Source of the DNA: Candidatus Latescibacterota bacterium
GTDB lineage: Bacteria > Latescibacterota > UBA2968 > GCA-2709665
Length of the DNA stretch: 64,000 nucleotides
Assembly: GCA_963662665.2 (NCBI GenBank)
Contig: CAXXJS010000061.1
Coordinates: forward strand, 64,001 to 128,000
Reading direction: 5' to 3'
Shown: piece by piece, positions 1 through 64,000 of the stretch
Numbering within the stretch: position 1 is the stretch's first letter
Layout: every line of letters starts with the position of its first letter
Notes under the pieces: generated by a model
Told to the model about the DNA's origin: nothing
Seen by the model: only the letters and a program-made list of their open reading frames with translations
Databases searched by the model: none
Program-made: the position numbers and the translations under genes

Positions 1-2
1 AT

Positions 3-290
3 TTCCTGAACTCGAGGTTCGAGAATCGAGGCTCACGAATTCAGGAGATGGTTGATGCGGTTGATTCCCGACTGTGGCGGAACAATTGTAATATCTCCTT
101 TGACCGGGCGCCAGAGGCGACAGAGCATCAGAAAGCTCTCTACGCCTTTGCAAGGCAGATGATCGACAATCCACTTCAATCGTTTGACAGTGCCAGGTAT
201 CCGATGCCACCCGGGCATCTTGAGTTTCTGAACATTCAAGAGGCTTTGCTGAAGGCGTGTCGCGACCTTGAAACGCTTTCGAACGTGTAA
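3..290 (+). CDS. 3' end of a hypothetical protein entering from outside the window
   Basis: Frame is open from position 3 (FLNSRFENRGSRIQEMVDAV...) to TAA at 288-290. Confidence 0.6.
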   Translation, partial: FLNSRFENRGSRIQEMVDAVDSRLWRNNCNISFDRAPEATEHQKALYAFARQMIDNPLQSFDSARYPMPPGHLEFLNIQEALLKACRDLETLSNV

Positions 291-338
291 CTCCGTGCCC
301 TGGGTCGGCGCATTAGATCATTCAGCTCGGAGATTGAG

Positions 339-1580
339 ATGAACATGCGAAGAAGCAACCAGTTGCTGTCGGCATCACTATTGTTGAGCGGGTTCACAAT
401 CGGCGCGAACGAGATTCCACCCTTGAATACCAACGTGCAAGAGAGGGTGACCGAGGTTGCACCGGGATTGGTTCGGACGCATATTTCCGCGGACTCGACC
501 AGCGAGGGGCTTCCCCAGAACATCCACGTGGCGCAGATAGACCTGCGGCAGTACCGATTGAAGACGGCCATGGCGATGGATCAGATCATCGGGCAGGAGG
601 CGACAAGCGACATCGCGAGGAGATACGACGCTCTTGTCGCCGTGAATGCGGGATATTCATTTTCAAACAACGCCTGGAACATCTTTCACGGAGATCCAAG
701 CGAGTTCTTTGTTCTGGATGGAAAAATCCTGAGCGAGCCAAGATCGCCCGGCCGCAGGAGCGTTGGAATCTGCACGAGGAACGACAGGCAGACCATAATT
801 GTTGCGGAACCAGTGCTGAATGTAACGGTGACAATGGATGGGAAGGAAGAAAGCGATGTGACCGGGATCAATCGGAGACGAAACGAAGTCCGTGGATGGG
901 ATAAGGTAGGAGTGGAAAAACAAGAACTCGACAAGAATGACCTCATCCTCTATACACCGGAGTGGAACCGAAGTACTCTGACCGACCGGCGAGGTGTCGA
1001 GGTGATCGTGCGGGAAGATACGGTTTCAGCGGTCCGCGTGAATGTTGGATCCAACCTAATCCCCTCAAGCGGATATATCCTGTCCGGGTCCGGCAAGTAC
1101 GCCGACTGGCTGAAGCAGCGCGCCCGTGTGGGTTCAAGGGCGGAGATCAGTTATCAGCTGACATCCCGCGAGAATCCGGAGAGCCCCCTTCCATTGGAAA
1201 ACTGTAGCTATACGAGTGCCGGAACACTGCTGATTCGAGATGGTCAGCGGTTTACCGATTACGGCAGCGAGTCCTTTGAGCCCTGGTTTTATGATCTAAG
1301 ACATCCAAGGACAGCGATAGGGATATCAAGAGACAATAACACGCTGTGGCTGATCGTAGCCGATGGGCGCCAACCCGGTCTGGCCATGGGGATGACACTT
1401 CCCGAACTCACGGATCTCCTTGTGGACCTTGGGGCGCACAATGCCTATAACCTGGACGGAGGGGGATCCAGCACGATGGTGGTCCAGGGGGAGGTAGTGA
1501 ACAGTTATTCGGATATTCACCGGGGTGGCGTACGCAAGGAACGCCGCCGATGCGATGCAATACTGGTGTTTCCACGATAG
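339..1580 (+). CDS. Secreted phosphodiester glycosidase (NAGPA-like) family protein
   Basis: Signal peptide-like N-terminus; VNAGY, HPRTAIG, DGRQ and NLDGGGS motifs. Confidence 0.85.
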   Translation: MNMRRSNQLLSASLLLSGFTIGANEIPPLNTNVQERVTEVAPGLVRTHISADSTSEGLPQNIHVAQIDLRQYRLKTAMAMDQIIGQEATSDIARRYDALVAVNAGYSFSNNAWNIFHGDPSEFFVLDGKILSEPRSPGRRSVGICTRNDRQTIIVAEPVLNVTVTMDGKEESDVTGINRRRNEVRGWDKVGVEKQELDKNDLILYTPEWNRSTLTDRRGVEVIVREDTVSAVRVNVGSNLIPSSGYILSGSGKYADWLKQRARVGSRAEISYQLTSRENPESPLPLENCSYTSAGTLLIRDGQRFTDYGSESFEPWFYDLRHPRTAIGISRDNNTLWLIVADGRQPGLAMGMTLPELTDLLVDLGAHNAYNLDGGGSSTMVVQGEVVNSYSDIHRGGVRKERRRCDAILVFPR

Positions 1581-1624
1581 GCAAGAGGGAAGCCTGACTG
1601 TCTTACAGGTTGCATGTAAACCAG

Positions 1625-1684
1625 GGGCGTCCATCCCAAACTACCGACCTGCGCCAGATCCTCGGAACATCCAGGACGTTGTGT
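1625..1684 (+). other. Decayed attC-like remnant
   Basis: cgtccatcccaaactaccgacctgcgcc resembles cgtccgtgcccggcttcggcctgcgcc of the attC at 32174; ends ggacGTTGTGT (R'-like). Confidence 0.45.
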
Positions 1685-2012
1685 GTAATTCCAGGCAGAC
1701 ACACAAAATGAGGACGTGGCGCGTTCCGCTCCAACGCGAGAAGCCAAGTTTCAAATCTCGTCGAGGCTGACCGTTAGAAAGTCGAATTCAGTCTGGCAAT
1801 CCGTGAATAATTCGACGCGCGGGATCTCGCGAATTTCGCAGTCGCGTGGCTGGAAAAACATCTCGGTTAACCGCGGTCTAGCCGCACACAGCGGTCAACA
1901 GCGGGGGCGCCCACAGCCGCCGCCAATTTCCGCGGATTGACGGGACTGCCGATTGCTTGCAACTGGTGGAATGAGGTTCCCTAGGTACGTTATAGGCGAT
2001 GGTCCGGCTACC

Positions 2013-2039
2013 GTACCGCAAACTGCCAGTTTGCGGTAC
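2013..2039. repeat. REP-like palindrome
   Basis: gtaccgcaaact-gcc-agtttgcggtac perfect hairpin. Confidence 0.6.
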
Positions 2040-2080
2040 CGGATCAAGCACATGCGGCCCTGACCGACTCATCGTCGAAT

Positions 2081-2106
2081 TGTAGGGGCGCCCCTTGTGG
2101 GCGCCC
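2081..2106 (+). repeat. GTAG-type REP element (copy 1 of 3)
   Basis: tgtaggggcgccccttgtgggcgccc; related copies at 11685 (+) and 45129 (-). Confidence 0.75.
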
Positions 2107-2221
2107 GGAAAACGACACTGACGTGAATATGTGCGTTCACATCTCGTTATAAAACAGTTATTAACAATCAATTAGTAAAGCAGAGTCAACCCAAACGAAG
2201 TACTATCAGGAGAGGTGATCA

Positions 2222-2632
2222 ATGGGTTCAAAACTGAAGAATGTCCTGGCAGTCATCGTAGGTTTTGTTGTCGGCAGTATCGCAAATATGATTCTGGTCA
2301 CGGTAGGGCCTGTTGTCATTCCACCCCCCGATGGCGTCGACGTGACCAACGTGGAATCCATCAGGTCCTCCATGCACCTTTTCGAGTTCAAGCACTTCAT
2401 CTTCCCGTTCCTTGCACATTCGCTGGGTACCCTTGTGGGCGCGTATCTGGCCGCTCTCATCGCCGCCAGTTGCAGGTTGGCAGTGGCGATGGTGGTTGGC
2501 GGACTCTTCCTGATCGGCGGCATCGTCAACGTCGTCTTGATAGGGGGGCCCGTTCTGTTCAACGTCGTGGATCTGGTTGGCGCCTACATACCGATGGCGT
2601 GGATCGGTGCGAGATTGACCCGAAGAACGTAA
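2222..2632 (+). CDS. Small multi-pass membrane protein
   Basis: RBS aggagagg; about 4 hydrophobic segments; FPFLAHSLGTLVGA. Confidence 0.8.
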   Translation: MGSKLKNVLAVIVGFVVGSIANMILVTVGPVVIPPPDGVDVTNVESIRSSMHLFEFKHFIFPFLAHSLGTLVGAYLAALIAASCRLAVAMVVGGLFLIGGIVNVVLIGGPVLFNVVDLVGAYIPMAWIGARLTRRT

Positions 2633-2703
2633 CACTCTCTGCGCCTATTTAAAGGCTCGCACCAGGGGCCCGCAACCCTGGAGCCTCGCAGCAAAACTTC
2701 ATC
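2627..2703 (+). other. Decayed attC-like remnant
   Basis: ACGTAAC overlaps the stop codon; imperfect palindrome (tctgcg/cgcagc, ccaggg/ccctgg); R' position degenerate. Confidence 0.4.
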
Positions 2704-2785
2704 GCAAAATGCGTACATGTTTCATCACGCTACTTGCATACGGTATGGTGTTGGAAACCCCCCACCGCATCAGCCGTCGCCGGTT

Positions 2786-2945
2786 CCTTCGACAGGCTCA
2801 GGGCAGCGCCTTCGACCCTTCGACAAGCTCAGGGACCGGCTCGGCTTCTGCGACTCCCCCTCAAGGGGGGAGTAATTGGTCAATCAAACGGGCGGGCGCG
2901 TTCCCTGCCACCTGTTTGGTTGCGGTTGAACATCACGAAACCGCG
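2786..2945 (+). repeat. Composite intergenic repeat (cttcgacaRgctcagg units plus ccccctcaagggggg hairpin), copy 1
   Basis: Colinear diverged copy at 22931-23105; related units near 39836 and 43091. Confidence 0.7.
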
Positions 2946-2987
2946 CCAGGAGCCTAACACAGCAGATTACACAGGAGGTTGGAAACA

Positions 2988-3383
2988 ATGGCCCGTGAGA
3001 TCGTACATCCGACAAGCGTACACTCGACGGCGGGGGTGGGGTACTCTCACGTCGCGAAGGCCGGCGACACCGTGTTTATTGCCGGTCAGATCGCCCTGGA
3101 CCCCAACGGCAATCTGGTCGGGAAGGGCGATATCGAAGCGCAGACTCACCAGGTCTACGCGAACCTTCAGGCCATCCTGGAGGAACTCGGCGGGAGTCTT
3201 GACGATATCGTCAAGTTGACGACGTACCTGACAGATCGCAGTCATCTGGATGCCTTTCGACGAGTCCGGAACCGCTTCTTCACGGACGCTTTCCCCCCGA
3301 ACACGCTGTTGTTCGTCAGCGGCCTTGCTCATCCGGATTACCTGGTGGAGATCGAAGCCGTCGCTTACCTTCCTGGCAGTTAA
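2988..3383 (+). CDS. RidA/YjgF/UK114 family protein
   Basis: YSH..., VFIAGQ, and LVEIEAVA C-terminal motif; RBS aggagg. Confidence 0.9.
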   Translation: MAREIVHPTSVHSTAGVGYSHVAKAGDTVFIAGQIALDPNGNLVGKGDIEAQTHQVYANLQAILEELGGSLDDIVKLTTYLTDRSHLDAFRRVRNRFFTDAFPPNTLLFVSGLAHPDYLVEIEAVAYLPGS

Positions 3384-3404
3384 AACCATTGATGGATAAG
3401 TGAT

Positions 3405-4349
3405 ATGGGCGTGACATCGATTGCATCCTGGAAAGGCGAAGACCTGTCGCAGGTGATGGATCTCTGGCAGCGGGTGTTCGCAGACCGGAAATACGATTTT
3501 CGGATGGATGAAGCTGGGTTCCGGCAGCGGGTCCTTGAACATCCGGATTTCAACCCGCAGGGGGCGTTCACAGCGAACGTGGAAGGCAGGGTTGTGGGGT
3601 TCGTCCTGGCGGTGGCCCCCAAGTCGGGACAGTCGGGCTACCTGAGCGTGTTGATGGTGGATTCGGACTATCGGTGTCAAGGCGTTGGGGGCAGGCTCCT
3701 GGATGCCGCGGACGGATTTCTTGCAGGACGCGGATGTCGGGAGGTGCGGATCGGATACAAGGGAAATCCGATCACATTTGCGACCGGCGTCGATATGAAG
3801 ACGCCGGCCTATACGTTCTTCCTGAATCAGGGATTCCGAAACCGCGGGTCGGTGAGTCTATTTATGGAAACGACGTTTGCCGAGTTCGAACTTCGGGAAG
3901 ATATTGAGGATTATATCGAAGACAACCGATCTCGAGGCATTCTGTTCGGGATGTGCGACGCCGGGCACCGGGAAGCGCTGTGTGCGTTCATGGAGGCGTT
4001 GTTCCCGGGCGGCTGGGAGGCTTCTGTAAAGTCATGTCTGGACGCCAATCCCCCGTATCCCGTGTTGGTTGCGACCGACGGCCCGGCGGTGGTGGGTTTT
4101 GCCGGTCCGGTCCACGTGGGAAGGGATGGAAGCGGCGGTTTTACGGGCATCGGAACGCATCCGGACTACCGGAGGGGCAAGATCGGTACGGTGCTGTTCA
4201 ATCTGATGTGTGCGGAGTTCAAGAAACGGGGTGTGGTACGCAATACGCTCCATACGGGACTGAATAACCCGGCTCAGGAGATCTATTTCGGCGCCGGGTA
4301 CCGGGTGCGCCAACTGGTGGATTATGGCCTGGTGAAGCGGTTGGGGTAA
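3405..4349 (+). CDS. Tandem GNAT acetyltransferase
   Basis: Two acetyl-CoA motifs: VDSDYRCQGVG and THPDYRRGKIG. Confidence 0.88.
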   Translation: MGVTSIASWKGEDLSQVMDLWQRVFADRKYDFRMDEAGFRQRVLEHPDFNPQGAFTANVEGRVVGFVLAVAPKSGQSGYLSVLMVDSDYRCQGVGGRLLDAADGFLAGRGCREVRIGYKGNPITFATGVDMKTPAYTFFLNQGFRNRGSVSLFMETTFAEFELREDIEDYIEDNRSRGILFGMCDAGHREALCAFMEALFPGGWEASVKSCLDANPPYPVLVATDGPAVVGFAGPVHVGRDGSGGFTGIGTHPDYRRGKIGTVLFNLMCAEFKKRGVVRNTLHTGLNNPAQEIYFGAGYRVRQLVDYGLVKRLG

Positions 4350-4374
4350 TACGGTTTCACATAGGCTTGTTGCA

Positions 4375-5607
4375 TTGGTTGAGACATTGGTGGATGGAGG
4401 CGTTATGGATTCAGCGCCACGGCGGAGGCTGTCTGGCATAGTAACCTTCTGCCTTGTCAGCCTTTCTGTTGTTGCGGCAGTTGCGGTCGTTTCTCTGGAG
4501 AAGCCCGCCGCAGAGCAGGTTGAGAATGCGAGAATGGAATCCGAAGGGAAGAACGGGCATATGAGCAAGGTTCTGGACATCCGGAGGACGGAAGTCTGGA
4601 CGCGTATCATCAGCGCGTTTCACGACATGCTTCGGGCGCCGGGGCAAACGGAATGGTCGCCCGTGCGGCTTCAGGGCGTGCTGGGCAACGCCTTCAGCTT
4701 TGAAATGAGGAAGGGCGGAGGGGACGTCTGGCAGGAGGGCAATCTGGACTGGTGGCTGGTCTTCGAGACCCGGCCGGAAGAGGGCCTGGGCTGCCGGATC
4801 CAGCGCTTTCAGGCGCGCCAGGGGGATACGGACCACGCCGAAAGCCGCAAGATCAAGGCTGCCGCCTGGGACGCCGTTCGGACAAGCATCGACCGCGGGA
4901 TACCGGCGGCAGCGTGGGCTCCCATGTCTCCCGGAGAGGATTCCGCCCGCGATTGGGGACTCCTGGTGGGTTACGACGAGGCGGACAAGACCTACGTTGT
5001 TCGGCGTCGCGGCGGGGAGTTTGGGGTTCGCTACGACGCGATCGGAGACGTCGACCCTCCCGGACTGTTCTGTGTCCTCGTCTACGGTGGCTCGGAGCAG
5101 GGCGATGTGCCAAGTACCCATATCAAGGCGCTGAGGAACGCAATCGCTTTTGCGAACGGGACGCGATACGATGCGGACAAGGCCCCCATCAAGGTGGACG
5201 CACGCGGGTTCGCGGCATTCGAACTCTGGCGGGACGTCATGGACTCGGGTGCGCGCCCCGACCCCGGTCAGCGGCATCCGAGGAGTCAAGGAATCGTAAA
5301 GGATACCCGCAGTCACGCGGGGGTACTGGCGTCGCTACGGCGCTACGCCGCAGCCTATCTGCGGGAACTCACCATGGTTTTCCCCGTGGCCGCCACCGAA
5401 CTCCGGTCGGCAGCCGGTCACTACATTCGCGTCTCCAAAGCGGCCGGCAAGCTCCATGCGATCTGCGAGCGCGCCGGTGATGTTGACATTCTTGCCGATG
5501 GGGCTCGCGCCGAAGCGAGCAGGCTCATCTCGACCGTGCTCCAGGCGGAAAGAGACGCGATTGACGGTGTAAAAGCGGCGCTCGTCCTCATTGAAGCGAC
5601 CGAGTAG
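4375..5607 (+). CDS. Hypothetical protein, possible papain-like/BtrH-N-like domain (true start may be 4561)
   Basis: Long ORF; SIDRGIPA...WGLLVGYD pattern followed by a helical C-terminus. Confidence 0.6.
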   Translation: MVETLVDGGVMDSAPRRRLSGIVTFCLVSLSVVAAVAVVSLEKPAAEQVENARMESEGKNGHMSKVLDIRRTEVWTRIISAFHDMLRAPGQTEWSPVRLQGVLGNAFSFEMRKGGGDVWQEGNLDWWLVFETRPEEGLGCRIQRFQARQGDTDHAESRKIKAAAWDAVRTSIDRGIPAAAWAPMSPGEDSARDWGLLVGYDEADKTYVVRRRGGEFGVRYDAIGDVDPPGLFCVLVYGGSEQGDVPSTHIKALRNAIAFANGTRYDADKAPIKVDARGFAAFELWRDVMDSGARPDPGQRHPRSQGIVKDTRSHAGVLASLRRYAAAYLRELTMVFPVAATELRSAAGHYIRVSKAAGKLHAICERAGDVDILADGARAEASRLISTVLQAERDAIDGVKAALVLIEATE

Positions 5608-5850
5608 ATTCAGTCGCGCAGATAGTGCTGGCAATTCCAGGATGCACGTGCAGGCAACATGACAGCGCAGAGGAAACGCAGCGTATATAGATAACGCCTA
5701 TAGTTGAAACCACTGCTGTCCCGGAATGAAGCCGTTTTTGGACAGGCGTGAGTTGAAGCAAAGACTTGGGTTGGAAAGATTGCGGAAAGATCGCTGCGAG
5801 TGTACCAGGTGATGACCGACTTCCGGAAACCACGTGTACGCCATTACTGA

Positions 5851-5879
5851 TTGCAACTGTATTGAATAATGGCTATCTT
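5851..5879 (+). promoter_or_regulatory. Sigma70-type promoter of hicBA
   Basis: TTGCAA-17 nt-TATCTT about 55 nt upstream of hicB. Confidence 0.55.
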
Positions 5880-5933
5880 TGATACGCTGGAAAGCATCAT
5901 TGCACGGAATAGCCGATTATCGGGGGCGGGGCG

Positions 5934-6155
5934 ATGAGCAATATCAAATTCAGGGTACTCATCGAACAGGATGAAGACGGCATCTTTGTGGCCGAGGTTC
6001 CCGCTCTGCCGGGTTGCATTTCGCAGGGGTCTACTCGAAAGGAAGCCCTGGTAAATGCCCAGGAAGCGATGGAGCTCTATATTGAGAGCCTGGAAGCCCA
6101 CGGGGACCCTATTCCTCCCGCGATTACGGAAGAAATCATCGAGATTGAAATTTGA
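5934..6155 (+). CDS. hicB: HicB family antitoxin (short form)
   Basis: EQDEDG.FVAEVPALPGCISQGST.EEA pattern. Confidence 0.92.
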   Translation: MSNIKFRVLIEQDEDGIFVAEVPALPGCISQGSTRKEALVNAQEAMELYIESLEAHGDPIPPAITEEIIEIEI

Positions 6156-6376
6156 GCCCGCTTCCGGTTGTCTCCGGTCGCGATGTTGTCAGTGCATTGG
6201 GAAAGATCGGCTACGAGGCCGATCGTCAACGTGGAAGCCACATCGTATTGCGACTGAATCGAAAACCGTTTCGCCGAATCGTAGTCCCCAACCACAGGCA
6301 GGTAGCCAAAGGAACTCTGCGAGCGATCATCCGTGAGTCAGGATTGACCGTGGAAGAATTTCGAGCCCTGACGTGA
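6152..6376 (+). CDS. hicA: HicA family toxin
   Basis: RQRGSH...VPNH...GTLRAI; 4-nt overlap with hicB. Confidence 0.92.
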   Translation: MSPLPVVSGRDVVSALGKIGYEADRQRGSHIVLRLNRKPFRRIVVPNHRQVAKGTLRAIIRESGLTVEEFRALT

Positions 6377-6492
6377 ACTGATTTCTAACATTGTCAATGG
6401 CAAAATTGGTACGCTTATCGTGAAAAATACACAAAACGGGGTGATGGCCGCCCCGTTATTTCTTTTAGCCATCGTTCGGATTTGTATCTCTT

Positions 6493-6579
6493 CCATAACA
6501 TCCACTCCTGCTAAATTGAACGGCTCAGGGAAGGCGTCACGACCGAGCCCGGGGTTTGCATAGCGGCGTAACGTCAGTA
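6493..6579 (+). other. Decayed attC-like remnant
   Basis: CCATAAC...tttgcatagcggcgtaacGTCAGTA, 87 bp, with an inner hairpin. Confidence 0.35.
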
Positions 6580-6613
6580 ACCAATAGTGGTGCTGATTGA
6601 GGAATAAGGAACG

Positions 6614-7294
6614 ATGGGTACGGCTTCTGACGACCACGGATGGGGAAATGAAGTCAAACCGCGTTCCGGTCACAGCGGCCGCTTCGGTATCGACAAGATA
6701 CTTAAGGAAGTCCGGCGAGGCGATTTGAATACTGTAAAGCGACACCTTAAACGTGACCCGACCCTGTTGCAGGCCAAAAGTGGCGGGCACAACCGGACGT
6801 TTCTATGGGAAGCAACGCGCGGCAATCGGGTAAATGTCGTGCGGTTTTTGTTGCGGGCGGGAGCCGATCCCAATACCCCCGGGCGGACCCGCGCGGAGAT
6901 ACCGGTGCTACTTAAACCCTACTGCATCGCGCGGCGTTATCGAAGACCTGAAATCGCCAGGATGCTGGTCAAAGCGGGTTCGGTCATGGATATCTATTCG
7001 TCGTGTTATCTGGGGGACGCCGACCGTGTTCAGCAGTGCCTCAGGGAGGAGCCAGGTCTGTTGACCAGGGAACAGGACGACGACTCCGTCTGGCGTGTGA
7101 CCCCATTGCATTATGCGGTGACGGGAGGCCACGAGCAACTCACGCGATGGCTGATCAGGGAAGGCGCACAGGTGAAGCCGTATACACGCCTATTGTGTGA
7201 TGCGGCCGTCAGGATGAAACACGAGCACCTGATCCCCATACTGGAAAAGGGGGGCGCCGACCCGGACCTGCTCAAGAGCTGGGGCGAGATCTGA
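6614..7294 (+). CDS. Ankyrin repeat protein
   Basis: FLLRAGADPN, TPLHYA, GGADP repeats. Confidence 0.85.
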   Translation: MGTASDDHGWGNEVKPRSGHSGRFGIDKILKEVRRGDLNTVKRHLKRDPTLLQAKSGGHNRTFLWEATRGNRVNVVRFLLRAGADPNTPGRTRAEIPVLLKPYCIARRYRRPEIARMLVKAGSVMDIYSSCYLGDADRVQQCLREEPGLLTREQDDDSVWRVTPLHYAVTGGHEQLTRWLIREGAQVKPYTRLLCDAAVRMKHEHLIPILEKGGADPDLLKSWGEI

Positions 7295-7525
7295 CCTCGT
7301 TGATTGCCCTGAGGAAAATCAACCTGAAGCAGTGTACCGCACGGCCAATTGGCAAAGCTGCCTCTATCGCGTTCCCATAGGGCCGATAGACGCAAACGGC
7401 GCGTCAACCGGTTGAGATGGACGTCAGCCACGATGATCGCCAGACACAATACCGGCTTCCGAATCGACAAGACTATGTAGATAGGCGTAAGGACCGAATC
7501 CAACGAGTGTTCTGCCGGAGGAAAA

Positions 7526-8098
7526 ATGACAACCCATCGCGAAGAATTGCGACCGTTCAAGACCCTTTCGCGACGCACAATTCTGGATCACGGACCCTAT
7601 CTGACTGTAGAGAGTCACACCGTACAATGGCCGGATGGACAGGTCGTCACCGACTGGCCATGGATACTCAGCCCGGACGCATCGATTGTTCTCGCGGTCG
7701 ACTCTGAGGGCAGATTTCTTTGCTTTCGACAGACGAAATACGCGGTCGAGGGAACGACTCTGGCGCCGGTAGCAGGTATGATTGAACCCGGTGAGGATCC
7801 ATTAGCGGCTGCAAAGCGTGAACTGCTCGAAGAGACCGGATTCGAAGCGGCGGAATGGTTCGCCCTTGGCAGCTACAGGGTCGACCCGAATCGCGGCGTC
7901 GGCGTTCGGCACGTGTTCCTGGCTCGTGGGGCACGGCAAGTAACTGAACCTTGCAGTGATGACCTTGAGGATCAACATCTTCTGTTTCTTTCCAGGCAGG
8001 AGTTGGAAGATGCGTTGGGCTCCGGGGAGTTCAAGATCCTGACGTGGGTTGCTGCGATTTCATTGGCGCTGCAATTCCTGGCTCGCACCGGCGAATAA
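7526..8098 (+). CDS. NUDIX hydrolase (ADP-ribose pyrophosphatase-like)
   Basis: AGMIEPGEDPLAAAKRELLEETG Nudix box. Confidence 0.92.
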   Translation: MTTHREELRPFKTLSRRTILDHGPYLTVESHTVQWPDGQVVTDWPWILSPDASIVLAVDSEGRFLCFRQTKYAVEGTTLAPVAGMIEPGEDPLAAAKRELLEETGFEAAEWFALGSYRVDPNRGVGVRHVFLARGARQVTEPCSDDLEDQHLLFLSRQELEDALGSGEFKILTWVAAISLALQFLARTGE

Positions 8099-8199
8099 GG
8101 ACTTTAAGACAAAGCCAGCAAACCCGTCGAGGGTGTCCGTTTGGATGTTACAACTCCCAAGACGCTCGTAGTCGTATGACGAGTCCGCCTGTGCTTCGG

Positions 8200-8367
8200 T
8201 CGCAGAGCCCGTCCAAGGCAGGTGCGATAAGAGTTCTCGAGAAGCTTGGATTTGCACAGGAAGGCCGTGAGCGTGAGGCTGCATATTGGTCCAATTGCCG
8301 ATGGGATAGGCTCTTGTTCGGTTTGTTAATGACTGAATTTGAGTCCAGGCATGGATCCAGGCAATGA
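8200..8367 (+). pseudogene. C-terminal fragment of a RimJ/RimL-type GNAT
   Basis: AIRVLEKLGFAQEGREREA...DRLLFGLL without the N-terminal part; start approximate. Confidence 0.65.
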
Positions 8368-8436
8368 GTGCTATTTCACGTCGGACTGCAATCGCAAACA
8401 TCCCGTTCGTTTCTCCCGTGTGGGTCGTTCGGGGCC

Positions 8437-8485
8437 GCATAGCAGATCCCTGACCCCTGCTTCGGGCACGCCGAGGACGTTAGCA
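8437..8485 (+). other. Internally deleted attC remnant
   Basis: gcatagc...gcttcgggcacgccgaggacGTTAGCA matches both ends of the attCs at 31395 and 32174, with the middle missing. Confidence 0.55.
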
Positions 8486-8528
8486 TAATTCAAGATTGAG
8501 AGTTGTCACCTTCAAAAGGAATGGGTCG

Positions 8529-8620
8529 TTGTCGATAGAATGTCCTGAGGATTTCGAGGGTCTTGCGCAGGCGGGCCAGGTGGTTGCCGCCACATTGAAA
8601 GCAATGGCGGGCGCCGTTCG
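8529..8620 (+). pseudogene. N-terminal fragment of a methionine aminopeptidase-like gene
   Basis: LSIECPEDFEGLAQAGQVVAATLKAMAGAVR after RBS aaagga; similarity then stops. Confidence 0.55.
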
Positions 8621-8933
8621 GGCCTCCTCTTGTAGAAGTACGGGGTCTGGAAGAGTTCACGAACCGGTAGCCATACCGGGAAATTTAGTTGTCGGCAGAG
8701 CGAATTTTTCGATATCGCTAATCACAAGCCTTCACCGATCGGTGGGATCTTATGCCGTCAACGAGCAAGCTTGCATGAAACCCTGATTGTGAAAAGCGCT
8801 ACGCGCAAGAGGCCATCAACTTGAGGCAGCTACTCTCAGACCAATCGGATTCAACCTCGCACATCGAGTCCCGGGTGCGGCGAATCCTCGGACTCGTCGG
8901 GGACGTGTCACCACTCACGGGCGGCTGCCGGGC

Positions 8934-11109
8934 TTGTCGGTCACCGTCATCGTAGCTGGTATGATTGCCTACTTGGCGTTGATCACTTTGCAGCCCGGTG
9001 ACGCGGAGGCATCTGAGAGAAAAACCGCCCTCGCGGCTCCACTGTCAGGCATCACCATCGACGGCAGACTCGACGACTGGCCGGGCGGTCTGCCGGTCTA
9101 CAAGATCCGGGAAATCGCTGCCACGTATGGTCCCACCGACGTGGATGGCACCGACCTGGACAACAGTACCGACCTGAGCCCGGAGTTCAGGGTCGGATAC
9201 AGTCTGAAAGAGCAGGTCATCTACGTGGCCATCCGGGTCAGGGATGATCGCATCAGGGTCGGCGGATGGAGTGTTAACACCGATGCGTGTGAGGTCTACT
9301 TGGGCCGAGGTTCGCTGCCATTCCAATACGTTCTGTGCCCCGAAGGCGGTAGCTATCGCGGCGGCTCGAATCCCACCCTGATTCACGACGAACTGGGCAA
9401 TGATCTGTCAATAGACGTAACCCGTTCCCGCGGCGGCGTCGGACGCGTCGGCGACGTCACCGTGTACGAGTGGGCGTTAGAGCTGTTGGGCACATCACTG
9501 GAGCATTCTCTGCCCCTGGACCGGGGCATGGTCATCGACTTCGACGTCGTCGCCGTCGACAAGGACACGGAGGACGGCAATCCCGCGTACGTGTCCTGGA
9601 ACATGATTCCACCCAGGGGCGCCTCAAAACTTCGGGATCCAGAACTGCAGGGCAAGTTGGTCCTTGTAAAAAGCATTGCGGACGTGCCCGATGTGACCGT
9701 TTTGAGCGAGCCCGCTACCGGATCGATAAAGGGTCAAATCCTACGCGAGGAAGACGGAACGCCATTCGGGCATGCCATGGTCGAGCTGCGGCGGGATACG
9801 CTTGCGCACCGCTTCGACACCGGCGCCGACGGTTCGTTTCAGTTGACAAAACTTCCTGGCGTTTATACGATCACGGCTTCGGGTCGAGGGAGCTTGTCAG
9901 AAACAACTGAGCTCCAGGTCAAGATTGGCGACGAGGTTGCTGTGCGCCTGTCCCTCGCAGATCGGGGTACGCTGTTTCACGCGGACCCGGATACTCCGCA
10001 GGACAAAGTCGCAGACGGTGGCTACGGCGCCGCGTCGCGTCCGTTTCAGACTATTCAAGAAGGCCTCGATGTAGCCAGTTACGGCGACACGATCCGTCTC
10101 GCGCCAGGTACCTATCGTCAACCTGCCGAATTGATCAGCGGGGTGACCTTGATCGGATCGGGCGAGAATGAGACGCGGGTGATCGGCGAAGCGCACTTCG
10201 GCCTGGCGATCCGCCCCTTTATCTCTTACTATGAACCTCCCGGGGCAGAGACTGAGTTGTCTACTGTGACGTTGCGCGACGTCGTGATGAAAGACTTCAC
10301 GTTCGACGGTGGCGAAGAGTACCCGCCGCGTTCAGCAGAAGATGTCTCGGACCTCCTGGCGCTCGTTATGGCCGCAAATCGGAGGGATGTAGCTTCCGTA
10401 GAGGCGATGCTGGCGCGCAATCCCGGCTTGGCCACTGCGAGAATCCTGTCGCCCCGATGCGTACTCAGACGGTAGCACGCTCCTGCATAGCATTGTCAGT
10501 GTGTATACCGCCGCCTCCGATGAGAAGTACGAGATCGCCAGGCTGCTGATCGAACACGGAGCGGATGTCAACGCGGAGGGCGGGCAGGCTCGCGGCGCGG
10601 GCGAGTCGGCACTTGGGTACGCCGGCTTTTTTGGCGATGTACGACTGGTTGAGTTGTACCTCGCTTACGGCGCGGACCCCAACCGTGTCAGCTCAACCGG
10701 ACTCACGCCCGTCGGGGCCACGGCGCACGAGGGTTCTCACGCACGGAGGTACCGTACGTACCTACCGAGTTTTGAAGCCCTGGTCAAGGCGGGAGGGAGC
10801 TACGACCTCGGTCATCTGATTATGCTAAACCACACCGAGCGTCTCGTCGCGGAACTCGACAAGCACCCGGATAAGGTCAACGATCAGATCAAACTCAGAC
10901 ATGAGCGCGACGAGTACGGCACCCCTCTGCATGAAGCGGCAGACGATTGCAGATCCGAGGTCGCCGCGATGTTGCTCGAGCGAGGCGCTGATCTGAATGC
11001 GCTCGACAACAAAGGGCAGACGGCCCTCCAACGAGCGATCAAACGCAATCGCGATGAGTGCAGAGGCGTTATCGAAATCCTGCGGGCTCACGGCGCAGGT
11101 GCCAGGTAA
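8934..11109 (+). CDS. Secreted multidomain protein: CBM9/DOMON-like + carboxypeptidase-regulatory-like + DUF1565-like + ankyrin repeats; one frameshift
   Basis: ITIDGRLDDW, IYVAIRVRDD, PFQTIQEGL...GDTIRLAPGTY, then ankyrins; removing one C at 10452-10455 joins ORFs 8934-10475 and 10501-11109. Confidence 0.75.
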
Positions 11110-11189
11110 CGACGGCTGGACCGACGAGCACGATTCAAAATCGGCCCTTCGAGCCCCGCCCAATCTGCATCGATCCGTCACTTCGCGCT

Positions 11190-11633
11190 ACGATAAGAGA
11201 ATGGCCCTACCTGATTCAAGATGTATATGAAGGCATTCGAATTTCGTTTCTCCACTACTGACTCGCAGAATCACAGGTCGACTTCAAGCCCGTCGTTCAA
11301 GATCCTCGCCCTGTCGACATGGATGCAGTCTTCGCGGACATAGATTCCGACCTTGTTTTTTATGGCCACGATCATTCACCTTCAGATCTGGTGGGTAAGG
11401 CCAGATACGTAAATCCCGGTTCATTGGGCTGTTACATAGAACCCATTGCCCGATTTGCCATTCTGGAGTTCGGGAGCAGAAGTTACGAATTGAAATTGCG
11501 TCTTGTTCCGTACGATGATAGCGCCTTATTCCACCAGTTTGAAAGTCGCGACGTTCCAGAGCGACAATGCATCTATAGTACGTTTTTCGGTGGTAGGAAT
11601 GCACTATCCCGCCAGGCTTCGGAAATCCTCTAA
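11190..11633 (+). pseudogene. 3' half of a metallophosphoesterase
   Basis: FLHY* then LVFYGHDH and YVNPGSLG; internal stop, 5' half missing; start approximate. Confidence 0.7.
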
Positions 11634-11684
11634 CGTCACGCTCGGCGATCAAGCGCCCGAATTTCGTTACGGCTCTCCGTCGGC

Positions 11685-11707
11685 TGTAGGGGCGTCCCTT
11701 GTGGGCA
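11685..11707 (+). repeat. GTAG-type REP element (copy 2)
   Basis: tgtaggggcgtcccttgtgggca. Confidence 0.65.
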
Positions 11708-11792
11708 CATGCCTCCGATGCCAGTGGGATCTTCGTAGGGTCTTGCCGGCGCCAGAAACGTCATTCGAATGGAGCGAACGTTGATCACGCAC

Positions 11793-12571
11793 ATAGGGAC
11801 AGACAGGTTCGAACTCTACAACCATCCGGAGATCTATGACGTTGCCTTCTCCTGGGATCTCTCTAAGGAGTAAGCTTCCTCAAACGCGTCTTTGGAACGC
11901 ACGTGCCCTACCCCGTGAAGGACGTTCTCGAACCGGCCTGTGGCACGGGGCGCATGCTGAGGGCCCTGGCTGGCGTTGGGTTCCGGGTCACGGGGTATGA
12001 CGCCAACCCCGTCATGGTTCAATATGCAAGGGACTCATTCGGAGCGGATAGAAAGAATGTCCGCGTTATGCCTGGAGAAATGGTATCCGCTCAGATCCGT
12101 GGCGAATTCGATGCCGCGATGAATTCGATCAACAGCATCGGATACCTCCATTCGGATGACGAAATCGTCTCGCATCTGCGAACTACTGGTTCATCACTCC
12201 GTGAGAAGGCGGTCTACGTTCTCCATCTTAACTTCGCTCACGAAGGCGAACTTCCGGATGGTGATCATTGGACGCTGGAACGCGGCGGCATCCGTGTGAG
12301 TACGTCGTGGAGAATCCTCAATGAAGACAGAGAAACAAGATTGAGTCACCAGGTATGCGCGTTTGAGGTCGAGCAGAACGGGCAGTTAGATCGATTCGAA
12401 GAGCGCCATACATTGAGACTCTGGCTGTTCTCCGATCTTGAGAAGCTGGCTCACAGATCTGAAGAATTCGAAGTCGCCGCGATTTATGGGGAGGATTTCG
12501 TAGAGCTCGAGGATAAGGAGCACGTGTCCGGAGAACTTGGAAACGTCTACGTGATACTCCGAAGAGTCTGA
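11793..12571 (+). pseudogene. Class I SAM methyltransferase with a disrupted 5' end
   Basis: LYNHPEIYDVAFSWD in another frame, then VLEPACGTGR; lesions near 11870-11900. Confidence 0.75.
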
Positions 12572-12655
12572 ACAACCTCGGGCCGCGATGTCGTGAGAAA
12601 CCGATGTGGGGGCCCTGCACCCGAGGCGGCTTCGCTCCGGCGAAACCGGCATCCA
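12565..12655 (+). other. Decayed attC-like remnant
   Basis: Begins at the stop codon; cctcggg/cccgagg hairpin; right end ttcgctccggcgaaaccg resembles ttcgggcacggcgaaaacg. Confidence 0.3.
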
Positions 12656-12801
12656 AGAGCGGATTCCTTTGCCCTCTCGTGTGATAGTAACCAGCCCGAT
12701 CATCGATCCGAGCACCGCCTCGGTTTTCCAGAACCGGCCATTGTCCTGCATTGAGCACCGCCTCAGTTCCGGGTCGTTTGGTCATCGAAAGGGCAGCGTT
12801 C

Positions 12802-13185
12802 ATGGGCAATTCATCGAATTTTCCCGATTCCGTTGAGTTGGGGCGCATGGCGCCCGGTATCACGGTCAGCAATATCGAGGCATCCGTCGCGTTCTACGCG
12901 TCGATGCTGGGAATGCGCAAGACGTTTGAGAATGGGAATCCGGTTGGCTTTGTGATCATGAAGAAAGACCGGGCCGAGTTACACCTCTCATTGTGCCGTC
13001 AAAGGAAGCCGCAGACACACAACGTCGCGCACCTGAAGGTGAGTGACGCGAATGCGCTTTTCGATCACCTGAGCAGGTCCGGAGTACGGATAATCAAGGG
13101 ACTGCGCGATCAGCAATACGGTCTTCGGGATTTTGTCATCGCAGATCCCGATGGCAACCGAATTGATATAGGGCAACCGATATAG
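12802..13185 (+). CDS. VOC/glyoxalase family protein
   Basis: SVAFYASMLG...YGLRDFVIADPDGNRI. Confidence 0.88.
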   Translation: MGNSSNFPDSVELGRMAPGITVSNIEASVAFYASMLGMRKTFENGNPVGFVIMKKDRAELHLSLCRQRKPQTHNVAHLKVSDANALFDHLSRSGVRIIKGLRDQQYGLRDFVIADPDGNRIDIGQPI

Positions 13186-13426
13186 AGAGCCCCAATTGAA
13201 GATTGCGATGATCGGGCCGGGACACGTCGTTAATCTTGACTTCTGGTGGCTAATGATGAAAACCAAAAACCAGGAGGCTGTGATCAGGGCACGGGCCTGG
13301 GTTCGCAAACTGGCAATGCCCCCAGAAGCGGTATCTGCAGACAAACCGAAAGGAAAAATCACTCTTGAACCCTGGTCTGTAATTTGCGATTATGTGGAAT
13401 AGACGACAACGCACGGAGGAACTGAA

Positions 13427-13621
13427 ATGAAGCTTTTCCTGGATCTCACGGATTCGCAAAACGAAAAGTTGGATTTAACCGCCAAACGACTTGGAATACG
13501 TCCTGAGGAGCTTGCAAAAGCGGCGTTGGATGATTTGCTTGATAAGCTTCAGGAAGATTTCGAAGCCGCAGCGCAGCGTGTTTTGAGCAAGAATGAGGAA
13601 CTCTATAGAAGGCTGAGTTAA
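13427..13621 (+). CDS. Small RHH/CopG-like antitoxin
   Basis: FEAAAQRVLSKNEELYRRLS C-terminus; TAATG overlap with the Doc-like gene. Confidence 0.8.
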   Translation: MKLFLDLTDSQNEKLDLTAKRLGIRPEELAKAALDDLLDKLQEDFEAAAQRVLSKNEELYRRLS

Positions 13622-14006
13622 TGAGGTATCTTTCTCTGGCAGAGGTGATCGAACTTCACAGACGCGTTGTTGATCAAAGTGGCGGAGCATCGGGGTTGCG
13701 CTATACAGGCAGATTAGAGTCGGCCGTTGCGCAACCCCGTATTTCTTTTGGGGGGCGGGATCTATATCCTTCGCTGATAGAGAAGCCGGCGCGTTATCCT
13801 TTACCCTGGTGCAAAACCATCCGTTTGTCGATGGGAATAAGCGATTGGGCCATGCAGCGATGGAAGTATTCCTGATTCTGAATGGGCATGCGATCTGGGC
13901 CGGTGTGGATGAACAGGAGTCTCTCATTATAGGCGTTGCTTCCGGCCAGGTTTGAAGAGAGAGTCTGATCAAATGGTTGACCGAGCATGTATTCGAAACG
14001 GTGTGA
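13621..14006 (+). pseudogene. doc: Doc/Fic family toxin, frameshifted
   Basis: HPFVDGNKR lies out of frame after a 1-nt loss near 13785; additional in-frame TGA at 13953. Confidence 0.85.
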
Positions 14007-14168
14007 CGACAGTGAAGTCACGTACGAAACGTACCTTAACGTATTGGGATTTTTCTAACTGCCCTACGTGCCGGCGCAATGGATCCAAATGATCATTGCC
14101 ATTGTGGATTGACTTGATGGAATCCGGGTCGAGCCGTGGGAGTTGGTTTGAAATGAAAGGAGGAAGCA

Positions 14169-14663
14169 ATGGAAGAGATTCCGCTGTCTGAAATGCTGCC
14201 AGTCAGCCAATGTGTCGCAAAATGCGACAGTGAGCATCTAAGACTATCCGGATACGGCTATGTCAGAACCCCTGCGATCTACGCGGTACCACTGAAGATC
14301 GAGGCGGTGGCGAAGACGGATTCGACAAACCTGCGCCTTCATTTCGCGAAAGGGCACGTAATACTAAACTGGGAAGCCGTGCCGGACCAGTTGGCGTGTT
14401 ACGAACCGGTGTACGGCCATGCGTTCCATGTCAGAGGACAGGGACGGATTGACCGGGATTCCTGGGTGAAAGTGTCGTGGGTGATCGAACGGGAATTCAT
14501 GCGTGTGCTGGTGGACGATGAACTCAGATTTACCAACGAAGGTGACGTCGGAGATGAGTTTCACCAGATCGACTATCGGGGTCTGATTGGTCCAGTCTGC
14601 ATCGGGCCGGCCTGGGGATCGAATGTGACGGTCCGGTCGCTGACTGTAGAAGCGTTGTCGTGA
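14169..14663 (+). CDS. Hypothetical beta-rich protein
   Basis: RBS aggaagga; beta-sandwich-like sequence pattern. Confidence 0.7.
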   Translation: MEEIPLSEMLPVSQCVAKCDSEHLRLSGYGYVRTPAIYAVPLKIEAVAKTDSTNLRLHFAKGHVILNWEAVPDQLACYEPVYGHAFHVRGQGRIDRDSWVKVSWVIEREFMRVLVDDELRFTNEGDVGDEFHQIDYRGLIGPVCIGPAWGSNVTVRSLTVEALS

Positions 14664-14712
14664 TCCGGGCGGGAGGAAGATCGAAGACTGAGAGTAGGTT
14701 TCAAGAGATGGA

Positions 14713-15090
14713 GTGAAAATCGTGTTCAAAGAAGCGGTACCAATTTTGGGCGTTTCAAGTTCGGAGGCTGCCGAGGAATTCTACTGCCGAAAACTCGGGT
14801 TCCGTCGCGTGTACGCCTGGCGGCCCCATCCGGAAAAGCCCGACCCCTGCTACATGGGCGTCGTCCGGGATGCGGCCCACGTCGTCATTTCATCGTTTCC
14901 CGGCGACGGTCCACCCGGGGCGCGGACAGTACAGATCTACGTCGAGGACGCGGCGGCCGTCTACGAAGCGTATCGGCAAGCGGGTATCGCGGTCGGAGAA
15001 CTCTGGGACCAGAGCTGGGGAAATATCGAGTTCAGCTTTGACGACCCCGACGGAAACAGTCTGTGTATTGCACAGGACAAGAACGGGTAG
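14713..15090 (+). CDS. VOC/glyoxalase family protein
   Basis: EFYCRKLGF...WGNIEFSFDDPDGNSL. Confidence 0.88.
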   Translation: MKIVFKEAVPILGVSSSEAAEEFYCRKLGFRRVYAWRPHPEKPDPCYMGVVRDAAHVVISSFPGDGPPGARTVQIYVEDAAAVYEAYRQAGIAVGELWDQSWGNIEFSFDDPDGNSLCIAQDKNG

Positions 15091-15194
15091 CATTCAGCCC
15101 GCGGAACCGGGCGCCGAGATTCCGACTTGCGAAATGACCAACGCATTCGGCGAGTACGAAATTCCGGCATTGACATTTTCGACCGACTGACCGA

Positions 15195-16036
15195 ATGCTG
15201 AAATTCCACCTCAAGATTGCCTGGCGACATCTGAAAAGACACAAGGTGGTTTCAATCCTGAATATCTCAGGGATGGCCGTCGGTATCGCTGCTGTATTTC
15301 TGATCGCAATCTACGTGCAGAACGAACTCAGCTATGACCGTTTTCACAAGAATGCCGAACGGATATTTCGTCTGTCGGTACGCCAGAAATTCGACAACGG
15401 TGAACGCATCTGGCATCAGTCCGCATGGTTTATGGGTCCGCGCCTGTTGGAAGAATATCCCTATATCCTCTTGGCATTTTCCTCGTCGAAAGCGGTCCCG
15501 GCATATTGGCAAGAATCCATCCGGAACGCGTAGAAGACGCCGTCAGCTGGATTCGTCAGACGTGGTCCAGAGTTGCACCGCAGACGGCATTCTCATCAAA
15601 TAGCGGATTCCTGACCGATCGGTTTGAACGATTGAACGCAAAGGAACATGCTTTGTACAGGATTGTCGTCATCTGCGTCTGCATCACGCTGTTGTTGGCC
15701 GGAATGGGTCTGGCGGGATTCGTCAAGTCGACGGTTGAACGGGACACGAAGCATATTGGCGTTCGTCGAGTTCTCGGGGCGTCGGGATGGCGTATTGTGG
15801 CGATGTACGTGAGGAAGTTTATTTTTGTAGGACTCCTGGCCGGCGTCCTGGCGTGGCCTGTCGCGTATTTTTTTATGTCCCGGTGGCTGCAGGATTTCTC
15901 CTATAGGATTCAGATTAGTGCGGATGTGTTCGTTTATTCGACGTTGGTTACTTTATTGATAACAGCCTTGATTGTAGTGTGCCAATCCTACCAGGCTGCC
16001 GCGATGAGTCCTGTCAACGCTATTCGTGACGAGTAG
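15195..16036 (+). pseudogene. FtsX/MacB-type ABC permease with a large internal deletion
   Basis: N-terminal KIAWRHL...ELSYDRFH joined out of frame to C-terminal IGVRRVLGAS...WLQDFSYRI...PVNAIRDE near 15460. Confidence 0.85.
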
Positions 16037-16168
16037 TGTAGAAATCACATACGGTGAGCGCGACAGTCTCGTTATCGGCTGAATATCAATATCTTACGTG
16101 ACGGATAACCTTCCGGGAAAGCCGAAAACCGTCGCTGAAGCGAATTCCCCAAGTCAGGAAAAACGCCA

Positions 16169-16831
16169 ATGTCATTCAGAATTGCGGACGATCAGGACGT
16201 CGATTATCGAGCGCTTGTCCGGGCGGCCTATGACCGCTGTGCGATGGAGTATGCACGGCGACGGCGCGCCACGGCCGGGCCGGAGCTCAACCTGATCACG
16301 GAGCGGCTGCCACCGGGTTCCAGTGTGCTTGACGTCGGCTGCGGCGCTGGCATTCCGGTCGCGCGCCACCTGGCAGAGACTTTTGACGTCACGGGAATCG
16401 ATATCTCTTCGAGCATGATTGCGCTGGCCACGAAAAACGTCCCTTCGGCCAGATTTGTCCACGCCGACGTTGTAGAGACCGAATTCCCCGAGGGTAGCTT
16501 CGATGCAATTGTCAGCTACTACTCTATCTTCCATATCCCCAGACTGGAGCATCGGGAACTACTTCGTCGATTCGCACGGTGGCTTCGGCCCGGTGGCCTC
16601 CTTCTGTTTACCGTTGCCAAAAAAGACGACGGACCTGGATATACCGAAGATGACTTCTTCGGCGAGACCATGTACTGGAGCAATTTCGGTCCCTCGACGT
16701 ACAGGAAGCTACTTGCTGACAGCGGGTTCAGGATCGAACAGGAAGGTATCGCAGGCGCCGGGTTTGCCAGCGTCGATGCGCTGGAAGAGGTTCACCCGTT
16801 ATTCTTCGCTGTCAGAAACGCGCGGGTGTAA
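16169..16831 (+). CDS. Class I SAM methyltransferase
   Basis: VLDVGCGAG, GIDIS, LRPGG. Confidence 0.92.
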   Translation: MSFRIADDQDVDYRALVRAAYDRCAMEYARRRRATAGPELNLITERLPPGSSVLDVGCGAGIPVARHLAETFDVTGIDISSSMIALATKNVPSARFVHADVVETEFPEGSFDAIVSYYSIFHIPRLEHRELLRRFARWLRPGGLLLFTVAKKDDGPGYTEDDFFGETMYWSNFGPSTYRKLLADSGFRIEQEGIAGAGFASVDALEEVHPLFFAVRNARV

Positions 16832-16848
16832 TTTACCTTGATTCGATT

Positions 16849-18823
16849 GTGCGCCGTGAAAAGGCGCGGAACTTCAGTGGGTGAGAGTCCCACCCGACAG
16901 ATGTTGCCACAGTCGGAAGCAATCGGAGCGGAGACGCAGGTAACGACATCTCCGAAGCCTCCGGTGTAGAGGGTCGCCAGGCGACCCGGCGAGTATGTGG
17001 GCTGAAACGTGAGTAAACGCTGCGCAGGCCTCGAAAAAGGTAATGCGGGAGCCGACCCGGCTTTTGGACGGGGAAGGCCGCCGTCGTTGGGGAAGCAGGC
17101 AACGAGCGCACCCAACGGTCCCGCCGGGGTAATGGCGGAGGCACGCATACAAGGAGTTCCGACGCAACACGGGAAGCCCCAGCGGTGGGGGTGACACCAA
17201 CCGGCAGCCCGCGAGGGCCAGGCCGGGCCGCATGGGGTGGCGGAGAGGCCCGTAGTACCTGAGAAGCCGGGTAATGCCGGTGGAGGAAAGGGGCCTTGGT
17301 TCAAGGGCAACGTCAAAGGAGCGAGAGCCGGGAGATTGGTATGAGCCTAAGACCTCCGGACAAGGTTCGGAAGCTGCGGATGACGTTGCATGCCAAAGCG
17401 AAGGAATCGCCCGATTACCGATTCTACGCGCTATATGACAAAGTGTATCGCGAGGACATCCTGAACTATGCTTACCGCTGCTGCAAGGCCAACGGCGGCG
17501 CGGCGGGCGTGGACGGGGAGACTTTCGAGGACATCGAGACATATGGACGAGACCGGTGGTTAGGCGAACTGTCGGAAGCCGTAAGAAGCAAATCGTATCG
17601 GACCTCTCCGATTCGTCGGGTATATATCCCGAAGCCGAACGGGAAGCAACGGCCGCTGGGTATCCCGACGATCAGGGACCGTGCGGTGCAAACGGCGGCG
17701 GTGCTGGTCCTGGAGCCGATCATTGAAGCGGACCTGCCAGCAGGGCAGTATGCGTACCGTCCGAAGCGGAGCGCGCACGACGCCGTCAAGGCGGTTCACA
17801 GTCTGGTGAACCGAGGCCACACACAGGTGATCGACGCCGACTTGAGCGGCTACTTCGACACGATCCCGCACGCCGAGTTGATGAAATCGGTGGCGCGCCG
17901 CATCTCGGACGGGCGGATACTGCGTCTGATCAAGATGTGGCTGACCGCGCCGGTGGAAGAAACCGACAAGCGGGGCCGGAAACGTCGGACGACGCCGAAC
18001 AAGGACCAGGGAAGAGGGGTGCCGCAAGGCGCGCCCATCTCCCCGTTGCTGGCGAACCTGTATATGCGTCGGTTCATCCTGGGCTGGCGACTTCTGGGAC
18101 ATCAGCAACGTCTGAAGGCTCATATTGTCAACTACGCTGACGATTTTGTGATCTGCTGTCGCGGGTCTGCAAAAGAAGCGATGCGCGTGATGCGATGCAT
18201 GATGAAAGCGCTCAAGTTGACGGTCAACGAGCAGAAGACGAGCGTATGCACGCTTCCGGAAGGACGATTTGACTTCCTGGGTTACACCATCGGACGCTGT
18301 TACTCGCCAAAGACGGGCAAGGCCTACATCGGCACGCGTCCGTCAAAGAAGGCGATCCGGCACATCTGCCGGGCCATCAGCGAGGCCACGGCGCGACGGT
18401 GGTTGCTGAAAGACCATCAAGAACGGATTGCCCACCTGAACCGAAAACTGGCAGGCTGGGGCAACTACTTCCGTCTTGGACCGGTCAGCAAAGCCTACCG
18501 GAGTGTGGACAGCCACACCCGGCAACGGCTCCGATGGTGGTTGTGCAACAAGCACCGGATACCGGGAAAGGGAACGTCACGGTTCCCTGACGAGGTCCTC
18601 TACGATACGTTGGGCCTGACCCGGCTGGAAGCGCAGACGCGCAACTTTCCGTGGGCGAACGCATGACGCCTTGTCCGAGAGCCGGATGCGGTAACTCCGC
18701 ACGTCCGGTTCGACGAGCGGGACGTGGAAACGGGGCACGGAGGGGCTATTGAGGCACCGCCAGACGAAAGGGGCGGAAACAGATAGGCCACTCCTAAACC
18801 ACCGCGCCACATCTCGACTCTAC
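16849..18823 (+). mobile_element. Complete group II intron
   Basis: 5' GTGCG; domain V gagccggatgcggtaactccgcacgtccggttc near 18679; domain VI ending ctcgactctAC; RT ORF inside. Confidence 0.93.
17341..18666 (+). CDS. ltrA: Group II intron reverse transcriptase/maturase, no endonuclease domain
   Basis: AAGVDG, RPLGIPTIRDR, DADLSGYFD, GVPQGAPISP, YADD, FDFLG, GWGNYF; no HNH tail. Confidence 0.95.
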   Translation: MSLRPPDKVRKLRMTLHAKAKESPDYRFYALYDKVYREDILNYAYRCCKANGGAAGVDGETFEDIETYGRDRWLGELSEAVRSKSYRTSPIRRVYIPKPNGKQRPLGIPTIRDRAVQTAAVLVLEPIIEADLPAGQYAYRPKRSAHDAVKAVHSLVNRGHTQVIDADLSGYFDTIPHAELMKSVARRISDGRILRLIKMWLTAPVEETDKRGRKRRTTPNKDQGRGVPQGAPISPLLANLYMRRFILGWRLLGHQQRLKAHIVNYADDFVICCRGSAKEAMRVMRCMMKALKLTVNEQKTSVCTLPEGRFDFLGYTIGRCYSPKTGKAYIGTRPSKKAIRHICRAISEATARRWLLKDHQERIAHLNRKLAGWGNYFRLGPVSKAYRSVDSHTRQRLRWWLCNKHRIPGKGTSRFPDEVLYDTLGLTRLEAQTRNFPWANA

Positions 18824-19086
18824 TTCTTCGGGGAAGTAAAACCGAATAAATGCAAGTAGATAACGGCGATTTAACTTCTGATTACCAGGATACACCAGGT
18901 CACCGGACGTGAACTGAAAGAATGTCCTTTTTTACGACCGTTTCACCCCGTTTCAGGGCTTTTCGTCTCGTTGCCGAGTTGCTGTTTTTTTCGAATTGGG
19001 GTTAAGACCTGTCCAACGCCTCTTTACTGACATCCTGTCCGGGGCGAGCGCACTTGAAAAGCAATACCTGAAGAGAGGTCCTGCCT

Positions 19087-19920
19087 GTGGATCTTGACCT
19101 GGATCGTCTGAAGGCGATATTGAATCAGGAACACTCCTACTACAGCTCAACGCCGGCGAAGTACCGCACTGATTCAGACATTGCGCCGCGGGCAAGTGAA
19201 ATAATCGTTTCGCAGTTTCGCCCGAAGATGAGAGTTCTGGATATTGGCTGCGGGAACGGCGGGACCCTTTTGCAGAATGCCAATCGCTTTGACGCGGCCC
19301 TGGGAGTAGACAACGACCCGAAACACTTCGAACTGGCTGAAGAAATCCGGATCGCCAGGGACGTGCAGAACGTGGAGTTCAGGCTTCTCGATTTCCTGGC
19401 CGAACGTAAGGCCCTGGAACCGGAGTCGTTCGACTTCGTCTATTCCGAACGTTCGTCGATCGGATATGACAGTTTCGGCGTCCAGGCTGCTCTCCGGGTC
19501 CTGAAGCCGGGCGGTCTCATCTTCTGTGAGTTGATCGGCGAGTTGCACCATCAGGAGGTGCGCGAAGTCTTCGGCGATCATCCGCGGTTATCCCAAACGA
19601 TCACCGTTCAGGACCAGATACGTGTTGCAATGGAAAGGAACGGCGTTGGGATTCGGTTTGCCGCCGACGTCGTTGAGAAACGGATCTATCCTGACGTGTA
19701 CGAATGGCTTCAGTTCCAATGTTCCATCTGGGCCTGGGGCGGAGGATCGCTTCCCCGGCATGATGACCCTCGCCTAAAGCTGTTCGCTAAACGCAACACG
19801 ACCTCGTCCGGTGAGATCGAGACAACACACCACGTCGCCTGGGTAGGGGCGTCAGGCTCCCCGAGAATCCGTATCCGGAACGCGCTCATTGAGGAGACCA
19901 TTTCATGGCGAAGTTCATAG
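19087..19920 (+). CDS. Class I SAM methyltransferase (natural stop may be at 19892)
   Basis: VLDIGCGNG, LKPGG; possible 1-nt loss in the G-run at 19846-19849. Confidence 0.85.
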   Translation: MDLDLDRLKAILNQEHSYYSSTPAKYRTDSDIAPRASEIIVSQFRPKMRVLDIGCGNGGTLLQNANRFDAALGVDNDPKHFELAEEIRIARDVQNVEFRLLDFLAERKALEPESFDFVYSERSSIGYDSFGVQAALRVLKPGGLIFCELIGELHHQEVREVFGDHPRLSQTITVQDQIRVAMERNGVGIRFAADVVEKRIYPDVYEWLQFQCSIWAWGGGSLPRHDDPRLKLFAKRNTTSSGEIETTHHVAWVGASGSPRIRIRNALIEETISWRSS

Positions 19921-20585
19921 GCATCAGCGAATGTGAATCTGCTTCGGGCGCGGCGGTTGTGATCGACGTAATGCGGGCATATACCGTTGCCGCGTGGGCG
20001 ATGCACATGGGCGCGTCGCGTATGATTCTGGTTGACGACCTTGAAGAAGCCCTGAAACTCAAGTCGCGGCTTCCTGGATCCCTGGCGTTGAAGGATGGTG
20101 CGCCGGCAGAGGGATTCGATCTGTATAATTCACCCGCGGACCTGTTGGACGCGGACATCCTTGGCAAGACCATCGTGCAGCGGACAACGGCCGGGACGAT
20201 TGGCGCGGTTGCCGTTCGCCATTGCAAACCACTGATCTGCACGGGATTCGTCTGCGCATCGGCTGTGGCCCGGAGAATACGCGATCTGGCGCCCGATGAA
20301 CTGACCTATGTGGTGACGGGCGAAGACGGAACGGCCGAGGAGGATCTCGCGTGCGCTGAATATATCGATGCGCTCGTTCGAGATCCCCTGGCTGATCCGG
20401 CCCCGTACATCCAGAGAGCTTCAGAGTCCAAAGCGGCGATCGATATCCTTCAGGCAGCGGCGGAGGGCTACCCGGGTATAAACCCACGAGACGTCGAAAT
20501 GTGCATGGATGTCAACCGTTTCAGCTTTACGCTTGAGGCTTCGATGGAAGGCGGACTTCTCGTCCTGGGGAAACATCAAGCATAG
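19905..20585 (+). CDS. comB: 2-phosphosulfolactate phosphatase family protein
   Basis: AVVIDVMRA, NSP, TTAGT, EEDLACA motifs. Confidence 0.85.
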   Translation: MAKFIGISECESASGAAVVIDVMRAYTVAAWAMHMGASRMILVDDLEEALKLKSRLPGSLALKDGAPAEGFDLYNSPADLLDADILGKTIVQRTTAGTIGAVAVRHCKPLICTGFVCASAVARRIRDLAPDELTYVVTGEDGTAEEDLACAEYIDALVRDPLADPAPYIQRASESKAAIDILQAAAEGYPGINPRDVEMCMDVNRFSFTLEASMEGGLLVLGKHQA

Positions 20586-20726
20586 ATTCTTTTATCCCAA
20601 TGACTTAGATCGCTTCTTATTGCAACCCATCACCTTTCCGCATGGTACGTGACGGGTGTGCGGACGGGCCGGCCCGGAGGTAATCCGCGCTGCAACGTCA
20701 CCCTGATCGTTTGAGAGAGAAACCCT

Positions 20727-21536
20727 GTGGACGCGTCGAAGATCACCTTTGTCAGCGATCGGGATGGGACCTTCGATCTCTTCGTAATGAACCCGGACGG
20801 GAGCAATCAGAAGAATATTACCCGTACCGCCTGGGAGGAGGATCATCCGCGATGGTCGCCCGATGGCAAATGTATCGCGTACTGCGACCGGCGCCATGGA
20901 AAAGGGGAGATCTACCTGATCGATGCAGATGGGAGCCGACCGAGACGACTGACCCGCAATTCGGCGCCGGATCTTCGTCCGCACTGGTCACCGGACGGGC
21001 AGACGATCATCTTTACGACCGATCGAGACGATAACGTCGAAATCTACGCGATGAACCGCAACGGATCCAACCAGAGGAACCTGACCGATCATCCCGCGCG
21101 GGAACTCGAGTCAACGTACTCTCCCGACGGCTCTCAGATCGCGTTTACCACGGACCGTGACGGAAGATCGCAAATCTACGTGATGAACCCGGATGGCAGC
21201 GGACAGCGACGTCTACACGTGTCACACGGCGACGACGACGATCCGGCCTGGTCGCCGGACGGCATGTGGATTGCCTTCAAATCGGACCGCGACGGTGACA
21301 CGCAGGTATACGTCATGAGGGCGGACGGGTCCGACGCCAGATGTCTCACCAACCTTGAAAAGGGCGCTGGAGAAACCTCCTGGTCTCCAACCGGTCGGCA
21401 GATCGCATTTGCAGCCAACAGAGACGGCCGTCAGCAGATCTACCGAATCGATTTCGACGGCGGGAACCTGATCAACCTCTCCAATAGCCCGGCCAATGAT
21501 TTCGCGCCCGATTGGGGGCCGGAGATCGGGCAGTGA
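20727..21536 (+). CDS. TolB-like PD40 beta-propeller protein
   Basis: Repeated WSPDG..IAF.SDRDG..IY.M..DG. Confidence 0.9.
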   Translation: MDASKITFVSDRDGTFDLFVMNPDGSNQKNITRTAWEEDHPRWSPDGKCIAYCDRRHGKGEIYLIDADGSRPRRLTRNSAPDLRPHWSPDGQTIIFTTDRDDNVEIYAMNRNGSNQRNLTDHPARELESTYSPDGSQIAFTTDRDGRSQIYVMNPDGSGQRRLHVSHGDDDDPAWSPDGMWIAFKSDRDGDTQVYVMRADGSDARCLTNLEKGAGETSWSPTGRQIAFAANRDGRQQIYRIDFDGGNLINLSNSPANDFAPDWGPEIGQ

Positions 21537-21613
21537 GTATTCAGGATTTCTTATTCAGTGCCGGGTACGGCCGCGCCACCCCGGAGATTTGCAAAGAATG
21601 ACGGAGGTATACA

Positions 21614-21985
21614 ATGCGATTTAATGGGATTTGTATCGTTTCAGACAATGTGCCTCGATTATGCGCTTTCTATAGAGCGATATTGAAACTCGAACCTGAA
21701 GAAGCGAATATTTTCGAGATAATCCCGACGGAGGGAGCGGAATTGTCAGTCTACTCCTCGGAACGCACGGAGAAAACAGCGCCTGGATGCCTGGAGGGAT
21801 CCGGAAACGGCAGGTATACCATCGAGTTCGAGGTGGAAGACGTCGACCGGGAATTCGAACGCCTGGCGGCCCTGAATGTCGAGATTGTCAAACCGCCCAC
21901 AACCCAGCCGTGGGGACGCCGGTCGGTCTGGTTTCGCGATCCGGACCGCAACATCGTCAACTTCTACGCCAATGTTCAGGTATAG
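21614..21985 (+). CDS. VOC/glyoxalase family protein
   Basis: FEVEDVD...QPWGRRSVWFRDPD. Confidence 0.9.
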   Translation: MRFNGICIVSDNVPRLCAFYRAILKLEPEEANIFEIIPTEGAELSVYSSERTEKTAPGCLEGSGNGRYTIEFEVEDVDREFERLAALNVEIVKPPTTQPWGRRSVWFRDPDRNIVNFYANVQV

Positions 21986-22051
21986 AATGGATGTGAGAGA
22001 CGCAAACCAAGCGGATCAGGTTTGCAAAGTCTTACGGTAATGGGGGGCCGA

Positions 22052-22870
22052 ATGGATCGAATTGCCGCATATTACGGCAAAAAGAGCGAAAGCCGGCGCC
22101 TCCTGAGCGGCCGAGGCGAACTGGAATTCGTCCGGACGAAGCGGATTATAGACCAGTATGTGCCGAACGAATCCGGACTGTCGATCGCAGACGTCGGCGG
22201 AGGTACCGGTCCGTACGCGTTCTGGCTTGCGGGGAAGGGACACCGGGTTTCACTGTTTGATCTGGCGCATCGACACGTCGATGAGGCTGTGTGGATCAAC
22301 AGAACCGCGCAAAGGCCGCTCACCCGGATTGAAACTGCCGATGTGCGGACACTTGAACTCGAAGCCGGGCAGTATGGCGTCGTACTGCTCCTGGGACCCA
22401 TGTACCATCTCACCAGCGCAATGGAACGCATTCAGGTCCTTCGGAAAGCCGCCGACTGGCTGTCACCCGACGGCGTTGGGTTTGTGGCCTATATTTCACG
22501 GTTTGCATCGATGTTGGATGGTTTCACGCAGCGTCTTTACGATAATCCGGAATTTCTAGATATTGTGAGGCAGGACCTCGAAACGGGCGTTCACCGACCC
22601 AACAGGGACAATACGAGATACTTTACCGATGCGTATTTCCACCATCCGGATGAGATCGAGCGGGAAGCCGGGAAGGCAAATCTACAGGTCGTGGACCTCG
22701 TCGCCGTAGAGGGAATTGCGTGGATGTGGCAGAATTTCGACGAGATGTGGGCGGACCCGCGAGAACGTGCCATCATGCTCGAGATGATCGACCGCTCGGA
22801 CCGGGACCGCTCTCTCATGGGCGCAAGCAGCCACATTCTTTTGGTTTTCAAAAAGCGCGGCGTTGCATAA
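22052..22870 (+). CDS. Class I SAM methyltransferase
   Basis: IADVGGGTGPY, LLGPMYHL. Confidence 0.9.
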   Translation: MDRIAAYYGKKSESRRLLSGRGELEFVRTKRIIDQYVPNESGLSIADVGGGTGPYAFWLAGKGHRVSLFDLAHRHVDEAVWINRTAQRPLTRIETADVRTLELEAGQYGVVLLLGPMYHLTSAMERIQVLRKAADWLSPDGVGFVAYISRFASMLDGFTQRLYDNPEFLDIVRQDLETGVHRPNRDNTRYFTDAYFHHPDEIEREAGKANLQVVDLVAVEGIAWMWQNFDEMWADPRERAIMLEMIDRSDRDRSLMGASSHILLVFKKRGVA

Positions 22871-22930
22871 CAACACGAATCTTGCCTCACCGCTTTCGAC
22901 TGTTTGTTCAGGTGGGCAACCTCGCGACGC

Positions 22931-23105
22931 CTTCGACGAACTCATGGCAGCGCCTGCGAACCTTCGAACGGCTCAGGCACTGCAGACTCAGGGATCGGCT
23001 CGGCTTCTGCGAGTCCCGCTCAAGGGGAGAGTGATACGGGCCGTCAAACGGGCTTGCGCGCTGACCTCCGTCAATATAGTTGCGGCTGAGCAGAAGAAGC
23101 CCCGT
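22931..23105 (+). repeat. Composite intergenic repeat, copy 2
   Basis: cggctcggcttctgcga.tccc.ctcaagggg shared with 2786-2945. Confidence 0.7.
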
Positions 23106-23118
23106 CGGGTACAACTCA

Positions 23119-23940
23119 ATGAAGGAATTACCCCAGGGAAGGAAGAGCAGGATCGAGGTCCTTTCGGACGGCAGCGGGGTCAGGAAGACGTACAATGAAA
23201 ACGGATCCGCGGCGGAGAAGTATCGGCGGGAGGTCGGGTTCTACACTCACTATGCCGGATCCAACCTGATTCCGGGACTCATCGGATGCGCGCAAGATAA
23301 GCACATCACTGTCGAGAGAATCGAAGGCCGGAGACTTGCAGACCTGCTGCCCCTCACGTGCGAGGAGATGACGTCGCTTGCGGAAGACTATATTCGGAAA
23401 TTGGCGGAACTTTTCGCGGTTTCAACCGGCGTAGATTGCAGGACCAGGGAAACGTATTACAATGGGCTGGGCGCGGAGGATAACCGTGCATTGCTGCTTG
23501 AACGTCTCGATCGGCTGATTGAATTGTACGATGGAAATCCAATCATTGCCGATCTTCGCGGCTCAGTTTCCAGGATACAGCGTGATCAGGGACTCCTGAT
23601 CAAGCTCGACTGGAATGCTGAAAACGTCTTCCTCCTTGATGGCAGGATCCACAAATTCATCGACTTCGAGCAGGCCTTCATCGGTTCGAAAGCAATCCTG
23701 GCCGGAGTTCTGCTTCACAATCCGATCTGGCCGGCTGCCCGGATCTTCCGTGGGTTGAAGGATGGCGGATTTATCAAATCTGGTGTCAGAGATTTCCGGA
23801 AATATATCTGCTACGGTTTCTCGGCAGTTCTCGTGGATTCGATCCGGAGACGAGGCGCATTATGGGAATCGGAACGACTCGAGTCCGCATTCGAGAGACA
23901 CGTGACGGCCCGCTATAGTGAGATTGCAAAAGGAATGTAG
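23119..23940 (+). CDS. Protein kinase-like/APH-fold protein
   Basis: REVGFY, DWNAENV catalytic-like loop, FIDFE. Confidence 0.65.
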   Translation: MKELPQGRKSRIEVLSDGSGVRKTYNENGSAAEKYRREVGFYTHYAGSNLIPGLIGCAQDKHITVERIEGRRLADLLPLTCEEMTSLAEDYIRKLAELFAVSTGVDCRTRETYYNGLGAEDNRALLLERLDRLIELYDGNPIIADLRGSVSRIQRDQGLLIKLDWNAENVFLLDGRIHKFIDFEQAFIGSKAILAGVLLHNPIWPAARIFRGLKDGGFIKSGVRDFRKYICYGFSAVLVDSIRRRGALWESERLESAFERHVTARYSEIAKGM

Positions 23941-23985
23941 AAGCGAGCGAACGGTCCGCCTGCACAAATCAATGGGGTTCCTGGA

Positions 23986-24462
23986 ATGCGAACGTACACG
24001 CATGCTTCGGACGGGTACACTTGTCCTTTCTGCCTGGTCGTGAAGGGAATCGAGAACGAACACGTCTGGACGAAACAGCAGGACGTCGTGTTTCGTGATG
24101 GTCACGTCACGGCTTTCATCTCTTCTGCGTGGTGGCCCGGGAATCCCGGGCATGTTCTCGTCATTCCCAATGAACACATTGAAAACGTCTACACAATGCC
24201 AACCCGCTTGCTGGCCAGAATCCAGGAAGTCGCCAGAGAGGTCTCTATCGGATTCAAAGAAAATTACGAATGCGACGGGGTCTCATCGCGCCAGCACAAT
24301 GAACCTGCGGGAAACCAGGATGTGTGGCACTACCACCTGCATGTCTTCCCACGATGGCAAGGCGACCGACTTTATCTCGAACGCCGGAGATCCACGAGTC
24401 CGGAAGCGCGAAGACCCTATGCCGAGCCCCTGCGAGCGTGGCTGAATGCCAGGCTGGGATAG
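23986..24462 (+). CDS. HIT family hydrolase
   Basis: CPFC, PGHVLVIP, HYHLH. Confidence 0.93.
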   Translation: MRTYTHASDGYTCPFCLVVKGIENEHVWTKQQDVVFRDGHVTAFISSAWWPGNPGHVLVIPNEHIENVYTMPTRLLARIQEVAREVSIGFKENYECDGVSSRQHNEPAGNQDVWHYHLHVFPRWQGDRLYLERRRSTSPEARRPYAEPLRAWLNARLG

Positions 24463-24589
24463 GTTAGAGCGCAGAGAGTCAAAGGTCCATGACAGGAATC
24501 CGGGGCTGTTGCGCAGGAAATAACACACCGGCGTATTGTCTCGGATGCCTTACGCGAAGGAGCGATACCTGGTTCAAGGGCATGAAAGG

Positions 24590-24616
24590 GTGGAGCAGAC
24601 ATTCCTGTCTGCTCAC
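24590..24616 (+). repeat. REP-like palindrome (gtggagcagacattcctgtctgc family)
   Basis: gagcagaca-ttcc-tgtctgctc; related copies at 36504 and 36664. Confidence 0.7.
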
Positions 24617-24766
24617 ATAACTCAATTCGAGACCTCGGTGTCCTGTGTCTCGGTACCCCAAAACGGGCCGCCGCCTGGCACGCAGGAAACGAACGGGACT
24701 GACTATCGGATCACCATTCGCCCCGCTGACGCGAACCCCTGCGACAAACGAAAGGACCGATCAACC

Positions 24767-26107
24767 ATGTTTCGAATACAAATGAAAATCGCGCCGATGT
24801 TGCTTGCAGTATTGATACCATGCTCTTGGGCTTCAGCCGACGAATGGCCGCAATGGCGCGGACCGGAGAGGGACGGCGTATGGCGTGAAACCGGGATTAT
24901 CGAAAAGTTCGACGGGCCGGACATCCCGATCCGCTGGCGAGTGCCCATCGGCAGCGGCTACAGCGGCCCGAGTGTCGTGGGCGGGCGCGTCTACATTACT
25001 GACAGGCTTGCGAAACCGAAACAGGTTGAACGGGTCCAATGTTTCGCATGGGAAACGGGCGAACTGATCTGGTCCTACACGTACGATTGCGAGTACCGAA
25101 TCGGCTACGTTGCGGGTCCCCGCGCGACGGTTACCGTGCATAACGGCCTCGCTTACGCCCTCGGGGCGACGGGACATCTCCACTGCTTCGATGCGGCGAC
25201 GGGCGAACTGAAGTGGAATAGAGACCTGAACGCTGAATACAATATTGCGATGCCAACGTGGGGTATCGCTAGCGCGCCCATCGTTGAAGGCTCGAACGTG
25301 GTCGTCCAGATTGGCGGAACGCCCGGAGCGTGTATCGTCGCTTTCGACAGAGAAACGGGAGCCGAGAAATGGAAGGCCCTTGATGACAAAGCATCTTACT
25401 CCGCCCCGATTGTGATTACGCAGGGCAATGCGCGCGTCCTGGTCTCTCGGACAGCCGAGAGCATCGTCGGTCTCAACCCGAAGACGGGCGGTGTGTACTG
25501 GCGCCATCCCTTTCCGCCGAATCGCATGGAGATCGGAATCGCATCCCCCGTCCTCTATCGTAACGAGTTGTTTTTCACAGACTTCTTTGATGGGTCCTTG
25601 CTACTTAAACTGAATCCAAGAAAGCCGGAGATGCAATTCGGGTGGCACCGTAAGGGAGAGAGTGAAAGAAACACGGATGCGCTGCATTCAACGATGTCGA
25701 CTCCGGTCCGACTTGGAGATTATATCTACGGCGTGGACAGTTACGGGGAACTCCGCTGTCTGGATGCCCGCAACGGCGATCGGATCTGGGAAGACCTCAC
25801 CGCGGTTCCCAAAGCCCGCTGGAGCAATATCCATTTTATCAGAAACGGCGACAGGGTCTGGATGTTCAACGAGCGGGGTGAACTGCTGATCACCACGCTT
25901 TCGCCGGACGGGCTGAACATCATCAGTCGCGCGAAACTGATCGAGCCCACACGCGACCAGTTGAACCGCAGAGGTGGCGTCACGTGGGCGCATCCCGGTT
26001 TCGCCTATAAACACGTGTTCGTGCGAAATGACGAGGAACTGGTCTGCGCCAGTCTGGCGCAAAGCGAGGATAAGGATGACCGGGAATCTTCCGGAAACGA
26101 ACCTTGA
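24767..26107 (+). CDS. Secreted PQQ-like beta-propeller protein
   Basis: Signal peptide; DEWPQWRGP.RDG; repeated C.DA.TG..W blades. Confidence 0.9.
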   Translation: MFRIQMKIAPMLLAVLIPCSWASADEWPQWRGPERDGVWRETGIIEKFDGPDIPIRWRVPIGSGYSGPSVVGGRVYITDRLAKPKQVERVQCFAWETGELIWSYTYDCEYRIGYVAGPRATVTVHNGLAYALGATGHLHCFDAATGELKWNRDLNAEYNIAMPTWGIASAPIVEGSNVVVQIGGTPGACIVAFDRETGAEKWKALDDKASYSAPIVITQGNARVLVSRTAESIVGLNPKTGGVYWRHPFPPNRMEIGIASPVLYRNELFFTDFFDGSLLLKLNPRKPEMQFGWHRKGESERNTDALHSTMSTPVRLGDYIYGVDSYGELRCLDARNGDRIWEDLTAVPKARWSNIHFIRNGDRVWMFNERGELLITTLSPDGLNIISRAKLIEPTRDQLNRRGGVTWAHPGFAYKHVFVRNDEELVCASLAQSEDKDDRESSGNEP

Positions 26108-26295
26108 TACATTATTCTTCCGGGACGTAAAATCGAATATAGGCAAGTGGATAAAGGCGATTTGACGGCTGCCTACCAGGATACACCAGGTCACTGGACG
26201 CGAACTGAAAAAACGTCCTTTTTGCCGACCGTTGCGCTCCGTTTCAGGGGTTTTCGTCGCGTTGCCGAGTTGCTGTTTTTTCGAATTGGGACGAA
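26099..26295 (+). mobile_element. MITE copy 2 (degenerate ends)
   Basis: aaccttgata...taccaggatacaccaggtcac...cgaattggg; supplies the TGA of the upstream gene. Confidence 0.8.
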
Positions 26296-26319
26296 GATCT
26301 GATTCGTATTGCCGTATCT

Positions 26320-26342
26320 GTTCGCAAATGCCGTAGTTAGAT
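26320..26342 (+). other. Right end (R') of a truncated attC, or an attI-like crossover site
   Basis: GTTAGATgaaatgaa matches 14/15 nt of the reverse complement of ttcacttcATCTAAC at 29201-29215. Confidence 0.75.
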
Positions 26343-26419
26343 GAAATGAAAAAAATAAAGATCTACACAGATAAATTGCCAGAAGAACACCATTCTATGA
26401 ACGAACAGGTTTATGGGTT

Positions 26420-27082
26420 ATGTATGAACTTCTAGCGAAGAATATAACCGCCGTATTCGCCCTTGGAGGAGTTTTGTTGGGCTCAATGTTCACCTTCTTT
26501 GCAAATTCAAGATTAAAAGAGAAGGAGTTGCAACTTCGGCTACGGGAAAAGGTGCTGGATCGGCGAATCGAAGCCCATGAGGCAATTTTTAAGCTGGTTG
26601 CTCCAATGAGACATATGAGGTCGTTGGAGTATCAGGAGTCTGAATCAGAACTTGCCCGAACGCCACAGTTCTTCATGAGTCCTGAGGAATTTTACTCTTG
26701 GCATATTCAGCATTTAGAAGTGGCTGCGACCTATTCTGCGTGGCTAACAAAGCCTGTAAGCCGTGAACTCAATTTTATACAAGACTATACGCTAAACCTA
26801 TCTATGCTTATCGGGCCAGCCCCTGCCAATCTATTTCCTGAGATTGGTCGTATCATTCGGTCAGACTTTATCGATATGGCGCACCAACTAGAGAAAATTG
26901 CATTCGATTTTTTTGAGAAGGACCTAAGTAAGATGACATTTGGTGATCCTGACGAGCATCATAAATATAAAAAAGATGAAACGTTAGAAAGGTTAAACTT
27001 AACCAAACTATATCAAGAATGGGCTACAATAGCCGAAATGATCCAGTCGAATACAGAGTCTTCTATCCTGACCTATTCATGA
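26420..27082 (+). CDS. Hypothetical protein with an N-terminal TM helix; last codons replaced by IS1380
   Basis: AT-rich ORF; removing the IS restores ...TESSITK*. Confidence 0.8.
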   Translation: MYELLAKNITAVFALGGVLLGSMFTFFANSRLKEKELQLRLREKVLDRRIEAHEAIFKLVAPMRHMRSLEYQESESELARTPQFFMSPEEFYSWHIQHLEVAATYSAWLTKPVSRELNFIQDYTLNLSMLIGPAPANLFPEIGRIIRSDFIDMAHQLEKIAFDFFEKDLSKMTFGDPDEHHKYKKDETLERLNLTKLYQEWATIAEMIQSNTESSILTYS

Positions 27083-28764
27083 ATCGTCAGGGATTGCAGA
27101 TTCGTGCAGCAGAAGCAGCTTTCGAGTGAGTCTAAGAACGCAGGAGAAAGCTGGCTGTGCGGAACTGGCGTTTTCAAGCGATTTCAGGGTGTATTTTTGT
27201 AGCAGGGTTGCGTGGAGGCGTCAGGATGACCTTGTTGTGACTGCCAAGAGCACAGACTTCTCCATGGCTTTTGGTGGTAGCAATCAAGACGTGAAGGCGG
27301 CCTGTTCCAGATGGAAACGTTATGGCATGGCGGTTCCCAGATTGTAGAGCATGGTTCGATAGAGGTGTTTGAGTGGAAACGCCGTTGGCAGATGGAACGT
27401 GATTTTGGTTTTCAGTTCACAAACGCGCCCGGCGACTTTCAAGATGCGGTTTTGCAGCGTATTAAACTGGGCGTTCGTCCACGTGGTGCCGCGCAACCCG
27501 ATATGGGCCAGGGCGTGCACCAACACATAGGCGGCGCTGTGGAGAAAGAGCCGGAAGTGATTGGCGTGGAAGGTGTGGCAAGAGGTGCGATCGGAATGCA
27601 GAAAGGTCTTGTGATTCTTGATGAAGTTTTCCATCCTGCCGCGTGAGCAATAAGCGGTTTTGTAGATGAATGACGGTTGTGCGCCGTTCAGGTTGGTGAC
27701 CACGAATCGGATATTGTGACCTTGCGGGGTGACTTCTGCCTTGCAGATGATGCGGCGTGGGGAAGACCAGCTGCCGGCCTGATAGTCCCAACAGCGATAC
27801 AGGCGCACAGGTTTTCCCCCATCGGCATACAGCGCTTTGGCCTGGTCCATCAAGGGCTGTGCCAACCGCAGCAGCACCGCGTTTCCGCCTTGTCCGAGGA
27901 TAAAAAACACATCGTTTTCGTCACACATCGTGTGCACTTCCGGACACGAAAAGTGTGAATCGCCACGCAACAGGATCTTGACATCGGGCCATGCTTTACG
28001 CAGGTAGGCGATCACCCGTTTGAGAATCGACACGATCTCTTTGCCCGTGGGTCGGCGGCCCGGACGCAAGACCGTCGTGATCAACTTGCCGGTTTGCCCT
28101 TCATAGATATGCAGGGGTTGGTAGCAATAGCCCTTGAAATACGCATTGAATAACGACAACTGCTGGGATCCATACACCTTGTCTTCCGTGTCATCGATAT
28201 CCAACAGAATGGCTTCAGGGGGGTGCTTATACGAGGCGATAAACGCATCGGCAAAGGCCTTCGCGATACGATATAAGTCACCTCTGGTGATCCGGTTCTC
28301 GAACCGACTCATCGTGGGTTGACTGGCCAGGTTGGCACCGGTGACCGGCAACCGATCGCAGGCCGCCTTGAAGCCGGGGTCACTACGCAACGCATTGCAG
28401 TCGTTCGCATCCTCATACCCACACGCCATCTGAAAGACACGCTGAGTCAGCAGGTCCACCGACGGGTGATCCACGTAACTTGGATGCCGACGATCTGTTA
28501 TCGCCTCGACGATCCGACACAAAATGCCGATTCTGGATTCCACCTCGCGAAGCAGCATCGCCCCGGTGTCGCTGGTCAGCATGCCCCCGTCGAAGGTGGC
28601 TTCTACCCGTTTGCCAGAAACACTTGCGAAAGACATCCTTTGTTGTTTATCTTGACCTGCCACGGTAGTTTCCTCCCGGTTCATTGTTATCAGGTTATTC
28701 TCGTAACCATAATATAATACAATGACTTGGGTAAGGAAACTACCTTTTTTGTGAATTATTCAGA
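27067..28764 (-). mobile_element. IS1380 family insertion sequence
   Basis: Imperfect TIRs cctgacctattca / tgaattattcaga; 4-bp duplication CTAT at 27063-27066 and 28765-28768. Confidence 0.88.
27320..28684 (-). CDS. tnp: IS1380 family transposase
   Basis: FDGG.LTSD.G, GYEDAND, LASQPTMSRFEN, LRGDS, RGRMENFIK. Confidence 0.95.
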   Translation of the reverse strand: MNREETTVAGQDKQQRMSFASVSGKRVEATFDGGMLTSDTGAMLLREVESRIGILCRIVEAITDRRHPSYVDHPSVDLLTQRVFQMACGYEDANDCNALRSDPGFKAACDRLPVTGANLASQPTMSRFENRITRGDLYRIAKAFADAFIASYKHPPEAILLDIDDTEDKVYGSQQLSLFNAYFKGYCYQPLHIYEGQTGKLITTVLRPGRRPTGKEIVSILKRVIAYLRKAWPDVKILLRGDSHFSCPEVHTMCDENDVFFILGQGGNAVLLRLAQPLMDQAKALYADGGKPVRLYRCWDYQAGSWSSPRRIICKAEVTPQGHNIRFVVTNLNGAQPSFIYKTAYCSRGRMENFIKNHKTFLHSDRTSCHTFHANHFRLFLHSAAYVLVHALAHIGLRGTTWTNAQFNTLQNRILKVAGRVCELKTKITFHLPTAFPLKHLYRTMLYNLGTAMP

Positions 28765-28808
28765 CTATAACCAAATAATGGCAATTCCGTAAATATGGAG
28801 AAAATACA

Positions 28809-29174
28809 ATGAATTATGAATGGGAACGAGCATCAGAAAGAGGCCAAAAAGGAGTCGGATATGTGGAGGTATACAACACCACTGCTAAAGGCCATCGCAT
28901 TAGTGCTGTAATCAGCTTTCTCCCTCAAATAACAGGCCGTTCCAATCAGAGGCAAGTTAATGTATGTCTGTTTTTTGAAGGTAAAAAAGTGGAATTAACC
29001 GATGGCTTTTTTCACTGGATATATGACGATATTGGAGATATCGTTCAGGAGCAAGAAAGTGAATATTTCAATAGTGACTCTGAAGCGTTGGAGTATATGG
29101 TAACTCAAACTCTGATAGTAGACAGAATGCCTCAACTTGATTTGGTATCAAATGGTGATTACGCAATAGGCTAA
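28809..29174 (+). CDS. Hypothetical cassette protein
   Basis: RBS ggag; AT-rich; followed by an attC. Confidence 0.75.
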   Translation: MNYEWERASERGQKGVGYVEVYNTTAKGHRISAVISFLPQITGRSNQRQVNVCLFFEGKKVELTDGFFHWIYDDIGDIVQEQESEYFNSDSEALEYMVTQTLIVDRMPQLDLVSNGDYAIG

Positions 29175-29208
29175 TAATTTTGTGATATAAGGATGAAGAC
29201 TTCACTTC

Positions 29209-29298
29209 ATCTAACACAGCATTTTGCGCTGCGGCGTATACGCGCCTTGGGCTACGCCAACCCGCTGCGCGGGTTCGCAAATCGTGAAACCGTTATAT
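29209..29298 (+). other. Integron attC site (intact)
   Basis: ATCTAAC...GTTATAT, 90 bp; atttt-gcg/cgcaaat L-box pairing; central hairpins. Confidence 0.88.
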
Positions 29299-29820
29299 GT
29301 CATGCCAGAATCTTCTTGAGTCTAGAATTCAATGCGACTAGTACTCGTCCGCCACGGACAAGGCAAAGACCAGCTGACCGAGACGAACTCCGGTGAGCGC
29401 ACTTGCTCAGGTCTCACGGACTTGGGCAGGGAGCAAGTTTACGCGCTCGCGACACATCTTCGAGAGTCAGGTGAATTCTCCGATTGTCAGACGTTACTCA
29501 GCAGCACTATTGCGCGAGCGCGGCAGACCGCCAAGGTATTGTTGGATGTCTTGCCGGCACAATGCGTAACCGAGGATCCAGATCTATGTGAGCTGCGAAT
29601 GGGCCAAGCCGAGGGTCTCACCACCTCCGAGATCCAGACAAAGTATGGCGACGCAACGCCTCCGGGCGCGGAAACTTTCCAAGAATTGTTTGACAGAGCA
29701 CATTCAACGTTGTTGTCCTACTCGCGGCGATTCAACGGGCAGACAGTAATGGCAGTGACACATGGCGGATTCATCGTCGGGTCAACGATTAGGCTTCTTT
29801 CAGGCCCCGAGACCAAAGTC

Positions 29821-31246
29821 GGGCAAGTACTATTTTCAGTTGAAAAAGGAGAGGCGTTTAGTCAGCGGCGTAGGCCTCTTGAGAGTCATGATCAAGGTTG
29901 AGATGTTTGCGTAGGGCAAGTCTGAGTGTGGGAAGGAATCGGTATCCTTTGATTCTCCGCAAACGGGGCTGTATATCCAACAGCGCGGCTGCCAACCACC
30001 GATATCGCTGATCGGAGTTGTTCCATCGCTTTACGTTCCGTGTGCGCTGTGCGACCATGGCGTTGAGTGATTCGATACAGTTGGTGGTGCGGAACGACTG
30101 TTTGAGGTGCGGCATGAGTCCAAGGCGATGCAGGGTGAGGGTTTCTTCGAGCCCTTCCTCAAGGCTGTTCAGTGCCGATGCATTCATCAGCGCCAGGGAG
30201 GGCTTGAGGGTCTTCAGCGCGGCTTTGGCGTCTGTGTAGGTCTCCTTGTCGTAAGCATCGTGGAGGGCCTTTCTGACCTCGTCCTGCTGTGATTTGGGCA
30301 GATAGGCGATCACATTCTCCCGTTTGTGCCACTGACAGCGTTGGATTGCCACATATCCGGAGAGGGCCTTGGTGAGGGCGGCCCGCAATCCCCTGGAGCC
30401 GTCGATGAGGCACAGCAGCCCCTGTTGATACTGCAATCCGCGATCGATGAGGGCATCCACGAACTGGCGGCACACGCGCTCGTTTTCACTGGCGGCCTGC
30501 ACGAACCCCAGCGGGATCTTGTGCCCGTCGATGGTCACGCCAAGGGCGATGATCATTTCCTGATCGGCAAAGGTCTTGCCATCCATAAACAGACCCACCA
30601 GGTCATCGCCCGCAAGCGACCGTTCTTGAAACTGTCTCAGCTTGGCCGCCGATGCCTTAATGAACCGCCTGGAGACACTCGAAGAAGACAAACCAAACGC
30701 CTCGGGTACCGCTTCTGCGCAACCTTCATACGAACGCGTGGCAATGCCGCTGACGACGCGCAGCAGCAACCCTTCGTCCATGTGTCTGGGGCGCTGCAAG
30801 CGATGATACACCTCGAGAGGAACTTCCTCATTGGCTTCCACGTCGCGAACCCTGGGCACCGCAACAGGCACCTTTTGGTCCGACAGATACACCGATCCCG
30901 ATTGCGCGCCCCACCGGCGATTCGGAGTCTTGCCCGCTTTGCGAGTGTATCTCTGGCCCGTCAACGCGGCGACCTCATTCTGCAGGATTTCTTCCACGGC
31001 GTCCAAGCCCAGCGGGATCAGCGACTGGATCAATGCGACCCGGACGTCAACATCCTCCAGCGCACCTGCGGGGACCGCCCCGGACCTCACACCACCATCT
31101 GTGCTCAACTTGACTTCACGGGACTTCGATGTTACCTTGCGCATCACAGGCTCCTTTCGTATGAGGATACAGTCTTCTTCCACGAGATTACCGTATCCAA
31201 TTTACATCGGAGCCTCTTCTATTTCAACTAAGGTAGGCACACTCCC
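29821..31246 (-). mobile_element. IS256 family insertion sequence
   Basis: Imperfect ~35-bp TIRs starting GGG; 8-bp duplication CCAAAGTC at 29813-29820 and 31247-31254. Confidence 0.92.
29858..31144 (-). CDS. tnp: IS256 family transposase
   Basis: VPRVR, FMDG, IDGSRGL, QRCQWH, TTNCIES. Confidence 0.93.
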   Translation of the reverse strand: MRKVTSKSREVKLSTDGGVRSGAVPAGALEDVDVRVALIQSLIPLGLDAVEEILQNEVAALTGQRYTRKAGKTPNRRWGAQSGSVYLSDQKVPVAVPRVRDVEANEEVPLEVYHRLQRPRHMDEGLLLRVVSGIATRSYEGCAEAVPEAFGLSSSSVSRRFIKASAAKLRQFQERSLAGDDLVGLFMDGKTFADQEMIIALGVTIDGHKIPLGFVQAASENERVCRQFVDALIDRGLQYQQGLLCLIDGSRGLRAALTKALSGYVAIQRCQWHKRENVIAYLPKSQQDEVRKALHDAYDKETYTDAKAALKTLKPSLALMNASALNSLEEGLEETLTLHRLGLMPHLKQSFRTTNCIESLNAMVAQRTRNVKRWNNSDQRYRWLAAALLDIQPRLRRIKGYRFLPTLRLALRKHLNLDHDSQEAYAAD

Positions 31247-31394
31247 CCAAAGTCTGGCTACATCCTTTGAATACAGGCATTACTGAATGGTCTCTGTCTG
31301 ACGGGACCTGGACTCTTGTCCAATACAACAATGCTTACCATTTGCATCGACTGAACGAGAGCAGTTGATCCTCGGTGGGAGGGGAAGGCACGAC

Positions 31395-31476
31395 ATATAA
31401 CACGTCCGTGCCCGGCTTCGGGCATACGCCCGACGCGCAACCGCTTCGCGGTTCTGGCACGGCGAAAACGTTATGT
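31395..31476 (+). other. Integron attC site (intact)
   Basis: ATATAAC...ccgtgcc/ggcacgg...GTTATGT, 82 bp. Confidence 0.92.
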
Positions 31477-31527
31477 GACATGCTCTTTTAGCACGGAAGG
31501 ACTATACACTGCGGAGGATTGGACACC

Positions 31528-32145
31528 ATGAGCGTCGACGTTGAGGACCTGATCAAGGCCAGTAGAGAGGGTGATTGGGATGCAGTTAGACAGATTATAG
31601 ATAGTGGCGTTGACGTTAACGCCCAAGGAAGTCACGGAAATACAGCATTGGTTAGCTCTTTTGCCTTCGGCGATCACTTCGAATTGGTCCGCTATCTCAT
31701 TTCTGTGGGCGCCAACGTGGACTACACAGGAATGGAGGAGGGCAGTCCTTTGATGTTGGCTGCGTTCGGGGGAAAGACCGAGCATATGAAGCTATTTCTG
31801 GAGGCCGGCGCTGACGTGAATTTGGCAATGCCGGGTGGAGGAGAGACTGCACTGCATGATGCGGCCGTGGCGGGTCATTCTGGCGCGGCAAAACTTTTGA
31901 TCGATGCCGGGGCAGATGTAAACAAGGCTGCCAATTCTAACGCAACAACTTCAATGTTCACCGATCGAAAACTTATGGGCGAAACACCTTTGCATTTTGC
32001 AGCGGCGTTTGGTGATGCGGAGATGATTTCGGCGATGCTAGACGCCGGCGCAGATAAATCAATCTCAACCTCGGAGGATAAACTCGCCGTTGACTACGCG
32101 ATGGAGAACAATCGACCTGAAGATATCATCGAAATGATCGCTTAG
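31528..32145 (+). CDS. Ankyrin repeat protein (cassette)
   Basis: GVDVNA, TALH.AA, TPLHFAA repeats; bounded by attCs. Confidence 0.92.
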   Translation: MSVDVEDLIKASREGDWDAVRQIIDSGVDVNAQGSHGNTALVSSFAFGDHFELVRYLISVGANVDYTGMEEGSPLMLAAFGGKTEHMKLFLEAGADVNLAMPGGGETALHDAAVAGHSGAAKLLIDAGADVNKAANSNATTSMFTDRKLMGETPLHFAAAFGDAEMISAMLDAGADKSISTSEDKLAVDYAMENNRPEDIIEMIA

Positions 32146-32173
32146 CGGCCAAGATCAGTGTCCCTCGCACGTC

Positions 32174-32254
32174 ACATAACACGTCCGTGCCCGGCTTCGG
32201 CCTGCGCCCTTCGCCCAAACGCTGCGCGGTTCGGGCACGGCGAAAACGTCAGCT
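32174..32254 (+). other. Integron attC site, R' mutated (GTC)
   Basis: ACATAAC...GTCAGCT, 81 bp; ends near-identical to the attC at 31395. Confidence 0.88.
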
Positions 32255-32269
32255 GCAATTTGCGACAGT

Positions 32270-32304
32270 AAAACTGGCGGCCCCGCAATGGGACCGCCAG
32301 TTTT
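32270..32304. terminator. Bidirectional intrinsic terminator
   Basis: aaaactggcggcccc-gcaa-tgggaccgccagtttt, between convergent genes. Confidence 0.75.
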
Positions 32305-32323
32305 CGATTGCATTCCCTTCTGA

Positions 32324-33788
32324 CTAAGCCGATAAAGGCTCTTCGCTTGTCTTCCCTCCGTGTCTACCAAACAAAGCGATGATCTTGTCGTATTCCTTCT
32401 GCTCATTAGATGTTTCATAGGGATTTGCGGTATATGGCCCATCGGCCCCCTTCTCGAGTGCCCGATCCAAAGGCGTCTTACCCGCTTCGTCCAACGCGTT
32501 CACGTCCGCACCACGCTCTATCAGTAGCTCTATCACGCCTGTGTTGTCGCTGGTGAATGGCATCCTGACAGCCGCGTGAAGTACGGTATGGTCAAACTGA
32601 GGTGCGTCGTTTCGACCTCCGGATCGGACATTGGGGTTTGCGCCATGATCCAATAGAAAGCGGAGGAACGTCACACTTCCGTTGGCCGCTGGGATGAATA
32701 TGGCCTCTCCACGAATCCTGGCTCCGTGTTCCAACAGAATCCGGGCTACATCAACTCTCTCGCCCCAGGCGGCCCACTCCAACGGAGTATGCCCCTTGGA
32801 ATTGTCGTGGGCCAGTTTAGGATCTTTCGCAAGCAAGTCATTGACCCGGTCCGTCATGCCCAGTATGGAAGCAATCGTAATGTCGACGTCTGCTCCCTTA
32901 TCTAACAGCAGTTGCCGGGTTTCCTGACTTCCCGCTTCGATTGCGTAATGTAGCGGTGTCCGGTTCGATCCGCACCGAGCGTTAATTTTCGCTCCTTGTT
33001 CAAGGAGAAACTCAACGGCGCCTGTATGACCGTGCCAAGCTGCTATATGCAGAGGTTTCCAGCCCCGTGCCTGTTCGGGATACGAGTCTGACAGAGGTGC
33101 ATCAGATTCGACCAGGCCCGGGTTGCGGGCAAGGAGAGCTGCGAGCCTGGAGAGATCGCCCGCTTCTGTCGCCCGGATTATCTCCATCGCCTCGTTGGCG
33201 AATCTATCGTATCTGGAAGGCCGATAACCCTCAAGCGTATCATCCACCATCCTTATTATCCTTTCCTCAAGCCGCTTCCGGGACCTCTGTGGCCGTTTAT
33301 TCACCGTTGGCAGAGACAGGTCCAGGAATTCGGCTATTTTCTTTTGAGAGAATTCAGTCAATTAGAACGGCACCGTGGCAATCCGCTTGTGCTCATGGGA
33401 GTCTGGAAAGCCGCGTGAACCAATGCCTGCGTTTCCTGAGTTTCTATCGGTTCCGTCTGGTCCGGACCATCTGTGGAAACGCTCACTGCGCCCCCAAGCG
33501 GCTTGAACGCGAGACGGCGAGTCTGGTTGAGCGGAGTGCCTTCCGTATCACCATTCGCTTAAATCACGCGGGAAACGCGTCGGGCGCTTCAGATTTTCCG
33601 AGATCGGTGTACGCGGTAAGGAACGCATCCTGTGAAACGTCCTGAGCGAGATGAAAATTACCCAAAATCCCGTACGCGCATCCGTAAGCCAGGTCTTGAA
33701 ACCGACGTACCAGACACTCAAACGCGGCAGGCCGCTTCGTCGGGTCACCGTCGGAGGCCGCCCTGACAAGGTCGCAACTTGACTGCAT
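32324..33788 (-). pseudogene. ECF sigma factor-ankyrin repeat fusion; sigma part disrupted; inverted in its cassette
   Basis: Region 2 (AFECLVRRFQDLAYG...AQDVSQDAF), stops and frameshifts, region 4 (SQKKIAEFLDL..TVNKR), then an intact ankyrin ORF at 32324-33361. Confidence 0.85.
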
Positions 33789-33978
33789 ATCATGTTCCTT
33801 CACCAGGGAGAATTTGCTCGAAGGCCTTCGATAGAAGGTGTCATTCAGGTTCGGAAAGGTGACAGAAAACTTGGAGAAAGGCGGATTTCCACCTATCTTT
33901 TTCAGGAGAAATATAACACCGCTCACCCTTTTCTGACATCGGACCTTTTGCGGGGTGCCCCTCCAGGTCGCAAACAGC

Positions 33979-34120
33979 AGCTAACACGAGCACCCACGGC
34001 TTCGGCGCGTTCGCGCCTGCGCTGAAACCTGCCACCCGCGTAGCTGATCTGCAACTATGGGGATCCATTGACTGCATTCGCGATGGGTCGGCAGGTTCGC
34101 CGGTGCCGAGAACGCTACAT
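33979..34120 (+). other. Long attC site, R' mutated (GCT)
   Basis: AGCTAAC...gcacc/ggtgc...aacctgcc/ggcaggtt...GCTACAT, 142 bp. Confidence 0.78.
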
Positions 34121-34146
34121 GAAATGCAAAAAACATTGAGGTTAGC

Positions 34147-34485
34147 GTGGACGTAAAGGCAAAGTTGATAAAGCTCAAGGAGAATTCGGAGGATGGCGTG
34201 GCAGCATGGGCAAGCGCCATCAACGGGCGCAAGGACGAAGCATTGGCTACGTTACGCGACGAAGGAATGAAAGTCGAGTCCTGGTTCCTGCTGACTTTAG
34301 ATGACGGAGTATATCTCCTCTCGTACATGCGATCCGAAGACTTAGAGCGCGCCCATGAGGTCTTCAGGCAGTCGAAACATGAGATTGATACCTTCCACCA
34401 ACAGTTCAAAAAGGATAACTGGGTGCGTGGATCGACGACAGAGTTGGAACTCCTTGTAGATCTCGCGGTAGATGAAGACAAGTGA
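34147..34485 (+). CDS. Small cassette protein (DUF6176-like)
   Basis: EALATLRDEGM.VES.F...SKHEID.FH.QFK; flanked by attCs. Confidence 0.75.
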   Translation: MDVKAKLIKLKENSEDGVAAWASAINGRKDEALATLRDEGMKVESWFLLTLDDGVYLLSYMRSEDLERAHEVFRQSKHEIDTFHQQFKKDNWVRGSTTELELLVDLAVDEDK

Positions 34486-34505
34486 TTGAATTGGTTGGGC
34501 ACATC

Positions 34506-34603
34506 ATGTAACACATCGGTGTTGCGCTTCGGTGCTGATCGCTCGTTGACCTCCGGCAAACCCTCGACATGCTACGGCTTCGCAAACCGTGGAAACGATT
34601 TAT
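34506..34603 (+). other. Degenerate attC site, R' mutated (GAT)
   Basis: ATGTAAC...ttgcgct...ttcgcaaaccgtggaaacGATTTAT, parallel to the attC at 29209. Confidence 0.7.
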
Positions 34604-34804
34604 GAATCGGGAAAGGGAACAGGGCCCGTTCGGTAACTTTGACAAAACAAGAAAGGACGGTCTCAAATGGTGATGGATGCCCGACAAATCTTGACAAAGC
34701 CATTTGAGAGCGAGGATCAAGACGCTGTCCGTAGTCTAATCTTAGCTGTACTTGCCGAACACTGGGAAATCGTAAGCAGCCGCTGCGTAGACGTGTTTTG
34801 AATT

Positions 34805-35863
34805 ATGTTTGTCGTCAATCTCACAGACGCACAGCTTGAATCCTACAGGTTGATCAGGGGGAGCTTTACAAACTTCGACTGGACCTTTCTGGGTCGGCGG
34901 CGGACCTTCGGATTCTACGGACGACTCAGGGTGGACGAAGCAGGAAGCGTCGATTTACTCGATCTTTGCGTGGCTTGCTCGGGAAAACATGAGAATGATG
35001 AGCTGGATGACGAGGTCGAACGCCTTGGACGGAAGTTGCGTTCCGGATCGACAGCGTCCGGTTCCGGAACTGCCGATTTCGGAGTTGAACTGTTCTCCTG
35101 CGAGACCGAACGCGGAACCAGGGCGAGTCACCTTATACTTACCCTTGGAGACTCGGAAGACCTGAAAGAAGCCTACTTCAGTCGATTCGAGCCAAAGGGG
35201 GAGGAACCGGAAGATCCGTTTGCCGCGAGAACCGAGTACTATCCGGTCAGCGCAAAAGCGTGTCCGGAAGCGGCAAGACGCATTTCGGTCCCGGAACTGC
35301 AGTCACTCGTGTACCAGAACCCGGTGATCGCCCTCACGGGCGCGGGAATTTCCACAGTGAGCGGCATCCCAAGCTTCAGAGGTCCGGACGGTCTGGAGCG
35401 CCACTTCCCGCTGCATGAACCGTTTCCCGGCGCCGTCGCGGGCTTCATGATCGAAAAACCCCGGGAACTCGCAAGGATTCTGGCGAGATTTCAAGCCGCG
35501 TTCATCCAGGCGGAACCGAATGTCGCCCACCGGTCTCTTGCGAGGCTGGAGGCGAGAGGCTGCGTTCGCCGCGTAATCACAGGGAATGGAGACAGGCTCC
35601 ACGAGAGGGCGGGATCTGTGAACGTCCACATGAAGAATCCGGATGACTTCAAACCGGGAGCGAGAGGATGGGAGTGGTTCAAGCAGGGAGACGTTCTCCT
35701 GGCGATCGGGCTTGGAAGAGACGAACACGGTCTAATCAGCTATTCGCGTGACAATGGCATGAAAGTCGCCGCCATCTCTCCTGATCGGCCGGAGTTTCTG
35801 CACGAGGAGGACCTGTATGTGGGTGGGAAGGCGGAAGACGTGTTACCCCGTCTCGCCGGTTGA
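34805..35863 (+). CDS. Atypical Sir2/sirtuin-domain protein with an unknown N-terminal domain
   Basis: LTGAGIS..SGIPSFRG, AEPNVAH, ITGNGDRLHERAGS; no CxxC zinc ribbon. Confidence 0.8.
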   Translation: MFVVNLTDAQLESYRLIRGSFTNFDWTFLGRRRTFGFYGRLRVDEAGSVDLLDLCVACSGKHENDELDDEVERLGRKLRSGSTASGSGTADFGVELFSCETERGTRASHLILTLGDSEDLKEAYFSRFEPKGEEPEDPFAARTEYYPVSAKACPEAARRISVPELQSLVYQNPVIALTGAGISTVSGIPSFRGPDGLERHFPLHEPFPGAVAGFMIEKPRELARILARFQAAFIQAEPNVAHRSLARLEARGCVRRVITGNGDRLHERAGSVNVHMKNPDDFKPGARGWEWFKQGDVLLAIGLGRDEHGLISYSRDNGMKVAAISPDRPEFLHEEDLYVGGKAEDVLPRLAG

Positions 35864-36053
35864 GTGGCGACAATTTTTCGGCACGGGACACTGGGCCATT
35901 GGATTGCTTGAAGGGACTTTTTCCATTCGGGTATGGGACCGTGAATGAAATAGACTCTGACGGGAAGGTTGTTACAGTGTCTGAAGATATTGTCGGAATT
36001 CCCGATTGACGGTGATTCCGAATGCATTGGACGAAACTCTCGGGAGGCGCGCG

Positions 36054-36461
36054 GTGAAACAACAACTGGAAAGCGTAAGACGTTTTCATGAGGTCTTTCA
36101 GGTAAACATCGAGCGCACGCCTACCGCAAGACTGCCTGCGGAGATAACCGAATGGCGTATCAAGATGTTATTGGAGGAGCTGGACGAGTATCGAGAGGCC
36201 GTGAAAAACCGCGACGTCGTCGAGATCGCAGACGCCCTTACAGACATGCTTTACGTACTGCTGGGTACGTTCATCGCTCATGGGCTGCAGGATATTGCCG
36301 AAGAGCTCTTTGATGAAGTCCACCGAAGCAACATGAGCAAGCTGGATGAGCAGGGTAAGCCAATTTTCAGGGCGGACGGCAAAGTGCGGAAGTCAGGTAG
36401 GTTTAGAGATCCGGATTTGCGACCCATCATAGCGAAAACCGGGCAAGCTGAGCCAAGTTGA
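36054..36461 (+). CDS. MazG-like NTP pyrophosphohydrolase
   Basis: EELDEY, EIADALTDMLY, EVHRSNMSK, DGKV.K. Confidence 0.9.
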   Translation: MKQQLESVRRFHEVFQVNIERTPTARLPAEITEWRIKMLLEELDEYREAVKNRDVVEIADALTDMLYVLLGTFIAHGLQDIAEELFDEVHRSNMSKLDEQGKPIFRADGKVRKSGRFRDPDLRPIIAKTGQAEPS

Positions 36462-36500
36462 ATGGACTCGCGTATCCAGAAGAGCGCCAACGACGCCTGG

Positions 36501-36692
36501 AAGGTGGAGCGGACATTCTTGTCTGCTCACACACGTCTACCCGAATAATGGGAATCCTGCGTCAGGAGACGCCAGGACTCGCTGCCGTCTCCTCCACTAG
36601 AAAAAGGCCGGCGCTATCTACTGGATCACTTCTGTCGACATTCCGACAGAAGGACGATTAGAAGGGCAGACAGGAATGTCTGCCCCACCTTC
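36501..36692. repeat. REP doublet (REPIN-like)
   Basis: aaggtggagcggacattcttgtctgctc and inverted gggcagacaggaatgtctgccccacctt, about 130 nt apart. Confidence 0.75.
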
Positions 36693-36724
36693 AGACAGCA
36701 ATCCTCAACGGCACGACGAGCCAA

Positions 36725-37405
36725 TGTGCGGGTATCAGAAATCCTGCCCTCGAGTTCAACTTCGGCGAATGGGGAGGAGAGATCTGGCGCTACGGGGACG
36801 AATTTTCAGTATTTCGAAAGGCTCTTTGGAATGAGTACCGGGACGCAAGGGGACTTCATGGGCCACCGTGGGAGTCTGTTCATCTCCTTCGCAGCCTGCA
36901 GGAACTCATTTGGACGATGACTGCACGAAAGACCATTGGACGCGGAGGAGAATCATATGAATCCGAAGTGGAACGTCTGCTTCGGACATTAGAAAGAGAC
37001 GACGGAAGCGCTTTGAGCTCAAGGGGATAGGGTGTACGCCAACCAACGGCAGGTTTTTTGCGCTTTGCTCTCGGAGTTCATCCCGTGCTTGGCGAAGGGT
37101 TCCGCGGCCTTTGGGCAACCTTTCGACGACCTGAGTTGAGGCTCAGGGTGAAGACTCAGTGGTCGTGTGTGCGGTTGCAATTGCGATTGGTTGGGCATAA
37201 TTGGTGGAGAATTGAGACAACTATGCGTATTCGGGAGTTCGATTAATCTGATGCTGAATGTCTCGTCGAGATCCTGAGACTGCACAGTCAATATTCGCGT
37301 GCCGAGGTCGAAGGTCCGGCCGCTATGGAAAGATTCGCTCGATGCGACGCCGCTCTCTTCCTCGTCGCCGTGGAAGGAGGTCGACCAATGGGATTCTTGA
37401 GCGCT
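36725..37405 (+). pseudogene. Diverged duplicate of the APH 3' end and GNAT 5' end found at about 39465-40125
   Basis: Long colinear matches (ggcgaatggggaggagagatctggcg; actatgcgtattcgggagttcgatt); premature TAA at 37244. Confidence 0.88.
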
Positions 37406-37511
37406 TGATGTTTGCCCGAGATTGTCCTGGCCCCGGCAGGGTGTCACCGGTTAACGCGTGATCCGGGTTCAAATGAAGATGAATCGCATCGTCTCATAGG
37501 GGAATTCACGA

Positions 37512-38573
37512 ATGGAGCTATCGGATCCAACCACCGATGCGAAGCAAATCACGCCACCAGAACTGACCGAAAGACTGGTTCGGAACGGTATCATACGATC
37601 CGGACGGGTTATATCGGTCGAAAAGACGGATTCCTTTGAAACTTCCGCCGCAGAGTGGGACCGGCTCACCGTTGAATTCAGCGATGATTACGATGGCGAT
37701 GTATCGGACGCAATAGTCCTGAAGGTTTTCAGAAAAGGATGGTTTGGGGGTGGCGTGCTTGAGTGGGCATTTTACAACGAACTTGCGCCAAGTACACCCG
37801 GGGCGCATGTCTGCCCCGTCTATGACGGCGGAATCGACCATGAAAATAAGATTTGCCACCTTATAATGGCCGACCTTTCCAGGACACACACCGAACCGCC
37901 AATGAACGCGAAAGATCGCCCCCACGACCAGGTCGTCGCGGAATTGCTCAAATACCACGTTCGGTGGTGGAACCATCCACGGCTGGAAACATGGTCCTTT
38001 TACGCCCGACACGGCGGACCGCTAAGGATGGCGCAGGCCATCGCGGAAGCGGACGTCCGGGCGAATTGTCGCGCGTTCGAACCTGCGCTTGAGGATTTCG
38101 TAAAAGACGCTGGCGACGAACTGCAACCTTCATGGATCGAAACAGCCGGACGGGTGATCGCGGAATATCCCGAGGTATTTTTGGCGCGTGTTTCAAGCGG
38201 TCAGAATATTACGCTTCTACACGGCGACGCCCATGTGTGGAATCTCTTCTACCCGAAGAATGCTACGACCGATAGGCTTATCCTGTTTGACTGGGAGACG
38301 TATAAGCGGGGCATCGGCGCCTATGACCTTGCCTATCTGCTGGTTCATGGAACAAGCGGGCGACGACGAATTGAGAGCGAACTGATGAACCAGTATTACG
38401 ATGGGCTGATTGCCGGCGGCATCGGCAACTATTCCCGTGACGAATTCGAATACGATTTCCGTCTTTCGATCATTTCGTGCATCTTTTGTCCGCTGATCTG
38501 GAAGCGAGTGATTTCGATGAAATTCGCTATGGAAGCCTACGAGGATTGGGGTTGCGAGGAACTCCTGAAATAG
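37512..38573 (+). CDS. APH/EcKinase-like phosphotransferase
   Basis: EWAFY, LLHGDAH.WN, FDWE, DLAY. Confidence 0.88.
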   Translation: MELSDPTTDAKQITPPELTERLVRNGIIRSGRVISVEKTDSFETSAAEWDRLTVEFSDDYDGDVSDAIVLKVFRKGWFGGGVLEWAFYNELAPSTPGAHVCPVYDGGIDHENKICHLIMADLSRTHTEPPMNAKDRPHDQVVAELLKYHVRWWNHPRLETWSFYARHGGPLRMAQAIAEADVRANCRAFEPALEDFVKDAGDELQPSWIETAGRVIAEYPEVFLARVSSGQNITLLHGDAHVWNLFYPKNATTDRLILFDWETYKRGIGAYDLAYLLVHGTSGRRRIESELMNQYYDGLIAGGIGNYSRDEFEYDFRLSIISCIFCPLIWKRVISMKFAMEAYEDWGCEELLK

Positions 38574-38724
38574 CGCGTAACTTACTACCTGCCAACGAAA
38601 TGCCATTTGACTTCGCATCCGGGCTTAGTGTAGAATATTTGGGCGGTGTGGAGAACCTGAAACGACAGCGAGAAGGAACATTGGCAAAAGCGGACGTGGT
38701 CGTCCCAATTCGGTTCACCCGGAT

Positions 38725-39759
38725 ATGAAAGCCTCTGCCGCACTCGAAGCCATCCTGATCAGGCCTCACCTCGATCGTTTCTGCGAGGAGTTCGGACTGA
38801 CGCCGGTAGAGCTTGAACCCGACTTTACGGGCTGGTCGAAGCATATCATCAAGTCTCCGGATCTCGTCTTTCTGTTTCCCCGACATCCCAGGTATCAGAG
38901 TCAACTGAATACCGAGCTAAAACTGTATAAGCTGTTGAATGCCGGGGACGGGCTGCCGGTACCCCGTTTCGTCAGGTCAGTCGATGATTGCGAATTGAGC
39001 ACTTACCCTTTCGGGGTTGTCACGCGCCTGAATGGGGTGTTGCTCGGCACGATCGAACGATCCTTGCGTTCGATAGATTATGAGCAGGTCCTCCGTTCGG
39101 TTGGACGGCTGGCAGGAATCTGGCATAGCCTTCAATTGGGCCCGAAAACAGTCTTTCTGAAACCTTTGTCTCACGATCTCGACGGCGATCATGCCGACTC
39201 GTATCGATGGATGTACGGGGCGCTGCGATCCGGTTCGCCGGGCGAAGTGCCGGGATTGATCGCTTCATTGGTTCGTGAATTGACTGCCGAGGGCGACACG
39301 GCGGTATTTGGAGAGCTGATTTCCGAAACGAGTTTTGGTAAGTGGCAACGGGCGTTGTCAGAGCTTGCCGGCATGGACAATGTGCTTCTTCACGGCGATA
39401 TCCACGAAGACCAGATCCTGGTCCGGTCGGACCGGGACCTGGAAGTGACAGGGATCCTGGATTGGGGAAACGCAGGTGTCGGAAACCCGGTCCTCGAATT
39501 CAACTTTGGCGAATGGGGAGGAGAGATCTGGCGTTACCGGGACGGATTCTCAGTATTTCGAAGGGCTCTTTGGAGCGAGTATCTGGACGCAAGGGGACTT
39601 CATGGGCCGCCGTGGGAGTCTGTTCATCTTCTTTACTGCCTGCAGGAGCTTATTTGGACAATGACTGCACGAAAGTCCATCGGGCACGGAGGCGGATCGT
39701 ACGAGTCCGAAGTCAGGAGGCTGCTTCGGACATTGCAGGAGACGACGGAAGCGCTATGA
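38725..39759 (+). CDS. APH family phosphotransferase
   Basis: LPVP, LLHGDIHEDQI, ILDWG. Confidence 0.88.
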   Translation: MKASAALEAILIRPHLDRFCEEFGLTPVELEPDFTGWSKHIIKSPDLVFLFPRHPRYQSQLNTELKLYKLLNAGDGLPVPRFVRSVDDCELSTYPFGVVTRLNGVLLGTIERSLRSIDYEQVLRSVGRLAGIWHSLQLGPKTVFLKPLSHDLDGDHADSYRWMYGALRSGSPGEVPGLIASLVRELTAEGDTAVFGELISETSFGKWQRALSELAGMDNVLLHGDIHEDQILVRSDRDLEVTGILDWGNAGVGNPVLEFNFGEWGGEIWRYRDGFSVFRRALWSEYLDARGLHGPPWESVHLLYCLQELIWTMTARKSIGHGGGSYESEVRRLLRTLQETTEAL

Positions 39760-39939
39760 GCTTGGGGAGATACTTGCACGTTCTCCATCGACCCTGTGCA
39801 CAGCGTGCCGCCGTCCAGACCTGGTTTCCGGGAACCCTCCGACAGGCGCAGGGCGGGGCTAAGGCGCAGGCTCCGCGGTCTCCCACAGGGTTCGCGGTCG
39901 TGATTGGCTGGTCATAATTGGTGGAAAATTGGGGAAACT

Positions 39940-40341
39940 ATGCGTATTCGGGAGTTCGATTCATCCGATGCCGAATGTCTCGTCGAGATCTTACGACAGA
40001 ACGGCCAATATTCGAGAGCGGAGGTCGAAGGTCCGGCTGCCATGGAGAGATTCGCTCTGTGCGACGCGGCTCTCTTTCTAGTCGCCGTGGAAGGAGGTCG
40101 ACCGATGGGATTCCTGCGCGCCGTGTATGACGGCTCAAGAGCTATTGTACACCTTCTTTCGGTGCATCCTGCATGTCATAGTAGAGGTATCGGTTCAGAC
40201 CTGCTTACCGCTGCACAGACGGAGCTACGGCGTCGTGGCGCTCCTTCACTGAGTGTGACTGTAACCGAGGAGAGTGCAGGCTTCTGGGAGAAACACGGGT
40301 TTAGCCGGTTACCGGTATTTTTAATGCTCAAGGAATTCTGA
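39940..40341 (+). CDS. GNAT acetyltransferase (probable fossil cassette)
   Basis: VHP..HSRGIGS, GFWEKHGF; flanked by GCTGGTC (39907) and GACCAAC (40364). Confidence 0.88.
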   Translation: MRIREFDSSDAECLVEILRQNGQYSRAEVEGPAAMERFALCDAALFLVAVEGGRPMGFLRAVYDGSRAIVHLLSVHPACHSRGIGSDLLTAAQTELRRRGAPSLSVTVTEESAGFWEKHGFSRLPVFLMLKEF

Positions 40342-40886
40342 CTATACTGAGTTGACCAATACCGACCAACACGCCCGTACGTGGTACCTCTCTGATATGT
40401 TTCGGGATGCCCATCCAGGTTCGGGAGGATATTCGACATCGCAGTCAACCGTGCAGGAGATGGAGTGGCGAATTTCGCCGACGATGTGTGCGATATCCTT
40501 GAGAAGATGGGGTTATGTGACTCCTATCCGGAGAGGGTCGAGCCAATCCGTAAGAAAAACGGTAACCACCTCTATCGGATCGCGCTTGTGGGTTCAACTT
40601 ACATCCGGTAGCTGCGGATGCATTCCGGTCTGCATACGGTGAGACCGATCCAGGTGAGAAGGTCCTGGACGAATTGATGGCTCCTCTCTGTGTTCTGGTT
40701 GAAGCCTTTCGTCGGCCGAGATTTCCTTCCTGGGCGGAGGAAAGTCTTGAACTTGCAAAAAGTGGAGAAATTCACAGCAGGTTTGAACGGGTTTTGGAGA
40801 TTCTGTGAGAGTAACCTTGGGATAGATCCTATCGACAAGCGTTGAGGCGCACGACGCGTCGCCGGATGACCAGACGCAGGCTGAAC

Positions 40887-41444
40887 ATGGACCGTACGGA
40901 CTTCGACACGCTCATCTCGAAATACCCTGTCCTGAGTGAGGAACAGGGGCAGTTGCGCCCCAAAGTGCACTTCCGAGGATTCGAAAGTGAACCGGCTTCG
41001 ACTATCTGCGGCGCATCCTATGTCATCCCATTCCTCACGGACAGTCACTGTCTCGTGACGAGGCGGGCGAACGGAAAATGGGTCCTGCCGGGGGGTACTC
41101 TCGAACCCGGCGAGAATTGGGAGGAGGCCGGTCGCCGCGAACTATTGGAGGAAACAGGGAGCATTCTGTCGAAACTCCAACCGATCGGGATGTATCACTG
41201 CGTTTCCCGAGACGACCGCCCCAGGTTGCCCCACTTTCCGCACCCGGCGCATGTGCGGGTCGTATCGTGGGCGAATGTAATTGGCGAAATCGAGGACAGA
41301 GCCGATCCGGATCCGAACAGCAGGATTGTGGACGTTCGGACCGTCCATTTCAGACAGGCGGCAGAGCTGTTCGGGCCGGAGTCTGCGGACTTCGGGGAAC
41401 TCTACCGATTCGCTTATGATATGAAGCGGACTCGTCGGGCGTGA
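40887..41444 (+). CDS. NUDIX hydrolase
   Basis: PGGTLEPGENWEEAGRRELLEETG. Confidence 0.9.
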   Translation: MDRTDFDTLISKYPVLSEEQGQLRPKVHFRGFESEPASTICGASYVIPFLTDSHCLVTRRANGKWVLPGGTLEPGENWEEAGRRELLEETGSILSKLQPIGMYHCVSRDDRPRLPHFPHPAHVRVVSWANVIGEIEDRADPDPNSRIVDVRTVHFRQAAELFGPESADFGELYRFAYDMKRTRRA

Positions 41445-41511
41445 AGGTCAAAGACGGCGGCCTTACCCCACCAGTGGCCAGGCGACCCGCCCCCTGGAGC
41501 TCAGGGTCTGA

Positions 41512-42267
41512 ATGAATGATTCCGTGCCATATACAGTCGCGGTAATTGCAGATATTCACGGCAACGTCGCCGCACTCAACGCTGTTCTCGAGGATCTCAA
41601 GCGTCGACCATATGACTGCCTGGTGGTCGCCGGGGACCTGGTGCTGAACGGACCCCGCCCGCGCGAGAGCCTGGACGCGATACGAAATCTGGATGCACCC
41701 ACGATTTACGGAAACGCAGACCTGTTCGTCTTTGATGAAGAATATTCCTTCGACGGCGTGGACTGGGTGAGAGAGAAACTCGGGTCAGATGGCTTGAGCT
41801 ATTTGAAGGGTCTGCCCTTTGAGCACAGGATAGTGCCGCCGGGTGGCGAGTCTCTGGAAGACGACCTACTCATCGTGCACGCGACTCCTGCTGACGTGAC
41901 CGGTGTGCTGGTTCTCGAATCTGATCCATTCGGGCTTCTTGCCGTTACACCGGAGGCGGAGGCCAGGGTTCTGCTCGGGGATGCAGAGGCCAATCTGATC
42001 GTGGCCGGGCACCTACACTACGCGTCCTGTGGCGCGCCGTGCGGTCAGCGGTATGCAATCATCGATTCCACCGGGTTTCCGTTTGACGGCGACCAGCGAA
42101 TCGGATACGCCACGGTGTCATGGGTTGGACGGAAATGGCGCGTGGCGAATCACAGATTGAGCTACGATTATCACGCCGTTGTTGCGGACCTCCGGTGCTG
42201 CGGCGCGCCGTTTGGCGAGTCGTCGGCCGAAAGGATTCTTCAAGCCAGATTCAGACCAGCAATGTAG
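41512..42267 (+). CDS. Metallophosphoesterase family protein
   Basis: DIHGN, GDLV, GNAD, GHLH. Confidence 0.9.
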   Translation: MNDSVPYTVAVIADIHGNVAALNAVLEDLKRRPYDCLVVAGDLVLNGPRPRESLDAIRNLDAPTIYGNADLFVFDEEYSFDGVDWVREKLGSDGLSYLKGLPFEHRIVPPGGESLEDDLLIVHATPADVTGVLVLESDPFGLLAVTPEAEARVLLGDAEANLIVAGHLHYASCGAPCGQRYAIIDSTGFPFDGDQRIGYATVSWVGRKWRVANHRLSYDYHAVVADLRCCGAPFGESSAERILQARFRPAM

Positions 42268-42326
42268 GATCAGAATCCCGGAAACGCAGACGTGAAATGG
42301 TTGCCCCACAAATGTGTGAGACTGCC

Positions 42327-43019
42327 ATGACATCAGTGCTGCTGTTCGACGTTGGGGAGACGATTCTTGACGCCGTCGGTCAGCAGGATGCCTTGATGGA
42401 AGTACATCGAACCGCGCTCGCAAAATTTGGCTTCAAGCTATCCGTTGAAGAATACCGGCGGCTGGACGGCGACAAAATCTCGCAGTTCGTTCCAAGTGCC
42501 ATGCACGCCATCACGCGGCACTTTGCCAATTCAGACGTGAGCCTCTTCAATGAGATAACTGAGGAAGTGCGATCGCACTATTCGGAGATCCGGTCGCTCG
42601 GGTACCAGCTCTACCCCGGGGCCGCTGTGATTCTGGAACAGTTGGCCGAAGATTTCACGCTCGCGTTGGCCGGCAACGCGCCGGCGAGTATCACGGGCGT
42701 TCTCGAAAATCTTGGCGTGTTGCGCTGGTTTTCCCATCGGGAGGTGTCGGGGACCTTCGGAATCAAGAAGCCTGATAATCGTTTCTTCCGTACAATACTC
42801 GACAGGGCCGGGTTTACGCCTTCTGAGGCGATCATGATCGGCGATCGACTCGACAACGACATCATTCCGGCAAAGAAGCTGGGTTTGCGAACCATTTGGT
42901 TCCGGCAAGGCAGATATGCGACTTTGGAACCTCGTGTACCGGATGAAATCCCTGATGTGACAATTAACGACCTGGAAGACCTGCCCTCGGCGGTCTATTC
43001 GATCACCGAATCCAACTGA
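42327..43019 (+). CDS. HAD family hydrolase
   Basis: FDVGET, KKPD, IGDRLDND. Confidence 0.9.
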   Translation: MTSVLLFDVGETILDAVGQQDALMEVHRTALAKFGFKLSVEEYRRLDGDKISQFVPSAMHAITRHFANSDVSLFNEITEEVRSHYSEIRSLGYQLYPGAAVILEQLAEDFTLALAGNAPASITGVLENLGVLRWFSHREVSGTFGIKKPDNRFFRTILDRAGFTPSEAIMIGDRLDNDIIPAKKLGLRTIWFRQGRYATLEPRVPDEIPDVTINDLEDLPSAVYSITESN

Positions 43020-43090
43020 ATTTCCGGGATGGCCCCTTATCACGGGAGCACCCGATAGTTTGCGATTTGTCCACAACATTGACCCGGCAC

Positions 43091-43170
43091 CCTGAGCCGC
43101 TCCCTGAGCTTGTCGAAGGGTCGGCGAAGGAAAAAACGTGCCGAAACGCGGGCGCTTCGACAAGCTCAGC
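43091..43170. repeat. Inverted pair of ctgagcttgtcgaag units
   Basis: ccctgagcttgtcgaaggg and cttcgacaagctcag; same unit as in 2786-2835. Confidence 0.7.
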
Positions 43171-43281
43171 GTCCCCGTTTGAGCAAGTTCTTCTCCACCG
43201 TCGCAGGCGTAATAGATGTCAACTATTTACTGCTCCCGGTAATAACTCCATACAGAATCTCCATCCGGACAGGTACGTACA

Positions 43282-44256
43282 ATGGCAAAGCAAAGAAAAA
43301 CAGTTTCACATGATAGCGTACAATTGACGCCGATGACCGCATTTGACAGTCCAGCCCTCGAATTCAACTTTCCGGGTATGAAGGTCGGTATCGCCGAATA
43401 TGAAGAGGGTCCAACCGGTTGTACCGTCTTCCATTTCCCGAAGGGAGTCTCCACGGCGGTCGATATTCGAGGGGGCAGCGTTGGCGCCAGCGAGACCGGT
43501 TATGGCTGGTATCACGCGATTTGCTTTGCCGGCGGCTCTCTCTACGGTCTTGAAGCAGCTCTCGGTGTGCGCGCTGAACTTCTCGCACTGCAGAATTATT
43601 CCATAAACTGGGAGAATATTCCTCTCGTATCCGGCGCCATTATCTGGGACTGGCGAGGCAGGAATAACGCAATCTATCCGGATATACATTTGGGCCGGGC
43701 CGCGTTGAGAACAGCCCGTACTGGCGTCTTTCCTCTCGGCGCACGGGGCGCCGGCCGTTCGGCTCACGTTGGCGGTGGAACCGGGCTGGGCGTTCGAGAG
43801 TCATCCGGACAGGGCGCTGCCTTTCGACAGGTGGGCCGTACCAGGATTGCCGTCTTTACCGTTGTGAATGCGCTCGGCGCGATTGTGAATCGTAAAGGGC
43901 AGGTCGTTCGAGGGAATCGAGATCCAAATACAGGAAACCGCCTGCATATACGGGATCGGGTAGAACACAGATCGGGTAAGTCGGCAAAGAGCAAACCGTC
44001 TCGCGAAAACACGACTCTGACATTGGTTGTCACAAACCGGCAGCTGGACGCGGGATCTCTCCATCAATTGGCTAAACAGGTTCATAGTTCCATGTCGCAG
44101 GCCATTCAGCCCTTCCACACCCAATATGACGGCGATATCCTGTATGCCGTTACGACAAACGAAGTTAAGACAAAATCCCTGGATGAGCTCGATATTGGAT
44201 TCATAGCTACTGAATTGGCCTGGGACGCCGTGTTAACGTCATATGGGGACGTTTGA
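43282..44256 (+). CDS. Peptidase S58 (DmpA/P1) family protein
   Basis: TGCTV, DIRGG, GGSLYGL, VVNALG, NTTL, PFHT.YDGD. Confidence 0.9.
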   Translation: MAKQRKTVSHDSVQLTPMTAFDSPALEFNFPGMKVGIAEYEEGPTGCTVFHFPKGVSTAVDIRGGSVGASETGYGWYHAICFAGGSLYGLEAALGVRAELLALQNYSINWENIPLVSGAIIWDWRGRNNAIYPDIHLGRAALRTARTGVFPLGARGAGRSAHVGGGTGLGVRESSGQGAAFRQVGRTRIAVFTVVNALGAIVNRKGQVVRGNRDPNTGNRLHIRDRVEHRSGKSAKSKPSRENTTLTLVVTNRQLDAGSLHQLAKQVHSSMSQAIQPFHTQYDGDILYAVTTNEVKTKSLDELDIGFIATELAWDAVLTSYGDV

Positions 44257-44296
44257 AAGGTGCGAGCATCCATAATCCATCGAAGGGTCGGTCAAG

Positions 44297-45099
44297 ATGG
44301 CCAAAGACACCTCCCCCCGGCCTCGGCAATACTGGGATGATTACGCGAGCCGATTCAAGAATAGAAGCCTGGCCGATGCCTACGAGCTTCGTCCGCCATA
44401 TCCGTACGAAACGTATGAAATTATAAGGCACCTGCTTGGCGAGTCGCCGGGCCGGGTCCTGGATGTCGGATGCGGTCCGGGTAAGATCGCGCGGATCCTC
44501 GTCGAACACGTGGAATGCGTGGATGCAGTCGACTTTTCGGAGGAGATGATTCGCGTAGGAAAGTCACTGGTCAACGGTGACCATCCACGTCTCACGTGGA
44601 TTCAGGGACGGGTCGAGGAGGTCGAATGGAACCCGCCCTATTCGATGGTGACAGCGGGCGCGAGTATTCACTGGATGGAGTGGGGCGCAGTCTTTCCGAG
44701 ATTCAGGAAAGCGATGCCGGATGGCGGATACGTCGTTATCATCGACGGCGATCGACCCGTCGATCCAACCTGGCGGGAAGCGGAGCTTGTATTGATTCGC
44801 AAGTTCTCGACGAACCCGCATTATGAGGAAATCGACCTGATTCAGGAAATCGAAACGCGGCGCCACCTTCACCTTCTCGGAGACAAACTGACCGAACCCG
44901 TTCGTTTTTCGCAATCGGTGCGGGACTACGTCGGTTCCTTTCATTCGCGCGAAAGTATGTCAGTCGAACATATGGCAGGGAAAACGCCGCGGTCTTCGAT
45001 GCCGAGTTGACGAACATCCTCAGCGACTACGCCGACGAAGCCGGGATGCTGAGCTTTGATCTCCAGACGCGGGTGTCCTGGGGACGGCCGCTGGACTGA
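44297..45099 (+). CDS. Class I SAM methyltransferase with a frameshift near 44979
   Basis: RPPYP, VLDVGCGPG; adding one G restores ...FDAEL...VSWGRPLD*. Confidence 0.85.
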
Positions 45100-45128
45100 A
45101 ACGTGACCTGCAACGCTCGCCGAAGGCC

Positions 45129-45154
45129 GGACGCCCACAAGGGGCGCCCCTACA
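45129..45154 (-). repeat. GTAG-type REP element (copy 3)
   Basis: ggacgcccacaaggggcgcccctaca is the reverse complement of the 2081 unit. Confidence 0.75.
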
Positions 45155-45276
45155 GGTGAAGCAGGAAAGAGCCGGGCGGAGGGTGCTTGAACAGGTACCG
45201 AGAACTGGGAGGCGATTGTCACATTCCGATCTGTTGTATATCCCTTCATCGCATCTTGTTCCAGAACCAAGAGTCA

Positions 45277-46086
45277 ATGGCAGAAATGCACGATACAAAG
45301 CGGATGGCATCGCTCATTGAGGCTGCACGGGAAGATGACGTTCACCAGAGTTTCTCGTACCACGGGTGGGTTGTGCCCGAGTACAAATGCCTGTGCATGA
45401 CGATTCCAAAGGTTGCCTGCACGACGGTAAAGGTGACGCTCTACCATCTGGCTGGAAACCCGGCGCCGGCGGAACCGAACGACGTCCACGGTCTCGATAT
45501 TGGGTTGTTCCTTGCGGAATACAGCACTGAAGAGATCATCGAGATGCTCACGTCACCGGAATGGGTGAGATTCTGCTTTGTCCGCAATCCGTACCATCGA
45601 CTGCTGTCCGCCTACAAGTCGAAGATCGGAAACCCGTCGGACGGCCAGTATTTGTGGCTGCGCGATGCGATCCGGGGGAAGTTCAATTACCCTGATGGCG
45701 ATGGATGTCGCGCCGTCACGGCAACCTTCGCAGAGTTCGTTCATTTCCTGTCTGACTGTAACGCACGGGTACGTTACGAATTTAAGCCGGACGCAATCTA
45801 TGACGGACACTTCAATGCTCAGTCACGGATTCTCAAGCAGGACTTGATCAATTATGATTTCATCGGCCGTTTCGAGAATTTCGCAGACGATTTCAAGACG
45901 GTCCTGACATCTATCGGCGCTCCGGAGGAAACCATCGCCCTTGCCTCGGAGAAGCGGAACGCAACGGCCCACGTACCACTGAACGTAGCGTACATTCGCG
46001 AGTTGGCGGATCTGACCCATGACCTCTACCGCAACGACTTTGCGGCGTTCAAATACGACAGGGATAGCTGGCATTGCGACTCTTAG
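45277..46086 (+). CDS. Sulfotransferase family 2 protein
   Basis: IPKVACTT, FVRNPY.RLLSAY, YDFIGRFE. Confidence 0.9.
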   Translation: MAEMHDTKRMASLIEAAREDDVHQSFSYHGWVVPEYKCLCMTIPKVACTTVKVTLYHLAGNPAPAEPNDVHGLDIGLFLAEYSTEEIIEMLTSPEWVRFCFVRNPYHRLLSAYKSKIGNPSDGQYLWLRDAIRGKFNYPDGDGCRAVTATFAEFVHFLSDCNARVRYEFKPDAIYDGHFNAQSRILKQDLINYDFIGRFENFADDFKTVLTSIGAPEETIALASEKRNATAHVPLNVAYIRELADLTHDLYRNDFAAFKYDRDSWHCDS

Positions 46087-46108
46087 CCCCAATCCGAGAG
46101 AGCAACCC

Positions 46109-46915
46109 ATGGCTTCGCCTGAAACGCCACCCCCTCTCGGCACGTTTTCCTGGTTCGGCTATGAACTGCCTCTGCCTGAACGCATGAGGCTGATCGGGCA
46201 GAGTGGTTTCAGCCACACCTTTCTATGGATCGGAAGTGAGGAACCCCTGGTTGAGTCCGGTCGTGCTCACGAAATGCCCCGGATGGCGGCGGATGCCGGA
46301 CTCGCCGTCGATCACGTCCACGCACCGTACGAAAATGCGAATGCATTCTGGTCAGACAGGGCCAGCGAACGCAACGCTTTTTTAAATGAGAACCTTAAGC
46401 TAATCGAGTACTGCAGCCGGCATTCCATTTCCTGCATTGTGCTTCACGTAACAAAGGGGCCGACACCGCCTCCGCCTCATGAGGAAGGCCTGGGGATTTT
46501 CCGACGATTGGGCGAGGCGGCGGCAGAGAGCGGGGTCGCGCTAGCTCTTGAGAATACAAGGATTGACGATCGCCTGGATTTCATTCTGAATAAACTCCCT
46601 ATGGACAGCCTGGGTTTGTGCTACGATAGCTCACACGACTACCTGTATTCCAGTTCTCCCGGTACAGTACTCGGGAAGTGGGCGCATCGTCTCATCACGA
46701 CGCATTTCTCGGACACTGATGGTCAGGCCGACGTTCAATGGTTGCCAATGAAGGGAATCGTGGATTGGGATGCCGTTGCGAAAGCATATCCCTCGTCGCA
46801 CCCGGGCCCGGTTATGATCGAGGCCGTGCCCAAGGACCCCTCTCAATCGCCGGCGGAGTTTTTGGCTGAGGCGTACCAGGCAGCGGTAAAATTGAGGGAG
46901 AAACTGGTTGGATAG
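46109..46915 (+). CDS. Sugar phosphate isomerase/epimerase (AP endonuclease 2 TIM barrel)
   Basis: VHAP, LALEN, CYDSSH, HFSD, G.VDW. Confidence 0.88.
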   Translation: MASPETPPPLGTFSWFGYELPLPERMRLIGQSGFSHTFLWIGSEEPLVESGRAHEMPRMAADAGLAVDHVHAPYENANAFWSDRASERNAFLNENLKLIEYCSRHSISCIVLHVTKGPTPPPPHEEGLGIFRRLGEAAAESGVALALENTRIDDRLDFILNKLPMDSLGLCYDSSHDYLYSSSPGTVLGKWAHRLITTHFSDTDGQADVQWLPMKGIVDWDAVAKAYPSSHPGPVMIEAVPKDPSQSPAEFLAEAYQAAVKLREKLVG

Positions 46916-46924
46916 GTACTCACC

Positions 46925-47710
46925 ATGACCGAAGACCCCTACAGTCTGGCGGCGAAGCACTACGACGCGGCGTATAGCGCGAAGGAGGACCTGGTCGATA
47001 GGGATTTCTATCTCGATCTGGCCGGGGAGTATGGCGGGCCGGTCCTCGAGCTCGGCTGCGGGACCGGCAGAATTACCCTGCCGTTTGCGCGGCAGGGTCT
47101 TGACGTAACGGGGGTCGATGCTTCCCGTTCGATGCTGGCGATCTTGCGGGCAAAGATCGACGAAGAACCTGCAGACATTCAGCGGCGTATACGAGTGGTT
47201 GAGGGCGATTTCAGGACCGTTCATCTGGGCGAAGGATATCCACTGCTGGTTATTCCGTTCAGACCGATGCAGCACATGTACACCGCGGAAGATCAACTTG
47301 CTGCCCTGACAAACGCGGCGAGCCACCTGGCGGACGGGGGAGTCCTCGCGTTTGACGTGTTCAATCCCCGCTTCGACAAGCTGCTATCCGGTGACGGCGA
47401 AGAACACCTGGAACTGGAATGGCCCACAGACGGCGGGACTGGCAGGACGATCCGACGGTACTTTGTGAAGGACGGGTACGATCCGGTCAATCTGGTTTTT
47501 TCAGGCCGGTTTATCTTCCGCATGTATGAGGGCGACCGGATAATTACAGAGGAAACCGAAAACTTCAAAATGAACGTCTATACTTATCCGCATCTCAAAG
47601 CACTTTTCTACGCGTCCGGTCTTGAGAGCGTGGGGGAATTCGGTTCATTTGATCGGAAACCGATCGGGCCCGACATGCCTGAGATGATATTTCTCTTGAA
47701 ACGTCAGTAA
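46925..47710 (+). CDS. Class I SAM methyltransferase
   Basis: VLELGCGTGR, GVDAS..ML, FDVFNP. Confidence 0.92.
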   Translation: MTEDPYSLAAKHYDAAYSAKEDLVDRDFYLDLAGEYGGPVLELGCGTGRITLPFARQGLDVTGVDASRSMLAILRAKIDEEPADIQRRIRVVEGDFRTVHLGEGYPLLVIPFRPMQHMYTAEDQLAALTNAASHLADGGVLAFDVFNPRFDKLLSGDGEEHLELEWPTDGGTGRTIRRYFVKDGYDPVNLVFSGRFIFRMYEGDRIITEETENFKMNVYTYPHLKALFYASGLESVGEFGSFDRKPIGPDMPEMIFLLKRQ

Positions 47711-47798
47711 GACGATTCCTTTGAAATCGGCCGCGAGAATTCGCGCAAGACCGGACCTTTCACGGATATTCGATACTGACGATGTGAGAAAGAAAAGA

Positions 47799-48212
47799 AT
47801 GAAAACTGTCGTGCGCATCTCAGGTATTCTGATCACGCGTGATGGCCTGTTGCTCGTGAAATGCGATGGTATCAAGGACTACCTGTTGCCGGGCGGAAAG
47901 CTCGAGCCCGGTGAGTCGGACCTGGATGCATTGCGGAGGGAACTCCTCGAAGAGCTCAACATTGTCCCGACGGATCCCGAATTCTTCGGCGAATACGAGC
48001 GTGTAGTTCGTCCTCCGGAATCTGCAGAGACGTACAGGGTTAGCGTTCGAGCTTACGTGGCAGGCTTTGACGGAGAACCGGTCCCGGACCTGGAAGAGGT
48101 ACTTGAAATCGCCTGGGCGTCTATGGCCGATCTCGAATCGGGGAAGTATCGCTTGAATCCTATCCTGCGGAATTTCATTGTCCCCGAACTCAAGCGACAG
48201 CAACGGCTTTAA
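47799..48212 (+). CDS. NUDIX hydrolase
   Basis: PGGKLEPGESDLDALRRELLEEL. Confidence 0.9.
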   Translation: MKTVVRISGILITRDGLLLVKCDGIKDYLLPGGKLEPGESDLDALRRELLEELNIVPTDPEFFGEYERVVRPPESAETYRVSVRAYVAGFDGEPVPDLEEVLEIAWASMADLESGKYRLNPILRNFIVPELKRQQRL

Positions 48213-48407
48213 CCTTGATTCGACAAAACCAGCAACTCTGCGCCGCGATTAAACCTTCCGAAATGGGCCGAAATGGTCGTCCAAAAGGACTTTTTTTCAG
48301 TTCACATCCAGTGACCTGGTGTATCCTGGTAATCCGAAGTCTAATCGCCTTTATCTACTTGCATGAATTCGGTTTTACTTCTCCGAAGAATTACGAATCA
48401 AGGTTAA
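48209..48407 (-). mobile_element. MITE copy 3 (intact, opposite orientation)
   Basis: Perfect 14-bp IR ttaaccttgattcg / cgaatcaaggttaa; no transposase. Confidence 0.88.
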
Positions 48408-48546
48408 TATCTTCAGCACCAACGCTGTCGACTTCCATAACCCAAACAACTGAGGGTCCGAAAACCGTCGAGAATCCAATATGTGTTGCTCCAGGACAGT
48501 CCAATGAGGCAGTATCCCACAACTTCCGCGCAGAGAGGGGCGTAGC

Positions 48547-48909
48547 ATGCAAAAGGTTCAGGGAATCGGCGGGTTCTTCTTTCGGGCAAAGGACCCGGAA
48601 CGACTCACGAAATGGTATCACGTTCATCTTGGCATCAATCCTGCTCCGACGAACATGGAGATGGCGCCGTGGGTGAACGAGTCCGGCGTCACGGTTTTCT
48701 CACCCTTCGAAATTGACACGGACTATTTCGCAGCGGACAAGACTTTCATGCTGAATTTCCGCGTGGCCGATTTGGACGCGATGATCACACAACTGAAGTC
48801 CGCCGATATTGAGGTGAGCCACGAAAGCGAGATGGAGGGCATCGGCCGCTTCGCCCGCATCCACGACCCCGAAGGAAATGCGATCGAGATTTGGGAACCC
48901 GCGTCGTGA
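48547..48909 (+). CDS. VOC/glyoxalase family protein
   Basis: GIGGFFFRAKDP...NFRV.DLD...DPEGNAIEIW. Confidence 0.92.
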   Translation: MQKVQGIGGFFFRAKDPERLTKWYHVHLGINPAPTNMEMAPWVNESGVTVFSPFEIDTDYFAADKTFMLNFRVADLDAMITQLKSADIEVSHESEMEGIGRFARIHDPEGNAIEIWEPAS

Positions 48910-49121
48910 GAGTCGAGCAGGGCATACCGGCTGGGGGCATCGGGACCGTGCTCACGCTGGCGCCGATGGAGGATGCCCGACAGTTGGGGTACCGGATTGC
49001 CGTCCTGCAGGCGTCCAGAATGGGTGAACCCGTCTACCGGAAGATCGGTTTCAAGTCATACTTCAGATACAACTATTGCCATCCAAGGGGATGTACGTTT
49101 GCGAAATTCATGGCGGCGTGA
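48910..49121 (+). pseudogene. C-terminal GNAT fragment
   Basis: GIGT...LQASRMGEPVYRKIGF with no N-terminal half. Confidence 0.7.
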
Positions 49122-49280
49122 GAATCTCCCGGGGTGGCGCTTGTGTTGTTCGACTGGACGAGACGCAATTCCACGTGGGTCCAGGATTGTTGTGGCCTAC
49201 GACGTGATGTTTCAGCAATACGCTGTTGCGGGCCTGGCGCTCGAGAAGGAAAACGTCAACCAAACAAGGGAAATCCCATC

Positions 49281-49664
49281 ATGAAAATTGTACTCACCGG
49301 TGTATTTGTAGATGACCAGGACAACGCCCTGAAGTTCTATACCGAAACGCTTGGTTTTGTGAAAAAGCATGACGTCCCGGTAGGGGAGTTCAAGTGGCTC
49401 ACCGTCGTCTCGCCCGAGAACCCGGACGGTCCTGAACTCTTGCTCGAGCCGAACGAAAATCAGGTCGCAAAGGATTACCAGAAGGGACTCTTCGAACAGG
49501 GGATCCCGGCTGCGTCCTTTGGCGTTGAGGATATCCACGCCGAGTTTGAGCGATTGAAGGCGCTGGGAGTCTCGTTTTCGATGGAACCAACCAATTATCA
49601 GGACGTTATGCTGGCGATCTTTGACGATACGTGCGGCAATTTCGTTCAGATTATGCAGACGTAA
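49281..49664 (+). CDS. VOC/glyoxalase family protein
   Basis: VDDQD.AL.FYTE.LGF...WLTVVSP...FDDTCGN. Confidence 0.92.
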   Translation: MKIVLTGVFVDDQDNALKFYTETLGFVKKHDVPVGEFKWLTVVSPENPDGPELLLEPNENQVAKDYQKGLFEQGIPAASFGVEDIHAEFERLKALGVSFSMEPTNYQDVMLAIFDDTCGNFVQIMQT

Positions 49665-49695
49665 GGTCAATCCGGCGTGCGCTTGACAGAACATC

Positions 49696-50482
49696 ATGCT
49701 GAGGAAGCCGCGATTGGAGAAAACCGTGAAGACCTTTATCCAGTCCGGCACCAGGTTTCTCGTAGAGGTCGGGACTAAACCAGAGCCAGCCCTGGTTCGA
49801 TGGACGACATGGGGCAACAGCGACATTCAACAGTCTTATCTCCTTTCCACATCCGATGGATCTATTCTGATTGATCCGATTCGGCCCATTGGTAGACAGG
49901 CTCTGAATGCCCTGAGGGAACATGCCGATGGTCGATTTCAAGCTGTAGTCTGCACGAGCCCAAACCACGAACGAGATGTGGAGTGGTTCCGCAAACGGTT
50001 CAAGATACCTGTATACGGGCCGGAGTTGGCCCCTGCTAGGTCACGCATCAGGCTGAATTCAGATGAACTGTATCGAGATGGCGATATGCTTTCCGGAAGC
50101 ATCCGCGCCATCAGTTCAGGAGATAAACGAGGCGAGATGTGGCTGCTGTGTAGGGCTTCCAGGACATCCAGGGTCCTGATTTGCGCTGACTCGATATATG
50201 GACAATCCCGGAGGGGTGGGTTCGATGGCGCGACCGTACCGCACTGGATTCAGGAAGGCGGGATCCGGTTGCAGATGAGTGGCGAAGTCAGTCCCGGCGA
50301 AATGAGACGCAGGTATGAACGTCTTGAAGATTATGAGTTTGGGATCGTCCCTGAACGGTCACAATCCGCGTCCTATTGAGAATGCGAAATCTGCACTTGA
50401 AACAGCGCTGACCCAGGGCAAATATGAGGCGTATCCGAAAGGCGCGTTCAGTGTTATCGCGGCAGATTTATCGGGGGAATGA
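49696..50482 (+). CDS. Metallo-beta-lactamase-fold-like protein with a frameshift near 50350
   Basis: ILIDP, NHERD, ICAD; removing one C restores VLNGH...*. Confidence 0.7.
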
Positions 50483-50542
50483 ATTCATGGGAGCACTCGA
50501 TACCCTCTGTGCCTATACTAAATGAGACAGTACCCCTTTTAA

Positions 50543-50734
50543 ATGGGAATTGTAGTGGGTACTACGGATGAGCGCAAGAAGAAGCCGGTCGTAGGGATTG
50601 TTGATAGTCGGTATAGGCCAGCGAAGGCGGAGATGGAAGAGGAGATTGTGATAGATGCGTGCCCGGACGAGTTGCTACGGGCGGCTGTTCAGTATGAAGA
50701 ACTTCGGATTGTTGATCCAAAAGGGAAGCGGTAG
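50543..50734 (+). CDS. Small hypothetical protein, possible IS passenger remnant
   Basis: YRPAKAEMEEEIVIDACPDELLRA; start uncertain. Confidence 0.4.
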   Translation: MGIVVGTTDERKKKPVVGIVDSRYRPAKAEMEEEIVIDACPDELLRAAVQYEELRIVDPKGKR

Positions 50735-50773
50735 GATAACGCTGACAACAAAAAGGGTAGGGTTCGGAAAATT

Positions 50774-50805
50774 AAAAAACCTGCCAGTATGTTACTTCTG
50801 GCAGG
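50774..50805 (-). terminator. Intrinsic terminator for the - strand HicBA-like pair
   Basis: cctgccag/ctggcagg stem followed by a T6 tract on the - strand. Confidence 0.6.
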
Positions 50806-50854
50806 CTGTTGATAGCGTTATGGGAGGTCAGGTTACTTTTTGAGATTTTCTTCT

Positions 50855-51100
50855 TTAAACATGACCGTAAAATTCATTCCGGTCTATCTGCAATGCTCTC
50901 AAAACTGCTCTGATTTGTGGTCTCCTGATTTGTTCATTGGGTTTGCCTGCTGTTCCTGAATATAGTAATTCTCCGTCGACTGTGCGGGTAAAACCCCAAT
51001 AAGTTCCAATAACATCGGTGCCGCTTTCCTGAATATCACATTCGCAATCGAAATTTTGTATTAAACACTCTTTGAATTGTTCATACGTCAGATAAAACAC
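50855..51100 (-). CDS. Divergent HicA-like small protein
   Basis: 81 aa; C-terminal IRRPQIRAVLRALQIDRNEF; directly after the HicB-like gene. Confidence 0.5.
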   Translation of the reverse strand: MFYLTYEQFKECLIQNFDCECDIQESGTDVIGTYWGFTRTVDGELLYSGTAGKPNEQIRRPQIRAVLRALQIDRNEFYGHV

Positions 51101-51110
51101 AGCGAATCCC

Positions 51111-51467
51111 TCATGCGCAGACGCGCGAGTTCGCTTTTACAACAGGCATCAAAGATGTTTTCCATACATCAAGAGCAAGTCGACGATGATTGCGTTTTAG
51201 CTGAGCGTCCTCGGCTTCCTCAAACATGGTCCAGAATTTCTCAGGGGCCTTCTCAATACCCTGTAAGATTTCCCGGTTATTTGTGGCATCAAAATGGCAA
51301 TGAGTCATAATTGTAACGTAAAACCGAGCCCTGACCTGGGGTATTGTCTGTCCTTGAGCAACTATATCATATTCAAGACCCTGAGCAATCCAAACATCTT
51401 CGTTCCTATACAAAAGGACGCTTACTTGAATGACATCTGACAACGACCTTGTAGATTTCCCGTTCAT
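51111..51467 (-). CDS. HicB-like protein
   Basis: WIAQGLEYDIVAQGQT...APEKFW. Confidence 0.65.
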   Translation of the reverse strand: MNGKSTRSLSDVIQVSVLLYRNEDVWIAQGLEYDIVAQGQTIPQVRARFYVTIMTHCHFDATNNREILQGIEKAPEKFWTMFEEAEDAQLKRNHRRLALDVWKTSLMPVVKANSRVCA

Positions 51468-51506
51468 TGCGTACTCCCGTGGTTGTCACTTGCATATCTT
51501 TTCACA

Positions 51507-51536
51507 AAAGTACGTTAACGGAGTACGGTTTGTCAA
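51507..51536 (-). promoter_or_regulatory. Sigma70-type promoter with a palindromic spacer (possible operator)
   Basis: TTGACA-18 nt-TACTTT on the - strand; cgttaacg palindrome in the spacer. Confidence 0.5.
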
Positions 51537-51920
51537 GTATAAAAATCTAGAAACGCATGTACGTACCGGGTTGTACAGACCGTAACAGGAAGGGGAACAA
51601 AGTGCGGGGATCGTTGACATGTGACATTGCGCTATAATTTCCTTTTTGAAATGAAGAACGATGAAGATGGCGAAGGAACGCCTAACGTCAACGGATGTAT
51701 CAATAGGTGCTTGCCGACGGGGCTTCGATTAGGCTGCGGATCTAAACTCGCGGAAATGGAAACTCGCAGTTGGTGTTATACAAGCTCGATCAAAATGAGC
51801 GTGCTAAGCGTGATCAAGCTTGTGATCTGGATTCCCAAAAGCCATCGAATTCAGGACAGAATATAAAATTGGCCTTGCTCGAGACTGTTCAAGCGTGCAT
51901 CCATCTGCTCAATAATCCCG

Positions 51921-54023
51921 TCAAACCGCGACGAGCGGCCGTTCTATTCCGAACAGCCCCAAAAGTTCATCGCTATTCAATTGGGCGGACAGATCCATCG
52001 ACACATCGTCGATGAGTTGGTTAAACAGTTCCCGTTTGTTCTCCAGAATATTGTCAATACGCTCCTCAATAGTTCCGATGCAGGAATACTTGATGACGTT
52101 GACTTTGACCGTCTGGCCGATGCGGTGGCTTCGGTCTTCGGCTTGACTTTCTACGGCGGGATTCCACCAACGGTCCAGGTGAATCACGTAGGACGCCTCC
52201 TGAAGGTTCAATCCCAGGCCGCCCGCCCGCAACGACAGGACCAACACTTTGTGTTCGCTGCTGGTTTTGAATCGTTCGATGACTTCGGTTCGCTCATACG
52301 GAGGCAAGTCTCCGGTGATGGTAAGCGGAATGAAATCCCGCATGTGGTTGACCACGGCGCCAACGCCGGATGTGTCGCTGACGTACTGCGAAAAGATCAG
52401 CGTCTTGTGTCCCTGGGCTACAAGTTGGTCCACGCGGTCCTTGATGTCGGCCAATTTGCTGGATTCACCGGTCTTTGGGTCGGCGTTGCAGATTTGTTTC
52501 AATCGAGTGATGAGCTCAAGCACGTGCCGCACGTTGACTTCCGCGCCAAGAGACTTCAGGTAGACGATGCCTTCCTGTTCGGCCTTATCGTAGCTCTCGC
52601 GTTGGCGGGAGCCCAACTCGATGTCGACCTTGGTGGTCTGCTTGACAGGAAGATCCTTTAAGACCTCCGCTTTTTTGCGTCGAACCTGCAACTCACGGTG
52701 TCGCCTTTGCAATTCCACACCTGGACGGTACCGTTTTGTCACTCCAGTGCAGTCATAATCAACAAACTCCAGTATCGAGGCCAGCTCCTCTTCGCGATTC
52801 TCCATTGGGGTGCCGGTCAGAGCCCACGAACGATTTCTTTTCAACCCCTTCAGGGCATCGCTCGTTTCGTTGCGGTTCTTGATCCTTTGAGCCTCGTCCG
52901 CTACGACCACGTCCCAGTTCTTGCGACCAACAAGAGATTGGGTGCTGAAGTCGGTCCTCAGGGTATCGTAACTCACGAGTGTTATCTCTTTCTCGGCATC
53001 CCACTGCCAACTGCGGTCCGATACAGAACCACGGATGATGATGGCGGAAAGCTCAGGCGCCCATTTTTCGATTTCGCGTCGCCACTGATTCAGCACGCTT
53101 GCGGGAGCCGTGATCAAACACGATTTGATTTCTCGACGTGCCCGGAGAATCCGTAAGGCTGTAATCGCCTGTACGGTCTTACCCAGTCCCATGTCGTCGG
53201 CCAACAGTAGCCGGCGGTTTTCCAGCAATGCCTGGACACCCTGCCGCTGGAAGGGCATCAAGTCGCCCGCCCAATGTAGCGGGATCGTTTGGGAAGGATC
53301 GGGTGGATTGGCCAGAACGTTCCACAGACGTTCGGCCAGAGTTAAGTCGGGTCGTGGGCCTGAACTTGCCTTATGGATATTCTCACGAATTGCGGAGTAA
53401 TCGCTGGCTGGATATCCGGGGCGTTCGGACAATGAAGATAAGCTCACTACAACTGCCAGACCTGAAAGGTCGGTGACGGCGTGAATCCGATCGTCGTCAA
53501 ACGCTACGTCCAATCCTGCAGTCGCCCGTTCGAAAGGTTCAGCGGGATTGCCGCGGTCCAGTATTTCTACGAGAATTTGGCTCGCTTCGTTATCCGGATT
53601 GGGTTTTTCCGTAACCCAAAACAGATCAAAACCTTCGTTATGCGGGTCGTCCGATTCGCCATTGGGCCGAACACCCGACGTTGCGATACGGCAAAAGGGT
53701 ACCTGTACCTTTATTTCTTCGTTGATCGATCCATGAGGTACTTCATCGGCCCGAGCGAGTATCAACGTTGGCACAGAAGTGACAGCTCTGAGTAGTGATC
53801 CTGCCAGCGATTGCAAGATTTCCGGCTTGACGATTGCAAGTTTTCCGCCAGACCCCGAGTAAACCGTCCGTGTGAAGCAGAAGTCCATTGGTTCACCCTG
53901 CGCGGATGTCTGGAACAGCGCCGCACGTATGCCGTTACCGCCCTTTTCTTCGACGAACCGCAGCCAGGCCACCGTGCCGGATCCCGTATTCACCGATTTC
54001 CGTTCATTGAAAAGTTCCGGCAA
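51921..54023 (-). CDS. SNF2-family helicase with an uncharacterised N-terminal domain
   Basis: LLADDMGLGKT, DEAQ, ALTGTP.EN, IFSQY, GGLGLNL, WWNPA...DRSHRIGQ. Confidence 0.93.
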   Translation of the reverse strand: MPELFNERKSVNTGSGTVAWLRFVEEKGGNGIRAALFQTSAQGEPMDFCFTRTVYSGSGGKLAIVKPEILQSLAGSLLRAVTSVPTLILARADEVPHGSINEEIKVQVPFCRIATSGVRPNGESDDPHNEGFDLFWVTEKPNPDNEASQILVEILDRGNPAEPFERATAGLDVAFDDDRIHAVTDLSGLAVVVSLSSLSERPGYPASDYSAIRENIHKASSGPRPDLTLAERLWNVLANPPDPSQTIPLHWAGDLMPFQRQGVQALLENRRLLLADDMGLGKTVQAITALRILRARREIKSCLITAPASVLNQWRREIEKWAPELSAIIIRGSVSDRSWQWDAEKEITLVSYDTLRTDFSTQSLVGRKNWDVVVADEAQRIKNRNETSDALKGLKRNRSWALTGTPMENREEELASILEFVDYDCTGVTKRYRPGVELQRRHRELQVRRKKAEVLKDLPVKQTTKVDIELGSRQRESYDKAEQEGIVYLKSLGAEVNVRHVLELITRLKQICNADPKTGESSKLADIKDRVDQLVAQGHKTLIFSQYVSDTSGVGAVVNHMRDFIPLTITGDLPPYERTEVIERFKTSSEHKVLVLSLRAGGLGLNLQEASYVIHLDRWWNPAVESQAEDRSHRIGQTVKVNVIKYSCIGTIEERIDNILENKRELFNQLIDDVSMDLSAQLNSDELLGLFGIERPLVAV

Positions 54024-54058
54024 TTCAGTTTCCCCCAGGAAGGAGAAATGGTCGCCTT

Positions 54059-55327
54059 CTAATCAGTGTCGTCCCGGGACTCTCGTTCGAGGTCGGCGTT
54101 CTCTGCATAGGGGTGTCGGAACTCCTCGCCCTCGGTGTTGGGTTCGTAGTCGGGATAGTGCCGCATCAAATCCCATTCGTTAATGGCGGCGCGGACCTTG
54201 TAGCGCATCCGATTCTGATATCCGGCGCCGCCGGCCCTAATTGGCACCGGCGGAGCATCCCAGCCGTAGGCCTCGGTGTAGAGTCTCCGTAAATTCTCCA
54301 TGGTCAGTTGGACGCCCGCGTCTGTTGGTTGATTCAACGGCGAACAACCTCGTTCCAGCAATCTCATGCCGGTAATAGCGTCCGCCTTCAAATCCCTGTA
54401 ACGATCTGTGCTATCCAACTTTGGCTCCACGTAGTCGCGGTCTTTTTTTCCATCCGTGATGATTACGGGTGCAAAGTCGTCGGTGACGGAACCCACGGTT
54501 CTCAGACCGGGATACGACCCGTTGGCGGCCTGTCCCAACCAGCGAGCCAGCTCGGCGTAGGACCTTCCCCGTTGCAGGAGAGTGTACGAACCGACGAGTT
54601 CGATCTCGTCCAGCAGCACCACCCAGCCCCTGTAACCAGCAGCCCTGATCAGCTGGACGGCGAAACGGAGACGCTGGGGCGGCAGGTCTGCAGCCCGGGG
54701 CGCTCGGAAGGTGTAACTCTGCTTTTGCCCTATCTGCCTGAGGCCGTTCTTGACCCGGGAAATGTAGATTCTGTCGCCCGCCCAGAAGTTCTCGATCTCA
54801 CTGTTCAGCTCGAGGTCGCGCGACCGTTCGTGAACGAGCAGACTGGCCGGGAACATCTGGCTCAATCCGTTAGAGTCGGTGTCGTTTGACCACTTAAAGA
54901 AGCTGGCGTATTCTTTCGAATCGGGCTTTAACGCCTGTCCCAATTCCTCCATCAACCGGCCGGTACGGTCGGGCATCTGGGTGTTATCCACAGCCGACTT
55001 GAATACCTTGCCCAGGTCGTATAGCGGCGTCTCCTTGCTGATAATCACCTTGCTACAGACGAAACCCAGGGAAAGGGCCCGATCTTCCAGGTGAGTCAGC
55101 AGGTGAGACTTGCCGGAGCCGAAATCACCGGAGACCAGCATCCCGAAAGTGCCGGACGAAAGGTCGACGCCTTCCGTAGCCCTGGTCAACATGCCTTCGA
55201 ACTTATCTTCAGCCTCAGGCTGGTTGCAGCCCAATATCTTCACCGCGTCCCTGTTGGGTACGCCGTTTCGGAGAGCCTCCAGGGCCCGCCTGGAGGCGAA
55301 TTTGTGTTTATCGGCCAAAACCGCCAC
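54059..55327 (-). CDS. DUF2791/BrxD-like P-loop ATPase, catalytic motifs intact
   Basis: ALEALRNGVP N-terminus; Walker A GDFGSGKS; Walker B VVLLDEIE. Confidence 0.85.
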   Translation of the reverse strand: MAVLADKHKFASRRALEALRNGVPNRDAVKILGCNQPEAEDKFEGMLTRATEGVDLSSGTFGMLVSGDFGSGKSHLLTHLEDRALSLGFVCSKVIISKETPLYDLGKVFKSAVDNTQMPDRTGRLMEELGQALKPDSKEYASFFKWSNDTDSNGLSQMFPASLLVHERSRDLELNSEIENFWAGDRIYISRVKNGLRQIGQKQSYTFRAPRAADLPPQRLRFAVQLIRAAGYRGWVVLLDEIELVGSYTLLQRGRSYAELARWLGQAANGSYPGLRTVGSVTDDFAPVIITDGKKDRDYVEPKLDSTDRYRDLKADAITGMRLLERGCSPLNQPTDAGVQLTMENLRRLYTEAYGWDAPPVPIRAGGAGYQNRMRYKVRAAINEWDLMRHYPDYEPNTEGEEFRHPYAENADLERESRDDTD

Positions 55328-55341
55328 TGCCTTCCACCTTC

Positions 55342-56310
55342 CTATGTCAGCCGCACCAGGGATGCGACCGGATTTACCCGGTTCCTATCGCGAACATCGT
55401 CCATCACCCGCGTGCGCAGGGCCTCATAGATACCGTATCCCCGGGACCTGCGATCGCCACTGTCGTCGAGAAAATCGCTGTTGGTTACGACTACCAGTAC
55501 CGTGCTCGTCAACCGGTCAACGCCGTCGACAAATTCCCGTAGTAACTCGTAGTGTTCCATCGCCATGGCTCTGGTGTAGTAGCGCAGACCGTCCCTCGGA
55601 TTTCTGGCCACCGTTACGCGAGCGTTGTCAAACAATACTACCGTTCCCGAGTGCCCCACATGATGAATCCAGTAGAGGGCCGATTCGATGAAGTATCTGG
55701 CCGTGTTGCGATTGATACTGGTGTAGATGGAAAAGGGCCGGACGCCACTGATTCGCGTGTTCTCTCCCGTCAGCCAATCCAATAGGGGCTCACCTGTGTA
55801 CACGCCACGGCTGTTCTCTTCCATGCAAAGATGGCTCATACACACCCGGAAATCTCTCGCCATCTTTGTGTTCCTGAAGACAGTGTTCTGAATCTTCGGC
55901 CTCAGGTTTCCGAGCACGAACTCCGATTCGAGACCGTTGGCTGTTGCGATGGAGTCGAAGACATTGCCGTCCACGCCGGGAGGAATTCCGTCAATCCGGT
56001 AGCCCTGCTCGGTGGCGAGCCTCAGGATCATACGGCGAGCCAGCAGCCGCCAATCGACCTGGCTGGCGAACCTGAAAAAGAAATCCTGCGGCATGTGCGC
56101 CCGCATCGTCTCAGCGTTCAATTTAATGAAAATATAGTCCAATTCATCGCAGTTGGCCTCCGTTTCTGCGTACAAACCAGTCCTGGAACCCTCGTTTGAT
56201 GGCACTGCAAACTTTATCGACGCGCCGCCACAGCGGACATACGACGACAGGTATTCTTCGTTAATGACCTGAAGCCAGTCCTTGAGAGAGATTGAGATTG
56301 TGTTGTACAT
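55342..56310 (-). CDS. DUF2791/BrxD-like paralog with degenerate Walker motifs
   Basis: GGASIKF without GxxGxGK; WLTGE; VVLFDN in place of DE; YELLREFVD; G...YEALRTR. Confidence 0.75.
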   Translation of the reverse strand: MYNTISISLKDWLQVINEEYLSSYVRCGGASIKFAVPSNEGSRTGLYAETEANCDELDYIFIKLNAETMRAHMPQDFFFRFASQVDWRLLARRMILRLATEQGYRIDGIPPGVDGNVFDSIATANGLESEFVLGNLRPKIQNTVFRNTKMARDFRVCMSHLCMEENSRGVYTGEPLLDWLTGENTRISGVRPFSIYTSINRNTARYFIESALYWIHHVGHSGTVVLFDNARVTVARNPRDGLRYYTRAMAMEHYELLREFVDGVDRLTSTVLVVVTNSDFLDDSGDRRSRGYGIYEALRTRVMDDVRDRNRVNPVASLVRLT

Positions 56311-57110
56311 CAGTCGTCCCTTGCAAATCGAATGCCAAAGTACTTGATATCCTGGCCCTGTGGACCCACAAAGGTGAATACGTTTCTTCCGCCCCGGGTG
56401 CCAGTGGATGCGTGGAAAAATACTTTGGCGCCTGACGTAGTTTCTGTAACTCCGCTTGTCTCCAACTGGTAGAGGTCACGGGCAAAGTCAATTTGTGCAT
56501 AATCTCGCCCGCTACCCGGCAGTGAGGTGAATAACCTGTAGATTCTTGCCAAAAGTACCACGCGACCGGAGCCGCCCTTCATGAGTCCATCCGAAGCATC
56601 TTCCTTCACAAGCTCCAGGTAAACTTTGTACAGGGCTTCCAAAAACCGTTTCGCGGAGAAGCGACTGCGCTTCTGCTGGTTTGCAACCAGCAGACCGGCC
56701 AGGTAGGAAGGCTTAATGGTCGAGATTTTCTTGTTGTCAATTCGGATCGCCTCATCCTCGGGAAATATTCGCACGATGGATGGGTGTGAGATTAACTGTT
56801 CGTCCCGCAAATGGATTTCCAGACCCCTTTCCAACGCGACACGACGTAGCTCGTGTGTATAGCCTCCCTTGAGGTATTCAGCTACTTCATCATCTTCATA
56901 GGGCCAGGACCGGATAGCGTCCGTCACTACTTGCGTCAGGTTCTCAAGCGCAACATTGAGTCCGGCTCGTGCCTTCTTGATAGCGCCTATGTTACCCTCT
57001 TTTGCGGCCTTTTGCAGGCGTCTGGTCAAATTCACCAGGTTCGTAGCGGACTGGCGGGCTGATTCAGCTGCATTTTCGGAATTGTCAAATGCTTGTCCGA
57101 TATTGTCCAT
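56310..57110 (-). CDS. Hypothetical protein with a coiled-coil N-terminus; first gene of the operon
   Basis: ATG at 57110 after RBS cagga; TGATG coupling to the next gene. Confidence 0.8.
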   Translation of the reverse strand: MDNIGQAFDNSENAAESARQSATNLVNLTRRLQKAAKEGNIGAIKKARAGLNVALENLTQVVTDAIRSWPYEDDEVAEYLKGGYTHELRRVALERGLEIHLRDEQLISHPSIVRIFPEDEAIRIDNKKISTIKPSYLAGLLVANQQKRSRFSAKRFLEALYKVYLELVKEDASDGLMKGGSGRVVLLARIYRLFTSLPGSGRDYAQIDFARDLYQLETSGVTETTSGAKVFFHASTGTRGGRNVFTFVGPQGQDIKYFGIRFARDD

Positions 57111-57248
57111 GTCTTTTTCCTGCGTTCGAAAGATTCGTCGAATAAGCGACGTGATTAATGGTGGCGCAAACACGGCAGTCACGGGAACGTCTTCCTGTTC
57201 CTCCGTAATGCATGTAGCCGAAATTGCCCCGCGGTGGCTGGCTTATTC

Positions 57249-57277
57249 AGCATAAAGTACTACCTGCGTGTTGTCAA
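57249..57277 (-). promoter_or_regulatory. Sigma70 promoter of the four-gene operon
   Basis: TTGACA-17 nt-TATGCT on the - strand. Confidence 0.7.
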
Positions 57278-57359
57278 GCGAATCGTTCGCAATAGTCAGA
57301 AAGCCGCCGCCGTAATGGCCGCGCCTTACTTCTGTGATTCTGTTCGATGGATCGTCGGT

Positions 57360-58634
57360 TCAGTCAATCAGGCCATGTCTGCGAAGCACGGCGTCGACAT
57401 CATCCAGCCCCGTTCCCTTCCTGGTTCCCTCGAACTTTAATCCCGCATTCAACAGCCTGTCGATCACGGCCGGGTAGTCGGCCCCGGGTCTTGGCGAATT
57501 GATCGCGAAATGCAGGGTCGTGCCCATTGCGGTGCCGCCGAATTCGTTCCGCAATTCGAGCAAGGGGCCGTGATCGAGGATCAGGTCCATGGTGTCCGGA
57601 TGTCCCTGGGAAGCGGCCCACATCAGGGCTGTCATCTTCCACGTGGCCTGTCCGTCCACGTCGACGCCCTTTCCCAGCAGGTATTCGGCGATATCCGTCC
57701 GTCCGAACCGGCAGGCATCTTCAAATGCGGCCGCCAGTTCCGCCTCAGATACGCCGCGTTCTTCAACGAATTCCGTCGTCAGGTCCAACCGGCCCAGTCC
57801 CGCGGCCATCGCGACGTTCTTCACCTCCGCCCCCAGGCGCACCAGCGCGGCTGCCGACTCAGGGTACCCGAATTTGAGCGCCAGACGAACCGGCGCGCCG
57901 TCGTTCTTAACGCCATCCACTTTGGAACCCGCCTCGACGAATATCTCGATCAGTTCGGTCGCCACGCCGCGATAATGGGGATGAACGCTGGTCACGAGCG
58001 CCAGCATCGGCGGTTCTCCCGAGTCGCCCGGCCCGCACAGGGCGTCCACCTCAGCGCCGGCATCCAGCAGACGCCGCGCGATCTCCGGCGCATTGGCGGG
58101 TGACCGCTGGCGAAAGTCCTCAATTCCGTTGGCGGCGAGGTAATACAGCAGCGTCGCCCGGTGAATGCGCGCCGAATGGGCGTGGGCCAGAGCCGGATTA
58201 CCGCGCAGCAGCGCTTCGAGCGTTGGGAGGTCCCCGTCGACGACGGCATCGGCCGCGACCTCGAACTCAGCCCCGGCGTCGGTCTCGCGCGTATCTTTTT
58301 CGACGAATCTGGCGAACGCATCCCAACTCGCAAAGCTGTGGGCTCCCGCGATGAGAAACTGAGCCCTGGCCAGCGTGAGCCCGTCGCCATCATCGCCAGC
58401 CTTCTCCGACATTTCAATGGCGGCTTTTTCGACTTCGCCGATCGCCCGTTCCCAACTGCCCCGCACAAAATCCGTCAGGTCGGGTCCGGACACACGGACT
58501 ATCTCGCCGAGCCAATCGTTACAGAACCCCTTTACAGCGCTGGCATTCTCCGACCGGGTTGCCTCGGTGAGTCCCTCCGCCAATTTCGTGTAATCCGGGA
58601 GATTTGGACGGGCGGGTAACGGAAGGGTGTCCAT
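57360..58634 (-). CDS. Ankyrin repeat protein with an LPARPNL N-terminal motif
   Basis: LP.RPNL...AQFLIA..H.F.SW followed by ankyrin repeats. Confidence 0.88.
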   Translation of the reverse strand: MDTLPLPARPNLPDYTKLAEGLTEATRSENASAVKGFCNDWLGEIVRVSGPDLTDFVRGSWERAIGEVEKAAIEMSEKAGDDGDGLTLARAQFLIAGAHSFASWDAFARFVEKDTRETDAGAEFEVAADAVVDGDLPTLEALLRGNPALAHAHSARIHRATLLYYLAANGIEDFRQRSPANAPEIARRLLDAGAEVDALCGPGDSGEPPMLALVTSVHPHYRGVATELIEIFVEAGSKVDGVKNDGAPVRLALKFGYPESAAALVRLGAEVKNVAMAAGLGRLDLTTEFVEERGVSEAELAAAFEDACRFGRTDIAEYLLGKGVDVDGQATWKMTALMWAASQGHPDTMDLILDHGPLLELRNEFGGTAMGTTLHFAINSPRPGADYPAVIDRLLNAGLKFEGTRKGTGLDDVDAVLRRHGLID

Positions 58635-58974
58635 GGAAAGGTCCTCTAGATAAAGAGCGGTAAGACGGGAGACGGAAGACGTGAATGGATATGAGTGCCC
58701 CGTGCGTTTTCATTTCTTGCCGGAGGCATAAAGGAAGACTCAATCGGGCAAGGACGTCTTCTCCCGTCTCACCTCTACCCTCTCACGGCTTTCAGGTTTT
58801 TCCTCTACAGGTCTTATATCAAGCTATACAATCCAGCCCACCGTTTCAAGTTCTATGGCGCTTACGCTTCAGGGCAGTCGAACCCGCCCGCGTGGTTCCT
58901 GTTTTGGATTCTTGCCCCCTTTGAAATCCATTTTCGCAGTAAGAATCAGGAGCGATTGTGTTATATTGACAGCT

Positions 58975-60402
58975 ATGAGACGAGAAGACTACTATGAATG
59001 GGCCGAACGTGCCGCACGATGGGGCGGGGAATACCTGTCTACGCTCGAGAATCGGCCTGTTCGTTCGCAGACTGCGCCGGGTGAGATTGCCGCACTGCTG
59101 CCCGCGGCGCCGCCCGAGCGACCGGAAGCCATGGAGACGATCTTCGCGGACTTCGAGCGTATCGTGCCGGGCGGGATGACCCATTGGCAACACCCACGCT
59201 TCTTCGCGTACTTCCCCGCCAGCGCCGCGCCGGCTTCGATGATCGCCGAGAATCTGACGGCGGTGATGGCCGCACAGTGCATGCTCTGGCAGACCTCGCC
59301 CGCGGCCACGGAAATGGAGACCCGGATGGTGGACTGGATGCGCCAGGCGCTCGGTCTGCCGGAGGGTTTCCAGGGAGTGATTCAGGACACGGCAACGTCA
59401 GCCAATCTCTGCGCCGTGCTGACGATGCGCGAACGCGCGCTCGGTTGGCGTGGAATTGACTCCGGAATGGCAGGTGAGAAACGGCTCAGGATCTACGCCT
59501 CGCCCGAGACCCACTCGTCGATAGACAAGGCGATAAGGATCGCCGGGATCGGCCAGCAGAATCTCGTCAAGGTCGCTACGGACGGAGAGGGCGCGCTCGA
59601 CCCGGACGCGCTTCGCGAGGCGATCGATGGTGACCGCGCGGCGGGTTTCCTCCCGGCCGGTGTCGTCCTCTGTGTCGGCGGGACGTCGGTCGGCGCGTCC
59701 GACCGGTTGCGTCCGGCCATCGAGGTCGCGCGCGCGTATGATCTATATGTCCACGTGGACGCCGCGTGGGCCGGTTCCGCGATGATCTGTCCCGAGCAAC
59801 GTGGGTTATGGGACGGCGTCGAGGGGGCCGACAGCATCGTCTTCAATCCTCACAAATGGCTCGGCGCGCAGTTCGATTGCTCCATCCAGTTTCTCGCGGA
59901 CCCGGAACCGCAGGTCCGCACGCTGGGAATCCGTCCGGATTATCTCGAAACCCTCGGCCAGACGGAGGTCACCAACTACAGCGAGTGGACGATCCCGTTG
60001 GGGCGCCGTTTCCGCGCCCTCAAGCTCTGGTTCCTGCTGCGCGCACATGGTCTCGAAGACCTCCGCAAGCGCATCCGGAACCAAATCACGTGGGCCGGGG
60101 AGGCCGCCGCCGTGATCGCATCACTGGACGGATTCCGCCTGATAACGGACTGCCGACTGTCGCTCTTCACGTTCCAGTACGCGGCCGATGGCGAGGATGC
60201 CAACGCCGCCACCGAGCGCCTGCTACGTACGGTCAATGACGACGGCCGGATTTATCTGACGCATACGATCCACGAGGAGCAGTTCGTCATCCGCTTCCAG
60301 GTCGGACAGTTCGACTGCCGAAGAGAAGACGTGCTCCTGGCAGTCGATGTGCTCCGGGAGTTGGCCTCAGGCATCAACCCCCGTGCTCGGAACGGACGTT
60401 GA
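58975..60402 (+). CDS. PLP-dependent aromatic L-amino acid decarboxylase
   Basis: THWQHPRFFAYFP, SPAATEME, HVDAAWAG, FNPHKW, PLGRRFRALKLW. Confidence 0.93.
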   Translation: MRREDYYEWAERAARWGGEYLSTLENRPVRSQTAPGEIAALLPAAPPERPEAMETIFADFERIVPGGMTHWQHPRFFAYFPASAAPASMIAENLTAVMAAQCMLWQTSPAATEMETRMVDWMRQALGLPEGFQGVIQDTATSANLCAVLTMRERALGWRGIDSGMAGEKRLRIYASPETHSSIDKAIRIAGIGQQNLVKVATDGEGALDPDALREAIDGDRAAGFLPAGVVLCVGGTSVGASDRLRPAIEVARAYDLYVHVDAAWAGSAMICPEQRGLWDGVEGADSIVFNPHKWLGAQFDCSIQFLADPEPQVRTLGIRPDYLETLGQTEVTNYSEWTIPLGRRFRALKLWFLLRAHGLEDLRKRIRNQITWAGEAAAVIASLDGFRLITDCRLSLFTFQYAADGEDANAATERLLRTVNDDGRIYLTHTIHEEQFVIRFQVGQFDCRREDVLLAVDVLRELASGINPRARNGR

Positions 60403-60602
60403 TGACGATGGTGCAGATTCGAGGATATTTCGACGAGGCCAGGCGTGAGTTCTAAGAACCGGAAGGGTTGTCCGATCATCTGCTGCTTACCGTGCATAAG
60501 TGCAGGCACAGTTTCCCCGACGAATACAAACGGATAGCATATCCCGTTTAAAGAGCTACTTCAATTTAAGGCCCAGCCGATGCCGAAAAATTAAAGAAGC
60601 AG

Positions 60603-61091
60603 ATGGAGAAACCGGTGAATAGAAACTGCCGTTTTTCCGGCGGATGTAATTGCGGAGCGATTGGATTCGTGCTTCGGAACCCGCCTCTATTTGTTCATGC
60701 GTGTCACTGCTGCGACTGCCAGAAGGCTTCCGGTTCGGCCTTCCGGATTACGACTATCGTCTTGGAAAACGATATCACGTTCGTTCAGGGCAATGTTGCC
60801 TCCAGGAAGAAATCCGAGCAACGAACGGAATTCGTCTGCAAGTCATGCGAGGGTCTCATTTACCTGACGGCCACAAATCACCCGGCAACGGCGCTCCTGA
60901 ACTCGAAAACGCTGGATGAACTCAGGGTGCTGGAGATTGGCGCGCACATCTGGACGTTGGACAAGCACGCCTGGCTCGAGTTGCCAGCTGATGTTCCGCA
61001 GTTTGAAAAGGGATACGACAGGAACAAAGTGTGGCCTCAGCGGAGCCTTGAGCGCGTGCTTCGCGCTGTGAACGACAACGGCCCGACCTGA
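60603..61091 (+). CDS. GFA family protein
   Basis: GGCNCG, CHCCDCQK.SGS, FVCKSC, HIW. Confidence 0.9.
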   Translation: MEKPVNRNCRFSGGCNCGAIGFVLRNPPLFVHACHCCDCQKASGSAFRITTIVLENDITFVQGNVASRKKSEQRTEFVCKSCEGLIYLTATNHPATALLNSKTLDELRVLEIGAHIWTLDKHAWLELPADVPQFEKGYDRNKVWPQRSLERVLRAVNDNGPT

Positions 61092-61150
61092 CTGACGTAT
61101 TCGATCCACGAGAGCCGGTTCTTCATCCGCAAAGGAGGGGAAAGACAGGC

Positions 61151-61519
61151 ATGGAACGCGCGTACCCCATCCTCCGGATTGACGACTACGACATGGCAAA
61201 GCGCTATTATGTCGAGTTCCTGGGGTTCGAAATCGAATTCGAGTGGCGTCATGCTGCGGATTCTCCAGTCTATATGGGCGTTACACGAGGCGGCCTCGCA
61301 CTTCATCTGTCGGAGCATCTCGGCGAACCGGCAGGCAGGCCTGGCGCCGCCCTGTTTCAGGTTGATAAAGTCCTGGATTTCTTCGAAGAGCTGAAGGGTA
61401 AGAAGAGCGACATGACGGAAGCGCCTGTCGACCAGGCATGGGGCTTTACGGAACTGAGGCTTTTGGATCCATTTGAGAATAAGCTGACCTTCACGAGCCC
61501 GACACCCGGGCAGGCGTGA
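61151..61519 (+). CDS. Glyoxalase/bleomycin-resistance-like protein
   Basis: PILRI, LHLSEH, WG..E..L.DPF.N.L. Confidence 0.9.
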   Translation: MERAYPILRIDDYDMAKRYYVEFLGFEIEFEWRHAADSPVYMGVTRGGLALHLSEHLGEPAGRPGAALFQVDKVLDFFEELKGKKSDMTEAPVDQAWGFTELRLLDPFENKLTFTSPTPGQA

Positions 61520-61625
61520 CTGGTATTCGCAGCTTGCGCTACGCCGAACCATGCCAACTTTCCCCTGGACTTCGGCAACCGGTAAAGCGTGATACGCCAG
61601 GCAGGAAATATATGGAGCCGTTCAG

Positions 61626-62096
61626 ATGCGGTTCGATATTGAACCTTTGAGTCAATCAGACGCCGAGACGATCGCTACATGGCGTTACGAGGGCGAATTC
61701 GCGTTTTATGATGCGGAAGCGGATCCCGAAGACTTGGCGGAGCTTCTGGATCCCGCACTTCGAGGCGACTCCATGTTCGCCGTTCGGGAGGGCGCAGGCG
61801 AGCTAATCGGCTACTTCGCGTTCCAGAACGCGGATGGCGTGGTGGATTTCGGTCTGGGGCTTCGCCCGGACCTGACGGGGAGGGGTTTGGGGGCGGACTT
61901 TGCCCGCGCAGGCCTCGGTTTTGCAAGAACCCGATTCTCGCCGAAGACCATCCAGCTTCGGGTCGCAACATTCAACAAACGGGCGATCAAGGTCTATCAG
62001 CGAATCGGTTTCACGGAAGTCGAATACTACATGAATCGGTCGAACGGCGGCGAGTTCGAATTCATCCGAATGGAATTGGTCGATACGCCAGAATAG
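61626..62096 (+). CDS. GNAT acetyltransferase
   Basis: GLGLRPDLTGRGLG, FNKRAIKVY..IGF. Confidence 0.92.
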   Translation: MRFDIEPLSQSDAETIATWRYEGEFAFYDAEADPEDLAELLDPALRGDSMFAVREGAGELIGYFAFQNADGVVDFGLGLRPDLTGRGLGADFARAGLGFARTRFSPKTIQLRVATFNKRAIKVYQRIGFTEVEYYMNRSNGGEFEFIRMELVDTPE

Positions 62097-62181
62097 CAAG
62101 CAGGGTTGAAATTGTGCCAGCGTTGGGAAGCGTAGCTTTCCTGGTTCCTGGATTCAGTATCGCAAGTGATATCGAGCGAAG

Positions 62182-62637
62182 ATGGCTAAGCAGAGTGTTT
62201 ATCTGGATTCAACGATTCCGAGTGCGTACTACGATTCAAGAACACCAGAACATCAGGGACAGACCATTCAGTTTTGGAACCGCCGTTTACCGGACTATGC
62301 ACCGGTAATTTCAAGTGTCGTCCTGTTGGAGATTCGTGCCACTCCAAATGATGAAAGGAGAACGCGTTTAGAAAATCTGGTACAGGACTGCGAGGTCCTG
62401 GTGTTTGACGAAGAAGCCGACACGCTGGCTCAGGAATATGTTACAAGGGGGATTTTTCCGGAGAAATATGTAGATGATGCAAATCATGTTGCCGTTGCGG
62501 TGACCAACGGAATTGGGTATTTTTGCAGTTGGAACTTCACGCACATCGTAAACGTGAATATTCGACGAGAGGTCAATCTTTTTAATGCGTTGAAGGGTTA
62601 TGGACCGATAGAGATTATCGCTCCGCCTGAACTATAG
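62182..62637 (+). CDS. PIN domain toxin-like protein
   Basis: VYLDSTI, DA.H.A.A, SWNF.HIVN, PPEL. Confidence 0.88.
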   Translation: MAKQSVYLDSTIPSAYYDSRTPEHQGQTIQFWNRRLPDYAPVISSVVLLEIRATPNDERRTRLENLVQDCEVLVFDEEADTLAQEYVTRGIFPEKYVDDANHVAVAVTNGIGYFCSWNFTHIVNVNIRREVNLFNALKGYGPIEIIAPPEL

Positions 62638-62647
62638 GAGACCCGGC

Positions 62648-62833
62648 ATGAGGGAAGTGACGCAGGCAGAGAAGGAGACAATCCGGGAGGAAGTTCGGAA
62701 GGAATTTCCAAATGACGGAATGATGCAAGAGATACATTTTATTCGCCAGGTGCACTACCTGCAGTCGAAAGAGATGTCCCTGGACGAGCGGCTTCGATTC
62801 TACGGTGGTGAACGCCGGAAGACGTCGGTGTAG
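62648..62833 (+). CDS. Small protein, probable partner of the PIN protein
   Basis: RBS aggag; 61 aa charged helical protein directly downstream. Confidence 0.65.
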   Translation: MREVTQAEKETIREEVRKEFPNDGMMQEIHFIRQVHYLQSKEMSLDERLRFYGGERRKTSV

Positions 62834-62990
62834 CGAAATCATTGACAAGGCGATGGCGCGACCTTGATAACAGCCCTCTATTGCCTGGAGCGAAGGGGGC
62901 TGTTGACGTATAGAGAATGTCAAAGTATCAGGATTCGGAGATGGGAGATCCTCTGAGGACAGACTTTGTTGCAAGGCAGGTGTCGACACG

Positions 62991-63512
62991 ATGCACCTAT
63001 ACAAAGTAACTGCGCCCCGAAAGAGCAGGCTGTTCAATCCAACGAAATTCTATCGTACTCAGGATTTTCGGAGCAGCAGTCCGCGGCCCAAACCGGGCTA
63101 CATTTCGGAATGCCTGCTCTATGCCGGCGACTTTGACGAAATTTCAATTCACCTGTTTCCAAAGATCCACCGAATAAGAGTCAGGAACTCGGACACCTCC
63201 AGGAGCGAGCTCTCGACCCTGGGATATGAGACGGACCCGGGAAAGCGGTGTCTCATCTTCGTGAATAAGGGGGATGAGACGCAGATAATGGCGTTTGTGG
63301 CCAACGTCTATATTTTCGAGGATCGCCATTTCACGAAGACGCCCAGCAACGAGTACATTTCCAGAGAACCGGTCGAAGCCATCGGATCGGAATCGTATGC
63401 GATGCCTGAAATACTGCGCCGTTGGGGCATTCAACTGGTTTTCGTCGACTCGGTGCCCGAACTATCCTTGGTTCTCACCAACGCTTGCGTCGACTATTCT
63501 TATCAGACGTGA
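62991..63512 (+). CDS. Hypothetical protein
   Basis: 173-aa ORF after RBS-like gcagg; EYISREPV. Confidence 0.65.
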   Translation: MHLYKVTAPRKSRLFNPTKFYRTQDFRSSSPRPKPGYISECLLYAGDFDEISIHLFPKIHRIRVRNSDTSRSELSTLGYETDPGKRCLIFVNKGDETQIMAFVANVYIFEDRHFTKTPSNEYISREPVEAIGSESYAMPEILRRWGIQLVFVDSVPELSLVLTNACVDYSYQT

Positions 63513-63674
63513 ACGGTGATCGGCCCGTATCAACCAATTGCGTGTATTCTGCATAAGATCGACGTACGCACCCGAAGCCATTATACGACACCACACGTGA
63601 CACGATAAATGCCACCGACGATCCGATCGGCTACCTCTGGTGTTCTGTCCCAGAAATAGGTTGCCTATATTCGG

Positions 63675-63755
63675 CCGTCGAGTCGCCCGGCTCGCAAGGC
63701 GCCACCGACCTGCGTAAGTTCGGCAAGCGAAGGCAACGCCGCGAGACGGGATGAA
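63675..63755 (+). other. Decayed attC-like remnant
   Basis: gcccggctcg...accgacctgcg...ggcaacgccgcgagacg shares motifs with 32174 and 1625; limits approximate. Confidence 0.3.
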
Positions 63756-63766
63756 TCGGTGGTCGA

Positions 63767-64000
63767 ATGGCGAGGAATTTTTGGGACAGGGCGATAGATT
63801 CAATTGCCGGGTTCGTCGGAATCGGACCCAGCCGGGATCCGGTGGATGAACGCCTCGGCGAAATTGATACGATCGCTGTCGATCCATCGCACTGGCGCGC
63901 AGGAATTGGCAAGGCATTGATGTCCGTCGCATTGCGTTATCTGGTTGCAGACGGCTACAACGAGGCAGTCGTGTGGACCGTCGAGGGCTACGAGCGGGGG
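63767..64000 (+). CDS. GNAT acetyltransferase, truncated by the window end
   Basis: IAGFVGIGPSRD...IAVDPSHWRAGIGKALM. Confidence 0.8.
   Translation, partial: MARNFWDRAIDSIAGFVGIGPSRDPVDERLGEIDTIAVDPSHWRAGIGKALMSVALRYLVADGYNEAVVWTVEGYERG

Follow-up and report, generated by a model that had tools for sequence, protein, structure and literature searches.

Between positions 26295 and 34603 of the window (the whole 64,000-nt stretch of DNA analysed here, part of contig C61 of genome G000) lie an attI-like site, five gene cassettes, each with its own attC, and the stub of a sixth (Table 1). We take this region to be an integron-type platform without a recombinase, with a probability of ca. 0.85. 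The host is an uncultured soil-type bacterium with a genome of 4.86 Mb. An earlier note on this DNA had counted five consecutive cassettes, and both the matching ends and the attC sites found at each unit bear this out. Neither of the ORFs in cassette 1 (26420-27082, 220 aa, and 28809-29174, 121 aa) belongs to any Pfam family, and the gene of cassette 2, whose reading frame was worked out by hand, is a member of PF00300 (95 bits). The counterpart of the truncated sixth gene in the sister species G013 is a 141-aa ORF that we take to be acetyltransferase-like from its motif. All non-repeat junctions were reproduced with 0 differences in an independent run (X2), and the IS copies were bridged by no contig in the runs examined.

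Table 1. Features of the cassette cluster, with positions counted from the first base of the window.
Feature	Position	Strand	Properties
MITE copy	26101..26290	+	190-bp family, ca. 80 copies genome-wide; 3' tip truncated, abuts the attI-like site
Orphan attI-like site	26295..26342	+	crossover between G26336 and T26337; nhmmer E=3.2e-11; no gene beside this copy
Cassette 1	26337..29292	+	2,956 bp, 1,254 bp without IS-A; ends match 14/15
IS-A	27067..28764	-	transposase ORF 27320-28684 (PF13701, 520 bits); 4-bp target duplication CTAT
attC1	29209..29298	+	R'' ATCTAAC, R' GTTATAT; refined model (R2) 92.9 bits; bottom-strand fold z -2.16
Cassette 2	29293..31470	+	744 bp without IS-B; histidine-phosphatase gene 29332-29819 + 31254-31368, split by IS-B
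IS-B	29820..31246	-	IS256-type, PF00872; 7-bp duplication CCAAAGT; a second, identical copy elsewhere in the genome
attC2	31395..31476	+	R2 82.5 bits; fold z -4.08
Cassette 3	31471..32248	+	778 bp; ankyrin-repeat ORF 31519-32145; ends match 10/10
attC3	32174..32254	+	R' variant GTCAGCT; R2 79.4 bits
Cassette 4	32249..34114	+	1,866 bp; minus-strand ORFs: ankyrin-repeat 32324-33361, sigma-70 region-2 fragment 33564-33926
attC4	33979..34120	+	142 nt; R' variant GCTACAT; R2 64.5 bits
Cassette 5	34115..34597	+	483 bp; DUF6176 ORF 34147-34485 (PF19673, 90.5 bits)
attC5	34506..34603	+	degenerate R' GATTTAT; R2 72.5 bits
Sixth-cassette remnant	34598..34801	+	44-codon gene start; similarity to the G013 gene stops at 34766

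Each unit has the structure of a cassette, with a 5' end that derives from its own attC and a crossover at G|TT: every cassette begins with bases that, as reverse complement, match the R'' flank of its own attC, as expected when a circle is opened between G and TT. The five pairs of matching ends reported in the earlier note were all recovered (26336 vs 29201, 14/15; 29292 vs 31392, 10/10; 31470 vs 32171, 10/10; 32248 vs 33977, 8/9; 34114 vs 34504, 8/9), with the one amendment that cassette 1 has an attI-like site rather than an attC at its left end. As a chance test, the 11 bases outside the TAAC/GTTA core of each R'' were matched against 19 candidate R' from the contig, taken as reverse complements. 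For all five window sites the best of the 19 left ends was that of the site immediately upstream (10, 10, 9, 9 and 8 of 11), while the other cells in these rows were mostly 1-6 of 11, with a few at 7-8. The same rule held further upstream, for the closely spaced pairs C61:25133->26143 (9/11) and C61:26143->26938 (8/11), and broke down on the same contig where the detected sites are more than 2 kb apart. The attI-like sites also match the next attC, with 14/15, 13/15 and 14/15 for the three computed pairs, and 13/15 and 9/15 for the remaining two, which were counted manually.

The attC sites themselves are imperfect palindromes with R'', L'', L' and R' boxes, cores of the RYYYAAC...GTTRRRY type (the R' cores of attC3-5 being variants, GTC, GCT and GAT) and a variable loop, and their mean column identity is 54%. 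Covariance models were built from them. The first, made from the five sites, found nine more in a search of the whole genome, and all 14 matches were on the plus strand of C61; the refined model found 18 sites at E<1e-7, 13 beyond those of the window and again all on the plus strand (151.5 kb searched with filters off). Neither model detected any site in the window besides the five, even with filters off. An R/L-box structure is conserved across the five sites and is supported by compensatory changes: on the alignment fitted to the model, 82.7% of 457 cells were paired, vs 67.9 +/- 1.3% in shuffles (0 of 500 reached 82.7%) and 31-37% in a control with slid partners, and changes on both sides were found in 19 of 27 pairs, including all eight of the L-box helix. 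Among the checks proposed in the earlier note, bottom-strand folding gave a divided answer, with two sites folding better than shuffles (attC1 and attC2) and three no better (z -0.64, -1.23 and -0.13), and the possibility of another known repeat found no support in Rfam, where the sites match no family. The shared 5' half, searched as a simple motif, stayed at chance level (nine matches vs 6.35 expected), and this approach was discarded; half-site profiles gave a single orphan 3' half, at 8459-8484 of the window (E=0.022).

The attI-like site had five nhmmer matches at E<=1.3e-9, all on the plus strand of C61 (the next best had E=0.16), and the window copy is the fifth on the contig of a conserved site that in relatives directly follows a tyrosine recombinase gene. 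There, the putative attI is located ca. 130 nt behind the stop codon of the recombinase, similarity ends sharply at G|TT, and the sets of cassettes behind it differ. Conservation across seven recombinase loci runs from the last codons of the gene up to CCGTA|GTTA, beyond which the sequences diverge completely. Two sister species, G011 and G013, have kept a homologue of the site behind the same gene, with the hairpin fold absent, and the bottom strand of the stretch left of 26336 in the window does not fold (z +1.30). Two other readings of this stretch were tried: the site at 26320 was not callable as an attC remnant on the basis of half-site profiles (E=19), and the 190 nt left of 26290, considered as a giant attC loop, turned out to be the dispersed MITE. 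The search for a Pc promoter gave one sigma-70-like match (26104-26133), inside the MITE, vs 0.7 +/- 0.8 in shuffles.

The earlier note saw no integrase in view and no tyrosine recombinase in the 64 kb. For the window this is accurate, as PF00589 was absent from its 86 ORFs in the Pfam search, but at 78 kb upstream there is a recombinase remnant, not a canonical IntI. G000 has two C-terminal stubs of this recombinase, of 90 and 33 codons, situated 78 and 74 kb upstream of the array, and the nearest remnant is ca. 74-78 kb from the five attC sites. The whole genome had two PF00589 matches, both outside the window, and the sole other tyrosine recombinase besides the stubs is a distant Xer-like protein. 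The search of the genome for intI was negative: the best TIGR02249 score was 87.6 bits, over positions 242-315 only, vs a cut-off of 265, so that the integrase of a complete integron was not found in G000. Since G000 is a MAG, only 92% complete and with 5.4% contamination, a recombinase gene could have remained unassembled. The full-length recombinase of the relatives, a protein of 376 aa when intact, reached 214 bits with TIGR02249, split over two stretches with positions 175-234 left out. Among solved structures, IntI4 (2a3v) is its best relative. Its alignment has 41 fewer columns than canonical IntI, with 27 residues where IntI4 has 69. Judged by its sequence, it is an IntI-like recombinase ca. 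42 residues short at the IntI-specific domain. Gene neighbourhood, the only tie between it and the arrays, suggests that no other recombinase of this lineage is associated with arrays of this kind. The loci of distant homologues (23-52% identity; 10 of the 19 loci) had no attC model matches, so the link is shown for the close subfamily only; downstream of three of these loci no repeat arrays were seen.

The array is real, a degenerate integron-type array in Latescibacterota and, by definition, a CALIN, i.e., a cluster of attC sites without integron integrase, as the term is used in the part of Cury et al. (2016; PMC4889954) consulted. The earlier note had left the choice between a CALIN and part of a very large array, and both descriptions apply: there are more than two attC sites no more than 4 kb apart (spacings of 0.4-2.2 kb) with no integron integrase within 4 kb, and the cluster is the last of five platform remnants along ca. 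87 kb of the same contig. A decayed recombinase gene on the same replicon is a further point in common with CALIN. The difference is that this cluster opens with its own attI-like site, as one of five tandem remnants.

The attC family is present in 13 of 14 sister genomes. Behind the attI-like site, G013 has only cassette 5, G011 has cassette 4 and the start of cassette 5, and G000 has all five; in G011 and G013 the junctions between site and cassettes are exactly at G|TT, while in G007 and G008 both the site and the cassettes are missing. This nested series could equally be explained by deletions. Cassettes are 92-96% identical between species vs 82-85% for the adjacent core gene, G011 and G013 have 92% identical copies of cassette 4 at other positions of their arrays, and in G010 a cassette that shares the right part of cassette 1 has a non-homologous left part. 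We also considered whether the gene-dense, co-oriented first 29 kb of the window might be eroded cassettes and rejected it; the part searched, 8000-27000, is colinear genus-wide at 78-91% identity and therefore not variable on the time-scale of the genus.

Two IS elements, a MITE and deletions all contribute to an ongoing erosion of the array. IS-A, with 15 other copies at 98-99.9% identity, has replaced the last three codons of the 220-aa ORF. Run X8 contained cassette 1 without the IS (joint 27062->28765) and a contig of cassette 2 without it (joint 29812->31247), together with two uncertain joints, 32239->33982, with only 24 letters on the shorter side, and cassette 1 behind another attC at a depth of 2.2, neither of which is taken to indicate excision. 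The intron of the window (16833-18847, plus strand) is inside a MITE copy and outside any attC, unlike the group II introns of the IIC-attC association, which are inserted in an attC and run opposite to the cassettes. Most likely the array is frozen and decaying: two IS elements have inserted recently, the left part of the attI-like site was lost to a MITE, and the sixth cassette is truncated. It looks frozen because the genome retains only the two recombinase stubs and the distant Xer-like protein.

As for how the array was built, cassettes would have been inserted or excised singly at G|TT by a tyrosine recombinase acting in trans, with a folded attC presumably as one of the partners, as in integrons. 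The enzyme responsible would be the IntI-like recombinase whose gene precedes the attI-like site in relatives, possibly a non-canonical integrase. Extended to the arrays of Latescibacterota as a whole, the proposal is that they are run by an IntI-like recombinase without the I2/additional domain, with an extra N-terminal domain of ca. 100 residues, reading towards the array and using an attI-like site that follows the 3' end of its gene; we consider this tentative, at a little below even odds. In seven loci this recombinase and the attI-like site are a constant distance apart, and all 48 attC matches in nine recombinase loci are on the strand of the recombinase. Both facts speak against the arrays having been built by a canonical integrase, lost or on an unassembled contig, with the insert-less recombinase as a mere neighbour. 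Canonical IntI over the TIGR02249 cut-off does exist in G017 of the same family (464.5 bits) and in G036 of the same order, completeness of the assembly is 92%, and passages of PMC7790495 describe the I2 helix as enabling the processing of attC. However, such an integrase was found in none of the 15 genomes of the genus, G000 included, in spite of the wide presence of the attC family there, and no attC model match was within 20 kb of the G017 intI among the matches listed. We regard a canonical builder as quite improbable.

Recombinase and attI-like site might also be a mobile module that enters existing arrays, like attC-targeting elements, rather than a resident integrase. Five attI-like copies are interspersed over a single 87-kb region, attC sites flank the recombinase or its stub on both sides at L036, L041 and L043 (10 of the 48 matches are upstream of the gene), and in G020 a related 283-aa recombinase forms with an IS91-family transposase a 2.5-kb unit, with each of its six copies at the G|TT of an attI-like site and with its own attC-like hairpin. 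But this unit belongs to a different subfamily and is downstream of the attI-like site instead of upstream, and in G000, G011 and, by the listed positions, G013, the first module is at the boundary between core genes and array, as expected of a resident integrase, which leaves the mobile module unlikely. That the repeats are terminator-like or REP-type palindromes with no role in recombination is hardly credible: they are at the 3' ends of genes and three of the five fold no better than shuffles, but distal bases match those of the adjacent site specifically, presence or absence between species comes in cassette-sized pieces with junctions at G|TT, the sites are confined to a single strand within 87 kb of the genome, and Rfam contains no matching family.

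Sedentary chromosomal integrons, e.g., the Vibrio cholerae superintegron, are long co-oriented arrays of small accessory genes, each with an attC. Here too there are accessory genes (among them acetyltransferase, glyoxalase, NUDIX, methyltransferase and ankyrin) and IS inside cassettes, but the attC sites are diverse and, with 18-21 in 87 kb, thinly spread, several attI-like sites occur, and the putative integrase gene reads towards the array and lacks the IntI-specific insert. In integrons of the Treponema denticola type, intI has the same orientation as the cassettes and the integrases carry the IntI-specific domain; the Latescibacterota recombinase is likewise upstream, on the cassette strand and with the attI-like site behind its 3' end, but without that domain. 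Xer/dif modules rely on an Xer-like recombinase acting on 28-bp dif-like sites (two 11-bp arms and a 6-bp spacer), and some Xer-dependent integrating phages use a folded single strand. An Xer-like tyrosine recombinase and short core sites are common to these elements and the arrays described here, where the sites are instead imperfect hairpins of 81-142 nt with R and L boxes, arrayed and bounding single genes. A further description to compare is that of the "Integron-like" subgroup of tyrosine recombinases, for which the insertion was deemed essential for integron function, in the sections of Smyshlyaev et al. (2021; PMC8138268) consulted; our recombinase fits it in having IntI4 as nearest solved structure and no insert, but the insert-less members are not connected there to attC arrays. 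Latescibacterota are not among the integron-bearing phyla listed in the available part of a 2021 review (PMC8618304), and titles and abstract openings retrieved with "Latescibacter" and "integron" included no literature on integrons in this phylum.

What emerges is a lineage with widespread attC arrays, a turnover of cassettes between species, and a sole physically tied recombinase without the I2 insert. Excerpts of an eLife article (2020; PMC7790495) hold that the gain of the I2 helix let integron integrases recombine folded attC, natural intermediates being lacking according to its authors. Without the link to the recombinase, an ordinary decayed array remains. If the insert-less enzyme is the integrase, it would be either a natural intermediate between Xer and IntI or a case of secondary loss, I2 would not be strictly needed for the recombination of single-stranded attC, and the origin of integrons could be put to a direct test, with a protein and sites that occur together in nature.

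Five consecutive integron cassettes had been proposed in the earlier note because the left end of each mirrors its own right end, and all five end pairs were found at the window coordinates claimed. We lengthened the compared ends to 15 bases and counted matches at the 11 that lie outside the conserved TAAC/GTTA core. The contig (CAXXJS010000061.1, here C61) has 19 candidate left ends, and for every one of the five right ends the single best partner among them was the site immediately upstream, with scores of 10, 10, 9, 9 and 8 of 11, the remaining cells in these rows being mostly 1-6 and some up to 7-8. This pattern is far from chance and is the signature of former circles opened between G and TT.

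The sites ending these cassettes (attC1 to attC5) might have belonged to a different known repeat family, but no Rfam family matches at any of the five, the sole match in the window being a group II intron (16875-17012). A covariance model derived from these five, which it matched by construction, found nine further sites in the whole genome, and all 14 matches were on the plus strand of C61. With filters off, a second model made from 18 sites was applied to the window together with the 87.5 kb of contig flanking it; 18 sites reached E<1e-7, again all on the plus strand, and in the whole window the five were the only ones. Three or four weaker attC candidates lie at C61:40756, 41749 and 60351. 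In the 18-site alignment, which was fitted to the model and thereby favours structure, 82.7% of 457 cells were paired, compared with 67.9 +/- 1.3 for shuffles (0/500 reaching the observed value) and 31-37% for slid partners. Both sides change in 19 of 27 pairs, including all eight of the L-box helix. Bottom-strand folding, suggested in the earlier note, was borne out for attC1 (z -2.16) and attC2 (z -4.08) and was unconvincing for attC3 to attC5 (z -0.64, -1.23 and -0.13). On balance, the five sites appear to be of the attC type.

The left end of the array is of a different nature. The 190 bases left of 26290 are part of a MITE with ca. 80 copies in the genome. The 48 bases to its right show no hairpin fold, neither here nor in the homologues of two sister genomes, and are a conserved sequence with five copies in the genome, all on C61; the next best match has E=0.16. 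In seven loci, from relatives and this genome, this sequence carries on from the final codons of a gene for a tyrosine recombinase, conservation reaching the junction of CCGTA and GTTA, with complete divergence beyond. Compared with the right-end (R'') flank of the next attC, the left ends at these sites match at 14/15, 13/15 and 14/15 bases, and the two remaining ones, compared by hand, at 13/15 and 9/15. Because of this recombinase-linked conservation, the sharp divergence and the matching ends, we call the site at 26336 attI-like, and the array thus reads as a platform remnant, in which an attI-like site leads five cassettes and the beginning of a sixth. Upstream of the window (C61:12152-53755) there are four more attI-like sites, each followed by a run of attC-bearing cassettes; before the first two stand recombinase stubs, 90 and 33 codons long.

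Features of the array and its surroundings (window coordinates unless marked C61)
Feature	Position	Strand	Details
attI-like copy 1	C61:12152-12227	plus	E<=1.3e-9
attI-like copy 2	C61:16197-16272	plus	E<=1.3e-9
attI-like copy 3	C61:29002-29071	plus	E<=1.3e-9
attI-like copy 4	C61:45443-45510	plus	E<=1.3e-9
attI-like copy 5	C61:90295-90340 (window 26295-26340)	plus	E<=1.3e-9
Cassette 1	26337-29292		two ORFs without family match, IS
IS in cassette 1 (IS-A)			1,698 bp; PF13701 transposase; CTAT duplication; 15 near-identical copies elsewhere
Cassette 2	29293-31470		histidine-phosphatase gene, split by IS
IS in cassette 2			1,427 bp; IS256-type; CCAAAGT duplication
Cassette 3			ankyrin-repeat gene
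Cassette 4			ankyrin-repeat gene and sigma-70 fragment, both on opposite strand
Cassette 5			DUF6176 gene
Start of sixth cassette	behind attC5		44 codons of a gene whole (141 aa) in sister species G013
MITE copy	26101-26290
MITE copy	16820-16833 and 18848-19010
Group II intron	16833-18847		reverse-transcriptase ORF 17296-18666
Gene cluster	51921-58634	minus	SNF2-type helicase, two BrxC/BrxD-like ATPase ORFs, ankyrin-repeat protein

All non-repeat junctions were recovered with 0 differences in contigs of an independent sequencing run (X2), and X8, a run belonging to a third study, has forms without either IS. In another relative (L056, G010:C19:83500-87500), a cassette with an unrelated left part has a 90% identical copy of the right-hand 535 bp of cassette 1 (a 121-aa ORF and attC1); the similarity begins at the end of IS-A.

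Between sister species, the block at window 8000-26100 is colinear (78-91% identity), and species differences set in after its last gene. In G013, cassette 5 directly follows the attI-like site, and cassette 4 is found at another place in the array; in G011, the site precedes cassette 4 and the initial 60 bases of cassette 5, after which there is a deletion between two TTGAYAAAGC repeats; the present genome has cassettes 1-5, and G007 and G008 have at this place neither attI-like site nor cassettes. The junctions of these cassette sets fall at the G of the core, after which cassette 5 retains its own variant CT in both genomes compared. Identity between species is 92-96% for cassettes and 82-85% for the neighbouring core gene. 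The nested series fits a stepwise insertion at the attI-like site, and stepwise deletion fits equally well. Within the conserved block, nhmmer gave an orphan attC 3' half at 8459-8484 (E=0.022). An apparent C-terminal fragment of an acetyltransferase gene precedes it and a possible 5' half lies at 8176-8199, which makes window 8170-8490 look like a fossil cassette junction.

No tyrosine recombinase (PF00589) was found in the window, in agreement with the earlier note. The genome search gave two matches, a 376-aa Xer-like protein on contig C10 and a stub at C61:11832-12023. Relative to P0001, a full-length recombinase (376 aa) from a relative, residues 287-376 are kept at C61:11823-12092 and residues 344-376 at C61:16039-16137, with an attI-like site behind each; in G011, the upstream core gene that here precedes the first stub has a full recombinase gene behind it. 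IntI4, an integron integrase from Vibrio (2a3v, 151.8 bits), is the best solved relative of this recombinase; a region spanned by 69 residues in IntI4 takes only 27 here. In comparison with a canonical IntI from its own bacterial family 41 alignment columns are missing, and the TIGR02249 score is 214 bits against a cut-off of 265, model positions 175-234 being skipped. Of 41 related genomes, 2 have a canonical IntI above this cut-off, neither of them from this genus, whereas the attC family of the array is present in 13 of 14 sister genomes. A query with the recombinase gave 19 loci, of which nine have attC matches, precisely those with a recombinase match at least 79% identical; all 48 are on the recombinase strand and 38 are downstream. 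The gene is whole and in one frame only in L034 among 13 loci examined, the others being truncated or frameshifted. The wider family has very many members (of 8,000 candidates scored, 7,769 were at E<=1e-30), and its distant members had no arrays at the loci examined. In a sister genus (G020, L058-L063) we also found six copies (94-99.6% identity) of a 2.5-kb unit in which a 283-aa tyrosine recombinase is paired with a transposase of the IS91 family. Each lies immediately behind the G of an attI-like site and terminates in an attC-like hairpin of its own, and its two ends cross-match at 11/13, like cassette ends.

Other mobile elements share this contig. The 190-bp MITE family has terminal inverted repeats AACCTTGATTCG...CGAATTGGGGTT flanked by (C/T)TA, and three copies on C61 lie 5-38 nt before an attC or attI-like site. 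The insertion point of the group II intron is 14 nt into a MITE copy, and an ORF-less derivative has nine other genome copies at the identical MITE position, so that the intron seems to home into the MITE and not into attC sites. The minus-strand gene cluster may be a defence-type island just past the co-oriented region.

A 2021 list of integron-bearing phyla omits Latescibacterota (PMC8618304), and titles and abstract openings yielded no literature on integrons in this phylum; the relatives named here are MAGs labelled Candidatus Latescibacterota. A classification of tyrosine recombinases describes the integron-type insertion of the integron-like subgroup as "not fully conserved" and also as essential for function (PMC8138268). 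A study of integrase evolution credits attC processing to the I2 helix and describes intermediates as lacking (PMC7790495). No published link between insert-less members and attC arrays was found in the literature searched, mostly at title and abstract level. The first reading, of integron cassettes in a CALIN or part of a very large array, was right, and the finding is real. The window array is a CALIN by definition, and in substance the last in a series of five decayed integron-type platforms. What is unusual is the associated recombinase, whose proposed link to the arrays has its support in gene neighbourhood only.

Follow-up and report, generated by a model that had tools for sequence, protein, structure and literature searches.

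Four tightly packed minus-strand genes, here called A, B, C and D, lie downstream of a promoter in the open reading frame list of the window, which is the whole 64,000-nucleotide stretch analysed (Table 1). The A stop and B start overlap within TGATG, and gaps of 14 nt (B–C) and 35 nt (C–D) separate the remaining genes. Gene A most likely begins at the ATG at 57110 rather than at the GTG at 57182, because its homologues have about 266 aa and locus L004 carries a 5-nt indel within the GTG extension.

Table 1. Positions of the cassette genes, protein domains and upstream elements in the window
Feature	Position	Strand	Description
Gene A ORF, longest form	56310-57182	-	290 aa from GTG start
Gene A, corrected (most likely)	56310..57110	-	266 aa, ATG 57110; unnamed protein family
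Gene B	55342..56310	-	322 aa; pseudo-ATPase, BrxC/BrxD (PF10923) family
Gene C	54059..55327	-	422 aa; intact AAA+ ATPase, BrxC/BrxD family
Gene D, whole ORF	51921-54023	-	700 aa; N-terminal domain and SNF2 helicase
Gene D, residues 1-195	53439..54023	-	predicted RNase H-like fold, Endonuclease V/UvrC/PIWI kind
Gene D, residues 196-245	53289..53438	-	variable linker; pLDDT ~50, mean pairwise identity 0.33
Gene D, residues 246-700	51921..53288	-	SNF2-family ATPase core, motifs intact
Sigma-70-like promoter TTGACA-17-TATGCT	57249..57277	-	10/12 consensus matches
Conserved leader, ~140 nt	57111..57248	-	-10 hexamer to gene A start

Promoter, gene order and spread of the cassette

The promoter is the top-scoring of seven promoter-like sites in a scan of 51400-58900. 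Shuffled sequence yields 3.5 ± 2.0 such sites, so the consensus match by itself is not significant. Its -35 and -10 hexamers are unchanged in all six aligned Latescibacterota loci, and the leader sequence is kept in the alignment of L001-L005. An Rfam search of the leader gave no match, and shuffled sequence is predicted to fold just as well (z = -0.03).

The A-B-C-D order is kept in 69 of the 79 informative loci (those whose sequence extends beyond C), which represent at least nine phyla: Latescibacterota, Chloroflexota, Binatota, Acidobacteriota, Pseudomonadota, Nitrospirota, Tectimicrobiota, Actinomycetota and Thermodesulfobacteriota. Across 80 loci (1445 ORFs), no gene clusters apart from these four are widely shared; the largest flank cluster occurs in seven loci, so the flanks are not conserved. 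An earlier note on this DNA had described a near-consensus promoter ahead of four packed genes and a stand-alone module; the reading frames, spacing and invariant hexamers bear out the former, and the retained order among variable flanks agrees with the latter. A variant that the note did not describe carries A-B-C with no D inside 10 kb (10/79 loci).

Pairwise-identity vectors of the four genes correlate across 38 loci (r = 0.80-0.90), which indicates one common history. Shallow trees interleave phyla, with 13 label changes for C and 14 for A against a minimum of 8; a Dehalococcoidia row is sister to Latescibacterota (97) and Nitrospirales group with Tectimicrobiota (100). These sequence comparisons indicate that the cassette moves horizontally. 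In Latescibacterota it occupies one syntenic site in six genomes, a pattern suggestive of stable vertical inheritance that counts against a defence role.

An intact ATPase beside an inactive relative

Both ATPase-family proteins match Pfam PF10923 (BrxC_BrxD; cut-off 22.2 bits), C with E = 1.7e-17 (63.9 bits) and B with E = 4.9e-8 (32.7 bits) in an alignment confined to the profile's C-terminal half. C has a Walker A motif, GDFGSGKS, and a Walker B motif, LLDE; B is missing GK[ST] and has FDN at the Walker B position. The split persists among orthologs: G.GK[ST] and hhhhDE each occur in 66/66 C proteins, and B proteins have GK[ST] in 0/63, hhhhDE in 0/63 and hhhhDN in 53/63. With a mean pairwise identity of 0.63, B is by these alignments a conserved pseudo-enzyme rather than a product of decay. 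The top defence-model match of C is the PADLOC BrxD model (5.7e-16), whereas it scores 58.9 bits against the NCBIfam BrxD equivalog, for which the cut-off is 350, and matches the PADLOC SngB model with E = 7.4e-5 (20 bits).

A complex prediction supports binding between B and C as a heteromer. Its score is 0.86, the best of three controls scored 0.00, at least 87% of contacts agree between runs and partner pLDDT is at least 89. The mark applied to this score was reached by 116/157 solved complexes versus 2/215 mismatched pairs, counts that hold roughly because the analysis used its own alignments. Generic packing of AAA+ subunits in solved structures may account for part of the score, although neither protein has a sequence relative in the PDB. 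The earlier proposal of adjacent active and inactive paralogs working as a heteromer fared well in its motif split, which the sequences confirm, and in its heteromer, for which the complex prediction passed. Paralogy stands at the family level only, through shared PF10923 membership: BLASTP between B and C found nothing (E = 2.2), and hhalign was weak (E = 0.0027, probability 11%) and aligned the Walker B strands alone.

The SNF2 helicase and gene A

Pfam assigns D to SNF2-rel_dom (3.3e-46) and Helicase_C (1.5e-19). Its SNF2 core has the motifs DDMGLGKT and DEAQ, G[LM]GKT occurs in 62/62 orthologs and mean pairwise identity of the core is 0.74. Among PADLOC defence models this core matches ZorD (6.6e-85), DpdE (3.2e-66) and DrmD (3.3e-41); ZorD, the top match, aligns over the helicase core only. 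Against NCBIfam equivalogs D scores 151 for ZorD (cut-off 1500) and 77.7 for DrmD (cut-off 950), and it matches the RapA model weakly. Foldseek searches with the AF2 model of the N-terminal domain (pLDDT 81.3) returned Endonuclease V (EndoV; 4xpu_A, 3.2e-5), the C-terminal half of UvrC, and Argonaute/short pAgo PIWI. In the ortholog alignment, beta1/alpha1 contains no invariant acidic residue where RNase H-fold nucleases keep acids, and the domain, with its predicted RNase H-like fold of the EndoV/UvrC/PIWI kind, is probably non-catalytic. It is a separate ORF in six loci (L035, L041, L057, L072, L073 and L078) and occurs in no other architecture (43/43 matches). An EndoV/PIWI-like domain on the helicase was absent from the earlier note.

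The A protein is predicted (AF2, pLDDT 85.5) to start with a helical hairpin, followed by a middle alpha/beta part and a helix/strand domain at the C terminus. Its family is large (811 representative clusters at E <= 1e-3 in a profile search), and A has no family in Pfam, PADLOC, NCBIfam or PHROG; a structure search with the model found no PDB or BFVD fold match at E <= 0.001. The middle part has conserved E87, D103 and D125-x-K127, and from this E...D...D-x-K pattern a nuclease activity might be speculated. Among folded parts, the N-terminal domain of D (mean pairwise identity 0.45) and the A hairpin (0.51) evolve fastest, compared with 0.74 for the SNF2 core, the pattern expected for invader-facing parts.

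A candidate defence role and its alternatives

No PglX, PglZ or TerB was found by Pfam among 146 flanking ORFs from 25 loci, as expected from the earlier report that BREX and Shango partners were missing. Its view that no named system has this layout also finds support among the gene models of PADLOC-DB v2, where none matches A, and B and C match BrxD and SngB weakly. In type 2 BREX (Pgl), BrxD and BrxHI form a "tightly linked dyad" in which BrxD is a proposed helicase loader, according to the available part of PMC12839542; the cassette likewise sets a PF10923 ORC/Cdc6-like AAA+ ATPase tightly against an SF2 helicase. It differs in having no PglX, PglZ, BrxC or PglW, a SNF2 rather than a Ski2/Lhr-like helicase, two ATPase-family genes (one dead) with the conserved protein A, and a C protein far under the BrxD equivalog cut-off. 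Shango (SngABC), for which protection against phages is reported experimentally in the accessible text of 10.1101/2022.11.11.516204, is also described there as a small stand-alone operon, in which a PF10923-type ATPase and a helicase are encoded with a protein of unknown or accessory function. Its first protein is TerB-like, whereas A matches neither TerB nor another family; its helicase is of the DEAD/DEAH type rather than SNF2, its ATPase is single rather than a live/dead pair, and its SngB model only weakly matches C.

Type 3 BREX and the DUF499-centred BR/Hma systems, as described in the available part of PMC12839542, combine an AAA+ ATPase with a SNF2-family helicase, and type 3 BREX and type 3 BR add an inactive P-loop NTPase thought to be a sensor. 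As outlined there, an N6-methyltransferase forms their core together with either PglZ or a fused nuclease, all absent from the cassette; their helicase has an N-terminal TUDOR and an inactive REase in place of the EndoV-like domain of D, and the inactive NTPase of type 3 BREX/BR is a STAND-type protein, unlike B, which belongs to the BrxC/BrxD family. Active/inactive Orc/Cdc6 pairs in conflict-system neighbourhoods (PMC10853773, in the part available) resemble B and C as two adjacent ATPase genes, one motif-disrupted, in a mobile, conflict-type context. In those pairs it is Walker B that the second copy has lost, with Walker A retained, their partner is a KAP NTPase or other effector, and that part of the source mentions no SNF2 helicase or A-like protein. 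ZorD, DrmD and DpdE resemble D in the helicase core, but the cassette contains no ZorA/B, DrmA/B/C or Dpd partner, the N-terminal domain of D is restricted to the cassette architecture, and D lies far under the ZorD and DrmD equivalog cut-offs.

Presence and conserved order across many phyla, with no fit to a named system, make the cassette a good candidate for a new anti-phage defence system. We lean slightly towards a self-contained mobile cassette that most likely protects the cell from phages or other invading DNA. It is best read from its sequences as one of the systems in which an ORC/Cdc6-like AAA+ ATPase works with a helicase, kin to the BrxD-BrxHI pair of type 2 BREX, Shango and the Hma/BR systems but with no DNA-modification gene. 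This candidate role has a circumstantial basis in horizontal spread, kinship with defence families (through PF10923 and the PADLOC BrxD model for the ATPases, and through the ZorD, DpdE and DrmD SNF2 cores for the helicase) and convincing PADLOC neighbours in 7 of 25 loci, a raw count with no background rate alongside. By Pfam, 14 of the 25 sampled loci have neighbours typical of mobile elements or defence (PIN, RES, Fic, TumE, Uma2, DUF4143, HsdM and transposases), and the defence-island signal is modest. Several observations count against a defence role: the neighbouring genes in the window encode ordinary enzymes acting on small molecules and give no PADLOC match, the cassette itself encodes nothing recognised as a nuclease, toxin or modification enzyme, A has no relatives on 72,556 plasmid or 50,697 phage records, and the loci with A-B-C alone imply that the helicase is dispensable or encoded elsewhere.

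It is rather unlikely, though deserving of weight, that the cassette is instead an accessory genome-maintenance or transcription-associated remodeller, in which the AAA+ pair would serve as loader of the SNF2 motor where DNA is damaged or complexes have stalled, and the EndoV/UvrC-like domain would recognise lesions. The resemblance of that domain to two repair proteins, Endonuclease V and UvrC (in its nuclease half), favours such a role, as do the presence of RapA, an RNA polymerase partner, among bacterial SNF2 proteins (weak as the RapA match is), the lack of an effector or toxin, the flanking metabolic genes in the window and the stable position in Latescibacterota. Housekeeping of this sort sits poorly with a patchy distribution in which distant phyla interleave, unconserved flanks, loss or splitting of D in some lineages, closest relatives among defence proteins (the ATPases of BREX and other systems, and SNF2 helicases), and a candidate recognition domain that is the least conserved part. 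Less probable still is a module for target selection, maintenance or exclusion in a transposon, integrative element or plasmid, with a TnsC/MuB/IstB-like AAA+ pair. Horizontal spread, a DDE transposase among the six nearest genes at 5/25 loci (L016, L046, L047, L057 and L059), the inclusion of transposition ATPases in the Orc/Cdc6-type family (PMC10853773, in the part available) and a weak, non-significant match of C to TnsC in a PDB sequence search (E = 0.084) point that way; no conserved transposase, integrase or relaxase adjoins the cassette in 80 loci, flanking repeats were not found in the window, and the plasmid and phage records hold no match to A. A decayed BREX locus that lost pglX, pglZ and brxC would explain why B and C share PF10923 and B is catalytically dead, but it is very improbable and close to refuted by 69 intact loci in at least nine phyla, under strong constraint and with no BREX genes in the 10-kb flanks, and by the low BrxD equivalog score of C and the well-conserved inactivity of B in every ortholog checked.

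If the cassette acts in defence, the live ATPase C and conserved pseudo-ATPase B are predicted to form a heteromer that, by analogy with the proposed helicase-loader role of BrxD, may bind DNA, or an intermediate of replication or entry, and recruit or activate the SNF2 translocase D. The N-terminal domain of D could then read a feature of foreign nucleic acid or dock D on B-C, and the strongly conserved A might, more speculatively, be an effector or adaptor. As the cassette has no methyltransferase, self would be distinguished from non-self by something besides an epigenetic mark.

The operon and its four products

Genes A, B, C and D form one operon, a conserved and horizontally moving unit that encodes a live ATPase (C), a conserved dead paralog (B), an intact SNF2 motor (D) and a member of an unnamed protein family (A). 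ORF reading, gene spacing and the promoter site confirm the four packed minus-strand genes and TTGACA-17-TATGCT promoter described in the earlier note. The ORFs run head-to-tail on the minus strand and are tightly packed: the stop of A overlaps the start of B (TGATG), and gaps of 14 nt and 35 nt separate B from C and C from D.

Coordinates of the operon and of other features in the window
Feature	Position	Strand	Basis or detail
Gene A	56310-57182	-	ORF reading from the GTG start
Gene B	55342-56310	-	ORF reading
Gene C	54059-55327	-	ORF reading
Gene D	51921-54023	-	ORF reading
Promoter-like TTGACA-17-TATGCT	57277-57249	-	Upstream of A; 10/12 consensus matches
Group II intron	16875-18666	+	Rfam RF02003 at 16875-17012, 90.4 bits
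Reverse-transcriptase/maturase ORF of the intron	17296-18666	+	RVT_1 plus GIIM
Transposase DDE_Tnp_1_4	27320-28684	-	519.8 bits
Transposase, Mutator-family	29858-31183	-	Second of the two transposase genes
Ankyrin-repeat protein	6614-7294		One of five in 64 kb
Ankyrin-repeat protein	10501-11109		One of five
Ankyrin-repeat protein	31519-32145		One of five
Ankyrin-repeat protein	32324-33361	-	One of five
Ankyrin-repeat protein	57360-58634	-	One of five
SIR2-domain ORF	34805-35863	+	PF02146, 5.4e-13

The promoter is the top-ranked of seven promoter-like sites within 51400-58900; shuffled sequence yields 3.5 +/- 2.0 such sites, so that a consensus match by itself is weak evidence. Its -35 and -10 hexamers are invariant in all six aligned Latescibacterota loci and are embedded in a conservation island. 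The true start of A is most likely ATG 57110, because the aligned locus L004 carries a 5-nt indel within the 24-codon GTG extension and homologues of A are ~266 aa long. No intrinsic terminator was found 3' of D, the Rfam scan of the whole window gave no match inside the operon, and the predicted fold of the leader of A is no better than those of shuffles. Between this conserved leader (57121-57151) and a site within the upstream ankyrin ORF (58290-58320) there is an imperfect inverted repeat of 31 nt with 84% complementarity, which may be due to chance. Directly downstream of D, GC content falls to 0.45 (50855-51920); neither of the two small minus-strand ORFs in this stretch (51111-51467, 50855-51100) matches anything in Pfam, PADLOC or PHROGs.

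Protein C (422 aa) matches Pfam PF10923 BrxC_BrxD, formerly DUF2791, with 63.9 bits against a gathering cut-off of 22.2. It carries Walker A (GDFGSGKS) and Walker B (LLDE) motifs, and both G.GK[ST] and hhhhDE are present in 66 of 66 orthologs. The NCBIfam BrxD equivalog NF033438 scores 58.9 bits on C, with a curated cut-off of 350; judged by sequence, C is not a BrxD ortholog. On C the PADLOC SngB model scores 20 bits (E = 7.4e-5), no single stretch being sufficient by itself, and the PADLOC BrxD model scores higher.

Protein B (322 aa) also passes PF10923 (32.7 bits, cut-off 22.2), through the C-terminal half of the profile only, and scores 22.5 bits on NF033438 (cut-off 350). It has no P-loop and its Walker B reads D-N; in its orthologs GK[ST] and hhhhDE each occur in 0 of 63. 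The live C beside a dead B that had been read from the window is thus borne out, including across orthologs. B is conserved to the same degree as C (mean pairwise identity 0.63 vs 0.66) and is therefore a maintained pseudo-enzyme. The claim that the two are adjacent DUF2791-like paralogs stands insofar as both pass PF10923, but their kinship is remote only: BLASTP finds no match between them, and hhalign aligns just the Walker B strand (E = 0.0027, 11% probability). Both consensus sequences contain AGYxG-hhhLLD(N/E) and, after it, R at +15 and Y at +17.

The suggestion of the earlier note that B and C form an active/inactive ATPase heteromer holds up in complex prediction, which supports binding with a score of 0.86 vs 0.00 for the best of three controls. 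Among 157 solved complexes 116 attain this mark, against 2 among 215 mismatched pairs; both counts are approximate, own alignments having been used. Prediction runs agreed in at least 87% of contacts, with partner pLDDT of at least 89, and the predicted interface takes in positions 69 (Walker A) and 241 (Walker B) of C and the invariant N-terminal GGAS-K segment of B (27-32). AAA+ assemblies are in general well covered by the PDB. No sequence relatives of B or C were found among PDB chains, where profiles of A, B and C returned nothing below E = 0.08, and PHROGs gave no match for A, B, C or the N-terminal domain of D.

Protein D (700 aa) was correctly read as an SNF2 helicase: residues 246-700 are an intact SNF2 ATPase core (SNF2-rel_dom PF00176, 158.1 bits; Helicase_C PF00271, 70.7 bits) in which motifs I and II are preserved among orthologs (G[LM]GKT in 62/62, DE[AG][QH] in 61/62). 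A variable linker (196-245) joins it to an N-terminal domain (1-195) that has no Pfam family; 38 sequences of this domain searched at E <= 10 gave nothing recurrent. The AlphaFold model of the domain (pLDDT 81.3) has 32 PDB matches at E <= 0.001, headed by Endonuclease V (4xpu_A, 3.2e-5, probability 1.00) and including the C-terminal half of UvrC and Argonaute/short-pAgo PIWI domains, with modest TM-scores (0.30-0.34 over about 106-130 columns). The model places the domain in the EndoV/UvrC/PIWI branch of the RNase H-like fold. In the alignment, mapped by secondary structure, neither beta1 (residues 17-25) nor alpha1 (67-80) has an invariant acidic position, from which we infer, on the basis of that mapping rather than superposition, that the domain binds rather than cuts. 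E94, which follows beta4 and is the sole near-invariant acid, is accompanied by near-invariant R33 and R166. The domain evolves fast (identity 0.45 vs 0.74 for the motor) and is restricted to this architecture, all 43 matches being SNF2 proteins of ~700 aa; in six loci (L035, L041, L057, L072, L073, L078) it is a gene of its own (182-184 aa). Compared directly, D of L049 is 60% identical over 687 aa.

The model of protein A (266 aa; pLDDT 85.5) has a long hairpin of helices at residues 4-67, then an alpha/beta middle, and ends in a C-terminal helix/strand domain. Pfam, NCBIfam, PADLOC and PHROGs contain no family for A, and Pfam searches with 30 family members at E <= 10 and with 29 divergent representatives gave no recurrent family. 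Foldseek found no PDB match at E <= 0.001 (best 0.39), BFVD none at that level (best 7.9e-3, helical-hairpin matches only) and the ESM Atlas unnamed clusters only. A belongs to a large family: among 1.84 billion representatives, a profile search retrieved 811 members at E <= 1e-3, 577 at <= 1e-10 and 254 at <= 1e-30, nearly all stand-alone proteins of 250-280 aa. Conserved E87, D103 and D125-x-K127 recall a restriction-endonuclease-like motif, which makes A a candidate PD-(D/E)xK nuclease; the sole structural hint for that fold is a non-significant match to MutH (rank 27, E = 1.6). Two representatives, P0151 and P0176, join a piece of A to a piece of a BrxC/BrxD-type or AAA ATPase. They are probably frameshift chimeras from assemblies; if real fusions, they would link A physically to ATPases.

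Conservation and spread of the cassette

A scan of one genome per species returned at least 163 loci with a relative of A, the best 80 of which were analysed. A and B occur in all 80 and C in 79 (the contig of L001 ends past B). Of the 79 loci whose sequence extends past C, 69 have D as the next gene, so the order A-B-C-D, whose conservation the earlier note had proposed to check, is kept in other genomes. The ten loci with A-B-C and no D within 10 kb are L022, L023, L025, L027, L028, L033, L043, L047, L048 and L069; Vicinamibacterales account for five of them, and L025, L028, L048 and L069 share one clade (100*) of the C tree with split-D loci. Clustering of the 1445 ORFs from the 80 loci produced only four widely shared clusters, A (69 loci), C (66), B (63) and D (62). 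These figures are undercounts, since ORFs were called crudely in GC-rich DNA; the cluster that ranks next in size spans seven of the 80 loci. With no PglX, PglZ or TerB gene in the sampled flanks either, the cassette can be regarded as the stand-alone conserved module that had been envisaged.

The histories of A-D are correlated (r = 0.80-0.90 over 38 loci). The C and A trees are shallow, with phyla interleaved (13 and 14 label changes, respectively, vs a minimum of 8), which suggests that the cassette has been passed as a whole from one distant lineage to another. The known hosts are all uncultured lineages represented by MAGs, including Latescibacterota, Dehalococcoidia, Caldilineaceae, Binatia, Entotheonella and others, so that catalogues of defence systems compiled from cultured bacteria may have overlooked the cassette. 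This host mix, like the many ankyrin-repeat genes of the window, presumably resembles that of host-associated marine consortia.

Relation to named defence systems and possible function

Among named systems, the cassette most resembles type 2 BREX, Shango and Hma/BR in their ATPase-plus-helicase cores, and it differs from each in its parts. Shango is defined in the accessible part of its description by a TerB protein and a DEAD/DEAH helicase (10.1101/2022.11.11.516204). In place of the TerB-domain protein SngA the cassette has A, which lacks a Pfam or PADLOC match and, among 30 members, any consistent weak match at E <= 10; in place of the DEAD/DEAH (Lhr-type) helicase SngC it has D, which tops out on SNF2 PADLOC models and for which SngC is not among the 25 best PADLOC matches listed. 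Hma/BR, as far as the accessible text of PMC12839542 describes it, sets a DUF499 ATPase and an N6-methyltransferase beside an SNF2 helicase; the cassette has neither, and the HmaA model matches D weakly (75 bits). For Zorya, D scores 151 bits against an NCBIfam ZorD cut-off of 1500, and neither ZorA nor ZorB occurs among the cassette and neighbour proteins. For DISARM, two DrmD models give 77.7 and 67.9 bits against cut-offs of 610-950, and the partners DrmA/DrmB (plus DrmC or a methyltransferase) are absent from the cassette and its neighbours, as are Dpd partners. Other conflict neighbourhoods also contain active/inactive Orc/Cdc6 pairs, whose partners there are different, according to the accessible part of PMC10853773. 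No description of this layout was found in the literature searched, which included few subscription journals, and the cassette is likely not yet named.

We consider the chance that the cassette is a defence system to be slightly better than even. A remnant of BREX is very improbable. Its ATPases belong to the BrxC/BrxD family, but C lies below the BrxD equivalog cut-off, and PglZ, BrxC and a methyltransferase of the PglX/BrxX type (or PAPS reductase) are missing from the window neighbours and, by Pfam, from 146 flank ORFs of 25 loci; within the 10 kb covered on each side, no flank cluster is shared by more than 7 of the 80 loci. The helicase of the type 2 BREX dyad is the Ski2/Lhr-like BrxHI, whereas D is an SNF2 protein that scores at most 92.5 bits on PADLOC BrxHI/BrxHII models and 283.9 on the ZorD core. 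The flank sample comprises the three nearest ORFs per side of 25 taxonomically spread loci, with two very long ORFs dropped; no PglX-, PglZ- or TerB-type gene was recognized there by Pfam, and the earlier statement that BREX and Shango partners are absent beside the cassette holds in both the window and this sample.

Within the window the cassette neighbours are small-molecule enzymes with no PADLOC match; elsewhere, convincing PADLOC-type neighbours appear among the six nearest ORFs in 7 of 25 loci (five long ORFs dropped), a raw count that is no more than suggestive of defence islands. They are PDC-S01 (twice), PDC-S03, PDC-S04/SoFic, PDC-S11, a type I methyltransferase and an HEC-01A/AriA-like ATPase. 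By Pfam, 14 of the 25 loci have one or more genes of toxin-antitoxin, restriction, transposase or similar type in the flanks. An accessory role in repair or remodelling is unlikely, though less so than a BREX origin. A mobile-element function would accord with horizontal movement and is, in our estimate, improbable: tblastn of A against 72,556 plasmids and 50,697 phage records found no relative, megablast of the operon DNA against plasmids gave no match, and a search of the window for flanking repeats as insertion marks gave just short, chance-level pairs.

If the cassette does act in defence, the AAA+ pair B-C, the predicted heteromer, would bind DNA or an infection intermediate and recruit or activate the SNF2 translocase D, a step suggested by the helicase-loader role proposed for BrxD with BrxHI in the accessible part of PMC12839542. 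The fast-evolving EndoV/PIWI-like domain of D could be a sensor or docking module, and A an effector or adaptor. Since the cassette has no methyltransferase, self/non-self discrimination could not be epigenetic. A bolder and decidedly tentative reading is that it represents a widespread, modification-free immunity of a new type, in which the live/dead AAA+ heteromer loads the SNF2 motor, the degenerate EndoV/PIWI-like domain recognizes a structural feature of invading nucleic acid, and A, whose fold lacks a relative among solved structures, is a nuclease or effector of a new kind. On this reading the whole cassette would travel together between very distant phyla living in a shared habitat.

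Should the cassette act against phages, the BREX, Shango and Hma group would gain a stand-alone relative that has no methylase. This would help to isolate the action of a BrxD-like ATPase and helicase pair alone, still a question in BREX research. A role against phages would also assign a function to family A (811 representative clusters, no Pfam family) and to an EndoV/PIWI-like domain found only on this helicase, and provide a clear case of a conserved pseudo-ATPase with its live paralog as partner. No phage or plasmid protection experiment on any cassette member was found in the literature searched; the cassette is widespread, contains two uncharacterised modules and is testable by ordinary phage challenge.

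Other features of the window

Several features lie outside the operon. The ankyrin gene at 57360-58634 immediately precedes the cassette in the same orientation; its synteny is limited to the five closest Latescibacterota loci, and the PADLOC PDC-M72A match of its product covers ankyrin repeats only. The two transposase genes occupy a lower-GC stretch at 26-30 kb. SIR2 domains, such as that of the ORF listed in the table, are known from several defence systems. From 37512 to 50379 the plus strand holds a long run of small accessory enzymes in unusual concentration: two APH-type kinases, two NUDIX hydrolases, several SAM methyltransferases, a sulfotransferase, HAD and metallophosphatase hydrolases and a glyoxalase. 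Similar accessory-enzyme genes also occur earlier in the window.
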